Of a stretch of 64,000 bases of DNA, positions 1 to 64,000 are shown one piece after another. Both the position numbers and the translations under genes were made by a program. The notes under the pieces were generated by a model that worked only from the letters and a program-made list of their open reading frames with translations, did no database searches and had not been told where the DNA came from. Source of the stretch: Mesotaenium endlicherianum (lineage: Eukaryota); NCBI GenBank assembly GCA_009602735.1, contig WELA01003597.1, positions 1-64,000 of the forward strand. The letters are read 5' to 3'. The first letter of the stretch is position 1. Each line of letters opens with the position of its first letter.

Positions 1-65
1 TCCATGTCTCGGGAGTTGCTAGTTTGAGACCTTGTCCTTACCATACAAAGAAGACTGTGATAACT

Positions 66-77
66 GCTCCGATACCA
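66..77 (-). promoter_or_regulatory. Primer-binding site (initiator tRNA-Met type)
   Basis: Minus strand TGGTATCGGAGC lies 1 nt after the LTR-terminal CA. Confidence 0.85.
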
Positions 78-78
78 A

Positions 79-829
79 TGAAATGGATCGACTTACCAAA
101 TAGGCGATTAACAATTAATAAAGATCTGTATATCAGCAAGTAATCTTTATGGTATTTCCGTTAACTGGTTAAACGGCAAAGGACAATACACTAGCAGGGA
201 ATAATACTCGTAAGTCAAATGCGAGTAAACTAGCATCAATGATGCAAATCAGTAAACTCATACATAAGCAAGGTTAGAAGACAGTGCGTATCAATGGCTT
301 CTCGCCTTGGATTCAGANNNNNNNNNNNNNNNNNNNNNNNNNNNNNNNNNNNNNNNNNNNNNNNNNNNNNNNNNNNNNNNNNNNNNNNCGAATGCCGAAC
401 TCGAGAGCAATGTCTAGCGTATGTACATGGAATGAGTTTAGTGTTCAACGGTCAGTGCGATGGCACCGCCTACCCGGGAGTTAACCACGTTGGTATGACC
501 TCGGTTAACCAAATCCTCCGCCATCTCCCATCATCCCGAATCGCCATCCATCATAGGGATGTCATCTGGCCATTCATCTAGCACACCACACTTAGAAGCA
601 TATCGAGGCAGTTCGCTGCTACCATGTACTGAAGTCAGCTGGCTGTCAAAGAATGTGTCAGCAAGCTGACTTAAGGTTACCTCAGCCTGCTACTTCCGGC
701 CAAGTCATTAAACTGATATTAAGTAAGAAGTCCAGCAGACTGATTGTTAACTAGAGTTCAGCAGGCTGAACTTATTTAACTATATTATTTAAATGAATAT
801 TATATCGACCAGTATACTGATTCATTACA
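79..829 (-). repeat. 5' LTR of Ty3/Gypsy family X copy (element continues left of the window)
   Basis: Minus strand starts TGTAA at 829 and ends TTTCA at 79, followed by a PBS. Homologous to 5225-5775, 20491-20613 and 47413-47921. Bases 1-60 match the gag start at 5149-5210. Contains an N gap. Confidence 0.75.
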
Positions 830-2900
830 AGCAAAAGAAGGTGCAAGCAGTCAGAGATTGACCGGTACCTGTTGATATTCATCAACTCTGGAGTTTCCTC
901 GGCATGGCGAATTATGATCAACGTTTCATTGAAGGATTTGCCAAGGTGTGTGCACCGCTCACGAACATGTTGAAGAAGCAGGAGAAGTGGCTATGGGGTG
1001 ACAAGGAGCAGCAAGCTTTTGAGAAGATTAAGGAGTTGTTGACACAGGCACCTGTGTTGGCAATTGCAAGTCCATAGCTTCCTTTCACCATCATCACGGA
1101 CGCATCAAAATTCGCCGTGGGAGCCATTCTTCTCCGGGACCAGGCTTAGGGATTACAACCTGTGGCATACGAGAGCAGGAAGTTGAGCCCTACTAAGCAG
1201 AATTATGCAACACACGAGCGAGAGATATTAGCTATTATCCAAGCTTTGAGGATTTGGCAATGTAGTGTGGACAGAAGGAAGGTATTGATCAAGACCGACC
1301 ACAAGAGCTTGGAGAAGTTTATGACGCAGCCAACGTTGACACCAAGACAGGCAAGGTGGATGGAGTTTCTGCAACAGTTCGACCACAAGATTGAGTACTT
1401 ACCTGGAGAAAATCAACCCTGCAGACGCTTTATCCAGGAGGTGTGACCTTGCAGCTGTCTCAGTTATCAAGGAGAGTATGGACTTCAAGGAGAAGCTTCA
1501 GACAGGTTATGAGGAGGACCCAGAGTTTGTTGATGGTGGAGCAGCTGAGTCCAACTCGAACATGCACAAGAAGGACGGCATATGGTACTATGGTGATTCC
1601 AAGCGAGTGGTGGTACCTGACATCAAGGAGCTACGAGACCTACTACTTGCGGAGCATCATGATTGCTTATATGCTGGACACTTTGGAAGCGAGAAGACGG
1701 CAAGCGCGCTAAAGCGGGAGTACTATTGGAGAAACATGGACAAGGACATCGAGGAGTGGATCAGGAGTTGCGATGCGTGCCAGAGAAACAAGACACCAAA
1801 TCAATGGAAGGGAGGTACATTGCAGCCCCTGCCTATTCCAGAGTATCCTTGGGAGCAGATTGCTATGGACTTCATCACATCATGACCAGTCAGTGGTCAA
1901 GGGCACAATGCAGTATGGGTAGTGTCTGACAAACTCAGCAAGATGGCTCACTTCATTCCCATGAAGGAGACTTCTCCGGCAGCAGATGTGGCACGGCTAT
2001 TCTTTGATCATATTTTCAGGCTACATGGGTTGCCGAAGGTGATTGTTTCAGATCGGGATTCAAGGTTCACTAGCAACTTTTGGCGGTCATTGTTTACTTT
2101 GATGGGGACCAAGCCAAGTATGAGCATTTTTTATCATCCTCAGACAGACGGGCAGAGTGAGAGGCTCAACGGAAGTCTGCAAGAGGTGCTCAGGAGTTAC
2201 ACTATAGAGGACCCTTCAGAGTGGGACAAGAAGCTACCAGGGTTGGAGTTTGCCTACAACAACAGCATGCAGGGATCGACCAAGCAGTCACCATTTACTA
2301 TGGTTTATGGAAGAGAAGTATATCATCCAGTAAACGTCTTGTTGGAGAAGGCCAAGGAGACTCAGGTTCCTACGATACAAGCTTTTATGGAGCAGATGGC
2401 CAAGACTTGGGATATGGCAAAGACGTGTATTCGGAAGGCACAAGAAGAGCAGGTCAAGCATGCTAACAAGCACAGGAGGGAAGTGACATACCATGTGGGT
2501 GACAAAGTACTCTTGTCAACAGAAAATCTACCTTTCACAGGCAAGAGGAAACTGCGGGCACAGTTTACAGGTCCCTTTGTGGTGCTCAAGCAGGTCAATC
2601 CAGTGACCTACAAGTTGGAACTTCCTTCAGGTTGGCGTATCCATGATATGTTCCATGTCAGTTGTTTGCGGCCATACGTTGACTCAAATGAAGGACATCC
2701 AGGACGACTACCTACACCGCCACCACCGGTCGAGATCGATGATGTATTGGAGTATGAAATGGAGGCGATTGTCGGCGATCGACGAGTCAAGCGAGGTTAA
2801 CGACTTGTTCAAAAGTATTTGGTCAAGTGGACAGGCTACCATGCGGACGACAACACTTGGGATCCAGAAGCCAACTTGACTTCTTGTGAGAGTAAGTTGA
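830..2900 (+). pseudogene. Chromovirus (Ty3/Gypsy family W) pol remnant: RT end, RNase H, integrase, chromodomain
   Basis: Motifs TDASKFAVGA, YESRKLSP..NYATHEREILAI, PADALSR, HH..GHFG..CDAC (HHCC), VSDRDSRFTS, YHPQTDGQSE, FTGPF and the chromodomain EYEMEAIV..YLVKW.GY...NTW.PE.NL. Contains frameshifts and stops. Confidence 0.92.
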
Positions 2901-2952
2901 GACGTTATTTACAGAATGCGTCATGGACGTCACATCTTGAGGAGGGGGATGA

Positions 2953-3685
2953 TGTAAGGTCATAGGTTTATAAAGTGCATTTTTGAGTTTCATGAAAGTA
3001 TATTCTGATTGCATAGTAGTGTAGAGTTTGTTTTTCATCGAATTTGGTGAAGTATTGAGAGAGTTATGGATTTCCGAAGTTTAATTAGTGTTGAGGTCGG
3101 TTGACGACTGTCCTTAATTCGCGGTGAGCGCGACCGTCGGATTGACCGACAGCTTCGAGCGATCTGGGCCGTTAGAGTGAATTCGAACTTTCACGTAGGT
3201 TCGGCTGACGCGGAGTGCCGACTAGGTCGACTTACCTAGAAGTTTCGGATTAGCCTAGCGCGTATAAGTTAATCTATTCTAGATATTTCGAAGCATGCAT
3301 GTGGACGTCAAATCGGCCCAACACGTCAGATGAGACTGATCTGGCTTTCTCACGTATATTTTGGAAGGGACAATTTGACGAACACTTAGAAAAATCCGTT
3401 GCTAAGCGGCCCTTCCGCCTAGGGGCGAGCGGCCGTCGTAGAAAACTATAAATAGACATAACTACTTCATTTCTTATCAGTTTTCACTTCTGTAAATTTC
3501 TACGAGTTTGTAATGACAAGGCCTTCCATTCTACATCAATTGTGAGCAGTTTCTTGCTAGTCAAAATGTCAAGTAATTTTCCTAAGCTTTCTTAGTGATA
3601 TGCCGCTGCACCCTTTAGTATGATCGCAACTAGTGCTTTTCCTCGTGAGTCACTACGCTTCCATTAGAGCACTCTGCCCCTTTCA
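2953..3685 (+). repeat. 3' LTR of family W
   Basis: Follows the polypurine tract GAGGAGGGGGA (~2939-2949). Ends are TGTAAGG...CCTTTCA. A near-identical copy lies at 42446-43187. Confidence 0.9.
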
Positions 3686-5224
3686 GTGATGGTCTTCCAG
3701 TGCCAGTTAGTGGGTTGTAGAAAGAAAACAGAATTTGTCCTCTTCAGAGTACAGGAGTACCAGTGACCTGAGAAATCCAACTGGCTGGTCTCCCTTGCCA
3801 AGAACTCCCAGCCTCTTCTTTCCACGTTATACATGGCCTTGAATCGGTTGTGGGAAGTGGTGTCCTTGAAGCTGTCTGTATGCATAGGGATCAACCTGAT
3901 GACCCTGTCTGTAGCCCAGATCCCAAGTATTGGCATCGCTTCAGATTCACATGTCTGGACCAATGCTTTGACCTTGACTGTCCTCAGCCTAATCTCCTTC
4001 AATTGCATCGTAGGAACTGTGTGGCTTTTGACAATCTTAGTCACCAAAGCATTATTATGGCGCTTGTGATTGAACTGTTGCTGATCCCAGGCATCAACAT
4101 TTTGGATCAAGTCAGCCAGTTTCTCATATTTCTTTCAGCAAGATGACCTGAGACTTCGGATTTCAAGCCATAGTGAAGTATACTATCCTATACCGCTCTG
4201 GCAATTCTGGCTGTTTCATCATGTTCTCCTGGAACTTTTGAGCAAACTCAGCAACTGAAGTGGTCTGCTTCAGTGTCAAGAAGATCATTGCATAGATAGC
4301 TTTCTACTGCTGAATCATAACATCAAATTTTTCATGCAGCTTCTCGACAAACTCTACCCAAGTAGGGTCATTGAGTTGTTGAGCATTACGCTCTCCTTTC
4401 CAATACAGCCACCAGTCTGCTGCACTGCCTTTCAGTAGAGCACCAGTGTGCCTGACCTTCTTGTAATCCTGCAATTTTGGGTTGTTCTCCAGCCACTGCT
4501 CAACATCAGCGAGAAACTTGATCAGGTATTACTTTTTGTTTTCCTCATGGTCATAGCCCTGGGGGGGTTTTGGCTAAGGCTTACTAGGCCCTCTGCCACC
4601 ACCACCAGTGCTTTGAGAACCCCATTGGTCTCTGTCACGCAGCAATGCCATCATGATTCTTTTGTCCTCTTGTTGGGATTGATACATGCTCGCCATTTGC
4701 GATTGCATCTGCACAAATGAGGCTCCCAAATCTACATTCTGAGGTGGTAGCCTAGCAAATGCAGCAGCAGCAACATTAGCCCAATTAGTAGCAGCTTCGG
4801 CATTCTCGATTGCTGCAGCTCCGGCTATGCCCGTTGCGCTCAATTGTCTGCAAATTTGAGGGAGAGGTATGACAGTAGGCACAGCAGGAGGTTGGTTTCG
4901 GGGATTGGCCCTTTCTGCCATTTGCTCTTCCACCGTTATTTCATCAGGGTCCCTCTTGTTTACTGCCTCCTCTACCTCTTTGGCTAAACGCTCATCCTCA
5001 GCCAGCTGGACTGCTACTGCAGCAAGAGCTGCTGCTTGCTCAGCTGCTTCTCTAGCTCCTGCATCGTGCAGCGTTTCTAAGTAGGTACAAGGTCCAAAGA
5101 CGCGACTTTCGTTCTGCACTTTTACAATGTTATCATTGTCCTCACCCTCCATTTCCCAAGAGTTGCTAGTTTGAGACCTAGTCCTTCCCATACACGAGTA
5201 CTACGATAACTGCTCCAATATTAC
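3686..5224 (-). mobile_element. Internally deleted family X copy: gag fused to part of the X accessory ORF, pol absent
   Basis: About 3975-5191 is homologous to gag at 20647-21870. 3686-3975 is homologous to 41170-41460. Degenerate PBS at ~5212-5223. Confidence 0.75.
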
Positions 5225-5395
5225 TGAAATGAATCAACCTACCAATAGGCAATTAATAATTAATAAATATTTTTATACTAGCGAGTCATCTTTATGGTGT
5301 TTTTTGTTAACGGATTAAACAACAAAAGACAAACACACTAGCAGTGAACAATACTCGCAAGTCAAATGCAAGTAGAGTAACAATCAATAATGCAA

Positions 5396-8300
5396 TCAGT
5401 AAACTCAAACATAAGCAAGGCTAGAAGACAAAGCGTATCAATGGCTTCTCGCCTTGGATTCAGATATCTCTCAGTAAGCAGTACAAGAGAGTTGGCCTCG
5501 TTTCCAAATGCCGAACTTGAGAGCAATACCTAGCATATGAACATGGAATAACTTTATGGTTTAACAGCAAGTGCGATGGCACCGTCTACCCAGGAGTTAA
5601 CCACGTTGGCAGGACCTCGGCTATCCAAATCCACAACCATCTCCCATGATCTCGAATCGCCATCCACCTTAACGGTGTCATCTGGCCACTCATCTAGCAT
5701 ACCACATTTAGATGCATAGCTAGGCAGTTCGCTGCTGCCGGGTAAGACAGCCAGGTGACTGTCAAAGAATGTGTCAGTAAACTCAAACATAAGCAAGGCT
5801 AGAAGACAAAGCGTATCAATGGCTTCTCGCCTTGGATTCAGATATCTCTCAGTAAGCAGTACAAGAGAGTTGGCCTTGTTTCCAAATGCCGAACTTGAGA
5901 GCAATACCTAGCATATGAACATGGAATAAGTTTATGGTTTAACAGCAAGTGCGATGGCACCGTCTACCCAGGAGTTAACCACGTTGGCAGGACCTCGGCT
6001 ATCCAAATCCACAACCATCTCCCATGATCTCGAATCGCCATCCACCTTAACGGTGTCATCTGGCCACTCATCTAGCATACCACATTTAGATGCATAGCTA
6101 GGCAGTTCGCTGCTGCCGGGTAAGACAGCCAGGTGACTGTCAAAGAATGTGTCAGTAAACTCAAACATAAGCAAGGCTAGAAGACAAAGCGTATCAATGG
6201 CTTCTCGCCTTGGATTCAGATATCTCTCAGTAAGCAGTACAAGAGAGTTGGCCTTGTTTCCAAATGCCGAACTTGAGAGCAATACCTAGCATATGAACAT
6301 GGAATAAGTTTATGGTTTAACAGCAAGTGCGATGGCACCGTCTACCCAGGAGTTAACCACGTTGGCAGGACCTCGGCTATCCAAATCCACAACCATCTCC
6401 CATGATCTCGAATCGCCATCCACCTTAACGGTGTCATCTGGCCACTCATCTAGCATACCACATTTAGATGCATAGCTAGGCAGTTCGCTGCTGCCGGGTA
6501 AGACAGCCAGGTGACTGTCAAAGAATGTGTCAGTAAACTCAAACATAAGCAAGGCTAGAAGACAAAGCGTATCAATGGCTTCTCGCCTTGGATTCAGATA
6601 TCTCTCAGTAAGCAGTACAAGAGAGTTGGCCTTGTTTCCAAATGCCGAACTTGAGAGCAATACCTAGCATATGAACATGGAATAAGTTTATGGTTTAACA
6701 GCAAGTGCGATGGCACCGTCTACCCAGGAGTTAACCACGTTGGCAGGACCTCGGCTATCCAAATCCACAACCATCTCCCATGATCTCGAATCGCCATCCA
6801 CCTTAACGGTGTCATCTGGCCACTCATCTAGCATACCACATTTAGATGCATAGCTAGGCAGTTCGCTGCTGCCGGGTAAGACAGCCAGGTGACTGTCAAA
6901 GAATGTGTCAGTAAACTCAAACATAAGCAAGGCTAGAAGACAAAGCGTATCAATGGCTTCTCGCCTTGGATTCAGATATCTCTCAGTAAGCAGTACAAGA
7001 GAGTTGGCCTTGTTTCCAAATGCCGAACTTGAGAGCAATACCTAGCATATGAACATGGAATAAGTTTATGGTTTAACAGCAAGTGCGATGGCACCGTCTA
7101 CCCAGGAGTTAACCACGTTGGCAGGACCTCGGCTATCCAAATCCACAACCATCTCCCATGATCTCGAATCGCCATCCACCTTAACGGTGTCATCTGGCCA
7201 CTCATCTAGCATACCACATTTAGATGCATAGCTAGGCAGTTCGCTGCTGCCGGGTAAGACAGCCAGGTGACTGTCAAAGAATGTGTCAGTAAACTCAAAC
7301 ATAAGCAAGGCTAGAAGACAAAGCGTATCAATGGCTTCTCGCCTTGGATTCAGATATCTCTCAGTAAGCAGTACAAGAGAGTTGGCCTTGTTTCCAAATG
7401 CCGAACTTGAGAGCAATACCTAGCATATGAACATGGAATAAGTTTATGGTTTAACAGCAAGTGCGATGGCACCGTCTACCCAGGAGTTAACCACGTTGGC
7501 AGGACCTCGGCTATCCAAATCCACAACCATCTCCCATGATCTCGAATCGCCATCCACCTTAACGGTGTCATCTGGCCACTCATCTAGCATACCACATTTA
7601 GATGCATAGCTAGGCAGTTCGCTGCTGCCGGGTAAGACAGCCAGGTGACTGTCAAAGAATGTGTCAGTAAACTCAAACATAAGCAAGGCTAGAAGACAAA
7701 GCGTATCAATGGCTTCTCGCCTTGGATTCAGATATCTCTCAGTAAGCAGTACAAGAGAGTTGGCCTTGTTTCCAAATGCCGAACTTGAGAGCAATACCTA
7801 GCATATGAACATGGAATAAGTTTATGGTTTAACAGCAAGTGCGATGGCACCGTCTACCCAGGAGTTAACCACGTTGGCAGGACCTCGGCTATCCAAATCC
7901 ACAACCATCTCCCATGATCTCGAATCGCCATCCACCTTAACGGTGTCATCTGGCCACTCATCTAGCATACCACATTTAGATGCATAGCTAGGCAGTTCGC
8001 TGCTGCCGGGTAAGACAGCCAGGTGACTGTCAAAGAATGTGTCAGTAAACTCAAACATAAGCAAGGCTAGAAGACAAAGCGTATCAATGGCTTCTCGCCT
8101 TGGATTCAGATATCTCTCAGTAAGCAGTACAAGAGAGTTGGCCTTGTTTCCAAATGCCGAACTTGAGAGCAATACCTAGCATATGAACATGGAATAAGTT
8201 TATGGTTTAACAGCAAGTGCGATGGCACCGTCTACCCAGGAGTTAACCACGTTGGCAGGACCTCGGCTATCCAAATCCACAACCATCTCCCATGATCTCG

Positions 8301-8522
8301 AATCGCCATCCACCTTAACGGTGTCATCTGGCCACTCATCTAGCATACCACATTTAGATGCATAGCTAGGCAGTTCGCTGCTGCCGGGTAAGACAGCCAG
8401 GTGACTGTCAAAGAATGTGTCAGTAAACTCAAACATAAGCAAGGCTAGAAGACAAAGCGTATCAATGGCTTCTCGCCTTGGATTCAGATATCTCTCAGTA
8501 AGCAGTACAAGAGAGTTGGCCA
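5396..8522. repeat. Tandem array of 378-bp units (~8.3 copies) amplified from an internal segment of the family X LTR
   Basis: Identical ORFs recur every 378 bp (5554, 5932 ... 7822; the 8200 copy runs into the N). The unit matches LTR X sequence at ~247-661. The array ends at a single N (8523). Confidence 0.95.
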
Positions 8523-8523
8523 N

Positions 8524-8616
8524 TCCACACTCAATGCTTCCCATGTTCAACCAATTCCTCATTCAACACTTAGCAGATATTTTCAAAAGCTTATCTCATC
8601 CTCAGCTTTCCTTACA
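8524..8616 (-). repeat. Repeat B2 (truncated by assembly gap)
   Basis: Matches ~10039-10131. Minus strand begins TGTAAGG. Confidence 0.85.
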
Positions 8617-9836
8617 TAGGACAAAAGTGTCTTACTTTCGCACAGGCTTCCACCCAAATTGAGCATTTACAGAATGAACAAGTTTTGTGGTTTGCAGAAA
8701 TCACGTCTAAGCAGCTTAACAGGCAATGCCAGATTCAGAGAAAATCGCCCTTCAAGGCTTTCGCTTAACTCCCACAAGTCACAGCTTACAAAACTCTGAA
8801 ACTGCACATCTATGTTGGCCTGGTCTGAGCTCTTCACTCAACATCGCGCCTTAACAGCTCTTCACTGCTCGGCTGGGCTCACTCAGTTCTTCACTGAGAG
8901 CTTTACTTGTTGAGGCTACTCTTGCTATCAGCAATTTGACAATTGAGATTTCTGAGAACTTAGAAACTAACACAGCACTCGCCATTTTAAGTGTCTCTCG
9001 CACGCTTGTGGCGTTTGACCCAAATCTGTGCTAATCTCCTAACAGATTCTATTTTGCAGCTCTCTACTTTCTACCAGCGAGACCCTCTCTTGGGAACTCC
9101 TGAGGTCTAACGTGTCTATGACACACTTAAGAAGAATTCTTCGAGCATCGGCAGAAGCGTGGCGTCTCGATTCTTCAACGGCCTTGGGAACTCCTTCTTC
9201 TTCGTGCTCCCTCTGCTTCTTCAACTTCCTTTGACAACAATGCAAGCCAGAATAAAGCAGCTTCAGGCAGGACTCGTGCCTTTCACAGGCACCACACACT
9301 ATCCTCTCTCGAGAATGCCAGTGCTTAGTCACAGTGCTGAACTTGCATGCCGTCCTTAGCAGCTCTTCCACCATTTAGGAGTTGTCATTCTGCATGCGTG
9401 CATGCATTGGGATTGTCGCGCGTGACTGCTTAGCCTTTCAGTTGATAATCATGCCTATTTGGCTGGCTGGCAGCGTTAAGAACGAGCGCTCAAGCCGTGA
9501 CTGGCCACATGCGGGTCTTGGCCGAGGTGGCACACAACGCCTCTGCAACATCCCTGCTGTACTAGGTTTAGATAGCCAATTGATCAGTACCTTTTCGTGC
9601 ACTTGCTGGTTCCCTACTCTTAGCCTTTCAACTGACTACTCTATTCAAACCCCCATCCATTCTTGGGCATGGGTTTGGCGTGTTGTGACCACTTTGACAG
9701 TGATAACAACTTTGAAATGACCGCTGACTGAGATCTCTCGGTCCTTTGGTCGGTTAGTCAACGCTGACTTCCCGTACCTGGGCAACCGTGGCTTGCGTTG
9801 CGCGTGCGACACCGTTAAGTTATAGCAGTCGCGGCA
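8617..9836 (-). repeat. Repeat A2 (1220 bp)
   Basis: Colinear with 19271-20490, with scattered substitutions. Minus start TGCCGCGAC. Confidence 0.93.
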
Positions 9837-9838
9837 GC

Positions 9839-10131
9839 TGTCGTGCCTAACAATGTCGGACCCCTGGCACGTGCGTGGTTTCTCAGCACGTGTCCCTTCG
9901 ACCTGGTTGACGTATCGGTGCGTCGCTGCACGTGGGAATCGACCGAGTTGATCATCCCTTGTACGTGTGTCGGCGGCAAACTGGTTGGGGTTTCACTCAT
10001 TCCTGGTCTTCCTGCACTTGCATCACACGGTGGGGCATCCCACACTCAATGCTTCCCATGTTCAACCAGTTCCTCATTCAACACTTCGCAGAAATTATCA
10101 AAAACTTATCTTATCCTCAGCTTCCCTTACA
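9839..10131 (-). repeat. Repeat B1 (293 bp), directly after the PPT
   Basis: Minus strand reads PPT GAAAGGGAGGGG (10143-10132), then TGTAAGGG...GGCACGACA. Homologous to 49992-50335. Confidence 0.88.
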
Positions 10132-11588
10132 CCCCTCCCTTTCAGCTGAGGCGTCCCTGCCTTTCCGCTGAAAGCCTCTATCTCCTGGCCTTGCGGCTGG
10201 GGGTTTTAGGAAGGCAGTCAGGACATTCCCACCGTCCTGCCATAATCTCTTCTTTGCCAATGCAGAAGGTGTCCAACGGGCACTACACTTATCGCAAGTT
10301 ACCATTGCTTCTTGATCATCCAGCACTTTGCAGCTGGCACAAGGTGTGGCTGGCACCAATTCCTCGGGCACAGTCTTGATCGTAGGATCAATATTAGGCA
10401 AGTGGCACAGCGAGCAATTCTGCACATGATCTCTTATGGTTTTCCCATCAGAACCTTCCAGTTCCAGCACACCATTGTCGAACGCATGTTTCACGCGTAA
10501 GATTACTGCACCTGAACTGGTGTCAATGGTGGTCTTGGTCTGGCGCTTGCGGTAGGCGAAGTCTCCTTCCTGAATTTGCGTCATTTGCAGGCGGTAGCTC
10601 TCGTCTCGCGTCCTGGCGTAACGCTGTGTGTCTCTTTTTTGTGCAATTTTCAGATTGTCCAGGGCAGCAGGCATCATGTGCTCAAATAACGCCTTGCGGC
10701 GTATCATGACTTTTAGCAGTTCCTCAGGGTTGTTCAGGTCGTTCACCTGTCCGATCTCCTGCTTGATGCTGCTGGGCACAACTGGACTTCTGCCAAACAG
10801 AATTTGATAAGGCGAGTAATTCGCCAAAGCAGCTTGCTTGCTAAATTTGTAACCCATAATTAGCCATGGTAGGGCCAGATCCCAATCACGCTTGTCATGC
10901 TCAAGGCAAAATTTGCGCAAAGCAGACTTAATGGTTTGCACCATCCGTTTTGCTAGACCATCAGCTTGTGGGTGGTCTCTGGACGTAGTGCGATGGTCAA
11001 TGAAGCATTTATCTAAGACTTTCTGAAAACAACCTTGGAACTCAGATCCCTGGTCTGTCAGCACTTCTGCTGGAGCTCCATGACGTACAATCACACCGTC
11101 GAGAAGCGCTTCCGCGGTCCCCAAGCTTTCCTTAGCAGGTAGAGATACAACCTCTATCCATTTAGAAAAATGCACTTAGAAAAATGCTCAATCATGATCA
11201 TAATGTACTTGTTACTTCGCTTGGACAGCGATAGCTCTCCTGCGAGATCACAGCTCTAGCGGTATCCTAGGCCCATGATTGGCAGAGGTTGCAGGTGTGG
11301 GTGTTGCTGTGTGAAACCAGCCTTGACGCGATCACAACTTTGGCAGGCCTTGATCACATCCTCACACTGCTGCTTCATGCCCCTCCACCAGCAAGACAGC
11401 TCCAAAAGATTGTACGTCTTCTTGACACCATAGTGTCCAATATTCTCGTGCATTTCCTGCACCAGAGCTCGCCTTTTGGTGGGTTCTGGCACCAACTTCT
11501 CTTGACCAGTTTTTTCAATCTTGAAGAGGTTATTGCGTTTCCAGCAAAACAGTTTAGCTTGATGGCTCACCTGGTCCTTTTTGTTCAC
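10117..11588 (-). pseudogene. DDE integrase with HHCC zinc finger and C-terminal PHD finger (element 1)
   Basis: Motifs MHENIGHYG..CQSC, VLTDQGSEF and HPQADGLAKRMVQTIK. PHD start CASC..MVTCDKC is frameshifted. Confidence 0.9.
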
Positions 11589-11594
11589 CGATGA

Positions 11595-13219
11595 TCATTC
11601 TATGTGGACTCCTGTCTTCAGCCAATACATAGTGGCTTGATCTTTCCAGATCTCCGGACTGAACGGGGGTAGAGGCTCAGCTTCTCCTGACGCTACCATT
11701 CTAGCCATTTTGGCCAGGCAGGCTGCCAATTCTGCTGGGTTGCTCGGATCTTCGTCTTCCCGAGCTCTCGTTCTGTCGTCTGCGGATGGGTCCGGGTTCC
11801 TGCTGAGTCCATCGGCGTTGTTGTTGAGTATACCTGCTCGATGTATCACTGTCATCTGGTACTCCTGGAGCTTAAGAGCCCAGCAAGCCAATATACCAGT
11901 GAGGTCTCCATTCTTCATCAGCCAAAGTAACGGCGAGGGATCTGTGATTAGCATGAAGGGTCTTTTCAATAGATACTCTCTGAAATGTGCGACAACCCAA
12001 ACCACTGCCAGCAGCTCTCCTTCGTAGGACGAGTAATTGCTCTCCGCTTGGTTGTTAGAGCGCGAGGCATAGGCAATGACGAACTCCTCTCTAGGACTTG
12101 CGACCTGAGTGAGTACTGCGCCGATTCCCACACGACTCCAGTCAGTGTGTAGACTGAACGGCTTGGAGTAGTCGAGCGTTCGCAAAATTGGGGCTGTTAC
12201 CAGTCGCTCCTTGAGCTTGTTCATGGCCTTTTTCTGCGCCTCCGTCCACACAAAAGGTACGTCCTTTTTCAGGAGTTCTGTCGAGGGTTCAGCAATTTTG
12301 CTATAGTCCTTCACAAATTTACGATAGTATCCGCTTAGTCCTAACAGGGCTTTCAGCTTACACACATTCGCTGGTGCAAGTATCTTGTAGATGGCTTCAG
12401 TCTCTACAGCCTGAGGAGACATAGCATTGTTCCCAATCTCATGTCCTAAGTAAGGCACGTGTGCCTCAAAGAATCTGCACTTTCCAGGGTGCAACGTCAT
12501 CCGGAATTTCCCCAGGCGCTGGAACACTTGTTCCAAGTGCTCGAGGTGCTCTTCTATGGACTTGCTGAATACCACCACGTCATCAATGTAGGATTTTGCA
12601 AAATCCAGCCCCTCCAGCACTTTGTCCAAAGTCCTCTGAAAGATGGCTGGGGCATTTTTTAGCCCAAACGGCATTACCGTCCATTGCCAAAGTTCCCTTT
12701 GGGCCCAGAAAGCGGTCTTACCTTGATCTTTTATTTTCACAGGGATTTGAAGCCTTGGCGTAGATCGATGATGCTAAACACCTTCCCGGTGGTAGCAATC
12801 GCAAAGATCCGCTCTGGTGTAGGCATCACATAGCTGTCAGGTTCCGTGTGAAGATTCAGTTGTCTGTAGTCTTCACACATATAGGTGGCGGTATAATTGC
12901 CAGCCTCGTCCTTCTTGGCAATTACTACTGTAGGAGCTCCATGTACTGAGGTTGATTTCTCAATCATGCCGAGCTTGTGCAGCTCTTGGCAAGCTTTCTC
13001 CACACAGTCTCATTCGGTCTGGCTGAGCTTATGCGGCCCGAGTCTGACTGGGTTATCAGTAGTTAGTGTGATCTCACACACACTGGCAGTGGTTCTACCA
13101 ATCTCCTCCTTGGTAAAAGCAAACACCTTGCGGTGCTTCTTCAGCAGCCTTTCTACTTGTGCTCTCTGTTGGGCTGAGACCATTTTTCCAATGGTGAAGA
13201 CCTCAGCTTCCAGCTGCAT
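11595..13219 (-). pseudogene. Reverse transcriptase and RNase H (element 1)
   Basis: Motifs MCEDYRQLN, IDLRQGF, MPFGLKNAPA, YIDDV, HTDWS, YASRS, NYSSYEGELLAV and ADGLSR. Split by frameshifts. Confidence 0.95.
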
Positions 13220-15399
13220 TTCCCCAACACAGGCATCCAGTACTTGCTACTCTTTGGGTTCAGGTGGGGGCTTTCCACCCTCATCCTGACCTTCAGGCTT
13301 TTCTGCCTGATTGTTAGGAGGTGGAGTGGCAGGCTTCGTAGCTTGCTCCTCCGCTGATTTCGGCTCGGCGGCCTACTTCCTAGGCTTTTTACCTTTTCCG
13401 ATGGATTGTCGCTTCTCATGTTGAGTGGGGTATGTCGGACGTCTCCGGATGGGCTGCCTCAAGAACCTTTCTTCATCTGCAGCAGTCCAACTCGTCCCTG
13501 TTCCTCCCTCTTCACGTGGCGGGGTCGAATTTGGCAACGGCCACCCTGCTGGATCTGCTCTGGGGTCAATTGTCCAACCCCATTCGCGCTCAATAGTGGT
13601 AATGCGCGCATCGGTTGTGCCAAACTTCTCTTTGGCTGGTGGCGTAACCGTCCATGCTTGTGTCAAAGTCTGCTGTCTTTGAATCGCAGCTAGTTGTGCG
13701 TATACAGCATTTTCTGCTGTCAAGCGGCTTATGGTGCTTCTCAGCTCTACCAGTTCCCTTTCAGAAACTGCTGATGTCCTAGGGACTGAACTGTCCCTTT
13801 CCCACGTTCCAGTGGATGACGGAGACACCATGGGAATGTGAATTCCTAGTGCCATGGCTTTGCGAATCAAGCCATCTTCTCCTTCTCTCTGCAGAATCTC
13901 TAGGATAGGTTGCGGAGGTGGAGCCATGGTTCCTTTCGGAACCCCTTCTCTCTGAGTTGTTCCCCTATTTTTAAGACAACGCATCAACATCCGCTTGAAA
14001 GGTGCACTCCCTTCCCGGGCCACCTTTCTTAGTCTGCTTGCGCGACCGCGAGGATTCCCTTGTGTTGGTTCCACCATAGCGGTATAAGTAGCCACTTCCT
14101 GCGGTTGTTGTAGCTGATGGGAGGTAGCTCCTGGTGCTGGTAAATTGGCGGTTGGAGTGTTGGATGTAGGCGACCTCAGATCGTTGTATAGATCTGATAG
14201 GCTGGGCCCCTCCACTATCAAGTGATCGGTCACTTAGTCATTTGTCCTGAGCTCTTGTAGCTCCAACAGATCCAGTTCCGGAGTAGGAAAACGTAGAATT
14301 TCTGCCTGAATCTCCTTTTCATTGGTGACTGACGACAGGTCAAACCCTGGAAGGTCTGGCATTTATGCGTCATCTTCAACTGGCGTCTCCACTCCAGGTG
14401 GTGGCGACTCTTCATCATTATCTGTGTTGAGGTTTGCCAAGTTGACAATGGCTGATTGCAGCGTGCTTGATGCCTTAGCCACTTCCTTTTCCTTGTGCTG
14501 TCGAGCGTCTGCTTCCAGCAACTGCACAATGATCTGCCTCGTAATGGATTCAGTTGTTTGACTAGCTGAACCCTGCTGTTGCCCCTTAGCCTGTGGCTCT
14601 GGGCTTGTCAAGGCAGGTGTTGTGGACAATTTCTTGTCCAACTCCTCCTGGCGTTCTTCAAATATCACTTCGAGGCATATGCTCTTTGCAGACCCTCCAG
14701 AATCTCCTACTTCTGACTACTCTCTTCAGCCCATTCACCAATATTGCACTGGCGTTCTCGCCCTAATGCTTGGTTTAGAAAAGGTCCAATTTCTTCAGGC
14801 GTTGGCTCAAGAGTCTTCTTCTCAGATTCTTCTGACATGTCTTGTAACGGCGCTTGCTCTGGTGAAGACGACAGACGTTGTTGGTTAGCTTCCCAGCTTT
14901 CCTGCCAATAGTCTCCGCGCCCAGCCGCTCTCGGCCTGAGGTTGGTATCATATCCTGATCTGGCATCTTCCGGAGTCTCCTCACGTCTTGATGTCGTGGC
15001 TCCGTGAGGTGAGCTCCCAAATATCTGGCTGTGAGTGGCGTTTCTTGCAGATGATGGGGTGTCCTACCTATTGTCTTATGCAGTTGGCATAGGCGTTGCC
15101 TGCTCAGGCGCCTGGTCCCCCATGGGTGTATCCTCTCTTTTCAACGGTGCTTGTAATTCATTGGTCCGATTATTAATCCGGTCCAACAGATCCTGGCATC
15201 TTCTAAATTCAGCCACCCTAGCTTGCCTGAATGCTCTGTCTCTGGCAGGTTCCGCTGCGTCTCTTTGCACACTATATTCTTCTTGTTGCTGGTGTGCCGT
15301 CCAGATAGCTCTTTGATCAGATGTTAGCATCACATTGACTCCAATTGTTAGTGGTCTTGTCCTTGGCATAGGCTTGTCAGTGAAAGTCAGCTGCTGCCA

Positions 15400-16370
15400 T
15401 GTCATAATTGTTTCCACCAACCAAGTCATAGAGTGCTGCCCAATCATGTTGCCAAAAATCTTTGCAGCTTCATCTGACCCTACAGCATCGACTATATGCC
15501 GAGCTATGTTGTCGAGTATCCCAAGGCATTTGGCCTTCTCTACCGCATTGGGCTCTTTCCAAACGGCGTTTCTTTCATGTATGTCTTTGACCATTCCTGG
15601 TCTACCTTCTATGAAGGCTCGGGATCTTGGATATGCTGTGAAGGTTGGCGGTACTACCCTTGGCTGACCTGGTTTGTTGATGACACACTGTGGATAGGAA
15701 TCCGTCCTAGCCACTGGTCTGGTATGCACCGCCAGTGCCTTTTTCACTGTCAATGCCATTGGTGATCAACGTGTAATGTCCTCCATCTCTCTCAGAACCT
15801 CAATAGACATGCCATTGGTCCAAAATATCCTGGCCCTATGGGATAATCCTCCATGCTTGGCGTCGTTGATTAGAACATGGTGGCCCAAAGTGGAGTCGAA
15901 AATCAGCCATGGCTCTCCCGGGTTCATCTGCTTGTAATCCATTCCTGGATGCACATTCTCAATCACGAACACTGGTGGGTAGTAGTGCTGTCGTTCTCGC
16001 AGCATACTGATGATTTTACCATCCATCCCCAGTGTTGTGCTCGTGGATCACTGAATCCCCTCCGATTTCCAGCTTGAGAAAACGGTTGATAAGGAAATCC
16101 AGCAAAGATCCAGTCAATCCTGTAGCCATACAGGTGTTCAGGCTTCACATCAATAATGTTGCCTCCAGCGATGCGCTCGACATTGCTATATGCGGGCGCC
16201 ATCCCTTTATAATAATGCATTTGCCGAATCTGACTCATAACTTCTTGGAATGCTAGAAAAGCGTGGTCGTCATTGTCCACATACAGGACTTTGGCCACCT
16301 GTATTCCTCGCTGGATCAATACTTTGGTCCCAGACCCAAGTCCGGCGAATAATTCTAACACCACTACTCC
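15400..16370 (-). pseudogene. C5 DNA cytosine methyltransferase domain within the pol region (element 1)
   Basis: Motif I LELFAGLG, IV GFPYQPFSQAG..GFSDPR (catalytic Cys replaced by Tyr), VI IENV, VIII HRARIFWTN, IX-like EPNAVEKAKCLG and X FGN, in canonical order across three frames. Confidence 0.92.
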
Positions 16371-16624
16371 CCTTTTGCGAAAAGGATCTTCCATCCTGAC
16401 AATGCCTTGCGGCAGCGGCTCAACTCCAGGCATCAGATTTGCAATGGAGGTATACTGGGTAAGAGACTGGCAGCAACTCTTGCGGGCCGCGGACCCTATT
16501 ACTCACGGTTTCCAACTGCTTCATGATTTGGGGTTGCCATACCAAGGGTGTTGGCATGTTGATGCTCGTATAGCCTTCCTCTTCTTGCTTCATGATGTTG
16601 TCGCAGGCTTCTGGGTACCTGTCG

Positions 16625-17060
16625 TTAATGCAGCAGCCTAGCAGTGTAGTTTGCTTCTCCTGTGCAAACCATCTTCACAGGAAATTCTCCTGCCGGCTGC
16701 CAATCTGTTGACTGGTAAGTCACCCTCTGCTTCCGCAGATCAATGACCATACCCAAGGGAATCAGTGCTTCTGTTCCCAAGAGAACATCATGGTTCTCTG
16801 CCTCCGTCACTGTGCATTCCATGAGTAGTGACGCCTCTTCAGGTTTTGAATTTACTGTGATTTTCACAAGCTTGCGAGTAATCCCTCAAAACTTTGATAC
16901 TTGTCCTGAGGCAGTTCTCAACTAGAAAGGACTCTCTTTCAGGTCCCTTGCCGTCAATCCTAGAGCTTTCACAGCTCAATTTCCCAAAATGACTGGCTGT
17001 GCGCCTGTATTCAACAGAATGTTGGGAGCTGCCCAGTTGTTGAAGGTTAATGCACCATCC
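16625..17060 (-). pseudogene. Aspartic protease remnant (element 1)
   Basis: ILLNTGAQPV (degenerate DTGA) and HDVLLG. Confidence 0.75.
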
Positions 17061-17124
17061 CTATTTTGCACTCTTGCGATATTAAAATTGGTGGGCAATG
17101 AGGCGCTATTTGCACCTTCCTCAG

Positions 17125-19117
17125 CTATATCCAGCTGATGTCCGGCTTCTTCAACCGTGAATGGATAAGTAATATGCAAATCAGCGAGAGAAAGCAAAGG
17201 AGCATGCTGGATTCGGTGTTCCACAGGGCCTTCAGCTTCTCCAGCGAAAAACTAAATGTCTTACGCGTCCCAGGCCTGGCTTGTCGTAGCTGCGAGATCT
17301 CATTTTCATCCAGAGTGATGCGAAAAGTCTGAGGAAGCTTCCCAGCATTCCTTGGCACCAGACGGTTGTGATCTGCTTGCTTGGCAGCTGTTGCGTCCAC
17401 AGCCTTTTCAAGCATCAGCTTCTCGCCTTTGCAGACGGTCTTTTCTGCAATATCTGCATCATAGTAGACATTGGAAGCGTTTAGTTTTGCAAACTGAGCT
17501 TTCAACTCAGCTATTTCTGCACTCATAGCTTCATACTTCTGGTTACCCTTGCGGTTACCAGAGGCACCCTTTACTTTCTTTTTTTTCTTGTCTGCCTCTT
17601 TTGTGGCAGCATTTGCCCAAGGCGGTTTTAAATTTGGGTTCTTAGACCAGCACTCATCTTCTGAGTGTCCCTTCTTGCTGCAATGTGCACATATCTATGT
17701 CTTGCTAGTAGATGATTGCTTAGCATCTGGGTACGGACAATCCCTCTTTTGATGTCCTGATTTCCCGCAATTCAAACAGCTCTCTGCTGTTTCAGCAGTG
17801 TTGGCATGCTCAGCAAACTTATGGAAAGACCCACTCTTTTTCTTAAACTGAAAATTAGAGCTGTTGGCCTTAGGCGGAGAGGATTCCTCCCTCCTCTCAA
17901 GAGCCATAAGCTTCCTGGAAGCCTCTTTGTACCACGCTTTACCTTCTCTGACAGTGCGTGCTATTTCAGCTGCCTCGTCAATGTCCCAGTCAATCCCGTG
18001 CTTTGCGGGACAGATGTGGCCTGACTTCACGATCTGTTTCCTTGCCCAAGCACAATAGAAACTTGTCAGCCACTATTCTGGACTCGTATATTTTTGCCTT
18101 TTTGGCGAGGTCTACCAATCTGGATTTAACCTTCATAACTGTCTCGTTCTTCTGACGGACAAAATGCACATAACGGTGCACCTTAAGACTGCGATCCTTT
18201 GAAAATCGTGCTTCAAGCAACTTAAAGAAACGCCGTAGACAATGCTTGGGGTCCAGCTGGTCATCTCCAACCTCCATATCCTTTCGACAGCTAGCCAAGG
18301 CTTGCACATGGCTTGCCTCTGTCGTGGCGCTATCGCCTCGCTGATCATGGAGAGGTGCAGCTCTGCGTGTTACTCGTTCCTGAGCATTAGCAATCTTTTC
18401 AGACAATTCTGCACACACTTTTCGCAACTCTGCGACAAAGCCGGTATCATCGCTCTGAGTAGCAGCCCTTCGCTGACCCTCAGTGACTTCCCCCATGGCC
18501 TCTGTTAATTCTTGTGTTAGTGCAGCTAGGTCTATGCTCTCAACAGGTGCAGTTGTCACTGCTCTTCCTGAAGATAGAGCAGACATTCGGGCTTTTGCAG
18601 CCTCTTTCTGGATTTTCAAATCCCTTGCCCTTTTCTGTTCTGCAAATGCCCATTCCTGGATGAGATTTTCATCCTTCCGGAATTGGCGATATAGCAGCAG
18701 GGCATCCTTGTCCAAGTACTGAACCACGCCTATGAATGCGACAGATTGCGTATAAGAAGAATCCTTCCGAATCTTCTCAAAGAATTCTGCCCAATAGATC
18801 TCATCAAACTCTTCAAAAGTGAGACAATTTCCGCTGGTTCGTCCGCTAAAACACTTTGCAGACAGCTTGAACTTAGGATTTTCATCCATCACCGGCCATT
18901 TTGAACGGTGACCAGGACTCAGTGACTCTTCCCCACACGTCTTGCTCTTTGCCCAAATCAGGTGCAAAAGCTCATGTGCTATCCAAGTTCTTCCGCTTGC
19001 GGAGATATGGCGGGACTTGTCTCTCAACGGTTGCTCACTCCACCGGTCGTCAGTATGCTCAGACGTCTCACTTCCTTGTGGACTCTGGCTAAAATCAAAA
19101 CCTTCTACAGGCTCCAT
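17125..19117 (-). pseudogene. gag with two CCHC zinc knuckles (element 1)
   Basis: CLNCGKSGHQKRDC (~17740-17780) and CAHCSKKGHSEDEC (~17650-17695). The block FVRQKNET resembles FFRRKNET in element 2 gag. Confidence 0.82.
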
Positions 19118-19270
19118 AGAGTGGTAGTGTCATCCACTCCTCAACCGCATATACAGTTGAATTTCTCCAGGTCCCCTTCCAGGTTGAACACCGGCAGCCT
19201 TCACAGGCCTCAATCCCCAACTGACTTGAGAATTCTTGTTCACCTGAACCAATCAACAAGTTCTCAGAAG

Positions 19271-20490
19271 TAGGACAAAAGTGTCATACTTTCGCACAGG
19301 CTTCCGCCCAAGTTGAGGATTTACAGAATGAACAAGTTTTGTGGTTTGCAGAAATCACGTCTAAGCAGCTTAACAGGCAAGGCCAGATTCAGAGAAAATC
19401 GCCCTTCAAGGCTTTCGCTTAACTCCCACAAGTCACAGCTTACAAAACTCTGAACTGCACATCTATGTTGGCCTGGTCTGAGCTCTTCACTCAACATCGC
19501 GCCTTAACAGCTCTTCACTGCTCGGCTGGGCTCACTCAGTTCTTCACTGAGAGCTTTACTTGTTAAGGCTACTCTCGCTATCAGCAATTCGACAATTGAG
19601 ATTTCTGAGAACTTGGAAACTAACACGGCACTCACCATTTTAAGTGTCTCTCGCACGCTTGTGGCGTTTGACCCAAATCTGTGCAAATCTCCTAACCGAT
19701 TCTATTTTGCAGCTCTCTACTTTCTACCAGCGAGACCTTCTCTTGGGAACTCCTGAGGTCTAACGTTTCTATGATACACTTAGGAAGAAATCTTCCAGCG
19801 TCGGCAGAAGCGTGGCGTCTCGATTCTTCAATGGACTTGGGAACTCCTTCTTCTTCGTGCTCCCTCTGCTTCTTCAACTTCCTTTGACAATGATGCGAGC
19901 CAAAATAAAGCAGCTTCAGGCAGGACTCGTGCCTTTCACAGGCAGCACACATTATCCTCTCTCGAGAATGCCAGTGCTTAGTCACAGTGCTGAACTTGCA
20001 TGCCGTCCTTAGCAGCTCTTCCACCGTTTAGGAGTTGTCATTCAGCATGCATGCGTGCATTGGGATTGTCGCGCGTGACTGCTTAGCCTTTCAGCTGACA
20101 ATCATGCCTATGTGGCTGGCTGGCAGCGTTAAGAATGAGCGCTCAAGCCGTGACTGGCCACATGCGGGTCTTGGCCGAGGTGGCACACAAAGCCTCTGCA
20201 ACATCATTGCTGTACTTGGCTTAGATAGCCAATTGATCAGTACCTTTCCGAGCATTTGCTGGTTCCCTACTCTTAGCCTTTTGGCAGACTACTCTGCTCA
20301 AATCCCCATCCATCCCTGGGCGTGGGTTTGGCGTGTCGTGACCACTTTGACAGTGATAACGACTTTGAAATGACCGCTGACTGAGATCTCTCGGTCCTTT
20401 GGTCGGTTAGTCAACGCTAACTTCCCGTACCTGGGCGGCCGTGGCTTGCGCTGCGCGTGCCGCACCGTAAAGTGGATAGCAGTCGCGACA
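19271..20490 (-). repeat. Repeat A1 (5' terminus of element 1)
   Basis: Minus start TGTCGCGAC. Abuts family X LTR sequence at 20491. Confidence 0.93.
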
Positions 20491-20646
20491 TTACTGCTAA
20501 TGTATTGTCTGTTGCTGTTTAATTTGTTAATAGAAAATACCGTAAAGATTACTTGCTAATATAAAGATCTCTTATTAGTTGTCAATTGCCTATTGATAAG
20601 TCGATTCTTTTCAAGGTTATCGGAGGTAGTTATCACACTCGTCTTG

Positions 20647-22100
20647 TATGGTAAGGACTAAGTCTCAAACTAGCAACTCTCGTGAAATGGAGGGTGAGGA
20701 CAACGATAACATTGAGGAAGGGCAGGACGAAAGCCGCGTTTTTTGACCCTGTACCTACTTAGAAACGCTGCACGATGTAGGAGCCAGAGAAGTTGCAGAG
20801 GAGGCAGCAGCTCTTGCTGCGGTAGCAATTCAGCTTGCTGAGGATGAGCGATTAGCGAAGGAGGTAGAAGAGGCAAAAAACAAGAGGGCCCCTGACGAAA
20901 GGACGGTGGAAGAGCAGATGGCAGAGAGGGCCAATCTCCGAAACCAACCTCCTGCTGTGCCTACTATTATACCTCTTTAGATTTGCAGACAATTGAATTC
21001 AACAGGCACAGTCGAAGCGGCAGCAATTGGGAATGCCGAAGCTGCTACCATTCGAGCTAATGTTGCTGCTGCGTCGTTTGCTGGGCTACCACCTCAGATT
21101 GTCAATCTGGGAGCATTATTTGTGCAAATGCAATCGCAAATGGCGAGCATGTGTGAGTCCCAACATGAGGACAAAAGGATCATGATGGCATTGCTGCGTG
21201 ACAGAGACCAACTCGATCTTCAAACCACTAGTGGTGGTGGCAGAGGACGAGTAAGCTTAAGCCAAAACCTCCTCAGGACTATGACACTGAGGAAAACAAA
21301 AAGTACTACTTGATCATGTTTCTTCTTGATGTTGAGCAGTGGCTGGAGAAATACCCATAATTGCAAGACTAACTTAAAGAATTATTCACACTGGTGCTCT
21401 ATTGAAAGGCAGTGCAGCAGACTGGTGGCTGTATTGGAAAGGAGAGCGTAAGGCTTAACAACTCGGTGACCCTACTTGGGTAGAGTTTGTCGAGAAGCTG
21501 CATGAGAAGTAGGATCTTATCAATCAGCAGGAGAAAGCTATCTATGCGATGATCTGCTTGACACTGAAGCAGACCACTTCAGTTGCTGAATTTGCCCAGA
21601 AGTTCCAGGAGAACATGATGAAGCAGCTAGAACTGCCTGAGCGGTGTAGGATAGCATACTTCAGGTATGGCTTGAAGTCCGAGGTCTCAGGTGATTTTGC
21701 TAAAAAGGAATATGAGAAAGTGGCTGACTTTATCCAGGATGCTGATGTCTAGGATCAGCAGGAGTTCAATCACAAGCGCCAAAGTAATGCTTTGGTGTCT
21801 AAGATTGTAAAAAAGCCACATGATTTTCTGCAATGCGATTGAAGGAGATCAAACTGAGGATGATCAAAGTGACGAGTATGAGTATAATGCTATACAGTCT
21901 AGAGGGAGAGGTGGATACTCTTGAGATGGCTATGGAAGAGGTGGTGGTAGGACTAAGCCAAGACCAGCCTCAGTAAACTCCATTTGCTTCCATTGCCAGG
22001 AGTTGGGCCACTACAGGGAGCATTGTTCTAGAAAGCACCTTCCAAAGGTCGAGAGAAAGGATCAGCCTTTAAAAGACAGCAACAATCAAGTCTACTGACT
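20647..22100 (+). pseudogene. Family X gag (retrotrans_gag region and zinc knuckle remnant)
   Basis: LKQTTSVAEFAQKF..RIAYFRYGLK and a knuckle CFHCQELGHYREHC near 21985-22026. Homologous to 4030-5191 on the minus strand. Confidence 0.8.
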
Positions 22101-22450
22101 GTGAGGATGCTAGAGATAGTGAGTCGCCACCAGCTGCCCTCGTAGCAGGTGTTATGGGTTCTGCTGAACTGGATTCACTATGCATGCGTGACAAACAAAT
22201 AAAGGAGACCATCAGCAATAAAGATCTTCAGAGAGTGCACACTCTGGATGATCTTATTTAACCTGATGTCCAATATTTCTTTGCTAAGTCAAGACAACAA
22301 TGTTGTGCATTATGAGGTCGGATGCGTCTGATTTATATAAGCAACACACAAGTGGGCAAGCAAGACTTGCTATGGTGAAAGCAAAAATGCATGCGGTCTT
22401 AGGGCCAAAAAGAAGGTTAGCTGTCAAATGTTTCAATTCCCCCCCAGCTT

Positions 22451-23870
22451 TCAGCATCCAGCTGATGAGCTGATAATACTATCGCTAGCCAACTTTGCAC
22501 AGTCACTACAGAACCAGTCGCCAACGGGAACGCGCTCCAGTGGGGAGTCGAGGCAGCCAATGTGGAAACCAAGATTGCAGTTGTCGCAGAGCAGCATCTT
22601 GGCCTCCTTGCCAGGGCTATGGCAGATCTGGCACGCCCTGTCCTTGGGCGGGCGCGCGTCGCGGAGACGAACTTGCACATCAAGGTAAGGAAGGTGGCAT
22701 GGTTCACAGTTCTTCATGTGGTCCTTGTGAAGACGACCATCTGCGGCTTCCAACTCCAGTACTCCTGACGCCAAGGCACGCTCGACGCGCACGATGATCG
22801 GCAAGCTGCTGGTGTCGAGGGTGTTCTTCGTCTGGCGTCGCAGATACACGAAGTCACCTGCGAAAAACTGCAACACCCGAGGACGATAGGCTCCTCCACA
22901 AGCCATGGCATACTTCAGCGTGTCACGGTGCTAAGCGATACTGAGGTTGTCCATGGCCATGGGCATCAGGCGCTGGAACAGTTGTGCACGCTGCCCGACA
23001 AGAGCACTCCATGTGTCGAGACTATCCAAGTCCAGGACACTCTCAGCCACGGTCCTGGCTGCGGCTGGCAGGATCGGCTGGCATCCATAAAGGAGAAAGT
23101 AGGGAGAATACGAGGTCAAGGAGGCCTGGCGATTGAACTTGTATCCCATAGCAAGCCACGGGAGTGCGTCGTCCCAGTGGGTGCTGTTGTGGGTCAGGCA
23201 ATACTTGCCCAGCCCCAGCTTGACGGTCTGCACCATGCGCTCTGCAAGGTCGTCAACCTGGGGGTGATTGCGGGAGGTGGTGCGGTGCTCAATTATGGAG
23301 CGCTCTAGCAGCTTCTGAAAGCTGCTCTGGAACTCCTTGCCCTAGTCAATCAGTACCTCAGCGCAGCCGCCAAAACGGCTCAGGACCTGATCAAGGAACG
23401 CCTGCGCGATTCCCTCACTGGCCTTATTGGGCAAGGGCACGAGCTCGATCCACAAGTGCTCAATCATCACCAAGACGTAGAGGTTGCCTCGACGGGACTT
23501 GGACAACTCCCCAGCCAAGTCCAATGACCACCTGTAGAACAGCCCCTGAATGGGCAGGGGGTTGAGGGCAACAGTGCATGCTGTGAAGCTCGAGCGCACG
23601 CGGTCGCAGAGAGTGCAGCTGCTGACGACGTCGGCCACGACCTTAGCCATGCCGTGCCACCAGTACTCGAACTGCAGTAGGCTGAGAGTGCCCTTGATAC
23701 CAAAGTGTCCAAGGGCCGGGCCTCATGAACGGTGCGCACCAGCTGGCTGCGTATAGCAGGCTCAGGGACCACCGAGAAGGAGCCGTCGGCCATCACACGC
23801 CTCAGCCGACCCTCCATGAAGACGAAATCTCGGGTGCGCTTGAGGACGCGGTCACGCTCCCTCGCGTCCA
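22451..23870 (-). pseudogene. DDE integrase with C-terminal C4HC3 PHD finger (element 2)
   Basis: CTLCDR, WSLDLAG, AEVLID, MVQTVK. PHD CQIC..MLLCDNCNLGFHIGCLDSPLERVPVGDWFCSDC. A G-rich PPT follows at ~22438-22446. Confidence 0.93.
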
Positions 23871-23873
23871 TGT

Positions 23874-25508
23874 CTAGCGCCAGCTCCTTAGTGGCGACGT
23901 ACTGCAGCAGCGCGGCAACGTCCCACACGTCCTCAGGCCCGCAATACCAACTGTCTTGCTCGCTGCTGCCGCCCACGCCAGACGCCTCGTGTTGACCACC
24001 ACCAGGTCGGGGTCGATGAGCCCCGCGGGCCTCGAATCGCCGTCCATCGTGAAGGCCAAGAAGGCTGCCGCGTGCCAGGCCACTGGCTCGTCCTCGTGAT
24101 GCCGGACCACGGTCAGATCCCTGGAGGAAGGCAGCAGATTGCGGCTGACGCCGTCGGCGTCCATGGTGGTCGAGCCGGGGCGGTGGTGCATGTCAAACGT
24201 GTACTCCTGCAGAATGAGTGCCCACCGCGCGTACTTGCCTGTAAGGCGCTCCGACGTGATGAGCCACTTAAGCGGCTGATGGTCGATGACGAGACAGAAT
24301 TGGGTGCCGTAGAGGTAGTGCCTAAAGTGCACGATAGCCCAGACCGCTGCCAGACACTCCCCCTCATAAGAGCCATAGTTGGCCTCGGCGCGATTGTTGC
24401 TGCGACTGTCGTACGCCACCACGTGCTTGCAAACGTTGTGCTCCTGCACCAGCACTGCTCCCAGCCTTGCCTGCACCCAGTCGGTGTAGAGGATAAAGGG
24501 CTTAGTGTGGTCAGGCCACCGTAGCACTAGAGTGCTCACCAACAGCTCCTTGAGCTTATCTAACGTTGCCTACTGCTCTGTCCCCCATACGTAGGCAAAC
24601 CCCTTTCGCAGCAAATCGTTGAGTGGCTTAGCGAGCTCGCTAAAGCCAGGCACAAAGCGGCAGTAGTAGTTGGCGATCCCAAGGAAGGCCCTCAGCTGTA
24701 AGATGTCGATAGGCGGCGGGATGCCTGTGATGGCCAAAATCTTGGCCAGCTGCGGTGCCAATCCGCTGGAGGAGAGGAGATGCCCGAGGTACTCCACCTC
24801 TCGGGTCCCAAAGGTGCACTTCCCTGGATGGCACTTGAGCCCAGCGGCCTCCAAGCGGTCCACGATGGCGGTAATGTGCGCCATGTGCTCCTCGAACGTC
24901 TCATTTAAGACAAGCACGTCATCAATGTAGCACCGGGCAAAGGATAGCCCTGCCAGCTCCTTATCCATGACCCGCTGGTAAGTAGCTGGAGAGTTCTTCA
25001 GCCCGAAGGGCATCACCCTCCACTCGTAGAGGCGCTGTGCCCCCCAGAACGTTGTCTTGTGCTGGTCCTTCTCCGTAATAGGTATCTGGTTGAAGCCTTG
25101 CCTCAAGTCCAGCATCAAAAACCATGTGCACGTGCCAATGTCATCGAAGATCTTGTCAGGGGTAGGCAGAGGATATCTGTTCTGCTCGGTAACCTCGTTG
25201 AGCTTATGATAGTCATCGCACATCCTCTTCTCATACCAGTTGCCTGAGGCATCCTTCTTGGCCGGCATGACCGTGGGGGCCGCGTAGGTAGAGGAGGACT
25301 CCCGAATGAGCTGGTTGTCCTCCAGCTTGCCTGTCTGCGTGCTGATCAAGACATCCGCAAAGTGACTGTAGCGGTATCGCTTTTGGAAGATGGGTACGTC
25401 GGACGTGAGGCGGAGCCTCATGGGGTCGCCAGTGTAGCGCCCCAAGTCATGCATGCCGCTGGCAAAGCAGGCACTGCGCCGGGCATCAAGCATCTCCATT
25501 AGCTGCAC
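23874..25508 (-). pseudogene. Reverse transcriptase and RNase H (element 2)
   Basis: Motifs LDLRQGF, MPFGLKNSPA, YIDDV, YTDW, NYGSYEGECLA and ADGVSR. Confidence 0.95.
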
Positions 25509-25766
25509 TGCCTGCTTCGTGGTAAGGGTCCCCCCCAGCTTCCATGTAGGGACTGCTAGAGGTGGTGCTTGCCCTGCACCTGTCGCCTCTTGTGCTACTG
25601 TTGCAAAGCTCTGCCCCCCTGCTGGCGCCGCCTGTCTGCTGGCAGAGAGCGGCTGCCCTGCACCTGCTCCTGCTGGAACCTATCCTGCGGCTGCCAGCTG
25701 ACCTGTAGGAGCTGCCTGCTGGCATGCAGGAGGAAAAAGAAGTGGGGAGCGATGCGACCCCCTAGC

Positions 25767-26350
25767 GTCGTTTGGCGTCGCAGGTACACGAAGTCACCTG
25801 CGGAAAACTGCAACACCCGAGGACGATAGGCTCCTTCACGTGTCATGGCGTACCTCAGCGTGTCAAGATGCTGAGTGATATTGAGGTTGTCCATGGCCAT
25901 GGGCATCAAGCGCTGGACTAGCTGTGCACGCTGCCCGATAAGAGCCCTCCATGTGTCGGGACTATCGAAGTCCAGAACACTCTCAGCGACGGTCCTGGCT
26001 GCGGCTGGCAGGATCGGCTGGCGTCCATGAAGGAGAAAGTAGGGAGAATGCGAGGCCAAGGGGGCCTGGCGACTGAACCTGTATCCTATCGCCAACCACG
26101 GGAGTGCGTTGTCCCAATGGGTGCTGCTGTGGATCAGGCAGTACTTGCGTAGCCCCACCTTGACGGTCTGCACCATGCGCTCTGCAAGGCCGTTAGCCAG
26201 GGGGTGATCGCGGGAGGTGGTGCGGTGGTCAATCATGGAGCGCTCTAGCAGCTTCTGGAAGCTGCCCTGGAACTCCTTCTCCTGGTGGGTCAGCACCTCA
26301 GCGCAGCCGTCAAGACGGTTAAGGATCTGATCCAGGATCGCCTGAGTGAT
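25767..26350 (-). repeat. Ectopic duplicate of the integrase core (diverged copy of ~22828-23410)
   Basis: Direct nucleotide colinearity. AEVLT..HPLANGLAERMVQTVK..GDFVYLRRQT is in frame with the MTase. Confidence 0.9.
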
Positions 26351-27225
26351 GCCATCCACCCGGGTCAAATGCGGCGGGAAGCCCATGGCGCGCTCCATTT
26401 CTATGACGCGCGGCCGCTTGTAGAGGCCAGAGGAAAGGTCAATGAGCATGCCGCGAACCGCGCTGATGTAGACGGCGCTGTCGTAGTGGCTGACGAATGT
26501 TGGCAGGGCGCGCGTGACATCACCGAGCACCTCACACTGGGCTTGCGATGGATGGGGCAAAGCTGTAACGAGCTGGGCCAGCCGTGTGACGTCGAGGATG
26601 GAGTCGACGTTGCGGGCGTGGCGTGGGTGCGCGGCGGCGAGGGCCTCCAGCGTGCCTGGCATGGCTAGGTTGGTGAAGTAGGCGCGCACGCGGTGGGTGA
26701 AGGACCCAACCTGCGCGGCGTTGATGACGGCCTCGCGTCTGAGGTAGCTGCTGCAGAGCTCAAAGTTGGCGCGAACATTGGCGCGCTCGTCGTTGCGCAC
26801 CGCCACATTCTCCAAGACCCACGCAAAGGAGTGAGGTGGCTGGCGCGCCTCAACCACTGTGAGGACGCAAAGAAGGTGCCAGAAGAGCGCCGTGCGAGGG
26901 TCACTGAGGGCACCACCGCGGCCTGCGATGGAGAAACCCGGGCACTCCCAGCCAGCAATGACGAGATCCACGGGGCCGAGGCGAGTCACGTGCTCGTCGG
27001 TGATGTCGCGGACGTCCAATGGCTAGTCGGTCTGCGCGTAGCGAAAAGCGCAAGTGAGAAATAGGTCGGGGAAGCGCTTGTGACAGAGGGCCATCTGGCG
27101 TCGGGCAACTTGCTGCGCCTTAGGTTCAGGGTCGACGTAGACGTAACGTTGGACGGGAATGCCAGCCTACAAGGTAGCCAGCAACCCAGTGGCGATGTTG
27201 GCAAACAGCTCCACCAGGACGATGC
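26350..27225 (-). pseudogene. C5 DNA cytosine methyltransferase domain, DNMT3-like motifs (element 2)
   Basis: LVELFANIA (degenerate motif I), DVRDITDEHV..LGPVDLVIAGWECPGFS (III/IV), LENV (VI), HRVRAYFTNL (VIII), EMERAMGFP (IX). Motif X is replaced by the integrase duplicate. Confidence 0.92.
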
Positions 27226-28237
27226 CGCCAGACGGCTCATCCAGCTGGTCCGTGTAGATTGGCGTTGGCGGTGGGCAAAGGCCTATAGCAAGATTGCTTG
27301 GCTCCGCCGTTGGCGGGTACGTACGGGCCACGCTGTACTGGTGAGGGGCCATGCGGAGTGCAGCGACTGCACGGTTGGCGTAGTCGCGCGTAAGAAGCAA
27401 AAGAGGTCCAGCCAGTGGCTGAGGCTGGTCGACGCGCGCGTGAGCCTGGTACTGTCGCCACCTGTCCTGAGCGTCCTGCAGGATGTGAAAGCGTAGAGGT
27501 GTCAAGCGGGACTGGGCCATGCGCACGCAGGTGAGCTGCCACCTGCGCCTAGCCTTGCGGTCCTGCGCATGAGAGGCTGCGTACGCGAGCTGGTCCATCA
27601 CAAGGCGCTGTGGCAGGTACGGGTGTGGGTCGTAGAAGGCCTGCTGGCGGTGGTGGAACGGGAGGTCCACTGGGTTGGCGCTGCCGGCGGGCTTCGTGTC
27701 GTATATGAAGTGCCGGACGCGCACTGGCTAGCAAGGCGCCAGCTGCACCTGGGCATGGGGTTGCGGGTGGAGCGGCAGCTGATCGTTTGGACGCCGGTAG
27801 CGGCGCGCCAAGTCGTCGACGGCTGCAGATCGGCGGCCAGGCCTAGAGTCGCATGCGCGGCTGCTGGTGTGGGCCACCTTTGAGGGAGGCAAGCTGCCAG
27901 GCCCGTCTCTGGCAAAGTGACTGCGAGGGAGCGCTGGCCGTCGATCGTAGAGCGCGTGGGTGGCGTACGTGGTGGACTGCGGGGCATCCTCACGACCGTC
28001 CACCTCGCAGTACGGCGGGGTGGCTGCTCGATCACGGCTGTCGCGGTAGGGTGGAGTGGCGGCTTGATCTTGGGTATTGCGGTAAGGCGGCGTGAGAGAC
28101 CGAACACGTCTGGGCGGGGGCGTGAGATTGCGCTCGCTGCGCAGACTGCGCCTGAGCTGCGGCCAGGTGACAGCTCCCAGCCTGCCGCGTAGTCCGCGTT
28201 CCGGCTCTGGACGGATGACTGAGCACACAACGGGTAC

Positions 28238-28731
28238 TGTAGTGAAACAGATAGATTAAGTACTTATTAAAATAGAATACTTTATCTATTCAAGACAAGG
28301 ATCTTTGAACACAAGTGGTAGCTTCTTGAAAGAGAGATGGCTTCTTGAAAGTTAATGTATTTCTGGAATTTGGCACGTACAAGAGTGATCTGGAATGTCT
28401 TTCTCTGTTCTAGCTCTTGTTTATATACTTGTTACATGAGTAATTTCTAGAAAGGTGTATGTTGATGTGTTGGCACCCGACACATCCCAAAACTTGCCAC
28501 CTCTTTCTAGAATAATGTACACGTGTCCTTTTGACCTAAAAATGGCACATTTGACTTTTGCCACATGGAGTTCTTCTAGGTCCTTCCTCTAACTTCAAAA
28601 ATAAGGTTCAAAGGACATAAACCAAGTCATTAGAGTACCTATTCACACTTGAATCCACACAATACTACTCCATATATATTTGAAAATATTAAAATATATG
28701 CAACTAATATATTATAACTCAAATTACTACA
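28238..28731 (-). mobile_element. Solo LTR (family Y) inserted in element 2
   Basis: TGTAGT...ACTACA with 5-bp TSD GGTAC (28233-28237 and 28732-28736). Reverse-complement homologue of 40353-40855. Strand is relative to that copy. Confidence 0.92.
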
Positions 28732-30559
28732 GGTACGGCGGTCATCGCTGTGTCGGGTGTGCTAACAACCGCGCAAGCCGCGCTGGCGCGCGCGTCGGAG
28801 GTGGCGGAGGTAGCAGCGGGGAAGACGCGAGAGCTGGACATGTCATCTTGGGCACCTCTGCCATACAGCCTGTGCGTGAGGTCGCGACAGCTGGCGTCGG
28901 TCGAGCAATCATGCTCGGGTCGACATCGTGGGCCTGCAGCACAGCGGTAGGCTTTGCCAGACCTGGCGGACGCATGCCGGCTGAACCTTGGCGGGCCGAC
29001 CAAAGAAGAGCAGCCGAACCATCTGGGGGTCCTGTCAGTGTGCTGAAGCCTGGGGGTCCTATGGGCCTACAACGGATGCGAGCAACGAGGGTGACGGACC
29101 GCGCCTGTAACCCAGTCGGCTCCTCATAGAACTCCTCTGGCGCGCTTTCATACGACTCGTCGTTAGTCAGCGGATTGTAGGCCGCCTGACGCATGGTGGC
29201 CTCCTCCAAAGCGGTTGTGCGGTGGTCAGAGTCGTTTGTGTGCATCGACAGCGAAGGTGGCCGGGACGCCATCCGAAACTGCATGGCCACTTCAACTGGC
29301 ACCTCTTGTCGCAGGCGGACGTCGGATCGGGCGTCGGACGAGCGAGCTCTCTTACGAGGAGGCGGCGTCGAGGCGAGCGGTAGGCTCCTGCCTGCAACAG
29401 CGGCGAGGNAAGGTTCAAAGGACATAAACCAAGTCATTAGAGTACCTATTCACACTTGAATCCACACAATACTACTCCATATATATTTGAAAATATTAAA
29501 ATATATGCAACTAATATATTATAACTCAAATTACTACAGGTACGGCGGTCATCGCTGTGTCGGGTGTGCTAACAACCGCGCAAGCCGCGCTGGCGCGCGC
29601 GTCGGAGGTGGCGGAGGTAGCAGCGGGGAAGACGCGAGAGCTGGACATGTCATCTTGGGCACCTCTGCCATACAGCCTGTGCGTGAGGTCGCGACAGCTG
29701 GCGTCGGTCGAGCAATCATGCTCGGGTCGACATCGTGGGCCTGCAGCACAGCGGTAGGCTTTGCCAGACCTGGCGGACGCATGCCGGCTGAACCTTGGCG
29801 GGCCGACCAAAGAAGAGCAGCCGAACCATCTGGGGGTCCTGTCAGTGTGCTGAAGCCTGGGGGTCCTATGGGCCTACAACGGATGCGAGCAACGAGGGTG
29901 ACGGACCGCGCCTGTAACCCAGTCGGCTCCTCATAGAACTCCTCTGGCGCGCTTTCATACGACTCGTCGTTAGTCAGCGGATTGTAGGCCGCCTGACGCA
30001 TGGTGGCCTCCTCCAAAGCGGTTGTGCGGTGGTCAGAGTCGTTTGTGTGCATCGACAGCGAAGGTGGCCGGGACGCCATCCGAAACTGCATGGCCACTTC
30101 AACTGGCACCTCTTGTCGCAGGCGGACGTCGGATCGGGCGTCGGACGAGCGAGCTCTCTTACGAGGAGGCGGCGTCGAGGCAAGCGGTAGGCTCCTGCCT
30201 GCAACAGCGGCGAGGAGCTCGTGGGCCCTAGCGGCTGTGGCCACTGCCGTGGCAGAGACGTCGGCGACGGCGGTCGCTGCTGCTGTAATCTGGCGCATTG
30301 CGGCGTGCTGTGCTGCATAAATGTGCACAAACTCGTGGGTCTGCGCTGTCAGCAGCTCCGCCTGCTGCTGTGGGGTAAGGCGGAGCTCCGCCCTCGATAG
30401 CTCCGGCTCCTCACCCTGGGGCTGGAGCAGGTCGGCCCCGACCAAAACGTTGTCCTCCTCTGAGCCACCTTTGCGCGTCTGGGTGACGCCGTGCCGGTCC
30501 TCGTCGTCGCCGAGCGCGACGAAGCCGTAGAGAATTGCTGACGTGGGTCGCCGGTCCAG

Positions 30560-30930
30560 GATGTCCAGCGGCAGTGAGGCCTTGTGCGTACCACCTGTGC
30601 GCCAGTCGGGCCGATAGTGTGCCCGCTCCGTCCAGTTATCCACCGCGGCTTCAATGGGGAAGAGCACGTCCTGCCCCAAGAGGACGTCGAAGGTGTCAGA
30701 GCGCGTCACGAGCGCGTGACGATGTATCGTCGTCTCATCCTCGGTCCCGGGCCAAAAGTTGAAGACGAGCGCCAGCCAAGTGCGCCCCATCACGGACTCG
30801 GATGTACCAGTCGCAGTGTTAATCCGCATGGGCAAATCCTCCAGATCAGCTGAGGAGAGACCCAGCTGCCAGAGATAGCTGTGACTGATCAGAACTGGCA
30901 GGGCGCCGGTGTCAAACATAATGCGCTGAG
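30560..30930 (-). pseudogene. Aspartic protease (element 2)
   Basis: MFDTGALPVLIS ... FDVLLGQDVL. Confidence 0.85.
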
Positions 30931-32779
30931 GGGCCTACTTGTTAACCAGCACGATCCCTTGCGCGTTGTCCATAAATGCAGCGTTAGGGCTGCTGATCAA
31001 CCTGCGCTTGTACGGGGGTCGGGCGGGAGCTGAGAGCATCGCAGTGGAAGCTCCTACTGTCGGCCTATCTGTGCCCATGCGCGCACCAAGAGCGCGGGAA
31101 CGAAGCATCAGCTGGGTGGCCTGCCGGGTCGCCTACAGCGTCACCCCGAGCTTAGCAAAGGACACCGTTGGCATGCGTTGCAGCGCCAGCGATTGCACCT
31201 CGGCGTTGAGCTGCACCGCCATCACTGGAGAGACGAGTGCGTGCAATGTCGGCGAGACTGGCGCTGCTGGCGGGTCCAGGACGCAAAAGGAGCGGGGCAG
31301 ACGCGGGGCTTCCTCCGTACGCCATCCCTGGTCGGGACCATTGCGCTTGGGTGTGCCTGCTGCTCGCCCTGCAGCCGCCACGAGTGTGCGCTCGCGAGTC
31401 GCCTCGTGCGCTGCCGGACCACTACCAAGTGGCCGTGTTCGTGCGCAATAGACTAGGTCTTGGGACGGCGCGGCTGTCCTCCCTGGCGCACCTGGCGCCG
31501 CTGCGAGCAAAACTGCCAATGCAAACTCTAGCGATGGCGCTGGCGCCCTGGCGAGGATGGGCACCTTTGTGGGAACTGGCGCAGGCGTTGGCACGGCGGC
31601 AGGGTCTAGAGGGACCTCTGCTGGGCCGCCAGGTGGCGCTCCAGGGTCGCTCCCGAGGCGGACTAGGCGGGCTGCCACTCCGTTGGCGCTCTCGCTTGCA
31701 TGGGCTCCGTGCGATGCTCGGGCGTCTCGTTTCCGAGCGAGAGGATCCTGCGCAGCCTCGACAGCGCAGCTTGCACGGATGCCGGGGTTTTGTGCGCAGC
31801 CAGGATTTAAGCCCTGGCTGAGCGACGTCGTGCCCGAGCCGTCCGGCGGCTCCCCGATGATTGGGTTGTACAACGAGGTCGGGAATGCCCCCCCCTGATG
31901 GGTGATGGCGGCCCCCTCTGCCGTCCGCGCACGTGCCGGTTCGAGACACATGCGCGCGCCAAGTGGCGGCACCTGGGAGCAGCTGCTAGGTGGAGCTGCG
32001 CAGGCTGGCGTGCCAGAGGCGAGGAGACCAAGTCGCCGGAACAGACCTCGCGTCGCCGTCCCTGGCGCCTGGCCACAGGCGATGTTGCCGGTGCTGGTGC
32101 GTGGCACCACGGATGTCGTACGCGAGCCACGTGGCGCCAGCTGCTAGAACCTGCTGCTGGCAAACAGCAGCAGGCGGCTGTGTTCCTGCAGCTCAATCGT
32201 GCGCAGGTCTGCACACGCGTGCGCGGTGCGAGTGCCGCAGCTCGTCGCGGCCTGCGCAGCTGTCTGGCGGGCTCGCAAGGGGACGTCAACTGTTGCTGGG
32301 CCGGACATGGTCGGCCTGCTGTCAACAGCAAGGCCGGGCAGGCCAGGGTCGTCGCCGGCGTAAATGCTGACTGCGCTGGCTTTGGGGTCGGCTCGTTGCA
32401 GGGGCGGACTGTGGCATCGGTTGGCTGGGCTATGCCGGATGGACATTTGCCGGTTATCTGCCAATTGGGTCGCTCCCGCCTGCCACTGGCAGCAGCCTGG
32501 GCGGGGAGCGTGCAGCTGGTAGGGGCGTACAGCGCTCCGCACGCGTCGTAGCCGGCGCTTGCGTCGCAAGCGTGTAGGCGGGCGATCTCGGCCTCGGCCG
32601 CTAATAGCGCGTCGCTGAGTGCGTCGTAGCTGCAGTGGTCCTCGCTGGGCGTCATCACGGCGTTGGTCGTGGTTGTGGCCGCTGTCATCGGGCCGTCCGT
32701 CAGTGCGCGGATTGCGCGTGCCCTGCTGGCCTGCCGCGTCGGAGGTTCCGTCCCGAGCGCGCCCGTTCTCAAGGTCGCG

Positions 32780-33862
32780 CTTCTTTTAAAGGCAGACGAT
32801 CTGCAGGTGGCCGGCTTTGCCACATTAGGTGCAATCGCCAGGCTTGCTGTTCTGCGCGAGCGTGCAGTCACGGCGAGAGTGGCCCATCTTCCCGCAAGAC
32901 CAGCAGGGGTCGCTCGTTGTGGCGGCCATAGAGATACGGCCACGCGGAGCTCCGCGCTGCTGAGTTTGCTGGGGCAGCTGCGAGCGCTGCGGCTGCTGCT
33001 GGGGCTGGCGTGCAGGGACTGGTCACATCGTGGAAGATGGCAGCACCGCAACCTCCTGTCGTACGCCTATGGATGCGAGGCCGACACGGTTGCTGATGTT
33101 GCTCCGTGTGGCTGCCAGGCTTTGCTTCTCAACTGAGAGGTAAGCGTCCTCCAGTGAATATTTGGAATCCTTGCGGTCGATGAGGGGGACGATAGCTCTC
33201 TCCCTCAGACGCGGCTCCACGGCACGCAAGAAGACCTCCGCTGTCTCTCGGTCAGTGACCGTGCCCACGTCTCTGCGCAGGTGGGTCAGACGTTGGTACA
33301 TCATGCAAATCGTCTCGTTCTTGCGACGGAAGAAGTGGTGCAGCTCGAACACCTTCTCCTCTGTGGCGGCCTGGAACTCTTGTCTAAGGACGTCTCAGAA
33401 GGCCTGAACTGGGTCAGCTAGTGGGTCTGAACGTCCCCCAACAGCTCTGTTCACGTGAGGATCTTGGCTGCCTTCTCTCGGTAGATGTCGCGAGCCTCGT
33501 AGAGAAGACGTAACGCATGAGCGTGCCAAACACCTGGCACTTAGTGAGCGCGGGCGTCTTGAGCTTAGCGTTCTCGAATTCAGCCTCAAACTCAGAGATA
33601 GTGTTGTGCAGATCACAGGTGCCTGGCCTGCCGCTGAAGCGGAAGAGAAAGGCCCTGTCTACCTTCATATCCTGGTTACCATGGAGTACAAGGGATCGTA
33701 GTGAGTCCACTGTAGAGGTGGCTCGTGGACGGCCATAGGCTGAGGGGGCACCGGGTGCTCCTCCTTAGGGGGATCAGTGATGGTACTGAGATTTGAGTCT
33801 GCGTCCTCGCCACTAACCCCTTCGTAGTAAGGCTCATAAGATAGCGCACTACGGGTAGGCAT
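32780..33862 (-). pseudogene. gag with two CCHC knuckles (element 2)
   Basis: CWSCGKMGHSRRDC (~32863-32905) and CT*CGKAGHLQIVC (~32792-32833). FSGR and FFRRKNET blocks are shared with element 1 gag. Confidence 0.8.
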
Positions 33863-34661
33863 ACGCTGAAGTCCCTAATTGCTTGCAGGCAAAGAGAGAT
33901 CTTTCTAGAAGTAGGGAGTGTGTACTCTCCAAAGAAAGCACCTCAAGACTGTGATCTGGTAGGAAAACAACTGATGAAGTCTGGCCCAAAAGATCACTGG
34001 AAGCACATCGTGATCTTCAAGAGTAGTCCTATGGCAGGGTTTAAGCTGTAAGCTATATACTCCCTGCAAAACCGGCGCTGAAGGTGGCGGATTCAAAGCA
34101 CACAATCACACTAGGAGGCTCTCCTAGGTCCACAAAAGTGAAGGTAAGGCAAGTACTAGCTTTCCTATTGGCTAAGCACAACAGACACCAATCATATATA
34201 GTGCAAAGAAGAGAATGCATGACTCTCGTTAGCAGAGTTAACCTCGACCAATGCTACCTAGATAATGCCTCAAAAGTGGATCTGAAACGTAAGGTCAACT
34301 TCCTCTAGGAATGAGTGATGCAGTCACCAAGTTATAGCTCTAATGGTGCTCATATACTATGCTAATGCATGCTAAGTGTACTTTATCAAACTCGCGGATT
34401 TGTGTGCTAATAGCTAGAGGTCCTTGAAGTCGCGAAGAGCCAACAATGTGACCTTTGGGCACATTGAGTCACAAAGTGGCCTTCGGTGAAGTCCACTAGG
34501 GGCCGGTAGGTGGCGCGGACTAGATCGCGAATATCTCGCTCGACACTTGACCAAATGGCGCGTATTGCGTGAAGCAAGGTCAAAATCTGCCCTCCTAGGT
34601 CGACGATCGACGCAAGTGTGTCTCGGCTGGGGCGATGGTCCCGACCTAATGAGTCATGACA

Positions 34662-36490
34662 ACAATTCGAAAGTCAGGACTAAAACGCTTACATTTGAGG
34701 TACTCAACACTGGCTCTTATGATCTCGTGCTAGGCAGGTCCTGGCTTAACAGACATCAAGCTCAAGTGTGTTGGAGCAGAGGTACAGTTAAAGTGAGAGG
34801 AGCTAGTGATGGGCAGACTAACTTGGCACCCACCAGTGCTCTTCCTCTTGTCCTGTATGGATGGCAAATGAAGGAAAAGAAGAGGCTTCCAAGAGGATGC
34901 AAATTGTTGAATGCAATGGAGTTCATCAAAAGCTGGAACCAGAAGGAAGACAAAATGGTCTGTCTGCTCCTAAAAGAGGTACCTCTTCAACCTAAAGAAG
35001 TGGTTGAAAAAAAGGTGAGCCCTCTGGAGCACCCTACTGCTGCAAAAATTGTTGCTCAGTATACTTATTTTATTAACATGCCTCCAGGATTGCTCCTTAA
35101 GAGGGCAGTAGATCTTAAGATTGATTTATTACCTGGGAGTCAGCCACCCTGGCAACGCACTTATGGCTTGTCAGATGTGGAGAGCGATGAGTTGAAAACA
35201 CAGATTGCAGAGCTGGAGGAAAATGGTCACATTTCTCCCAGTAAATCACCTTGCGGCGCACCCATCATATTTGTAAAGAAGAAGGATGGCAGTATGCGTA
35301 TGTGTGTGGATTCCAGAGCTCTTAACAAACTTACAGTGTAGAACAAGTATGCTTTACTCAGAATCGAGGACTTGCTTGATACCTTATCTGGTGCTGAAGT
35401 GTTCAGTAAGATAGATCTCAAGAGTGGTTATCATCAAATCAAAATTGCCGAGGAAGATGAACACAAGACTGCCTTTTGCACACGTTGTGGACACCATGAG
35501 TTTAATGTGATGCCATTTGGCCTGAGTAATGCTCCTGCAACCTTCATGGGTGCTATGAATGACATTTTCGGGCCTTACTTGGATTAGTTTGTGCAAGTTC
35601 TCGAGGATGATATCCTAATTTTTCCTAAAAATGAAACTTAGACAATAATGGACACTCTAAGAAAGAATCGGTTATATGCTAAGTGTGAATTTTTTAAGGA
35701 GAGTATTGAATTTTTTAGGACACATTGTGAGTGAGGAAGGCATCAGGTTGGATCCCAAGAAAGTCTAGACCATAAGGGACTGGCCAGCACCACAGTCTGT
35801 CGCGGTAGTTAGATCATTCCTCGGGCGGGCTAATTTCTATAGGCGATTCATTGAGAATTATTATACAAAGGCCAGTAAATTGACTGACCTTACTAACGAC
35901 ATAGGGTATGTGTGGGGGAAAGAGCAGCAAGCCTTTCAGACCCTTAAAGATGCTCTCTTTTCTGCCCCAGTCTTAGCTGTGTATGACCCCATCAAACCTG
36001 TGCAGGTAATTACTAATGCTTTTGACTTTGCCTTGGGTGCTATTTTGTTGCAGCCTGCTGACAAAACCACAAAAGATTGTAAGGTAAAGCAAGAGTGGCA
36101 CCCTGTGCTGTATGAATATATGAAATTTAATCCAGCTGAGATTAATTATATTGTGCGTGATAAAGAGCTGCTGGCTATCATACATGTGTTCAAACAGTAT
36201 AGAGCATAATTCCATGAAAAAGCTTTCAAGGTAATTACAAATCATATAGCACATAATTACTTTCAGAAGAAATCCAAGCTGTCGAGGAGGGAGAACCGCT
36301 GGAGCCAGATGCTGGAGCAATTCCAAGTCCAGAATGACTACAAACCAGGGAAGTTGAATCCTGATGATGCACTCTCTAGAAGACCTGACTTGCAAGACAG
36401 TTTTACAACCATGTAGTATGCCAACATGGGCTACCCTCCAATATTATCTCGGGCAGAGAACCAAAATTCACCTCTAAAACCTGGAGAGCT
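34662..36490 (+). pseudogene. Family X pol: protease C-half, RT, RNase H, start of integrase core
   Basis: [62 protein letters not shown]. The integrase zinc-finger region is deleted. Confidence 0.92.
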
Positions 36491-36494
36491 TTAA

Positions 36495-38907
36495 CACTAG
36501 AACGCCCGGTGAATCATATATGAAGCTTTACACATATTTTGGTGCAGTTAGGAAGCCCTGTGGTTTAAGCTGCCATTTCTGTTTTACTCAATATTGTTTA
36601 GGGAATTGTTTACATACTGGGATTAAATTGGCGACCCTAACCGACGAGTAGTCGCGAAGCCATGAGTGTAAACAGAAAGTGCAAAAGCTGTTGCACATCT
36701 GTGTTCAAACAGCACTAAAACTGTCGAATCCGAGCCATGGAAACTCTTCTTACTCGCGACAATTCATTGTAAAATCAGCCATGGCGCCCGGTCAGAGCAG
36801 TGCTGAGCTTCTCTTAGGTCTCGTAGTTTATATTATTACTGTTATTTTCGGTCGTAGGTGGGCGTCTGAGACTTTGTGCGGATATGTTCTTGATGGGAGA
36901 GGTGAGAAAGAGGGTGGAGGAGAAGAAGGGAGAAGACCTCTTCCAAGTATTCTTTGCCTACGATGGAAAGAGGCCAAATATGACTGCAGAGGCCATTCAG
37001 AGGTTTATAAAAGAAGGAGAGGGTGAATTTGTGCGATTGTTTAGCCCGGGTGAGTATAAGAGGAAACCTTTCACTGAACCCGAGAGTCAGCCTGACAGTC
37101 AACCAAGTGTGCAGCAAAGTTTGAAACTAGTGTTAGATGAGCCTGAGTCTGAGGAGCCTTGTGAGCCTAGTCTTGATGAGAGTGCACATCTGTCGCTTGA
37201 AAGTGGTAAGAAGAAGAGAGGTAGGCCATGGGAGTAAGAAGAAGAAAGGTAGGCCATTTGGGAGTAACAAGATACAAGCAACTTTAGCAAATTTAAGCAG
37301 CAGCAAATTGCAGCAGATAGAAGAGAGAAAGGAGAGTCTAAGATATTAGACTCTAACAGTGAGAGGGACAGTGCTTCGGAGGCCAGCAGCAGTTCATCCA
37401 ACGAAGAGGAGGAGCAAGTGCCCCCTTTGAGCTTGCAAGAAGAGGAGGAGCCTCCATCCGAGATGCTCAAGGATTGGAACTGGCAGCCTGATGTACGTGG
37501 TGAGAGTTATGACAGCATGCTTCTGAAGCTTAGCAAAGACCATCATCATGGATTGCAAGGCAACCCTGACAGGATCTTCAGAGGCCTTTCTCCTTTTGGC
37601 ATATTGTGCTTGCTCATGCCCATGTGGTTCTTTGAGCACCTAGCTAGAGAGACCAATGCATATGCGGCGGAGCATAGTGTTAGAGGTTGGATACCATGCA
37701 CAACCATTGAGATTGTTGTGTTTCATGGTCTATACATGGCAATGGGGTTGCATGCTCTTCCTAGTCTAAAGCATTATTGGAAGAAGATACACAAAGGGCC
37801 CATAACTTTGCCTAAATTTGGTCGGTTCATGTCTAGGAATAGATTGAAGGAAATTAGAAAGTACTTTCATGTGAAGGACAATAGGAGTAGAAATGCTTTC
37901 CTACAGACTACAGAGAGCACAAGTGGCAGCTCAAACCATTCACTAACTTACTCTTGTCCACCTTCGAGAGATACTATAGTCCACGTGAAGTCATGACAGT
38001 TGATGAGAGAACAATTGTGTTGCTGGTACTAACGGCCAGCGTGCAAATAGGAAGAGAATTAGAAGGAGTTCATACTATTGCTTTCATTGCAATGTTCTTG
38101 TGCAGGTCCTTGCTTTAAGATATATCACACTAATAGAGCTGTAGAGCACTTAAATGTAGGTCCAAAGAGGGAGGTTAGAGCAGGCATTAGACTATTCGAC
38201 AAGTTTTCGTCGTAAAACTCCAACACTGCAATTAATTTATAAACTGTGATATGAGATGTAAGATGTGTTGCATATCAATTTTGTGCCAGACATTTATTAC
38301 GAGTTTTTCTTAAATAAATTAATTTTTACATCTCAATCTGTGCAGTCTAGAGATAAAAGAGAATATTTGAAACTAATTAATGCTTCTTTTAATGAATAAA
38401 ATAAAATAAGATATCTAAAGGTACATATGACAGTAATTAACCTATAGCATGACTTTTACATTCATAATATTCCTATGTAGCCCAAAATAATTGATTGAGT
38501 TATGTTTTTGAGTTTTTGTTGCACCACAGAAAAACAGCCGTCGCTGATTGCGGTTCAACTCCTAAATAATTCAAATCTGGAAGGACAAGAGTCCAACATG
38601 TCTATAACTTTGTGTAGTACCTAACAACATACATAGCAACCTCCAACATAATTCCCAAGTCTTGGTTTGGAAGAAAGTAAAAGCAATGGGTCCTTGAAAG
38701 TAAGCCAAGAATACGCGTTCTTGTTGATGATTTTTAGATGAGTTTAATTAATCAAATAATTAATGAACAAATAATTTCATTCATGACCAAAAACTTCATG
38801 ATCTTGTCATTTTGAGATTAGTAATAAGGTGGGAAATAAATTGCAAAGACATGCACTTGTTGCACAAAAAAGTGTGAGTTATCATGGGCTCTAAAGTGTT
38901 CATGGGG
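36495..38907 (+). mobile_element. piggyBac-like DNA transposon remnant inserted at TTAA
   Basis: TTAA at 36491-36494 and 38908-38911. The host integrase reads TWRAL|MGVKQLLST across the junction. Confidence 0.8.
36884..38017 (+). pseudogene. piggyBac-type transposase N-terminal half
   Basis: FEHLARETNAYA, W.PCT..EI..F.GL...MG, HYW, MSRNR..EIRKYFH..DN, then MTVDERTI (first catalytic Asp). Truncated after that point. Confidence 0.82.
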
Positions 38908-38910
38908 TTA

Positions 38911-39765
38911 ATGGGAGTCAAACAGTTGCTCAGCACAGCATCATCCTCAGATTGATGGGCAGACATAGATAACTAATCAAATTCTGCAGGAGGTGCTGAG
39001 AGCATATATTAACCAAGAACAAGATGATTGGGATGACCTCTTGTCTCATATTCAATTTGCGGTCAATAGTGCGGTGCATGCGCCAACGGGAAAGACTCCT
39101 TTTCAACTCAGTCTAGGTAGAGTCCCTAAGTCTCCTTCATATATGCTAGGGAGTCTTTAATTGACCCCGAGGGGATTGACAACCCAAAGTCTCTCCAGGT
39201 AACTCAGGAGTTTGCTGACACTTTGTCAGAAGTCCAACAAAATTTGCACAAAGCCCAGGAAAATCAACAAAACTATGCTAATCAACACCGTCGACAGCCG
39301 ATATTTTCAAAGGGCGATTCGGTCAAACTGCATTCTCAACACCTATACATGCTTGGTGTGGTCAAGAAAAAGCTTGGTCCGGTTTGGGTCGGTCCAGGTT
39401 CGGTGGTGCGCCGTGTCGGTCAGAATGCTTACAAGCTAAACATGTCAGCGGAATACAAGGGTCACCCAGTCTTTAACGTCTCTTTCCTAGCACCATACAT
39501 CAAGGGTGACACACTGTTCACAATTCGGTTACGTGTCCAACCGGGACCGATCTCCGCTATCCGGGATGGTGTCCCTGAGGAATATGAGGTGGATGAGATT
39601 TTAGAAGCTCGCTCTGTTCGTCGATCCTCTCAATATGTCATGAAATAGTTGGTTTGATGGAAGGGTTACGATGCCTCTGGGGAAACCTGGGAATTGAAGG
39701 ACCTTTGACCAATGCCATAGAGGCGTTGAGACGCTTTTACCTTTGGGAGGCTGGGACACCTCCTT
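38911..39765 (+). pseudogene. Family X integrase C-half and chromodomain
   Basis: HPQIDGQT, WDDLLSHIQFAVNS, WVGPG, HPVFNVSFL and EEYEVDEIL..WKGYD...TWE. Confidence 0.9.
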
Positions 39766-39842
39766 AATTGTCATTTCAGTTGACTTGGGAAGGTGACAGG
39801 AGGTCCTGTCTTCATTTAAGTTGGAGGGGAAATGTGCCCGAA

Positions 39843-39905
39843 AGTGACAGTTAGTGACACAAAAGTGACAGTGTGCGACAGTGTGTGACAGTGTGTGACA
39901 GTTGT
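39843..39905. repeat. Short tandem repeat with a GTGACA core (~10-bp period)
   Basis: gtgacagttagtgacacaaaagtgacagtgtgcgacagtgtgtgacagtgtgtgacag. Confidence 0.8.
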
Positions 39906-40149
39906 GGCAGGCAACCCACCTTAAATATTAAGTTGGAGGGAGTGGGAAAACATCTCGGGAACCAGCCAATTGTTTACACATAACCATTCTTTACACTCAA
40001 CTGCGCTCATACTCATTTCTCTCTCAAGCACACTCCCACATTCCGCTTACTTACCCCAGGTATTGCATACCCGGTAACTCTCACTACTACGTTCTTACCT
40101 GTCAAAGTACTCAATGATTGTGCACGATATTACAATTTCACTGAATCCA

Positions 40150-42348
40150 TTTGTGTTATGTTTGGGCAGGATGACCCAGAAGTCTGAACTCAAGAGGAAA
40201 AGAAGAGCGGACGAGGCACAAGCGGAGTACAAGGAATTCCACGGCGACATTGAATCGTCCTCCATATCATCTCGGAAATTGCAGCGACTCCGGCTGCATC
40301 GTGAGGCTTAAAAGAAGAAGGACGCAGAAGAACAAGCCAGGCTGAGGCAGGATGTAGTGATTTGAGTTATGATACATTAGTTTGCATATATTTTAATGTT
40401 TTCAAATATATTTGAAGTAGTATGGTGTGGAGTCAAGTGTGAATAGGTACTCTAGTAACTTGGTTCATGTCCTTTGAACCTTCCAAGGCATTTTCGAAGT
40501 TAGAGGAAAGACCTAGAAGAACTCCATGTGGCAAAAGTCAGATGTGCCATTTTTAGGTCAAAAGGACATGTGTACATTATTCTAGAAAGAGGTGGCAAGT
40601 TTTGGGATGTGTTGGGTGCCAACACATCAACATACACCTTCCTAGAAATTACTTATGTAGCAAGTATATAAACAAGAGCTAGAACATAGAAAGACATTCC
40701 AGAATCACTCTTGTACTTGCCAAAATCCAGAAATATATTAACTTTCAAGAAGCCATCTCTTTTTCAAGAAGCTACCACTTGTGTTCAAAGATCCTTGTCT
40801 TGAATAGATAAAGTATTCTGTTTTATTAAGTACTTTATCTATCTGTTTCACTACACAGGAAGAGCAGGACAAAAAAGCTGCAGAAGAAGCCAAGATGGTA
40901 GAAGAAGATAGGCAAGCTGAGGAGAGGCGAAAGGAGCAAGCTGAGGAGGAACAAAGGAGAATCAAAAGCTATCGCTACACGGTGATGGGCAAGGGCTTTG
41001 ATCTTTTGGAGGAAGCCTTCAAGTATGCCCAGAGAAGCCGAAGTGAGTCACAAAGGGGCATACTGCAATGGGAGGGGGAGACATCCCCAAACTTTGACAA
41101 GTACATAGAGGTCAGCACAGGGCTCCTATTGTACCATGACTATGCCAAGATGGTAGGATACACGGTCCGGGAGGCCAAGGCACTGGTTCAGATGAACGAA
41201 TCTGAAGCTGTGCCAATACCTGGGATCTGGGGCACAGACAGGGTCATCAGATTGATCCTTATGGACCCAGACACAAGGATGCCACTTCCTATAACCGGTT
41301 CAAGGCCATGTATAACGAGGTGGAGAGAAGAAGCTGGGAATTCTTGGCAAGGGAGACCAGCCAGTTGAACTTCTTGGGACACTGGTACCCTTGTACTCTG
41401 AAGAGGACGAACCCTGCTATCTTCTCGCAGCCCACTGACTGGCGTTGGATGACCATCAACGTGAGGGACCAGCTAAATGACAGAGCAGAGGAAGACGATG
41501 TTCTGGCAGACTTATAGGGGAAAATAGTGCTGCCACCTCACATTGCAACATGGGACCCAAGACTGGATGGAGTCAGGGACTGCATGAGTTAGGAGACGCA
41601 CGAGGATAGGAGCAGGGCTAGAGATTCTTTCTCGGAGGGAAGCATGCTTATGCCAAACGGGCAAGTGAGCAAGGGGAGAAGGACCTGTATACGGTCAGGA
41701 CCCAACAACCCCCACCAGCACCCAAAGGGGGGAGGTTGGTGGGATATTCTTTTTCTCGCGATTGGCAGGAGGAGATGACCAGAGAGACTCTAGAAGTCTC
41801 AAAAGAACAGGAGGTCAAAGAGGAGGGAGACGCAGAAGAGGAGTCTAGCCCTGTTGAGGCACAGACCCCTGCTACATCCCCCACTCTGCACGGGACTGGG
41901 CAGTCCTTGGCAGAGGCAGCCTTGCAGCAGCTTGGGGATACCAGCCCACCAGGAGAGTCGGAGCTCCAGTGGCTGGGAAGTTTCAGCAGGAAGAGTCTGA
42001 CCCCACGAGGTGAGACTCAGGCAGACAGGGCAGAAAGGAGGGCTGCCAAGGAGGTAGCGAGAGGGCAGCCAGCATCCCCTCTCATAGAGGGCATGTGCCC
42101 TTAGCTCATGTCATGCAGCACCCTTCAGGCATGCCAGTGTATGTTCCTGTCAGATCGAGAGCTGCACAGGAGAGGGCTATCTCCATCAACTTCGAGACTG
42201 TGCAAGAGGAGGCTGCCCAGTTGCTACAATTCCCTCTTGGTTCACCTTGGTCTGAGCCCCCAGGTTTCAGGAGACCACCAGTTAGGAGAAGGAGGTCCAG
42301 GTCCAGGTCCAAGTCCCGCTCCCCAGAGGATAGAGCCCCTGATACTTA
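40150..42348 (+). pseudogene. Decayed accessory ORF of unknown function downstream of pol in family X
   Basis: A charged coiled-coil-like N-terminus continues across solo LTR Y. The core block is shared with 3686-3975, and the end is RS-rich (RRRRSRSRSKSRSP). Confidence 0.6.
40353..40855 (+). mobile_element. Solo LTR (family Y)
   Basis: TGTAGTGA...TCACTACA with 5-bp TSD CAGGA (40348-40352 and 40856-40860). TATA-like TATATAAA at ~40665. Confidence 0.95.
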
Positions 42349-42445
42349 GTTTGTTGTTGTCTTTGTTTCAAGTCAGTCTGCTTTTGTGTGGCATGTGAGC
42401 TACTTTGTTGCAATCAAATAGTTAACAAGTGTTGTTGAGTCTACA

Positions 42446-43187
42446 TGTAAGGTCATAGGTTTATAAAGTGCATTTTTTGGTTTTATGAAAGTATGTTTTG
42501 ATTGTATAGTAGTGTAGAGTGCATTTTTGTGGTCATTTTGATATAAAGTTCATCGAATTTGGTCAAGTATTGAGAGAGTTATGGATTTCCGAAGTTTAAG
42601 TAGTTTTGAGGTCGGTCGACGACTGTCCTTAATTCGCGGTGAGCGCGACCGTCGGATTGACCGACAGCGTCGAGCGATCTGGCCCGTTAGAATGAACTCG
42701 AACCTTCACGTAAGTTCGGCTGACGCGGAGTGCCGACTAGGTCGATTTACCTAGAAGTTTCGGTTTAGCCTAGCGCGTCTAAGATAGAATATTCTAGTAA
42801 TGTCGATGCATGTATGTGGACGTCAATTCGGCCCGACACGCCAGATTAGACTGATCTGGCTTACTCACAAATATTCTGGAAGGGACGATTTGACGAACAC
42901 TTAGGAAAATCCGTAGCTTCCTCCTAGGGAGGAGCACTTAGGCAGAAAATTATAAATAGGCATAACTATTTGTTTCTAATCAGTTTTCACTTCTGTAAAT
43001 TTCTACGGGTTTGTAATGACAAGGCCTTTCATCCTACATCATTTGTGAGCAGTTTCTTGCTACTCAAAATGTTGAGTATTTTTCCTAAGCTTTGTTAGTG
43101 ATATGCCGCTACACTCTTTAGTATGGTTGCAACTAGTTCCTTTCCTCGTGAGTCACTACGCTTCCACTAGGGCACTTTGCCCTTTCA
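42446..43187 (+). repeat. Isolated family W LTR without matching TSD
   Basis: Copy of 2953-3685. Flanks CTACA and TCTAA do not match. Confidence 0.88.
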
Positions 43188-44760
43188 TCTAATTCCAACA
43201 CCAGACGCATCGGCTACTACCTCGTAAGGCAAGTCGAGATCGGCTAATGAAAGAACTGGCACAGTAGTGAGTGCATACTTAATGCGCTCGAACGCAATCT
43301 GCGTATTCTCATTCCAAATGAACGTCTTATCTTTCCTTGTCAGAGCAGTGAGTGGCGCGGCCATCAATACATAACCTTGCATAAACTTACAAAAGTAGTT
43401 TGCAAACCCAAGGAATGAACGTACAATATGTACATCTTTCGGGACAGGCCAGTCTGTGACGCACGCAATCTCGGCCGGGTCAGGGCGCACCCCTTTCGAA
43501 CCCACTATATGTTCGAGGTACAACAGTTCATCCTTTAGGAAGGAACATTTCTTAAGCTTAGCATACAACTGTTGCTCACGAAGGATGTGCAACACCAGCT
43601 TGAGGTGCTTGTAATGCTCGTACTTTGTCTTTGAATAGACAAGGATATTGTTGAGGTAAACCTGGACGAACTTATCCAAGTACGGTCCAAACAAATTGTT
43701 CATTGTGCTTTGGAATGTCGCTGGTGCATTGGTAAGTCCAAAACTTAGGACTTTGTATTGAAAATGCCCAATAGGCGTTCGAAACGCTGTTTTGGGGACA
43801 TCCTCTGGTGTGATTTGAATCTGATGATAGTCTTGGGCTAAATCAAGCGAAGAGAACACGCATGCCCCCTGCAGCGAACCAAACAAATCATCAATGCGAG
43901 GCAACGAATCCCGGTTCTTGACCGTCATATTGTTCAACGCACGATAATCAATGCACATTCTAAGCGTCCCATCTTTCTTTGAAACAAATAAAATGGGCGC
44001 CTCGATTGGAGAAGAGCTCGGCTCAATCCATCCTTTTTTAAGCAAGTTCAGTCCTTCATTTTGTTCATCTCCAACGGGCTTAGGCGATAAATTGTTTGCC
44101 AAGAATTGGGAATAAGAGGGATCGTATGTCCAATACCTCTATCAGGCGGAAGCCCGGTTGGCATTTCACTTGGGAACACTGACTTGTACTTGCGCAAAAG
44201 AGCAAAAAGTTCAGCTGTGAGTGTTTCCTCATGAATAGGAACATCTAACATCGGCTCTTCCGTAAAGAGCGTAGTGGAAGTCGCTGGGGAATCAGGTCGC
44301 AGTAATCCATAGAAAACATGTCGACCTTGCTTTGCCAAATGGCGAGCTTTCTTTATGGACAATAGAAGAGTCTTTGAAGGACCTTCCAAGGCCATATCAG
44401 GCTTAAGAGATCAAAGAGTAAGCTTCTTGGTCCCTTTGCGTACAATGCATGTCTTTTGATCTAAGTCAAGCAATGCACTTGTTTGCGTAAGCCAATTGTA
44501 ACCCAAAATTACGTCAATTCCATGTAATTCAGTAACGTAGAATTGTACACGGCCATGGAATGACTGCACGCAGAGCGGTAATTCAATTGTTCCAACAAGA
44601 CAAGCCAACGATCCATCGCCAAGGCAAAGTGTCTCGTCCTTGAGTATTGGAAGTAACTTCATTCCTTGTGCAAAACGTGCACTGATGAAGCTCACTGATG
44701 TGCCTGAATCAATGACTGTGAAGCATGACAGGCCTGAAACTTTCGTTTCAAACGTCACTC
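43188..44760 (-). pseudogene. Gypsy family Z protease, RT and start of RNase H
   Basis: VIDSGTSVSFIS, DVILG, FVSKKDGTLRMCIDYRALN, LSFGLTNAPATF, YLNN (degenerate YLDD) and VADASGVGI. Truncated by LTR W. Confidence 0.92.
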
Positions 44761-45149
44761 AACCCCAAAGAAGCATTATGCATCACCAGCAATGTCCTCG
44801 CCGTGAGAGGAATGTGGGAAACATGGAGGTCCTTTACCAAAATCCCATTTTGCATTGCCGTCCTTGCTGAAAACTGAGTGACCCACTCAGAATACAAGCG
44901 ATGTCTTGTGAATGCATTAATACAAATTGGTGCACGACACTTGTGCATTTTCCTTAAGCGAGACAATTGTTCGTAACACTATGCAAGGTTCGGATCACGC
45001 GGTTGAAAGTGCAAGAACATGCAAGCATGGATGCACTCGTCAAAGGTCAACACTTGCATACCAATATACTCAGAACGGAATATATCGATATGGGGTATGC
45101 CAGAGAGAACAAGAATTGGTGTATGCGAACAAACACCTAGAATTTCTTG

Positions 45150-45850
45150 CTCACTAAGTAGTGTTGTCAATAGCGCAGGAGGAGGCGCAGTGACTGGCTC
45201 TCGAGCTACTTCGGTGGGACCAAGCCTCGAATCCTTTCTTGAAGGACACTTTCTGGAGGTATGTCCCTGTTTGCCTCATGAAAAACACAGGCCTGCCACC
45301 ACAATGTGGTGACGAGCCTCGGTGTTTTCAAGCTTACGAGTCTTTGGGGCAGGTCCAGATGAATTGACAATGTTACCCTCTTTTGAAGGGGCATGCCGTG
45401 TCGGACCGCCCTTACGAGATCGAGGAGAACTGGTATGTGTAGTGCGAAAAGGCTGTACGGCGGGCTCCTTTTGTGGCATCGTCTCTCGAGCGACATCGGA
45501 CCCTAGGCCACCTTGAAATTCTTCAGGTGGGGAGGGCATGTAGGAAGGCGTCGATGCCGAGGCCTGCCCAAGGGTGGCGGGTGGGAGGGGCTGGGAAGTA
45601 ACGTTGCCAGCGGTCCCAGATGTGCCGGCAACCCCTTGGACAGCCTGCAAGTAGGAATGAATCGCGATGTTAAAAACCATGGTGGAAACAAAGCGAGGAT
45701 GCGAAACGAACGTGGTGAAAGGGGCTCAGTTGGCAAACTTCCGCCAGCGCCTAGTTGGCCTGGGGGACTGTTCAGGTTGTCATGTTGCCAGCGGCAACAT
45801 CTGTAGCAGCGCGGTTACACAAACAGTTGCTGCATCGGCTCCGGTGTAAG
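45150..45850 (-). pseudogene. Family Z gag remnant with zinc knuckle
   Basis: LCFS*GKQGHTSRKC at ~45245-45295. Confidence 0.6.
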
Positions 45851-45876
45851 ATGGAGAAAAATTTTCCCGTCGGAAA

Positions 45877-46110
45877 ATGATAAGCGACCGGCGCTCTGGG
45901 CAGAACTGGGATGGGTGACCACCCTGACAATCTGCGCCAGAAACAATGATAAGCGACCGTCGGGACTGGGATGGGTGACCGTTTGACAATTTGCCCCAGA
46001 AAGTATGATAAGCGACCGGATTGGGATGGGTGACCACTCGGCAATTTGTTCCAAAGCTATGGTAAGCGACCGTCGCGCAGGGCAACACTGGGATGGATGA
46101 CCATCCGATT
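45877..46110. repeat. Four imperfect 53-70 bp tandem repeats in the family Z leader
   Basis: Recurring ATGATAAGCGACCG...GGGATGGGTGACC. Confidence 0.85.
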
Positions 46111-46195
46111 AAAGTATTGCCCCTAAAATATTTTTTCCCAAAATATATATTTTCCAACCACTAAAAAAAATAAATTCTTGGAGAAACCGAGATCG

Positions 46196-46207
46196 GCTCT
46201 GATACCA
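46196..46207 (-). promoter_or_regulatory. Primer-binding site (tRNA-iMet)
   Basis: TGGTATCAGAGC after CGTTACA-T. Confidence 0.9.
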
Positions 46208-46208
46208 A

Positions 46209-46347
46209 TGTAACGATACGAACAAAAAGGTAACTTGAGGTACTTTGATCGCGCCCCAATTGTACTTATACAATTCAAACCGACACTACTATCGCTCCAC
46301 GCGACGTGTCGCACCCGCCGCATCCGGCCACGCGGCAGATCGTTACA
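46209..46347 (-). repeat. 139-bp mini-LTR
   Basis: TGTAACG...CGTTACA, preceded by the PPT GGTGGGAGGAG (46358-46348) and followed by a PBS. Confidence 0.78.
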
Positions 46348-46532
46348 CTCCTCCCACCTACAAGTGTGCACGTCCCGGGCACTCATACTCCGGCACCCGT
46401 GAGGGACATTGTTTCGGGATAGTGTCCTTTCTTCGCACAATCCAAAGATCGACGTACGGTCGTACCATCGACGAGTTTTGCACCCCGCGGGATTTGAACC
46501 CTCGTCTCCTGGACACGGTTGCGTACGTTCGC

Positions 46533-46544
46533 GCTCCGATACCA
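46533..46544 (-). promoter_or_regulatory. Second primer-binding site
   Basis: TGGTATCGGAGC after CGTTACA-T. Confidence 0.88.
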
Positions 46545-46545
46545 A

Positions 46546-47412
46546 TGTAACGTTTTTGCTTCTCACGGGGATCTTTACTCGATGTTCAAGGATAATTTAA
46601 TATTAGCGGAAAAGAAATAGCGATAACTTCGAGAAAATAGACAATCCTTGTGAAAGCCAAAATGAAAACTAAAGTAGAATTTGTGCTTGTGAGAGTTTCA
46701 CTCACAATGACTCTTGCACAACATGAGGCACTGGAGTGTTTCAAGTCACCACCTGGGGCACTGGTTCATGTTCAACAAAAACAGGTGAAGGGGTATAACC
46801 CGTTCGGCTGAATGTTCGTAACGCCCCGTTTGGTCGTTTGGAGATTTTTCGACGGTTTCCGAAAACCGTTTCGCGCCAAAAGGGCATTTTCGCGTTCACG
46901 CGACTTTCCGAAAAAGTCGCGACTGTTTGCAAGATCTCGTACAAATTCTTTTGTCATAAGCCGCTAGTCATGAAAATTACTTCGCCAGGTGTCAGCGTTT
47001 CAAACAATAGGTCGCGGGCTCGAATTCGCTTGGATGCAAAGCGACTTTGCATATTTGGTTTCGTTTGAGTTTTACGACTCTTCGGATCAATGACTATGGC
47101 ATTATCCGGAAAAATGACAGTCAAATACGTTAATCAATCTATGATTAATTAAGTTATCTCTTCATAAATTAAAGTAACTTTATGATCAATTATGTCTTAC
47201 TATTGCGAAGTAGTCATATTACTTTACGACTCTTTTTGCAATAGCATCTTGGTCGTTTCGCCAATCAACCAGGAATTAGTCCGCACACGCATGTGGCAAA
47301 TAATTCATCAAGATGCAATCATTTATCAAATAATATATTGATAATAGTAAAACGTATTTTAGGTTATTAGGAAAAATATCCCAAATACGCCTAAAAAGCT
47401 CAAATCGTTACA
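46546..47412 (-). repeat. 867-bp LTR inserted into the family X LTR
   Basis: Perfect 7-bp inverted ends TGTAACG...CGTTACA, followed by a PBS. Confidence 0.85.
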
Positions 47413-47921
47413 CAGCGAACTGCCTAGTTATGCATCTAAGTGTGGTGTGCTAGATGAATGGCCAGATGACACCCTTAAGGTAGATTGCGATTGGGGATGA
47501 TGGGAGATGGCTGTAAATTTGGTTAGCCGAGGTCCTACCGACGTGGTTAACTCTCGGGTAGGCGGTGCCATCGCACTTACCGTTCAACAGTAAACTCATT
47601 CCATGTACATATGCTAGGTATTGCTCTCAAGTTTGACATTCAGAAGCAAGGCCAACTCTTTTGTACAGCTTACTGAGAGATATCTGAATCCAAGGCAAGA
47701 AGCCATTAATGCGAACTGTCTTCTAACCTTGCTTATGTATGAGAATATTGACTGCATGATTGATGCTTGTTTACTTGCATTTGACTTATGAGTATTGTTT
47801 ACTGCTAGTGTATTGTCTTGTGCTGTTAAATCCATTAACAAAAAATACCGTAGAGATTACTTACTGATATAAAGATATTTTAATAATTGTTAATCGCCTA
47901 TTGGTAAGTCGATTCATTTCA

Positions 47922-48354
47922 AACGTGCCTGCTTAACCTTTCAGTCAGCATGCACATCTAGGTGGCCTTGAGCCTATGTCTCATGAGGTGGCTACTTAAG
48001 TCATGGCAGCCTCACCACAGGTCCATGGCTGAGGTGGCTTTCCCATGCAACCTTGGCTGACTTGACCCTTGCCAAGGTGGCTATGCAGTCAACTTTGTCC
48101 TACTTGGCATTGGCTGATGTGGTTCGTTTGTCGGTCCCATCCTAGTCGGATTTCCAGCGGGCTCCTCATTGCCAAGATCCTACTCATCCCTGAGTGTCAG
48201 GATTAACTTACCAGTCACGCTTTCTCTGACTTGACTTGACTTGACCACATGGTTGTCAGTCAAATGGTCGATGAGTCAATGTTGACTTTCCAGACCTGGC
48301 GGCCGTGACTTGCGCCACGCGTGCGGCGCCGCCAAGCTGATAGCAGTTGCGATA
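47922..48354 (-). repeat. Diverged relative of the repeat A 5' end
   Basis: 48280-48354 resembles 20415-20490, and 47924-47965 resembles ~20074-20115. Confidence 0.65.
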
Positions 48355-48759
48355 GAGCGGGCAGGCGGAGCTTAGTAAGGCAGACGCGGCTGAGCTCAGG
48401 CTAAACTGCAAGATCGAGGCTGGGACAGTTTAGATTTTCTTGCCACGCAATATGTTTGTCGACAAACACATCTACGTGTTAGGCCAGCTTATAGTCCACC
48501 GCGAGCTCCTAGTGGGACCGCACTGTTAGAAAAGTGGTTGTGGAAAATTTTGGAACCAAAAGAAAGAACTGGTGTGTCAGGTAGGGTTGCGTGCAAATTC
48601 ATATGGCGCGTCATTTATTTGCGTAAGGCCTACGTGGACTAGCCTTACATGTGCGAGTGCTAGTTTTGTAATGAAGGAACTTTGAGTGCTAGATTTACAA
48701 AATTTGAAGTGCTAGTTTTGTTATCTGCCCATTCATAATATGTTACGAGATTGGACCAA

Positions 48760-50335
48760 TGTCGCGACTGTTATCCACTTGACGGTGCCGCACGCGCAGC
48801 GCAAGTCACGGCCGACCAAAGGACTGAGTTATCTCAGTCAGCGGTTATGTCAAAGTCGTTATTACTGTCAAAGTGGTCACGACACGTCAAACCCCACACC
48901 CACGGATGGATGGGGATTTGGACGGAGTAGTCAGCTGAAAGGCTAGGGGCCTGGAACCAGCAATGAGCCAGCCCAACAAGTGCCAAGTAAGGTACTGATC
49001 AATCGGCAATCGAAGCCAAGTACAGCAGGGATGTTGCAGAGGCGTTGTGTGCCACCTCGGCCAAGACCCTCGAGTGACTAGCCACGGCTCAAGCGTTCAT
49101 CTCAAACGCTGCCTACCGCCAGCCACATAGGCGTAATTGCCAGCTGAAAGGCTAAGCAGTCACGCGCGACAGTCACAAGGCGTGCATGCATGCCGAGTGA
49201 CAACTTCTAAAGCTGTTTGAGGGCTGCTAGGTAAGGACGGCATGCAAGCTAGGCGCTGTGACTAAGCACTGGCATTCTCGAGAGAGGATAATGCGTGGTG
49301 CCTGCGAAAGGCACGAGTCCTGCCTGAAGCTGCCTCATTCTTGCTCGCATCGTTGTCAAGGAAGCTGAAGGAGCAGGTACGAAAGGAAAGGAGAAGAAGG
49401 AGCGCGAAGAAGAAGGAGTTCCCAAGGCCACAGAAGAGCCGAGACGCCACGCTTCTGCCGACGTTGGAAGATTTCTTCTCAAGTGTATCATAGAAAGGTT
49501 AGACCTCAGCAGTTTCTAAGAGGGGATCTCACTGGTAGAAAGTAGAGAGCTGCAGAATAGAATCTGGTAGGAGATTAGCATAGATTCGGGTCAAACACCA
49601 CAAGCGTGCGAAAGTTACTTAAAATGGTGAGTGCCGTGTTAGTTTCCAAGTTCTCAGAAGTCTCAATTGTCGAATTGCTGATAGCAAGAGTAGTATTAAC
49701 AAGTAAAGCTCTTAGTGAAGAACTGAGTGAGCCCAGCCAAGCAGTGAAGAACTGTTAAGGTGCGGTGTTGAGCGAAGAGCTCAGACCAGGCCAGCATAAA
49801 TGTGCAGTTTCAGAGTTTTGTAAGCTGTGACTTTGTGAAAGTTAAGCGAAAGCCTTGAAGGGCGAATTTCTCTGAATCTGGCATTGCCTGTGAAGCTGCT
49901 TAGACGTGATTTCTACAAACTACAAACTTGTTCATTTTGTAAACCCTCAACTTGGGCGAAAGCCTGTGTGGAAGTAAGACGCTTCTGTCTTTGTAAGGGA
50001 AACTGAGGATAAGCTAAGTTTTCGAAAATCTCTACTGAGTGTTGGTAGTGTGGAATGAGGAACTGGTTGAGCATGGAAGTTCTGAGTGTGGGATGCTTCA
50101 TCGCATGATGCAAGTGCAGGAAGATCAGGAATGGGTCAACCCCCAGCTAGTCTGCCGCCGACACACGTGCAAAGGTCGATCAACCCGGTCGATTCCCCAC
50201 GTGCAGCAACGCTCCAACCAAACGACCAGGGAATCCCCGCACGCGAGAAGGACTGCCGACACGTCGACCAAATTGAAGGCACACCTGCTGAGAAGCCACG
50301 CTCGTGCCAGCGATCCGACGCTGTTAGGCACGACG
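48760..50335 (+). mobile_element. Solo A+B terminal unit of the element 1 family with 4-bp TSD CCAA
   Basis: Starts TGTCGCGAC. The A/B junction is at 49991/49992 (TGTAAGGG). Ends GGCACGACG. CCAA at 48756-48759 and 50336-50339. Confidence 0.88.
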
Positions 50336-51239
50336 CCAAGGGCGACCGGGACTAATATGAGGTCCACTGCAAGTCAATCGTGCGATAGGACACCGACATG
50401 TTTTGGCCGGTATGGGCATGTACTAAGCCGTACTGGGAAAGACTGGTGGAGGCAGCAGCTAATAGCGGGCAGACACCACACCGCTCGGAGGGCACGCTTG
50501 GAGCTTATGCACGAGACTTGTTTTGCTCTTACGAATCCGATACAGGTTCGTTCAGCTCCTCAGTGCATGCTCCACTGAAGGTGCCCGTCCACTCCATCGC
50601 GACAATCTATCTTAGGGGAATATACCAACAGCAGACCGGGCCAAATACGAGGTGGTGAACGCTGAGATTACTCTTGTTCCGCAGGCTTTACTGCCGATAA
50701 CATTGTGCGACCTCTTCCCTGCTACATCATGCATCGGTTTGACTCACTGCTGTGATGGGAGCGATACAATGAGACTGCTTTTATAAGTGTGGGATGTTTA
50801 TCTGTCTCATCTGCAGGCGGTGTTGTCAGCTCATTGCATGAATTTTGTTCTGCATTTGTAGTTTTGAAGACTATGCATAGTGACGAGGTTCTTACTTTCT
50901 GTATCCTAGTCGCAAACAACGACCGGGGAATCTGTAATGTATAGGTATCTACTAAAGAAGGCTGGATCTGACATCCGAATAATTTGACTGCGGTAGTATT
51001 GACCAATTTTTTTTGTTATGTTGGACCTCATTATACAATGCAGCAGAATATAGTTTCCTGATGTACATCCACGCAATGTGCGATGGAGCCTCTACGATAC
51101 TTGTTTACTCAAACAGCGATGCTACATTTTATTGCAAATCCGCATCAAACAAGAAGCCTACTTCTCATGTTACTGGTATCCCTGCAATCTCATTGCCGTT
51201 CATCGTTTGCTTGTGGCAGGTTCTGACGAAAAGGGAGAG

Positions 51240-54207
51240 ATGAGTCAGACGGTTCAGCCTGTCCTTCTGTATGGTGTGCTCTATGTGAGCCTCCATGAGG
51301 CAAAGAATTGCATCAGTGAGGCACCCTTGTCCCTCCATGCACCAAAGTTCCTCAAAGGGGTAAGATTTCTGCCTGGTGTCTGGGTGCTGAAAGTTCTTAC
51401 AACATATAACAAGGTTCTCACTGGTGACTGCATGTGAAGTAATTTCAGCTCAGTATGGAACTGTCAACTTTGGACAACCTCACATCACACGTCATTATCA
51501 AGAGTTGGACAGCCGGCACATGTAAGAGTAATTGTTGAGCTGAGAGAGAGAGCATGCCGTGGTACATGAGCAGGTGCTGGAGTCTGCGGAGTCGGTGGCA
51601 GGGTTGAACAAGGAGAACAGCGACTGCTACGCCACCGTGGATCTGCACACGGCACGCGTGGGGCGCACGCGCGTCGTGCACTCCACAGTGCACCCCATCT
51701 GGAACGAGTCTTTCCGCCTGCTGTGCGCTCACGAGTGCAGCCACGTGATGGTGAACGTCAAGGACGACGACGACGTGGGCGCCAAGGAGCTGGGCCAGGT
51801 GGCGGTGCCCGTGACGCAGCTGCTGAGCGGCGAGCCCGTGCAGGGCTGGTTCGACCTTGTGGACAAGAAGGGCAACCGTATCAAGCACGGGCCGTCCGTC
51901 AGCTTCCGCCTACAGTTCATCGAGGCCTCCAAGGACCCCGCCTACAACGCCGGTATCGGCGACGGGTCGCGCTTCCCCGGCCTCGTCAACACCTATTACC
52001 CGCTGCGCACGGGCTGCTCCGTGCGCCTCTTCCAGGACGCGCATGTCAAGGACGGTGCCATGCCGCCCATCTACCTGGCGGGCGGCAAGCCCTACGAGCC
52101 CAAGCGGTGCTGGGAGGAGATCTACGAGGCGCTGTCGGCTGCGCAGCACTTCATCTACATCTCCGGCTGGTCCGTGTACGGCAAGATAGAGCTCGTGCGC
52201 GACCCTGCCCGCATGATTCCCGGCAGCCAGGGCGTGACATTCGGCGAGCTCCTGAAGCGCAAGGCAGACGAGGGTGTGCGCGTGCTGCTGCTGGTGTGGG
52301 ACGACAAGACGTCGCAGAACAGCCCTTTCCTGCAGAAGGGCATCATGAAGACGTACGACCAGGACACGCTGGCCTACTTCAAGAGCAGCAAAGTGGAGTG
52401 CGTGCTCTGCCCCCGCATTCCTGACAAGAGCCTCAGCTTCTTCCAGGGCCTCCAGGTGCGTCAGGCCCTCCTCTACTTCGCGTGTGGCGCTTGTTGTGGA
52501 CTGGAGGACGCGCAAGGCCAAAAACAGGTGACATGACCAGTGTTGGCTGGTGCCTTTCTGTGTGTGGGTGTGGGTGTGGGTGTGCGCGTGTGTGCAGATC
52601 GGGACGCTGTTCACGCACCACCAGAAGATGGCGGTGATGGATGCGCCGTTCCTGGATGACCCCCACTCGGGAACGCGCAGGCTCGTGGGCTTTGTGGGCG
52701 GCATCGACCTGTGCCACGGGCGCTACGACAACCAGGACCACTCCGTGTTCCGCACGCTCAACACCGTGCACAGCCAGGACTTCCACCAGGGCTGCTTCGA
52801 CGGCGCGTCCCACCGCAAGGGCGGGCCCCGCGAGCCATGGCACGACATCCACTCGCGCGTGGAGGGCCCCATTGCGTGGGACGTGCTCAACAACTTTGAG
52901 CAGCGCTGGCTGAAGCAGGCGGGCGCCAAGAACGACCACCTGCTGGTGCAGCTCACGCAGATCCCCGCCATCCAGCCGCCCGCGCCCGTCAACCACGAGG
53001 CTGATCCCGAGACCTGGGGCGTGCAGCTGCTGCGCTCCATCGATGGCGGCTCTGTGGTGGGCCTTCCCGAGGTGCCGGAGGAGATCTCAGCGGCGGGGCT
53101 GGTGAGCGGCAAGGGCAACGTGGTGGAGCGCAGCATCCAGGACGGCATGATCCAGGCCATCCGCCGCGCGCAGCGCTTCCTGTATATCGAGAACCAGTAC
53201 TTTCTGGGCAGTTGCCACATGTGGGAGAAGGACCAGGCGGTGGGCTGCTTCAACCTCATTCCCGTCGAGATCGCGCTCAAGATCGTGCGCAAGATCGAGG
53301 CGGGCGAGCGCTTCACGGCCTACATCGTCATCCCGCTGTACCCCGACGGCGTGCCCGAGGCGGGCTCCACGCAGGCCATCCTGGACTGGCAGCGCAAGAC
53401 CATGCAGATGATGTACTCTCTCATCGCCAAGGCCCTGCGCGCCAACGGGCGCTACAATGAGCACCCACGCGACTACCTGACCTTCTTCTGCCTCGGCAAT
53501 CGCGAGGCGGAGCGCCCCGACGATTTCCGGCCCACAGAGCGCCCTGACCCCGAGTCCGACTACTTCTTGTCCCAAATCCACCGCCGCTTCATGGTGTACG
53601 TGCACTCCAAGCTCCTGATCGGTACGTGCCTCGCAGCGCTTGCACTTACTCCTACTTGTGGCATTCCTGTCGAGCATTTGCGAAGGCACGCACCAAAGCG
53701 CACACAGGTGTGGGGGAGTTAAGGTTTTGCACTAATGTTGTGGGGTTGGGCGCGGTGCGGTTGGCAGTGGACGATGAGTTTGTGATTGTGGGATCCGCCA
53801 ACATCAACCAGCGCTCTCAGGATGGCTCGCGCGACACGGAGCTGGCAATTGGTGCCTTCCAGCCTCACCACACGATGGGGACATCCGCTGACGGTTTGCC
53901 ACTCGGCGAGATCCACGGCTTCCGCATGTCTCTGTGGGCTGAGCACACGGGCATCATTGAAAGCACCTTCCTACAACCCTGGAGTGTGGAGTGCATGAGA
54001 AGAATGAATGAGATTGCTCAGCACAATTGGAACACCTTTGCAGATATCAACATCAGCGACATGGCAGGCCACCTGATGCGCTACCCCATTGAGGTCGCCA
54101 TCGACGGGTCCGTGACGAGCATCGAGGGCCAAGAGTTCATTCCCGACACAAAAGCATTGGTAGCTGGAAAGAAATCAGGGACGCTTCCCGAGATCCTGAC
54201 CACTTGA
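51240..54207 (+). CDS. PLD: Phospholipase D, C2-type alpha-like (~821 aa); exons 51240-51359, 51574-52455, 52598-53621, 53768-54207
   Basis: C2 domain, two HKD motifs ([16 protein letters not shown]), [18 protein letters not shown] and C-terminal LPEILTT. GT-AG introns keep the frame (2466 nt). Confidence 0.95.
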
Positions 54208-55324
54208 GGCTTATTGGTTTCCCACTTTCGTAGTAATGCTTGTTGCGATTCAGGACTTGATGTGCCTGAAAGACTCCTAGGTGGTCACAATCTTAAGGAA
54301 GCGAAGGCAGCCAGCCAATGCAGCTGAAGTGGAAGGCAGCTGTTAATTATTTGTGCACGTCGTCGACTACGTACGGCAAGAATTGTAACTTAGGTCATTG
54401 CACAAGTTGGGCTAGCTGACTTCGTTGACTTCTAATTTCTGGCCTCTTAGCCATATTTTGGCACTTTACGGGCCCATCATCTAGTGTACTACCCATATTC
54501 CGTCGAATGTACATGTGAAGGGAAACCATTATAGCTCAGATGACTGTATGTACAAAGATAGTTTCATTTATCAGTGTAATTTATATGCTCTTTCTTTGAC
54601 GTATTTAGCAATCACAGAGAAATATACCTGTGAAAATAGTGGCATGGTGGCATTGCTTCATAACCTTTTGTAGAAAATCAACATGTGTTGCTTTGGTAGT
54701 ACGTCCAACAGGCCTTTAGTGTAAGGACATCTCACATTGGCTATCAGTACAGATATGAATTTGTATCGGTTTACATGCGTCATATGACCTAGCAACAGTC
54801 AGTCTCGCTAAATAATGTTCTGTATGCAGTATCTTGATCATCATCCAGGCAATGTTGCCTATATCTCATATTTTAGGCATCCAGTATGTAAGTGTCAATC
54901 AGGCTTCTCATGCTAGTAGTGATAACCTGTAATACTCGATACTCTCCAGACATACCTTGTCTCTTACTTAAACTGAGCATTGTCAGTCACAAGCTACAGA
55001 ACACATACCTTCCAATCACAGAAAGTTGCAGAAACTACTTCGACCATTCTTCATTTTGTACTACTTCAACAACCTTTTTGGAAAGTAGTCTAGTTGTAAA
55101 AGGGTGAACAGTTGCTGGCCATTGCACACTAATTGGCAAACACCAAATGCAATGGATGCGCAAATGGCCTAAGCATCTGGCAACCATTATTAGCAGAAGG
55201 TAACTAATCTTGGAAGGCAGCAACCTCAATTGTGTCACTCACTACTGCCTATCTTGACTGAACCTACTCACGCATTCCTACAGGTGATCAGTACACATTC
55301 AGCGGAACCTCCATAGCAGCCCAC

Positions 55325-58300
55325 CTAAACTTCATATGCAGGCTCCACATCACTAGGAGCAGTCTTCCTACTCTTGTCCGATTTAGTGACAGATTTAGTA
55401 TCGATAGGCGTGGCAAGCTCATCCGGTCGGCCATCATCCGGCTGCAGGCACTGGGGCATGTATGCTGCCACCAGCTGATCCCCTGAGGGCACTAGAGCCT
55501 TATCTCTTGCTGCATTGTGCAGGGCCGTTACCTCATAGGACCGGTAGAACTTGCTGTACGTGTACAGGTAGTACGCGATGGTGATGAAAGGCAGCGGAAT
55601 CATGAACACCGTGCCCGCAAACTTCTTGATTCCAAAATAACCGAGGGCTGTCACTTGGGCAATGAGAAGGGCTACCACGATGCGCGCGTGGATGTGGGGC
55701 CACATGCGCCCTTTGCTCTCATACTGCGGCACATACACATACAGAGCCTGCAAAAACAACACACACACACATAGGAGAGGAGACCCACATCAAGAAATTG
55801 TCCAGCCACCAGTAGCAGCTGGGCTAGCTTAGACCCAGCAGTGGTAATCAGCCTTAACCTTACGCTTGAAGTAGTGCTTCCACTAGCTGGCCTGTCAACG
55901 ACCAGAACTGCTGGTTTGACACTACAAAAAAACTGCTGGTAAAAGAGTAGAGTAGTTGGTCAACCCACGCCCCCAATTCTCCTCTGCGACTCACCTGGTT
56001 TTTGAACACCACGTAGCTGACGGCAAAGTAGCAGACAGTGAAGGGCAGAATCATGGGCGCGATGACGGCGTAGCAGAGGCCCAGGGTGACGACCAGCATG
56101 TCGTCCGGCACCAGGCCCGCATAGTCCAGCCCCTTGGGCGCCCAGGCTTCGTTCAGCTCCTGCTCCGTTTTGCACAGAAACTTGCGCTTGATGGTGTAGA
56201 TGATGAGCGGAGAGATGCGCGCCAGCTCCAGCCCCTTGCCCACCAGGAACCTGCACGCATGCAAGCTCAGGGTCAGCCTCACGCCTTGCAAGCATCCTCT
56301 CCTACACACACACAATGACTTCCAGGAGGAGGAGCTCACATACCCCCCCCCCCCCCCNNNNNNNNNNNNNNNNNNNNNNNNNNNNNNNNNNNNNNNNNNN
56401 NNNNNNNNNNNNNNNNNNNNNNNNNNNNNNNNNNNNNNNNNNNNNNNNNNNNNNNNNNNNNNNNNNNNNNNNNNNNNNNNNNNNNNNNNNNNNNNNNNNN
56501 NNNNNNNNNNNNNNNNNNNNNNNNNNNNNNNNNNNNNNNNNNNNNNNNNNNNNNNNNNNNNNNNNNNNNNNNNNNNNNNNNNNNNNNNNNNNNNNNNNNN
56601 NNNNNNNNNNNNNNNNNNNNNNNNNNNNNNNNNNNNNNNNNNNNNNNNNNNNNNNNNNNNNNNNNNNNNNNNNNNNNNNNNNNNNNNNNNNNNNNNNNNN
56701 NNNNNNNNNNNNNNNNNNNNNNNNNNNNNNNNNNNNNNNNNNNNNNNNNNNNNNNNNNNNNCCCCCCCCCCCCCCCCCCAAAAAAAATGCCTACAGGCAT
56801 CCACCGGCGATGCGCGATGTGAATGACAGGTCAGCATGGCTAGTGGAGTCCACCAAGCCGAGAAGAAGTAGACTGGAGATCGAGCTACGTGCAGCAGTAA
56901 GCTCAGGAGTCGTACTTGAGCGCGATGAAGGTGATGAAGAAGGTGGAGTTCTGCGGCAGGGAGGAGCCCAGCAAGTCCACCACGCTGCCGGGGTTCTTGA
57001 TGATCTGCTGCAGCGCGTTGAACAGGCTTCCCGCCAGCGTCACTCCCAGGAAGACGTTGAAGATCTGGAAGTAGAAGAGCTTGCCAGAGGTGGCTCTCAC
57101 AATGTGACTTTCAGACGGAATGCCTTCGGCCTTGGAGAGCATCTTGCAGAACATGGGGAGCAGCGCCAGAAACACAATCAATGCCAGCTGGGGCAAAAAC
57201 GCCTCCAGGAATGACTTCAGAGCAGGCCTGCAAAACCCGACTCGCCTCCATCACATTGGGCTCAGCCTAGCTCGTTGCAAAGTCCCACTTGCTATTTGCC
57301 ACAGAATATACACGATGCAGTCAGTGAGGGGAGAAGTATTCGAGTATGCCTCACTTGTCAATGATAGCCTTTAGGAAAGGCAATGATTTCCTGAGATTCT
57401 CCATTGTTGTGAAACTTGACACCAGCGCGATGGGAATCTGCACAAACAAAAGTGGGGCATGTCACTTAGGGTACGTGCGCACACACCCACACGCTTACAC
57501 ACAGGAAGAGAGCCTGAGTGGCAGCTCGTGACGCAGGCACCGGGTGGGAGTGGGGATTCCTGTACCATGTAGAAGCAGACGGTGAGGAACATGATGGCGT
57601 ACACGGTGAGCTCCCGCGATCGGCGCTGGTACACGGGAATGGCCAGGTTCTCCCACACCACTTCTCGCGGCTCTGGTGCAGCGGACACAATCCACCTGTC
57701 TGCCCGGTCCTCATGCATGCTCTGGGAAGCACTCGCGGCGGAGACAGCGTTGGTGAAGAAGGAGAGCGCCGCGCCCCCCGCGGTGCTGGAGATGGCATCC
57801 CGCTGGTGCGCCTGCAGCTGCGGCACCAGCAGCTCCACCTGCTCCGTCCAGTAGTCCACGGAGTCCACCTTGGGGCCGCAGAGGCCCAACATCTTGGTCT
57901 TGTGCATGGGTCGCTTGGGCTTGCCAGCCGCTTCTGACAGCTGGAGCGCAGCTCTGGCATGCGCGAGCTTCCTTTTGGCCTTGTCCAGCGCCTTCCACGC
58001 CTTCACCGCCTGCAAACAAGCGGTCCCTTGTCAGTTGTGGTGCAGCACTCACTTGCAAAATCTCTCAGTCTCCTTCTGCACCTGCCCCCACCCTCGCCCT
58101 CACCACCAGTCCCATCCGGCAATCTGCATGCACCACCTGAGGGGGCTGCTGGAATGCCGCCCATTTGTCATTCACACAAGAGAGCTTGTTGGCGTGAGCG
58201 GCTCTCAGACTCACTGGGTCACCACTCTGCAGCTGCAGCAGAACCATAACTTTACATGACTGATCATGAGAGGCATGGCGTATGGGGAGTCAAGAGACGG

Positions 58301-59539
58301 TTGGTAACCTCTTTCAGTGCTGGCACAAGGAGTGATTTCTGGTAGGTCTTGCCGTGGATTTCGCCCATGTACGAGTCGATCACAGCGGCTGCAGCAGCAC
58401 CCTCACTGCCAAGCTCCTCCTCCTGGGAGTCAGCAGCAGCCGGCACATCGCGGACAAGCACCGCCAGCCTCTCCACTCCGAAGGACACCGCCTGGTGGCG
58501 CCTCATTTCGGTGATTTCCGTGTACGTCTTGAGCAGAAAGTATAGAGCTCCTAGAGTGACCCAGTACGCGCCAATGGCACACGCCCACAGCCGGTTTGAC
58601 TTCGGCTGCAACATCCATACGGCACCACCCACCCTGCCCGTCATTCATCCCTTCATGTCACGCTGGCGTTCCGCTTCCATTCGCTTCAGCCAACAACAGA
58701 GTGTGAGCTCATTGCTATCTATGGAGGGTCTATCCTCCAGTGTACAAGAGGTGACATTGTACCTTAATGTTTCCCATTGCCAGTTTGTCGAAGTCATCGT
58801 ACTTGAGCTGCTTCTTCGGGTCAGTCAGCCCCTGGTTGTGATCCTTGTAGAAACTGTCGGTTGCGCAGATGGGGAGAAGGACAACAAGGCAGTACAGGCT
58901 TGCCCATGCCAGGATGAGAAGGCCTGCATCACCATCCGCCTCCCCACATCAGTAAAGACATGCATGCGCGCAGTGTCGTTGCGATGAGCCCTGATCCAAC
59001 TGATGACTGAGCTCATGTTTTCATGTGCAGGAGAGAAGCTAACCAGACTATAGTCCTTGCTAGTGCCTTCCACACGCAACTAGCAGAGAGACTTCAAAGC
59101 CCAGGCCTTAAGCATAGCAGGCCGGTCCTGACACGTTTGCTTACATGCCGCATTGAGTTTCCCTTTACCAGTCTCTCAACAAGCTGGTCTACAACTTGTG
59201 AGTTGACATGGAATAGCGCAGACTTTCACAGCGAAGCAAAGCAAAGGATATGGAGAGTTCAGTTAATAAACCTGTATAGAGGAAACGGAGGTATACTGCT
59301 GCATCAAGGCCGGCGAAGCTTATTAGCTCCTCCTCATTGACGTGTATGATGCCCTTCAGCCACTGCAACACACCTCTCTTGTGCTTTTCTGGAGGCGGAT
59401 CCCCTGCAACGGCTTTTGCAGAGTAGTATATCACGTGGTTACCTCTGATCTGTGCAAGGATAGCAAAGACCAACACCAAGATGCTTCCAATGATTGCAGA
59501 TGTAATGAGAGAAGTCAATAGTGAACTAAGTGACACCAT
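55325..59539 (-). CDS. ERD4: OSCA/CSC1/ERD4-family osmosensitive cation channel (multi-exon)
   Basis: N-terminal TM helix, AGLDAAVYLRF, APEPREVVWENL, FLPQLAL, FNVFLGVTL, STFFITFIAL, YAVIAPMILPF and YESKGRMWPHIH. Not all exon boundaries were resolved. Confidence 0.92.
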
Positions 59540-60482
59540 CTCTGGACCTTGAAGTGACAGATACTACTGCTAATGATGCCCGCTGGCCTTTGTGAACATA
59601 AACGGCACGGGTTGTGCAGCATGAGCTTGTCCTTGAGACAGGGGCATTCGGCGAGTATGTGCAGCAACACAGCCGCTCTCGCTGACAAGGAGAGCACCCG
59701 CCCTACGTACTAAGTTTGTTAACTCGTTTTCCCTGCATAACACAGTACATGAACAGATTATGAGAGGCTGTATACCGAACAGGAAGAGAAGTGATGTACT
59801 TTGAAGGTAGATTCAAATGCATATACAGTTCAAGGCGTTGCAAGTCGGCTCACGAAACTCACTATCACTGCAGATTGCAAGCTGATTAGAGAACAACCGC
59901 AGCCATAACAAGCAAGCAACTTGAGCCCCTTCGGATGCTAGGTGCGATACCCTTCCAGGGGAATGGGTGCTCAATGTTGTAACCAATGAGGTGCCCTCAT
60001 TCAGTAACCGAAAACGTGCAGTCAGCTGACATACCTTATTGAAAATAATGGAGCCTTGGTTTGAAGTCCTACAAAGAATCACAATGGGCCGTTGCACTAT
60101 CAGGAAGTAAAAGCATTTGAATGAACACTAAATGAGAAGTGGACATGCAGCGGGGCTCAGGAGTCGCAGGCCAGAGTTGAGCTTCGGGATATGTTGGGCC
60201 TCAGAAGAAGGCTGGATGAAGCTGTTGACAGTGGTGCACGGGGCCATGCAGTCCCCGGCAGATGTGGACAATGTTGTTTGAAGTTCGATGTTGAGACGAG
60301 GGGCACTCTGGACTAGAGCTCTGGAGCAGTCGAGCTGTCTGGACTCTCAGGACTCCGGAGCAGTCGGGGGCGAGGCGGTGAATGTCGAGTCAGGTCGAGA
60401 ACCATTTCCAACGTGATTCTGCGTGTCGCGACAATCGTGTCGGAAGATACGACGGGTAGACGTGGGTAGAGACGGGATATTG

Positions 60483-60580
60483 ACTCCAGCTAGCACCAGC
60501 TAGCACCAGCTTTAGCCCAGCTCCAGCCAGCTCCAGCCAAACCATGCCTAACTCCAGCTCACCAGCTCCGTCCAGCTGCC
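60483..60580. repeat. Low-complexity CCAGCT-core repeats between divergent genes
   Basis: ccagctagcaccagctagcaccagctttagcccagctccagccagctcc... Confidence 0.7.
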
Positions 60581-61420
60581 TCCAAGTGCCACTTCAAGGT
60601 AAATCGACAGTGTGCATCCGATTGGACTGCTTGCATTGCCGTACTTCACGGAATGACGTTAATTGGTTAGGGCTGGTCCACGGGCTACAACCAGGCTACA
60701 ACTGCCCTCTATGAGCCCAATATATATGTTGGTCATTTCCCCTAGCATATCCATTGAGTATCTATCAACTCACTCAATCATTTCACGCCTTGCCTAGTGG
60801 TCAAATTAGCCGAAGTAAATACTTTATTGCAACTTTAAAAAGTGCGTCAATCTACCCCAGCTCTGCGGAGAGGGATGTATGTCCCCAGGCTGCCCCCCGG
60901 GTTGGGCCTGTGCGTCGAGCACTGATAAGCGGCGAGGTAGCTCGAGAGTTAAGGTTTGGCTAAGGTGGGCTAAGGTCGTGCCCAGTCATGCCCATTCGTG
61001 CTATGTGACTCGATAATGACAAACAGTGACAGAGATCGGCAGAGATGAGCAGAGATGTAGGCACTGATTGGCACTGATGGCTGCTGACGACGACGGACGT
61101 CAACTTTATGCACACTAATGATCGAGCACCAAGATTGCGTTCATTTAGTACTCATTACTGTACAGTTTGTACACCTTGCAGACGAATAACTCCCAGACTA
61201 CCACATTTCCTGGGTATTGCGCCAGTGCGTAAAACGTTCTACACTGGTTAAGGAGAAGATCTGCTTGTGACAGCGTTTGCCAAGGCTTTTGGGTTCGTCA
61301 GTACTGAACTTTTATCGTGCGCCCATGCTAGTTTCATAGATGGGCTAGCTCGTATACGAACCTTTAGTTTGTAACGTTGACTGCCAATTGATCAGACTCG
61401 CTGAAAGCTAGGATTTATTG

Positions 61421-62546
61421 ATGGCCATGCAGAATGCTCACGAGCTCATTTCGAGCACCACTTCGAAGATACCTATAATTGATAATCATTGTCATAACCT
61501 TGTTAACGATGCATCGAGCATCTCGTATATTAAATTGTTTACAGAAGCTGAAGGAGAAGCACTGGCGGATGTTGTGCACACCATCACTTTTAAGGTAGAC
61601 AACAGGGTCACAAAAAAAGTTACCTCCCTTCACCAACTCATACCCCTCTATACTCATCAGTCAAGAATTGTCACCTCAAACATGTGGGTATGGTGCTGAC
61701 ATGTTCTGGCAAGGTGTAGATAGCCTCGAAGGAGCCCCTCGGGCCGGCTGTCAGCTGCTGTATTACAGTTGTAAATTTCTTCCCTTATCAACCGTGGGGG
61801 CAGCGCAGATGTATATAGTTGGAGGTGCACCCTGTGGAATACTACTCTTGAAACAGTCTGCAAACGCTGGAACAATGAAAGGGTCATGGTAGCAGATCAC
61901 TCTCCACCTCAGCATACATGGCTTTAAGTAAAGAAAAATAGAGCTGATGCTGGACTTACTGACCCAATTCTGATGCTGAGCCTAGGCAGGATACGTGCCA
62001 ACCTGTCAGCCTAAATTAAGCTTGTGGATGTATATGGCTTAAGCCCATGTGCGCGTGTCCTCATGGGCGTGAATTTGTGAAGCAAAGTTGATAGGACCCA
62101 ATACTTGCCAACACAAATTGCACCCAGGTACTAAAATTAGAGTGATAGAAAGTCTACGAGCTTAACCCATGTAGTTGAGCTGGCTGCTGGAGGTTATCAG
62201 CTAGCTATTTCTATCCAGCTGCTCTGTAAGCTGGCGCTTTATTGACCTCTAACTTCTCCAATCACTCATGGCCTGTGTTGTGCTACATGCGCAGAGAAGC
62301 CTGAGGGACATTGCAGAGATTTTGAAAGCTGACCCTTTATTGGCTGATGTGGAAGCAAAGCGACGGGCTCTGGGAGTACAGGGTGTCACAAAGAAGTTCA
62401 TAGGTGCTGCAAATATTGAGGGCCTACTCATGGACGATGGCTTGTCGTTGGATGGCATGCATGAGCTCAAGTGGCACATGCAATTTGTGCCACTTGTCAA
62501 GCGGGTTCTCAGGATTGAAGCGGTTGCAGAGCAACTTTTGGCCCAG
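61421..62546 (+). CDS. NodGS: Nodulin/glutamine synthetase-like (NodGS/FluG) protein, N-terminal amidohydrolase exons 61421-61594 and 62295-62546; presumably continues beyond the window
   Basis: IDNHCHNLV..FTEAEGEAL..TFK|RSLRDIAE..LLMDDGL..WH..FVP.V.RVLRIE..AEQ matches the remembered plant NodGS N-terminus. GT-AG sites are in phase. Confidence 0.85.
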
Positions 62547-64000
62547 GTCTGTTGGTCTCTGTGTGACACTTGTCAGAATGTGTGTGTTTGTGTCGTATGT
62601 GCGCAAACACTTTTGTATGGACACGTGTACTGGTAACTTACTACTCCGACACCCACCACCTCGAGAAGTTAAAAAACAAGCAATACACTTCCGTACAGCT
62701 TAATCATTTGCTTAGTATTGACAACTTGTGCAGCATGAGCTAGAAAGACGAAGCCTTGCTGTTTTCCGCAGGTCCAGCAGGATAATTATAGTAGCAAACT
62801 GCGTGGGATGTACAAAGATACATGCAGCATATCCTGATTGCTTGTATGTAAGTATTAGCACATCAATTTTTCAATTTCGTCTGCACACCTTGAGAAGTTA
62901 TAGTAGAGCATTCATCACCTATAAAGTGGGGCATATTAGTGGCCAAAACTTCAGGAACAACAGGGCACTTCATTTGATGAACAAGGGAGAGCAACCTCGG
63001 GACTGGGTGTTGCGCCTCATGCCCGCCATCCAATGACTATGCGCAGGGCCCTCCAGGCAGTGGTGCAGCATGGACTATCCGTAGCTTTGAAGCTGAGTTT
63101 GTTTCGGCCATAGATCCATATCCTCATTACATATATATGTATATGTATATATGTATATATCATGACAGAGAGAGGACCTGGAAGTGAGAGCTTTCCAGAA
63201 GGCATTGCCAAGCCCTAGGTTGCGTTGATAATTTGGTCAGATTTTTACACCCAGAAACTTGAACAGAACCCTAGGCTTGAAGCCTTCATGAAGTGGCACG
63301 CTGGCACCCCCAAACTCTAGGAAGCGTTGGAGCTAGTGAGGGGGGGCCCTCATTCAACACTCTTGTGGTCGTGTAGTGCCTATACTTAAGACCCTGATTA
63401 CCTTACACTGGGGCTTCCCTCACTCCTTTGAAGATCCTGGGGAGGATTTATGCAGCTGACGCACACAAACACACACTTACACTCACTTTTGGGGGTGGAA
63501 GTGTGGCAAAGACAGGTCTGTGCTCTGCTTAGAGTGTACGCACTGACGACTTCATATATATGCGTGACCTATATATAAAGCACAACTGTAGTTAAGGCCA
63601 CGAGTGGGACTTGGGGCATAAGTACATTTTCTTCTATTCCAGTGGTTTTGCTTAAATGTTACCTTCGAGATACAATGGTCATTCTCAAGCAGTATCTCTC
63701 TGAGCATTAACTGCTGGAGTTGCCTTGACAAAGTGTGGCATGTAATCAATCAATACACTACCGGAGGGCGTGGTAGCCTTCAAGAGCATCACTGCGTACA
63801 GGTGTGGCCTTGACGTTGATCCACTAGTCAGCCTGCAGGAGGCTGAGGAGGGGCTTGCAGCCACATTGTGTGAGTTGCCACCCTATCTCTTCGCCATCTT
63901 CTCTGAACCACTCATCCCAATCTCGTTTGCACCCTGACCAATTTCTTCTGGCAATGCTTGACCTTTCCTCCTCCCTCTTGCTGTTTTGATGCTCGTTGCC

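Follow-up and report, generated by a model that had tools for sequence, protein, structure and literature searches.

A decayed Gypsy retrotransposon with split repeats and a putative attachment palindrome inside its LTR

In LTR elements and retroviruses it is the termini of linear cDNA that are inserted, and insertion by way of a circle junction is not known except as a side route. The locus described here raises the question of how a Gypsy-type element with a DDE integrase came to carry split direct repeats. It lies in a window of 64,000 nucleotides, the whole stretch of Mesotaenium endlicherianum DNA that was analysed (contig WELA01003597.1). On the minus strand its order is A1-internal-PPT-B1-GC-A2-B2, as an earlier note on this DNA had proposed, and all coordinates within 8524..20490 were confirmed. 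The features are collected in Table 1.

Table 1. Features of the split-repeat element and of the solo A+B in the window.
Feature	Position	Strand	Remarks
B2, first 93 bp only	8524..8616	-	remainder lost in gap (N at 8523)
A2	8617..9836	-	1220 bp
Putative internal attachment palindrome, CGACA-GC-TG(T/C)CG, at the B1-A2 junction	9832..9843	.	core common to relatives
GC spacer between B1 and A2	9837..9838	-	
B1, start of replicative LTR	9839..10131	-	293 bp, TGTAAG...GGCACGACA
Polypurine tract (PPT) GAAAGGGAGGGG	10132..10143	-	
Integrase, broken: H2C2, DDE core, C-terminal PHD-like finger	10237..11594	-	PF17921, PF00665; alignment to P0031
Reverse transcriptase (RT) and RNase H, stops and frameshifts	11598..13195	-	PF00078, PF17917, PF17919
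C5 cytosine DNA methyltransferase domain, broken	15373..16502	-	PF00145 E 7.6e-09; tblastn with P0031, P0085
Aspartic protease region, probable, decayed	16625..17251	-	position and motif in translation; no Pfam match
gag region, broken, with CCHC zinc knuckle	17125..19129	-	PF00098 E 5.6e-05; several stop-bounded frames
Primer-binding site, self-priming type	19257..19270	-	directly after A1
A1, left terminal repeat part	19271..20490	-	1220 bp; TGTCG = first bases at inserted left end; starts TGTCGCGAC
Predicted RNA 5' end / self-primer	19603..19615	-	exact reverse complement of primer site
TATA-like TTAAAA	19638..19643	-	~25 nt before predicted transcript start; function presumed
Solo A+B, sister subfamily	48760..50335	+	two ends as in element; CCAA on both sides

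The element is a decayed, broken Gypsy retrotransposon with a DDE integrase, a jumping gene of green plants or algae. A1 and A2 are 94.7% identical, with 1154 matches, 45 transitions and 20 transversions, and comparison with two empty-site analogues of the host repeat that it interrupts sets the outer boundary of A1 between 20490 and 20491. The right end and the target duplication were lost in the gap at 8523, to the left of which the DNA is an oppositely oriented host repeat and thus differs from the flank expected. The earlier note had raised the possibility that B2 is an assembly overlap. B1 and B2 are identical at 86 of 93 positions (92.5%), whereas the genuine overlap at another single N in the window (28603-29408 = 29410-30215) is 99.9% identical, and B2 therefore does not look like such an overlap.

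The gene order gag, protease, RT, RNase H, integrase is that of Ty3/Gypsy, the protease being assigned by motif and position only. Pfam matches on the element comprise rve, Integrase_H2C2, RT, RNase H and zf-CCHC, in agreement with the rve-type DDE integrase noted earlier, and no tyrosine recombinase was found by Pfam in 38 stop-to-stop frames on both strands (of 78 of at least 60 aa). Similarly, Pfam gave no chromodomain match (PF00385) after the integrase in the window element, while PF00628 (PHD), found in the integrases of close relatives, is not called on the window copy. The third acidic position of the DDE core is Lys in the alignment to P0031, and in translation the C5 methyltransferase domain has Tyr instead of Cys at the catalytic-motif position. 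The methylase domain, the PHD-like finger, the self-priming primer site and the solo A+B are features beyond the earlier account.

As is usual for Ty3/Gypsy, a PPT immediately precedes the 3' LTR and a primer site immediately follows the 5' repeat. Where the earlier note saw no canonical primer-binding site after A1, there is a primer site of the self-priming type. The self-primer complementarity extends over 13 nt in A1 and 14 nt in the solo A+B, and none of 5000 shuffles reached 13. Primer and primer site are complementary, and a TATA box stands 25-30 nt upstream, in two families that differ in the letters used. At 4 of 10 loci (10 of 14 were examined) the best complement, 7-9 nt long, was elsewhere and not TATA-linked. 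RNA reads (X17, X18, X20 and X23, 27-131 each) were mostly partial and less than 95% alike, and no transcript start or end was readable in them.

Within the window, inserted TG..CA ends with a 4-bp duplication are seen only in the solo A+B, in which the last base is G instead of A. The solo is 89% alike to A1 and 86% to B1, and its left end is that of A1. Copy statistics were obtained in a related family, approximately 42-47% alike in RT, from short-read metagenome assemblies instead of the window's own genome, and counts were made after merging loci with identical flanks. The window-type layout recurs in this family at 10 loci. All 17 left ends start at A and none carries B before A, so that the arrangement with a full, colinear LTR at each end, named in the earlier note as contrary to its reading, is found neither in these relatives nor in the window, where A1 stands without B. 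A spacer of 2 nt separates B from A in all 18 cases, whereas ten of the 16 A/B joints contain an indel and six are precise (Fisher p 6e-05), the joint classes having been read by eye and some copies compared without their own A1. At the extremes, B2 is cut to 29 nt and A2 by approximately 217 nt, and one A/B joint keeps approximately 40 nt of primer-site-side sequence. Among the copies with both ends (n=11), the target duplication is an exact 4 bp in six, has one mismatch in two and is absent in three; with the solo A+B included, the duplicated targets (CCAA, TGAC, ATTA, TTTA, CCAC and TTTT) are unrelated. These ends and joints support the earlier proposal that the replicative LTR is B+A, with inserted ends at a site inside it, and that the A/B joint has the character of a junction between free DNA ends, as judged from sequence.

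Of 29 right ends, 13 have B only, and both right-end forms occur at one insertion site (L057/L059), which indicates that some of the variation is of post-insertion or assembly origin; A-internal-B forms could be produced by collapse of repeats during assembly. In L053, A2 is cut at 209. The sole copy ending after A2 (L023) was rejected, being joined to an inverted internal piece and not to a flank, and repeats in L058, L060, L062 and L048 were set aside as an unrelated common repeat. With one alignment as query, a viral collection provided 66 loci, mostly 27-32% alike, and with a second alignment two weak loci; the window-type layout was present at none of the loci analysed there. The family is abundant in its host. 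DNA contigs of runs X1-X4, from one sample, cover all 30 bins of 8617-19270, with no terminus among the matches listed; the summed contig depth, which is not a copy number, was 7,000-88,000 versus approximately 45-85 per listed contig.

The junction palindrome GACA-GC-TGTC is present in five families with proteins only 38-55% alike. GACAGCTGTC, with at most one mismatch and at most 1.3 kb after the integrase, was found at 20 of 53 loci against 1.07 expected from shuffles, the rows not being independent. The bases after the PPT vary between families (TGTAAG, ATACAT, CACTTG, ATCTGC and TAATTG). In a quick RT tree the window row, a long branch, falls in a clade of 88 rows (SH-aLRT 100). The input consisted of the top hits of the query, a biased sampling, and 3 of 120 proteins were dropped for short coverage. 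Four K. nitens proteins belong to the window's clade, none of them labelled KnitGypsy-Dnmt3 or containing a methylase domain. Three chromodomain-bearing rows lie outside the clade, in a tree without named Chlamyvir, Tcn1 or REM1.

The inserted ends coincide with this conserved palindrome inside the LTR. Cleavage by the integrase there, and not at the ends predicted for the cDNA, is probable, as is the joining of the leftover ends by host repair. The pathway, as pieced together from inserted copies, is as follows. Transcription would start approximately 345 nt before the end of A1, and the RNA 5' end would fold onto the site after A1 and prime reverse transcription. If reverse transcription proceeds as is usual for LTR elements, priming at the PPT and a pair of strand transfers would produce linear B+A-internal-B+A DNA, the predicted ends of which are without a conserved TG/CA. 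Subsequently, the integrase may assemble on the CA-GC-TG palindrome of the upstream LTR and nick after each CA, which would give two ends with 2-nt 5' overhangs, resembling processed retroviral ends. The product observed has TGTC...GACA ends, a lost GC spacer and a 4-bp target duplication. Host end-joining would fuse the natural ends (A end and B start) imprecisely into A-internal-B-A-B, either before insertion, as a 2-LTR circle, or just after. The A-internal-B and solo A+B forms would come from repeat recombination, 1-LTR circles or cuts at both sites. With the B-A copy in the 3' part, a complete LTR is regained, and thus A-internal-B-A-B could be copied again. The lack of A-B-A among the 17 left ends suggests that the upstream site is preferred.

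Other routes to the same layout can be weighed against these joints. The best of them, although unlikely, is a template route like that of PAT/Ngaro, in which the RNA runs through A2 into B2, reverse transcription builds A-internal-B-A-B, the A/B joint is inherited and the integrase acts on ordinary ends. The layout is shared with PAT-like, Ngaro and VIPER elements as described in the text of PMC6681497, and the six precise A/B joints agree with inheritance; however, with a canonical PPT ahead of B1 and a primer site behind A1, B+A LTRs are to be expected, and the other ten joints vary from copy to copy, with B2 down to 29 nt, while B/A never does. Distinctly less probable is a free 2-LTR circle opened at random at either palindrome, which is the model of the earlier note without bias. 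In its favour, A/B resembles a circle junction with primer-side sequence retained, and 2-LTR circles of retroviruses can undergo reopening and integration (PMC4372172). Random opening, however, predicts A-B-A-internal-B as often as A-internal-B-A-B, and 0 of 17 left ends has a p of 4e-05 at an expected share of 13/29 and 0.008 at 0.25, although A x A recombination or the assembly might have removed A-B-A copies.

It is very improbable that an ordinary or truncated element happens to lie beside a solo A+B, or that the assembly misled at the gap: the element ends in the N gap beside a near-identical 378-bp array, but the repeat pairs are 5-8% diverged, the layout recurs with target duplications in many independent insertions of another family, and it is reported for Klebsormidium. 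Equally hard to credit is a tyrosine recombinase acting in trans on the palindrome with the DDE integrase as a passenger, for while split direct repeats otherwise mark tyrosine-recombinase elements in the text of PMC6681497, the 4-bp duplications of unrelated targets, TG..CA ends and spacer loss fit DDE chemistry, the scanned frames contain no recombinase match, and the integrase is kept across the clade.

Cleavage at the internal palindrome thus remains the preferred reading. Its wider form, on which belief and doubt are evenly balanced, is that in an ancient clade of Gypsy elements from green algae and early land plants, with a PHD-integrase and a DNA methyltransferase, the attachment site moved to mid-LTR, internal-palindrome cutting became obligate and host end-joining is needed in every cycle; the active Gypsy-7a_cRei would be a member, making the pathway testable. 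If a lineage normally inserts in this way, a DDE integrase can be uncoupled from cDNA ends, the convergence of Gypsy on the split repeats of tyrosine-recombinase elements would be explained, and a natural site-cleaving integrase would be available for study. LTR-finding software that depends on a matching pair of end repeats would overlook or misdate the clade.

The closest known system is KnitGypsy-Dnmt3 of Klebsormidium nitens (de Mendoza et al. 2018, PMC5890265), which like the window element has Gypsy domains, a C5 methyltransferase in pol and A-coding-B-A-B repeats. The legend of Fig. 4c gives it a DIRS-type repeat structure, defined in that paper as A-coding region-B-A-B. With regard to the novelty queried in the earlier note, the layout was thus already in print, in one figure legend and without a mechanism; the main text of that paper is silent on junction sequence, primer site, duplication length and mechanism, and does not mention 'circular', 'target site' or 'PHD'. 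Across the literature covered, which takes in neither Repbase reports and theses nor figures and subscription journals (the REM1 paper among them), the mechanism is proposed nowhere, KnitGypsy appears only in the 2018 paper, and there is no paper on a split-LTR gypsy. New here are the solo with its 4-bp duplication, the self-priming site and the palindrome recurring in five families.

PAT-like, Ngaro and VIPER elements, in the text of PMC6681497, likewise have A1 at the 5' end and B1, A2 and B2 at the 3' end, and their solo A2+B2 remnants (SIRE) may be compared with the solo A+B. They encode a tyrosine recombinase, whereas the window element has the split direct repeats of DIRS/PAT/Ngaro/VIPER without that enzyme, a DDE integrase and a PPT, with 4-bp duplications in the solo and in relatives. 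Tf1/Sushi and plant Tcn1 chromoviruses (text of PMC6317226) also use self-priming instead of a tRNA primer, but differ in their chromodomains and ordinary LTRs. Troyka, named in the earlier note as a possible match, is likewise an LTR element with unusual termini, but is not the same: the text of PMC12440569 gives it CG..CG ends and 3-bp duplications, in animals only, and mentions no split repeats, against TG..CA and 4 bp here. Gypsy-7a_cRei of Chlamydomonas reinhardtii (text of PMC9940879), with 86 new insertions in CC-4532, is a candidate relative. A likeness in chemistry is provided by the HIV-1 and foamy-virus integrases (PMC1905944, PMC4372172 and PMC1180852), which cleave an internal palindrome of two abutting ends; HIV-1 integrase can do so at the palindromic LTR-LTR junction (PMC1905944). 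In retroviruses such cleavage is a side route at a true cDNA-end junction that restores a normal provirus, whereas in the elements described here the palindrome is a permanent component of the LTR, and each inserted end observed is set by it.

Self-comparison of the window and direct reading bore out the A-internal-PPT-B-A-B layout described in the earlier note, on the minus strand, as listed in the table. A1 and A2 are 94.7% alike and B1 and B2 92.5%, with differences that are chiefly transitions, so that, judging by sequence, the two pairs look similar in age. An assembly overlap as the origin of B2, which the earlier note had considered, does not agree with 92.5% identity, compared with 99.9% for genuine overlap at the other N of the window. 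The left boundary of the element breaks into a host repeat, two unbroken copies of which lie within the window, and its right end is missing. The B1|A2 junction forms the palindrome CGACA-GC-TG(T/C)CG, in which, as had been suggested, the right end of the element is joined to its left end with two bases between. Elsewhere, approximately 8 tandem copies of 378 bp, 99.6-100% identical (5396-8521), run up to the N, representing recent amplification or an assembly artefact, and an 806-bp duplication (28603-30215, 99.9% identical) that flanks the single N at 29409 is likely an assembly overlap.

Features of the window, with strand and basis or content
Feature	Position	Strand	Basis or content
A1	20490-19271	-	self-comparison, direct reading
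Internal region	between A1 and polypurine tract	-	self-comparison, direct reading
Polypurine tract (PPT)	10143-10132	-	direct reading
B1	10131-9839	-	self-comparison, direct reading
GC spacer	between B1 and A2	-	direct reading
A2	9836-8617	-	self-comparison, direct reading
B2, first 93 bp, ended by N	8616-8524	-	self-comparison, direct reading
Solo A+B	48760-50335		starts at same TGTCG as element, stops at B end; CCAA either side
Other-element remnants	715-2900, 35141-36389, 37268-37993, 43188-44138		Gypsy integrase carrying an SH3 domain of the Tf2 type, two RT fragments, DDE_Tnp_1_7 transposase
Host-like gene pieces	51544-53722, 57374-58030		C2 domain, PHM7 cytosolic domain

Pfam matches in the element comprise zinc knuckle, C5 DNA methylase, RT, RNase H, integrase H2C2 and rve, while no tyrosine recombinase was found by Pfam in the 38 element frames scanned, in agreement with the DDE rve-type integrase reported earlier. 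A PHD-like finger closes the integrase of the window copy, and PF00628 was called in many close relatives. This copy is dead, with stops, frameshifts and altered catalytic positions. In a quick RT-RNase H tree (141 rows, none a named Chlamyvir, Tcn1 or REM1 sequence), it falls as a long branch within an 88-row clade (SH-aLRT 100) of Gypsy proteins with PHD and methylase, including Klebsormidium, Closterium, Marchantia, Calypogeia and Pleodorina entries. This placement makes a green alga or plant the likely host. The element is real and adds a new member to a lineage of which little has been described. Gypsy-7a_cRei, a very active Chlamydomonas element with PHD and unequal LTRs according to passages of PMC9940879, offers a lead as a candidate relative of the clade. 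Between methylase and RT, approximately 2.1 kb (13240-15370, minus strand) gave nothing by Pfam, and relatives carry just a short linker there; in the subclade of the relative protein P0085 (residues 680-1060), the methylase lies between RNase H and integrase rather than before RT.

Copy forms were followed in metagenome relatives (the best 80 of 348 confirmed matches), and the counts below refer to one family in short-read assemblies, its RT 42-47% alike to that of the window, with loci of identical flanks merged before counting and classes assigned by eye. A-internal-B-A-B was present at 10 loci by self-comparison, and at further loci on mapping A and B. The mapping of termini and target duplications proposed in the earlier note was thereby carried out in relatives: left ends start at A in 17/17 with no B upstream, so that ordinary B+A at both ends was found in none. 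Right ends comprised 16 B-A-B, 13 B alone and 2 ending in or after A through rearrangement. Among 11 copies with both ends, 6 had exact 4-bp target duplications (chance of an exact match, 0.007), 2 had one mismatch and 3 had none. The B|A spacer was 2 nt in 18/18, its variants GC, GT, AC and AT being as expected from cytosine deamination. The A|B joint was precise in 6/16, with losses, gains or large deletions in 10/16 (p 6e-05), one imprecise joint retaining approximately 40 nt of primer-side sequence. At a single insertion site, A-internal-B-A-B and A-internal-B occur in different loci (L057 3546-13217 and L059 536-9668), both flanked by CCAA duplications; short forms therefore need not derive from 1-LTR circles.

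The palindrome core GACAGCTGTC follows the integrase in the window, in the 42-47% family and in loci L001/L003/L147/L151, L008 and L148. It was found within one mismatch at 20/53 loci against 1.07 expected, the 33 loci without a match including B-only copies, where half the palindrome is missing by definition, and more decayed junctions. The post-PPT bases differ among all families carrying the core, and B ranges from approximately 57 to 293 nt; L148 has a perfect 16-bp form with B of approximately 57 nt. L147-L151 are eukaryotic retrotransposon contigs of the same clade inside prokaryotic genome bins, likely through contamination. A second, GC-rich element in the window (21860-33800, minus strand) has methylase, RT, RNase H, integrase and PHD in the same order and a PPT at approximately 22435-22450; no terminal repeat pair was found in it, and a two-mismatch palindrome trace only, approximately 15-20 nt after the PPT, would give it a very short B.

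The 14 nt following A1 match, in reverse complement, a segment of A situated approximately 25 nt downstream of TTAAAA, and 13-nt complementarity was reached in 0/5000 shuffles. This predicted signature is the same as in Tf1/Sushi and Tcn1, for which self-priming is known (excerpts of PMC6317226). The earlier remark that no canonical PBS follows A1 is refined: a primer site of the self-priming kind is predicted there. DNA contigs and RNA reads aligned to the element showed neither its termini nor transcript boundaries. In the 42-47% family, TATAAAA lies 25-30 nt upstream of the reverse complement of its own primer site (6 of the 10 loci listed), which differs in sequence from that of the window element.

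Integration at the internal palindrome with host end-joining is, in our judgement, a probable route. If reverse transcription proceeds as is usual for LTR elements, priming at these two sites, primer site and PPT, would yield linear B+A-internal-B+A cDNA. Its post-PPT and end sequences are without conserved TG/CA, and the internal palindrome has TG/CA. Nicks after CA on each strand of the palindrome would create a pair of ends that each carry a 2-nt 5' overhang, like retroviral ends after processing, and this would explain both the loss of GC and the target duplication of 4 bp. The natural cDNA ends (A end, B start) would be joined by end-joining before or after insertion, with a variable A|B joint as the expected remnant. 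Opening of a 2-LTR circle at a random site predicts A-B-A-internal-B copies, but these were seen in 0/17 left ends (p 4e-05 to 0.008). From the earlier proposal, the B+A replicative LTR with an internal att site is retained, since primer site and PPT predict B+A and copies end at the palindrome, but random circle opening is not. For integration at the palindrome, the absence of A-B-A-internal-B among the 17 suggests that the integrase would use the upstream site by preference, possibly because the upstream LTR is double-stranded first, the site is near a DNA end or one site is marked by the element's methylase.

The proposed junction resembles IS3/IS911 circle junctions. Precedent for the chemistry is provided by HIV-1 integrase, which cuts a palindromic LTR-LTR junction (PMC1905944), and by 2-LTR circles, which can integrate (PMC4372172). 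Troyka, named in the earlier note as a possible relative, was rejected as a match: it is an animal element with CG..CG ends and 3-bp duplications (PMC12440569), against TG..CA and 4 bp here. As to novelty, the repeat layout was already given for KnitGypsy-Dnmt3, with repeats as in a DIRS element and Gypsy domains (de Mendoza et al. 2018, PMC5890265), but no mechanism for it was found in the passages and supplement text searched, and no later literature with the KnitGypsy name was found. PAT-like, Ngaro and VIPER elements share the layout, but theirs is a tyrosine recombinase (excerpts of PMC6681497). By its probable mechanism, the window element would be a novel variant among LTR retrotransposons.

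Follow-up and report, generated by a model that had tools for sequence, protein, structure and literature searches.

The window analyzed here is the whole stretch of 64,000 nucleotides at positions 1 to 64,000 of the forward strand of contig WELA01003597.1 (assembly GCA_009602735.1), from Mesotaenium endlicherianum. It contains a retroelement on the minus strand, called element 1 below, whose parts are collected in Table 1. The gag-protease-RT-RNase H-integrase order and the DDE integrase, established by Pfam and tblastn, assign element 1 to Ty3/Gypsy. With respect to the ends expected in this group, a TG start and a polypurine tract are present, and the right end is lost in an assembly gap. 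Ordinary paired LTRs with a tRNA primer site were not found; the element has split repeats and a self-complement instead. In its own direction, it reads A1 (from 20490), coding region, B1, A2 and B2, the last running from 8616 to the gap. Membership in the DIRS/Ngaro group, which uses a tyrosine recombinase, was rejected: the integrase is of the rve/H2C2 type, and no tyrosine recombinase family was found among the scanned ORF pieces. The spacer between methyltransferase and RT gave no meaningful Pfam match, and its ORF at 13376-14233 had no Atlas match.

Table 1. Positions of element 1 and of related features in the window.
Feature	Position	Strand	Support or remark
Repeat A1, 5' end of element 1, begins TGTCG	19271..20490	-	94.5% identity with A2
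13 nt within A1, exact complement of the bases right after A1; predicted RNA 5' end and self-primer	19603..19615	-	
Primer-binding-site position, +2 to +14 past A1; pairs with 19603-19615	19257..19269	-	
gag, broken, zinc knuckle(s)	17600..19129	-	zf-CCHC E 5.6e-5; tblastn to Closterium P0039
Aspartic protease, stops present, catalytic Asp position is Asn	16763..17023	-	PF13975 E 1.6e-6
DNMT3-type C5 cytosine methyltransferase domain, dead in the element 1 copy	15409..16373	-	Profile matches
Spacer of ~2.1 kb, broken ORFs	13250..15380	-	Covered by contigs of other copies
Reverse transcriptase and RNase H	11850..13190	-	RVT_1 1.5e-22, RT_RNaseH_2 7e-33
DDE integrase (H2C2 zinc finger, rve core)	10400..11480	-	Integrase_H2C2 1.4e-16; rve 3.5e-5
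PHD-finger remnant, frameshifted	10214..10340	-	tblastn to PHD ends of P0002, P0032
Polypurine tract abutting B1	10132..10143	-	
Repeat B1, begins TGTAAGG, ends CGACA	9839..10131	-	
B1/A2 junction palindrome GACA-GC-TGTC, one mismatch in element 1; predicted integrase cut site	9833..9842		
Repeat A2	8617..9836	-	
Repeat B2, truncated by assembly gap (N at 8523)	8524..8616	-	89% identity with B1
Solo A-B copy, related subfamily, CCAA on both flanks (likely 4-bp target duplication)	48760..50335	+	
DNMT3-type domain of a separate Gypsy element (~22450-33000), distantly related; GWEC with Cys kept; two stops	26330..27232	-	

Several other features lie in the window. The separate Gypsy element of the table (element 2) is richer in GC and carries its own DNMT3-type domain, likewise between protease and RT. 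Its PHD finger looks intact, and the element is rearranged, containing a duplicated integrase piece and an insertion; neither A/B repeats nor the junction palindrome was present in the 620 nt after this PHD finger. An 806-bp direct duplication (28603-29408 and 29410-30215, 99.9% identical) surrounds a single N and is likely a scaffolding artefact. An array of 378-bp units, 99% identical, occupies 5396-8521 and ends at the assembly N; it has relatives at 47413-47922 and at the start of the window, and may be a satellite or an assembly artefact. Two host genes were recognized. The one at 51544-54207 (+) encodes phospholipase D alpha, and the 292-aa stretch searched matches Mesen1 ME000052S08121 at 100% identity. 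The other, at 55325-58987 (-), was judged by eye to encode an OSCA/ERD4-like membrane protein. Ordinary Gypsy fragments without a methyltransferase match (800-2800, 34490-39650 and 43100-44140) served as CpG controls.

The earlier note had placed a C5 methyltransferase between protease and RT, and this position was confirmed, with gag and protease upstream and the spacer followed by RT downstream. The N-terminal half matched Pfam DNA_methylase (PF00145, E 7.5e-9), and the whole domain, with X at its breaks, covered positions 2-322 of a 323-position profile built from 10 related element domains, at 190 bits; the C-terminal half gave no match in Pfam or PDB. As the note had also claimed, motifs I, IV, VI, VIII, IX and X occur in order. 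On the minus strand these are I (LFAGLG, ~16355), IV (GFPYQPFSQAG, Tyr codon at 16089-16091), VI (ENV, 15960-15952) and VIII (HRARIFWTN, 15840-15814), followed by degenerate IX and X, where element 1 has K, A and G against R, E and D in 153, 161 and 157 of 167 relatives. The copy had further been described as inactivated by a Cys to Tyr change and frameshifts. The former is indeed present at the catalytic position; besides it, the domain has a single frameshift (near 16015) and a single stop (15766-15768).

By profile and fold the domain of element 1 is of the DNMT3 type, with unrearranged motifs. The PDB-profile and fold rankings were obtained on relatives and on element 2, to which the domain of element 1 is joined by profile scores. 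Against PDB sequences the family profile ranked DNMT3A first (8e-26), then DNMT3B (5e-23), DRM (4e-15) and HaeIII/HhaI (2e-10), and a structure model of the relative P0004 (pLDDT 87) found DNMT3 structures in all Foldseek matches listed. The domain of element 1 itself scored 200 bits on the profile of 21 relatives with the same domain order, 171 bits on that of 85 relatives with the other order, 33 bits on that of 30 phage enzymes, and 25 bits when the profile came from 2 prokaryote-like DNMT3 relatives. The resemblance of HRARIFWTN to DNMT3 seen previously also stands, the HR.R..W.N of motif VIII being common to DNMT3A/B. The catalytic domain of DNMT3A/B is thus the best sequence-profile and fold match, with the same motif order from I to X, whereas the element family is only ~22% identical to it and lacks the PWWP and ADD domains.

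Other copies of the family were read from contigs of DNA runs that all come from a single sample; this sample, possibly the one from which the assembly was made, is not independent. These contigs cover all 30 bins of element 1, methyltransferase included, and those running past the domain enter the same flanks on both sides. The question raised earlier, whether a family consensus would restore the catalytic PC, was answered by these copies: the codon reads Cys in all depth of run X1 (32 contigs) and in 15759 of 15828 depth units of run X3 (30 contigs). Likewise, the stop at 15766-15768 is missing from 24 contigs of X1 and 19 of X3, and the frameshift near 16015 from 4 contigs of X1 and 6 of X2. 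Since the other copies keep the domain, its Cys and the same flanks, the domain characterizes the family, and its lesions are peculiar to the copy in element 1. The domain is therefore neither without profile match nor a one-off insertion, the two outcomes that would have spoken against the earlier proposal. We regard it as nearly certain that element 1 is one dead member of a multi-copy Gypsy family of Mesotaenium in which a DNMT3-type methyltransferase lies between protease and RT.

The differences among Mesotaenium copies gave a borderline sign of selection: 16 of 39 were synonymous against an expected fraction of 0.28 (p 0.051), the 39 being the 40 sites listed minus one at the frameshift, with 2 further sites lying beyond the listing. 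The RNA runs X5 and X8 contained 104 and 303 matching reads, nearly all below 95% identity and almost none on the domain. Also, 7 contigs in each of X1 and X2 depart from element 1 exactly at 19603, where the predicted 13-nt primer ends; a related family might have the same repeat as far as the primer and another sequence beyond it.

The family extends far beyond Mesotaenium. At E<=1e-30, 530 protein clusters match its profile, the catalytic Cys is retained in 164 of 167 near-complete domains, and the domain is present in 30 of the 120 RT relatives listed (the best 120 of 292), before RT in 10 and after RNase H in 20. The first order, PR-DNMT-RT, occurs in Mesotaenium (two distant families in the window), Closterium, Marchantia and Klebsormidium nitens. 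The second, RT-RH-DNMT-INT-PHD, occurs in Pleodorina, Scenedesmus and probably Cymbomonas (for example P0058, P0284 and P0339, the last showing DNMT-INT only). Among named members the upstream order is thus that of streptophytes and the downstream order that of chlorophytes. Among 80 metagenome loci, the first order was seen in 8 and the second in 39, the other 33 being too incomplete to be assigned. The second order forms one clade in the methyltransferase trees, with a support of 99 in a quick search of 74 rows (39 of 90 downstream-type proteins included) and 68/95 in a smaller, careful tree of 31 rows, as well as in the RT tree (99). The RT of element 1 groups with those of the K. nitens elements (a clade of 45 rows, SH-aLRT 99, in a quick tree of 58 rows). 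A single capture, followed by relocation of the domain within pol, is the simplest reading of these data, although it is not proved. The domain is under purifying selection in the metagenome relatives (dN/dS 0.015-0.32 for the 12 pairs, out of 93, whose dS is <1, the pairs not being independent).

Capture of DNA methyltransferases by retrotransposons had been mentioned in the earlier note as reported for Symbiodinium and Klebsormidium, and element 1 is of the Klebsormidium kind (de Mendoza et al., 2018, PMC5890265). Like KnitGypsy-Dnmt3 of K. nitens, it has the Gypsy domain set, an intronless, unrearranged Dnmt3-type domain in the coding region and repeats in the A-coding-B-A-B layout, which the legend of Fig. 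4 in that article notes as DIRS-like. The K. nitens protein KFL_013780020 contains a zinc knuckle, a protease and the methyltransferase, and its neighbour KFL_013780010 contains RT, RNase H and integrase; both records give a 7,497-bp contig. Element 1 differs in its host, which belongs to the Zygnematophyceae, in a domain only 29% identical, in the 2.1-kb spacer and in the degenerate motifs IX and X. The accessible parts of the article present the capture as restricted to the K. nitens lineage and hold no mention of a palindrome, a self-priming complement or a circle route (PMC5890265). SymbioDIRS-Dnmt3 and SymbioLINE-Dnmt of Symbiodinium are also retrotransposons bearing a methyltransferase, and the former has the same repeat layout (PMC5890265); they are, however, a DIRS element with tyrosine recombinase and a LINE, whereas element 1 has a Gypsy-type RT and a DDE-type integrase. 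Gypsy-7a_cRei of Chlamydomonas is another green-algal Gypsy element with a PHD finger, whose left LTR is noted as incomplete, but its domain legend shows no methyltransferase (PMC9940879).

The DNMT3-Gypsy association itself is thus a discovery of 2018, found here in a new host from the algal sister group of land plants. Also, the lineage is not confined to Klebsormidium, as it includes Mesotaenium, Closterium, Marchantia, Pleodorina, Scenedesmus and Cymbomonas in two domain orders. In the open sources searched, we found no paper on such elements in Mesotaenium, Closterium, Marchantia or chlorophytes, and no description of the second domain order, the palindrome or the circle route; supplements and Repbase may hold some. 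PMC12344493 speaks of "streptophytes", and its supplementary trees may already cover part of this range. As the lineage is broad and has two orders, DNMT3 carried on transposons may have affected the methylomes of green plants over a very long period.

The repeats of element 1 suggest how their layout could arise. B1 ends with CGACA, A starts with TGTCG, and the two meet across GC. Because the polypurine tract abuts B1, B would be the start of the true LTR. The exact palindrome GACAGCTGTC is found downstream of the PHD finger in 19 of 45 loci against 0.15 expected, and these 19 loci represent 14 families, less than 70% identical, with the same 2-bp GC spacer. We predicted this 10-mer from the B1/A2 junction of the window, narrowed it once the loci had been viewed, and then counted it; in the palindrome alignment the sites were picked by motif, so that the invariant columns are so by construction. 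The exact motif did not occur in 175,595 coding bases. In the window, one copy with a single mismatch lies at the B1/A2 junction, and two other one-mismatch matches are at chance level. No palindrome within one mismatch was seen in 22 of the 45 loci, some of whose contigs are short, and a generic long-armed CA-NN-TG palindrome was not enriched (11 of 38 loci, 9.4 expected). In A1 and in the solo copy, the TGTC half of the palindrome is where repeat A begins, and the upstream repeat of L011 likewise starts exactly at TGTC. The solo A-B copy has the form expected of a recombination between A1 and A2; the target duplication CCAA is known from this one copy, whose terminal CA reads CG.

No TGG of the tRNA primer type was seen after A1. 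Bases +2 to +14 after A1 are instead the exact complement of positions 876-888 of A. All 13 primer bases are kept in the solo copy, whose A is 83% identical overall, and the pair forms in both the minimum-energy and the centroid folds. Of 20,000 resampled sequences, 63 had an 11-mer complement as close to the end of the repeat, the observed one having 13 nt. Among 12 relatives with enough sequence past the palindrome, 9 have pairs of 11-15 nt and 3 have none of at least 11 nt. The 15-nt pairs of L036/L038 and of L045 differ at 3 positions on both arms; for each, none of 100 shuffles gave such a pair. Upstream of called gag starts, which are poorly anchored, complements of at least 12 nt were found in 0 of 15 cases (1.0 expected).

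From the junction palindrome and from the 13-nt complement that stands in place of a tRNA site, we infer self-primed copying followed by insertion of an end-joined circle. The RNA would start inside A (at 19615) and prime itself on the 13 nt after A1, a step that we consider rather likely. Plus-strand synthesis, primed by the polypurine tract, would then begin where B begins; the true LTR would accordingly be B+A and the linear cDNA B-A-coding-B-A. Joining of the cDNA ends would produce an A/B junction. Finally, the DDE integrase would cut both strands of the internal GACA-GC-TGTC in a staggered manner, each time behind CA, and the opened circle would be inserted as A-coding-B-A-B with TG...CA ends and a 4-bp duplication. 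Recessed CA ends are what DDE integrases insert, as known from retroviral biochemistry. A circular intermediate gains real support from the anatomy of the repeats, and the circle route may well be the one taken, with slightly less assurance than self-priming.

Parts of this route have precedents. Tf1/sushi Gypsy elements have ordinary LTRs and a chromodomain, whereas the repeats of element 1 are split and its integrase ends in a PHD finger. They have in common an LTR-derived complement right after the 5' repeat instead of a tRNA site. In Ngaro, PAT and TOC1 elements, split repeats are explained by circle insertion, the Ngaro-type ones using a tyrosine recombinase, and DDE enzymes of IS911, IS30 and foamy virus cut abutted ends with a short spacer at circle junctions. 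Element 1 differs from these split-repeat and circle-junction systems in that its abutted ends are inherited inside a Gypsy LTR. Self-priming in elements of the Tf1/sushi type has been described (PMC2864245).

A route without any circle would account for the same layout if a longer RNA or an extra strand transfer gave a linear A-coding-B-A-B molecule, or if B1/A2 were left from an old tandem insertion. The full A-B-A-B layout is unreadable in the relatives, as metagenome contigs collapse the repeats, which leaves room for such a route. Nevertheless, the same 2-bp GC spacer in 14 families less than 70% identical rules out a one-off tandem insertion, and the polypurine tract sets the plus-strand start at B, which is not the inserted left end. 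We therefore hold a circle-free origin to be unlikely, while giving it more weight than any other alternative considered here.

With respect to the enzyme, we propose that in live copies it likely moves along with the particle and, before insertion, methylates the newly made cDNA, which would probably be the circle. As an enzyme borne on the polyprotein would meet cDNA or circle first, this would be its most likely job. Methylation of its own cDNA has been proposed by de Mendoza et al. for the known elements; the SymbioDIRS-Dnmt3 domain methylates CG in yeast, and the K. nitens domain gave no methylation there, a result that its authors call inconclusive (PMC5890265). The CpG content held no signature of self-methylation: observed/expected ratios were 0.53-0.59 in internal parts of element 1, 1.05 and 0.74 in element 2, and 0.53, 0.44 and 0.91 in the three other Gypsy fragments of the window, element 1 being no lower than two of these three enzyme-free fragments. 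The chances that the enzyme acts on its own cDNA appear evenly balanced. More speculatively, methylation might disguise the naked intermediate, or a newly inserted copy, as host DNA. Taken as a whole, the best explanation, which we consider moderately probable, is that element 1 is a dead copy of a family whose live enzyme would methylate new cDNA or circle before insertion through the circle route.

The enzyme could instead work after insertion or in trans, methylating the inserted copy, its flanks and sister copies, so that the family restrains itself and the host is spared. Such self-restraint was raised by de Mendoza et al. in their Discussion (PMC5890265). A link of the complex to chromatin is provided by the PHD finger at the integrase end, and the purifying selection in relatives fits any function. 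The decay of element 1 points in the same direction: A1 and A2 differ by a K2P distance of 0.056, mainly through transitions, in CG (17), CHG (10) and CHH (18) contexts. This C-to-T decay is, however, the pattern that host silencing would give, and K. nitens copies carry CHG and CHH marks (PMC5890265). Also, the place of the enzyme in a packaged polyprotein would favour access to cDNA. A role after insertion thus appears improbable to us.

It is also conceivable that methylation governs the cut site, marking or shielding the palindrome so that the integrase would open the right junction and spare inserted copies. There would be two palindromes per circle and one within each inserted copy; in the window and in all but one of the 19 exact-motif loci, the palindrome has a CpG directly beside it (CGACAGCTGTC), and the core CAGCTG contains symmetric CHG sites. 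Methyltransferase and split repeats moreover co-occur both in K. nitens (PMC5890265) and in element 1. The abutting C may, however, simply be part of the recognition sequence of the integrase, and we give this role of methylation a low probability, below that of a function after insertion.

Methylation of the cDNA or circle before insertion, which remains our preferred reading, can be combined with the other observations. We would then be dealing with an ancient, green-plant-wide Gypsy lineage that primes itself without tRNA, passes through an obligatory two-LTR circle and has an integrase opening this circle at the inherited palindrome GACA-GC-TGTC; DNMT3 would have been captured once, moved later within pol in chlorophytes, and would methylate the circle and perhaps choose which palindrome is cut. 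We offer this combination only tentatively, at less than even chances. If true, it would break the retroviral rule. The conserved internal palindrome would account for the DIRS-like repeats, and it predicts a Gypsy integrase whose substrate is an end-joined circle, normally a dead end. Furthermore, the palindrome circle gives the methyltransferase a defined candidate target, which can be isolated and read for methylation.

The earlier note had seen a bacterial, HhaI-type component in the motif IV region; this is not supported by profile scores, as the family profile far exceeds the phage profile for both halves of the domain (69 against 28 bits for the N-terminal half, 118 against 0.7 for the C-terminal half) and GFPCQ is a family variant, present also in KFL_013780020, with Phe at that position in 16 of 167 relatives. 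Membership among bacterial HhaI-type enzymes was rejected, the best match over the whole length not being prokaryotic (33 against 200 bits). The phylogeny suggested in that note was less decisive. The best tree (31 rows) places the domain of element 1, on a long branch, as sister to the K. nitens protein (86/85), which is also the best pairwise match of the N-terminal half (37%, 66 bits), but an AU test on the same 31 rows, which include this long branch and hold no eukaryotic host DNMT3, did not reject a grouping with phage enzymes (p 0.25). A replacement or chimera derived from a bacterial or phage HhaI-type methyltransferase is largely refuted by the scores of the two halves and by the K. 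nitens match, and is very improbable, even though the sole methyltransferase PDB matches of the N-terminal half are weak HhaI ones at motif IV (E 0.098), phage enzymes match this half at up to 50 bits, and the AU test leaves the phage grouping standing.

A word search for a longer homologue of the N-terminal half found none among 269 candidates, which is weak evidence. Viral contigs contained only ordinary phage methyltransferases, which matched mainly the N-terminal motifs (32 loci). Two metagenome contigs that are not retroelements encode stand-alone methyltransferases of ~320 aa (L074, 5276-6046; L080, 9508-9981) with DNMT3-like motifs (AHRRRNYWTN) and 97 bits on the element profile; these enzymes are probably prokaryotic or viral relatives of DNMT3.

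Follow-up and report, generated by a model that had tools for sequence, protein, structure and literature searches.

An A-internal-B element of a methyltransferase-bearing Ty3/gypsy lineage in Mesotaenium endlicherianum and its possible origin from circular cDNA

Introduction

LTR retrotransposons integrate linear cDNA through its termini, whereas circles with one or two LTRs mostly lead nowhere. The window analysed here, which is the whole stretch of 64,000 nucleotides from Mesotaenium endlicherianum (contig WELA01003597.1), holds an element, E2, in which paired direct TG...CA LTRs around the internal region are absent. How could such an element have been inserted? E2 is an A-internal-B form and belongs to a Ty3/gypsy lineage that carries methyltransferase and PHD domains, and two other elements, E1 and E3, are found in the same window (Table 1).

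Table 1. Features of E2, its host element and the related elements of the window
Feature	Positions	Strand	Remarks
E2, whole element	22301..34661	minus	A-internal-B form, TG...CA ends; from TSD and termini
TSD ACAA, left copy	22297..22300	plus	4 bp
TSD ACAA, right copy	34662..34665	plus	4 bp
Segment B of E2	22301..22436	minus	136 bp; ends TCCGAC-N8-GCACAACA, motif common to E1 B end
Polypurine tract (PPT) G7AA	22437..22445	minus	edge +/- 1-2 nt
DDE integrase, H2C2 finger, C-terminal PHD finger	22451..23794	minus	stops
Reverse transcriptase (RT) and RNase H	23874..25679	minus	YIDD intact
Additional integrase fragment	25768..26356	minus	between DNMT and RT; 88% identity to 22828-23416
C5 cytosine methyltransferase (DNMT) domain	26378..27271	minus	degenerate, motif PC reads EC
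Nested conventional solo LTR	28238..28731		TG...CA, 5-bp TSD GGTAC; unrelated insert
806-bp tandem duplicate	28603..30215		99.9%; single N between copies at 29409
Aspartic protease (PR)	30503..31024	minus	DTG motif retained
Gag-like region, N-terminal part	33023..33764	minus	stop-broken; homology upstream of PR
Candidate self-priming-type primer-binding site	33900..33911	minus	adjoins the inner end of A
Segment A of E2	33912..34661	minus	about 750 bp; inner end inferred by motif
Host element, left of E2	21937..22300	plus	CX2CX4HX4C knuckle in the translation, without a Pfam hit
Host element, right of E2	34666..36386	plus	protease C-half, RT, RNase H; ordinary Ty3/gypsy, outside E2's clade
E1	8524..20490	minus	A1-internal-B1-A2-B2 form
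E1 A1	20490-19271	minus
E1 self-primer arm within A1	19603..19615	minus	13 nt, fully complementary to 19257-19269, just past A1 end
E1 B1	10131-9839	minus	directly after PPT
E1 spacer GC	9838-9837	minus	2 nt
E1 A2	9836-8617	minus
E1 B2	from 8616	minus	similarity stops near N at 8523
E3, solo A-B unit	48760..50335	plus	E1's family; 4-bp TSD CCAA

Boundaries and ends of E2

Read on the minus strand, E2 starts with TGTCATGAC at 34661 and ends with GCACAACA at 22301, and the exact 4-bp target-site duplication (TSD) ACAA surrounds these termini, where no 5-bp match is present. As the first-pass annotation observed, the termini are CpG-transition variants of the E1 ends TGTCGCGAC and GCACGACA, with no other differences; its description of E2 as a sister of E1 holds at the clade level and not at the nucleotide level, at which A and B have no similarity beyond the termini. 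The boundaries had also been said to be fixed by restoration of a host protease frame, and this part is not confirmed. The right flank scores 36.6 bits against a Ty3/gypsy protease profile over positions 93-132, in the C-terminal half, but the N-terminal half was detected in none of the reading frames of the left flank, where the highest score is -1.2 bits, so the boundaries rest on the TSD and the termini and not on the frame.

The purine tract leaves 136 bp to the right end, in agreement with the earlier estimate. E2 has a single A, the inner boundary of which was placed by matching CCCTA|CTTCTAG to the E1 A end GTCCTA|CTTCTGAG. The two ends of E2 share no credible direct repeat, as previously proposed: their best local alignment, which is gappy and spans about 50 bp, scores 26, a value equalled in 7/200, 8/100 and 7/50 shuffles, while the positive control, E1 B against E3 B, scores 250, and self-BLAST of the window gives no repeat linking the ends.

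The terminal inverted repeat, which had been put at about 15 of 21 bases, is recovered as an ungapped match of 15/21 that is equalled in 9 of 200,000 shuffles for a 21-position window picked post hoc; positions 9-21 alone match at 10/13 (equalled in 50 of 200,000 shuffles), and the match fades past this imperfect stretch. E1 and E3 (solo at 48760) reach 10/21 each. Inverted ends matching above chance, together with the TGT...ACA termini, the 4-bp TSD and the Gypsy-type integrase, which are Ginger traits in the available part of PMC2836005, would suit a movement of E2 as DNA by cut-and-paste, with the integrase acting on short imperfect inverted ends. This is highly improbable, considering that the Ginger terminal inverted repeats (TIRs) described there are about 40-270 bp long in elements without RT and RNase H, that E2 has PR, RT, RNase H and a PPT, that relatives with the same ends mostly bear a B-A-B tail, and that the inverted match of E1 is only 10/21.

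Coding content of E2

E2 was initially credited with a complete gag-pol, which does not hold, as its domains are spread over many ORFs with stops and frameshifts, plus inserts. PR, DNMT, RT, RNase H, integrase zinc finger and PHD are all present, and the order PR-RT-RH-INT with a DDE integrase is that of Ty3/gypsy, being degenerate in E2 (the D2 motif of the integrase reads D-stop) and intact in the related locus L139. Gag, which gives no Pfam hit, is recognised only by tblastn homology upstream of PR in related loci. The C5 methyltransferase model PF00145 is matched in the polyprotein of E2, E1 and L139, and the tyrosine recombinase family was not found in the scanned ORFs of these three elements (most ORFs of at least 100 aa in E2). 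The 12.4 kb of E2 include a nested 494-bp solo LTR, a 589-bp additional integrase fragment and, at an N, an 806-bp duplicate that is likely an assembly artefact.

E2 is present in four DNA sequencing runs of one sample and is listed for no RNA run, and its 5' end has many related sequences among the sequencing-run contigs. Loose contig ends are seen neither at 22301 in these contigs nor at 34661 among the matches listed. Two RNA runs with the same species label place about 200 reads, mostly partial, on 9837-25700, which is close to no coverage.

Forms and target sites in relatives of E2

Homologs of the E2 lineage are found in Closterium, Marchantia and Calypogeia. L139, which is apparently intact, is the sole locus with the full domain set among five examined of at least 8 kb from 17 genome-collection hits, and its loop may reflect repeat collapse and not a circle. 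A viral collection contains 58 distant RT relatives, of 7-10 kb and 30-38% identity.

Forms were tallied over 80 related metagenome loci, with duplicates (L008, L017, L023, L024, L029, L036, L046 and L077) removed before counting. The 3' end is B-A-B in 28 rows (24 distinct copies), B-A in 3 rows (2 at a contig edge) and B alone in 16 rows, which represent 13 distinct copies, 10 of them with a full-length B; L027, L047 and L055 were removed from the A-internal-B tally as truncated in B. No recognisable 3' repeat is present in 33 of the 80 loci. Of 36 resolvable 3' ends, about 10, roughly a quarter, are of the A-internal-B form, which occurs beside A-internal-B-A-B.

With L045 and L074 removed from the TSD tally, 18 elements have both ends intact (16 loci, E2 and E3). 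An exact 4-bp TSD flanks 11 of them and one with at most one mismatch flanks 15, against 0 of 306 crossed pairs, and none of the 18 has a TSD of 3, 5 or 6 bp. The A-internal-B form with exact 4-bp TSDs recurs in L014, L042 and L053, which supports the first-pass reading of E2; L043, one of four A-internal-B loci with both ends, has no TSD. E2 could otherwise be an ordinary LTR element whose LTR pair was lost via deletion or misassembly and whose 4-bp match is due to chance, and it does hold an N with the 806-bp duplicate, other rearrangements and an unconfirmed empty-site frame. This explanation is barely credible and largely refuted, given that three independent loci share the form with exact TSDs and that both E2 ends match the att halves of the clade. 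No copy with conventional paired LTRs or a 5-bp TSD was found among the related loci, so neither of the observations that the first-pass account named as its refutation was made.

Junctions between A and B

The B|A junction of the relatives has a 2-nt spacer within the palindrome CACGACA-GC-TGTCRYG, and the spacer is GC or one of the transition products AC, GT and AT in 19 of 26; the same junction is present in E1, L139 and L157. The A|B junction is flush or has small indels, and that of L052 includes the PPT together with about 137 nt from ahead of it. Microhomology at A|B was rejected as a general cause, as it is present in the L139 family and absent from E1 and the main subfamily. Segment B is 106-200 bp long in relatives. 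B1 and B2 of L157 are identical, with five differences from L139 in common, and in old copies the similarity of B2 to its own B1 does not significantly exceed that to the B1s of other copies (own best in 3 of 19, p=0.21).

Reads across a B|A junction, which had been suggested as a check, exist for E1's family in several contigs from the organism of the window, and none were seen for E2's family. Two runs of one sample each have 4 contigs with the junction from 20490 to 9837, a count that leaves out the junction from 20473 to 9837, which is the window's own B1|A2; one of two A|B contigs may be the window's own A2|B2.

Priming and extent of the LTR

In two subfamilies, the best 12-nt complement of the sequence that follows A occupies a constant position within A, in 19 of 23 loci of one and 5 of 5 of the other. 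This self-priming signal is present in E1, L139 and 24 of 28 loci, and in E2 it is not above chance, the partner inside A matching at 8.5/12, level with four other sites. The pairing is kept despite different sequence (13 bp in E1, 12 bp in L139), and a TATAAA-type word lies about 30 nt upstream in 8 of the 10 loci displayed, which all belong to the main subfamily. The A end of L139, predicted from self-priming, agreed with the A|B junction later seen in L157. No TGG-starting tRNA primer site was seen. Because relatives carry this Tf1-like signal at the A end, the true LTR of the lineage, judged from sequence, is likely B+A, with the palindromic att internal.

A replication like that of PAT/Ngaro, in which the whole A-internal-B-A-B RNA would be copied, B1-A2 would splint the circle, A|B would be inherited and A-internal-B would be a copy-choice deletion, is very unlikely. 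The repeat layout is identical (PMC5890265, legend; PMC8547959, available part, where Ngaro has the same one-sided layout), and the lack of a significantly nearer own B1 in old copies suits it, but the PPT directly before B1, the self-priming site directly after A1, the TATA word in mid-A, the indels and PPT capture at A|B, the common variants of identical B1 and B2 in L157, and the failure to find a tyrosine recombinase in the scanned ORFs of E2, E1 and L139 all argue against it.

Proposed route of insertion

E2 is read here, with modest confidence, as a decayed A-internal-B copy that was inserted directly from a one-LTR circle or from cDNA cut at both att sites. The replicating form would be A1-internal-B1-A2-B2, a layout that is observed and that is presumably the only one to replicate. 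Transcription would begin within A1, and the 5' end of the RNA would fold onto the post-A1 sequence and prime the minus strand as in Tf1, a use suggested by the complementarity and the TATA word of the relatives. The plus strand would begin at the purine tract, which lies directly ahead of B, so reverse transcription would yield B-att-A-internal-B-att-A. Joining of the cDNA ends, which are the end of A and the start of B, would create the A|B junction. The DDE integrase would then cut CACGACA-GC-TGTCRYG, lose the spacer and insert the DNA, generating a 4-bp TSD. The palindrome, its spacer and the TSD are observed features, and retroviral integrases are able to cleave palindromic LTR-LTR junctions (PMC1180852 and PMC1905944, available parts).

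A two-LTR circle would leave A-internal-B-A-B. A-internal-B, as in E2, would result from a circle that is nicked or has one LTR, or from cutting at both sites, and it would be a dead end because it lacks the downstream A required for strand transfer. A symmetric two-LTR circle predicts A-B-A-internal-B as often as A-internal-B-A-B, and B precedes the first A in 0 of 29 distinct 5' A copies; the model therefore needs an unexplained bias toward one att. Also counting against the model are the own B1 that is not significantly nearer in old copies, the missing TSD of L043, the chance-level self-priming pair of E2, the B|A junction unseen for E2's family and the doubtful nature of the L139 loop.

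E2 may instead have been inserted as A-internal-B-A-B and have lost A2 and one B later by B1xB2 recombination, with the TSD kept, and the solo unit E3 would arise similarly via A1xA2 recombination. This is a serious possibility that we hold tentatively: it predicts identical ends and TSD, the B copies are near each other, E2 is old and rearranged, and Ngaro solo AB repeats are attributed to recombination in the available part of PMC8547959. CpG depletion is greater in A-internal-B copies (0.32 vs 0.40, p=0.009; within the main subfamily 0.31-0.32 vs 0.38, p=0.008-0.02), as expected if these copies are older and derived by recombination, which counts against direct formation. Three other age proxies show no excess age (lesion density p=1.0, terminal branch p=0.19, mean distance p=0.59), A-internal-B accounts for 2 of 7 copies at a terminal branch below 0.07 and 7 of 23 older ones (L003, one of the 23, having an inflated branch), and a B of 106-200 bp would be short for recombination so frequent. 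The age tests compare small samples, 9-12 A-internal-B copies with 21-27 others, with L027 and L055 retained for lesion density and CpG and L049 and L071 omitted from the terminal-branch tree; calibration against B1/B2 identity is weak for the terminal-branch proxy (p=0.10) and for the CpG proxy (0.054). Together the age tests lean weakly to direct formation over B1xB2 recombination.

Implications

In the E2 lineage the integrase site appears to lie inside the repeat, with the true cDNA ends joined, and A-internal-B is what insertion of a one-LTR circle would produce. L139 makes directly testable whether circles are a normal integration precursor, and also offers a test of the purpose of the methyltransferase. 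Filters requiring paired TG...CA LTRs with a TSD, such as that in the available part of PMC6317226, would miss both A-internal-B and A-internal-B-A-B, and algal and bryophyte annotations therefore probably under-represent the lineage.

A wider reading, which is unlikely as a whole, makes the lineage a streptophyte self-priming Ty3/gypsy group whose normal substrate would be circular cDNA, opened at an intra-LTR palindrome, with the methyltransferase marking one palindrome. One-LTR circles would then yield a quarter of insertions, in the form of gag-pol elements with short inverted ends and no LTRs, and these A-internal-B copies would be a stepping stone toward Ginger-like DNA transposons. The marked palindrome would be spared and the other one cut, which would explain both the purpose of the enzyme and the missing A-B-A-internal-B form; the att palindromes contain CG and CHG sites.

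Comparison with known systems

KnitGypsy-Dnmt3 of Klebsormidium nitens is a Gypsy element with an intronless C5 methyltransferase in its polyprotein (de Mendoza et al. 2018, PMC5890265, available part). Figure legends of that paper call its repeats DIRS-like (Fig. 4c) and give the layout A-coding-B-A-B (Fig. 1), which is matched by E1 and 24 distinct related loci, whereas E2 is A-coding-B, with A and B once each. The available text on KnitGypsy-Dnmt3 mentions no TSD, att palindrome, priming mode, mechanism or A-internal-B form. In the literature searched, which lay outside most subscription journals and Repbase reports, this legend is the only record found of an A-internal-B-A-B Gypsy form, and the name KnitGypsy is confined to one paper. 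The 40 homolog matches include no K. nitens sequence, and the K. nitens RT P0071, which may not be that of KnitGypsy-Dnmt3, falls outside E2's 19-row clade in the RT tree.

Ngaro/PAT elements have split direct repeats (A1-ORFs-B1A2B2) and solo AB units, as do the relatives of E2, and encode a tyrosine recombinase instead of an rve integrase (PMC8547959, available part), while the E2 lineage has a DDE integrase, a PPT, TG/CA ends and 4-bp TSDs, with no tyrosine recombinase found. The split repeats A1-B1A2B2 of the DIRS order are lacking in E2 and present in its relatives. Tf1, Sushi and Tcn1 are Ty3/gypsy elements in which, as here, part of the 5' repeat can pair with the sequence that follows the repeat; unlike E2's clade, they have ordinary paired LTRs (PMC4600332 and PMC6317226, available parts). 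E2's clade, with its DNMT and PHD domains, stands apart from chromodomain-bearing Ty3 proteins in the RT tree. Ginger1 and Ginger2 resemble E2 in the Gypsy-type integrase, TGT ends, 4-bp TSD and absence of an LTR pair and differ in the TIRs and missing RT/RNase H noted above, whereas E2 keeps gag-PR-RT-RH and a PPT (PMC2836005, available part). In foamy virus and HIV-1, integrase cuts the palindromic CA...TG 2-LTR junction internally, but that palindrome arises by joining of cDNA ends and its use yields a normal provirus (PMC1180852 and PMC1905944, available parts); in the E2 lineage the palindrome is encoded within the LTR, and the joined cDNA ends are not att.

Structure and coding content of E2

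E2 is a real Ty3/gypsy feature on the minus strand of the window, and both of its flanks carry ACAA, with no match at 5 bp, so the 4-bp target-site duplication (TSD) and the boundaries named in the first-pass annotation hold. Its form is A-int-B, where A and B are two repeat segments and int is the internal coding region. The purine tract (PPT) ends at 22437 and 136 bp remain to the right end. The best alignment of the 3' segment with the 5' region scores 26, against 250 for a control pair, and the same score is attained by 7/200, 8/100 and 7/50 shuffles, in agreement with the earlier claim that the two ends share no direct repeat. The proposed imperfect inverted termini exceed chance in E2, with a 15/21 match reached by 9 of 200,000 shuffles, but they are no family trait, because element 1 (E1) gives only 10/21. 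TATA-rich tracts, of which E2 has one word near its B end, are found in B of the metagenome subfamily too.

PR, C5 methyltransferase, RT, RNase H, integrase finger and PHD domains are detected in E2, yet the coding domains are interrupted by stops and frameshifts, so the gag-pol cannot be called complete; the copy is dead. The right flank is the C-half of a protease, the N-half was looked for in the left flank and not detected, and therefore the argument that the boundaries restore a host protease frame is unconfirmed.

The E2 span contains a nested conventional solo LTR, and with its second copy this LTR serves as an in-window control for the insertion of ordinary LTRs. The span also includes a duplicate of 806 bp, located at an N, and an additional fragment of integrase. 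This fragment is fused in frame after the E2 methyltransferase, where the intact relative has the C-terminal part of its ORF, and is possibly a product of RT template switching. Between protease and methyltransferase, inserts subtracted, E2 has ~1.9 kb of additional GC-rich sequence that matches no Pfam model, while this gap is ~70 codons in the intact relative L139.

Coordinates of E2 and other features (window positions, unless a locus outside the window is named)
Feature	Position	Strand	Description	TSD
E2	34661->22301	minus	start TGTCATGAC at 34661, end GCACAACA at 22301	ACAA
TATA-rich word of E2	22330-22340	minus	TATATAAAT, ~35 nt upstream of B end	
Integrase fragment in E2	25768-26356		88% to 22828-23416	
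Additional GC-rich sequence in E2	27272-28237, 28732-29408			
Nested solo LTR, copy 1	28238-28731		~500 bp, AT-rich, TGTAG...CTACA	GGTAC (5 bp)
Solo LTR, second copy	40353-40855		93% to copy 1	CAGGA (5 bp)
Element 1	20490 to about 8524		A1-int-B1-A2-B2	
Solo unit of element 1's family	48760-50335		A-B	4 bp
Tandem array	5396-8521		378-bp units, identity 99.8-100%, stops at N at 8523; 249-667 and 47413-47752 are related to the unit	
Transposase ORF	37268-37996		matches DDE_Tnp_1_7 (IS4/piggyBac-like)	
Host gene region	51544-54207	plus	C2-domain ORF, then phospholipase-D-like ORFs	
Host gene	55325-58030	minus	PHM7_cyt (CSC1/OSCA-like)	
Repeat copies in L049	L049:12595-13862		extra B and A copy, inverted, upstream of B-A-B tail	
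Tail of L079	L079:12712-13184		B-A, second B missing, then 2.9 kb of other sequence	

Neighbouring elements and lineage

Three forms are found in the window, A1-int-B1-A2-B2 in element 1, A-B in the solo unit and A-int-B in E2. In element 1, B1 begins directly after the purine tract, B1 and A2 meet at GCACGACA-GC-TGCCGCGAC, and the meeting point of A2 and B2 is flush. Additional B|A joints of this family occur in contigs of two DNA runs, both of the same sample. E2 and element 1 belong to different families of one RT clade (19 rows, support 97/92; midpoint-rooted tree), within which a long-branched subclade comprises the proteins P0273, P0274 and P0279. In P0270 and P0273-P0279 the methyltransferase-region similarity lies in one chain with integrase and PHD, and in most of them also with RT and RNase H.

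Homologs of the E2 lineage are found in Closterium, Marchantia and Calypogeia, and the gene neighbours in the window, with C2 and PHM7_cyt domains, are plant-like; together these point to a streptophyte. The ORFs that follow the C2 ORF are those we take to be phospholipase-D-like; their second piece has no Pfam match. The transposase ORF lies within a retroelement-rich region, and the tandem array is either a recent amplification or an assembly artefact.

Forms and TSDs among relatives

The relatives are the best 80 of at least 576 confirmed metagenome loci (GC 33-44%), fetched with an RT profile, and the longer ones have the domain order of the E2 lineage. When A and B were mapped on these loci, the 3' end was B-A-B in 28 rows (24 distinct), B-A in 3, B alone in 16 (13 distinct; full B in 10) and without a recognisable repeat in 33, so A-int-B coexists with A-int-B-A-B. 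B precedes A in none of the 29 distinct 5' copies of A, and therefore neither the conventional BA-int-BA nor A-B-A-int-B is seen. Both ends are intact in 18 elements; 11 of these have an exact 4-bp TSD, 15 have one with at most one mismatch (crossed-pair control, 0/306), and none has a 5-bp TSD. Conventional paired-LTR copies with 5-bp TSDs, which the first-pass annotation had named as evidence against its reading, are thus not seen among these relatives. The TSD is exact at three A-int-B loci out of four, the exception being L043.

Priming and cDNA ends

Since the purine tract adjoins B, the plus strand would begin at B. A is not followed by a primer site starting with TGG. Instead, the ~12 bases just past A can pair with a fixed site inside it in 19/23 and 5/5 loci, and also, with differing sequence, in E1 and L139; in E2 itself this pairing is not above chance. 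A TATAAA-type word lies ~30 nt upstream in the 8 loci shown, all of the main subfamily. The complementarity in the relatives of E2 corresponds to a Tf1-type self-priming signature, as given in the available text of PMC4600332.

L139 is an algal-like contig from a cyanobacterial bin; it carries a eukaryotic retrotransposon with open gag-PR-DNMT and pol frames and is a good experimental candidate. Its B|A joint is CACGACA-GC-TGTCACG, and the contig is self-closed via a 127-bp overlap that may be an assembly collapse. The A end predicted from pairing in L139 agrees with the A|B joint found later in L157, a eukaryotic B-A-B locus of the same bin with B1 identical to B2.

Provided that the purine-tract and self-priming signals are in use, RT would synthesise B-A-int-B-A. 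Joining of the two cDNA ends to each other would give the A|B joint, which fits its small indels among loci and the PPT captured in L052. The B|A joint is palindromic with a 2-nt spacer and is the candidate integrase site (att); retroviral integrases are able to cut such palindromes, according to the available text of PMC1180852 and PMC1905944.

Origin of the A-int-B form

A-int-B would arise at once if a circle, one-LTR or nicked, opened at the one att it has, or if cDNA were cut at both atts, and we cautiously favour such direct formation. Recombination between B1 and B2 would produce the same form later, after insertion, and either route retains the TSD. Of four age proxies compared, CpG depletion is greater in A-int-B copies (p=0.008-0.02), as recombination would have it. 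Lesion density (p=1.0), terminal branch (p=0.19) and mean distance (p=0.59) give no excess age, and A-int-B makes up 2/7 of the youngest copies. We rate a recombinational origin as less likely than direct formation. For direct formation, only the left of the two atts seems to be used by itself, which no circle model explains. In every family seen, B is the shorter of the two repeats, which brings this att closer to a cDNA end and could bias loading; a bolder guess is that the element's own methyltransferase methylates one att, giving the one-sided use.

Comparison with known systems

A literature search gave no description of the LTR-less form, and the term KnitGypsy-Dnmt3 was confined to one of the papers searched, PMC5890265, whose Fig. 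4c legend describes Gypsy domains with DIRS-like repeats. The available text of that paper, with supplements searched as text, mentions neither mechanism, TSD, priming mode nor the A-int-B form, and as far as this text goes the kind of element to which E2 belongs is known previously only from a figure legend. Ngaro/PAT elements bear a tyrosine recombinase, whereas none was found in the ORFs scanned from E2, E1 and L139, among them most E2 ORFs of 100 aa or more, and Ginger elements have TIRs and no RT in the available text of PMC2836005, whereas E2 lacks such TIRs and has an RT. Canonical Ty3/gypsy elements have paired LTRs, unlike E2, which, judged from its sequence, would work like Ty3/gypsy with a displaced att.
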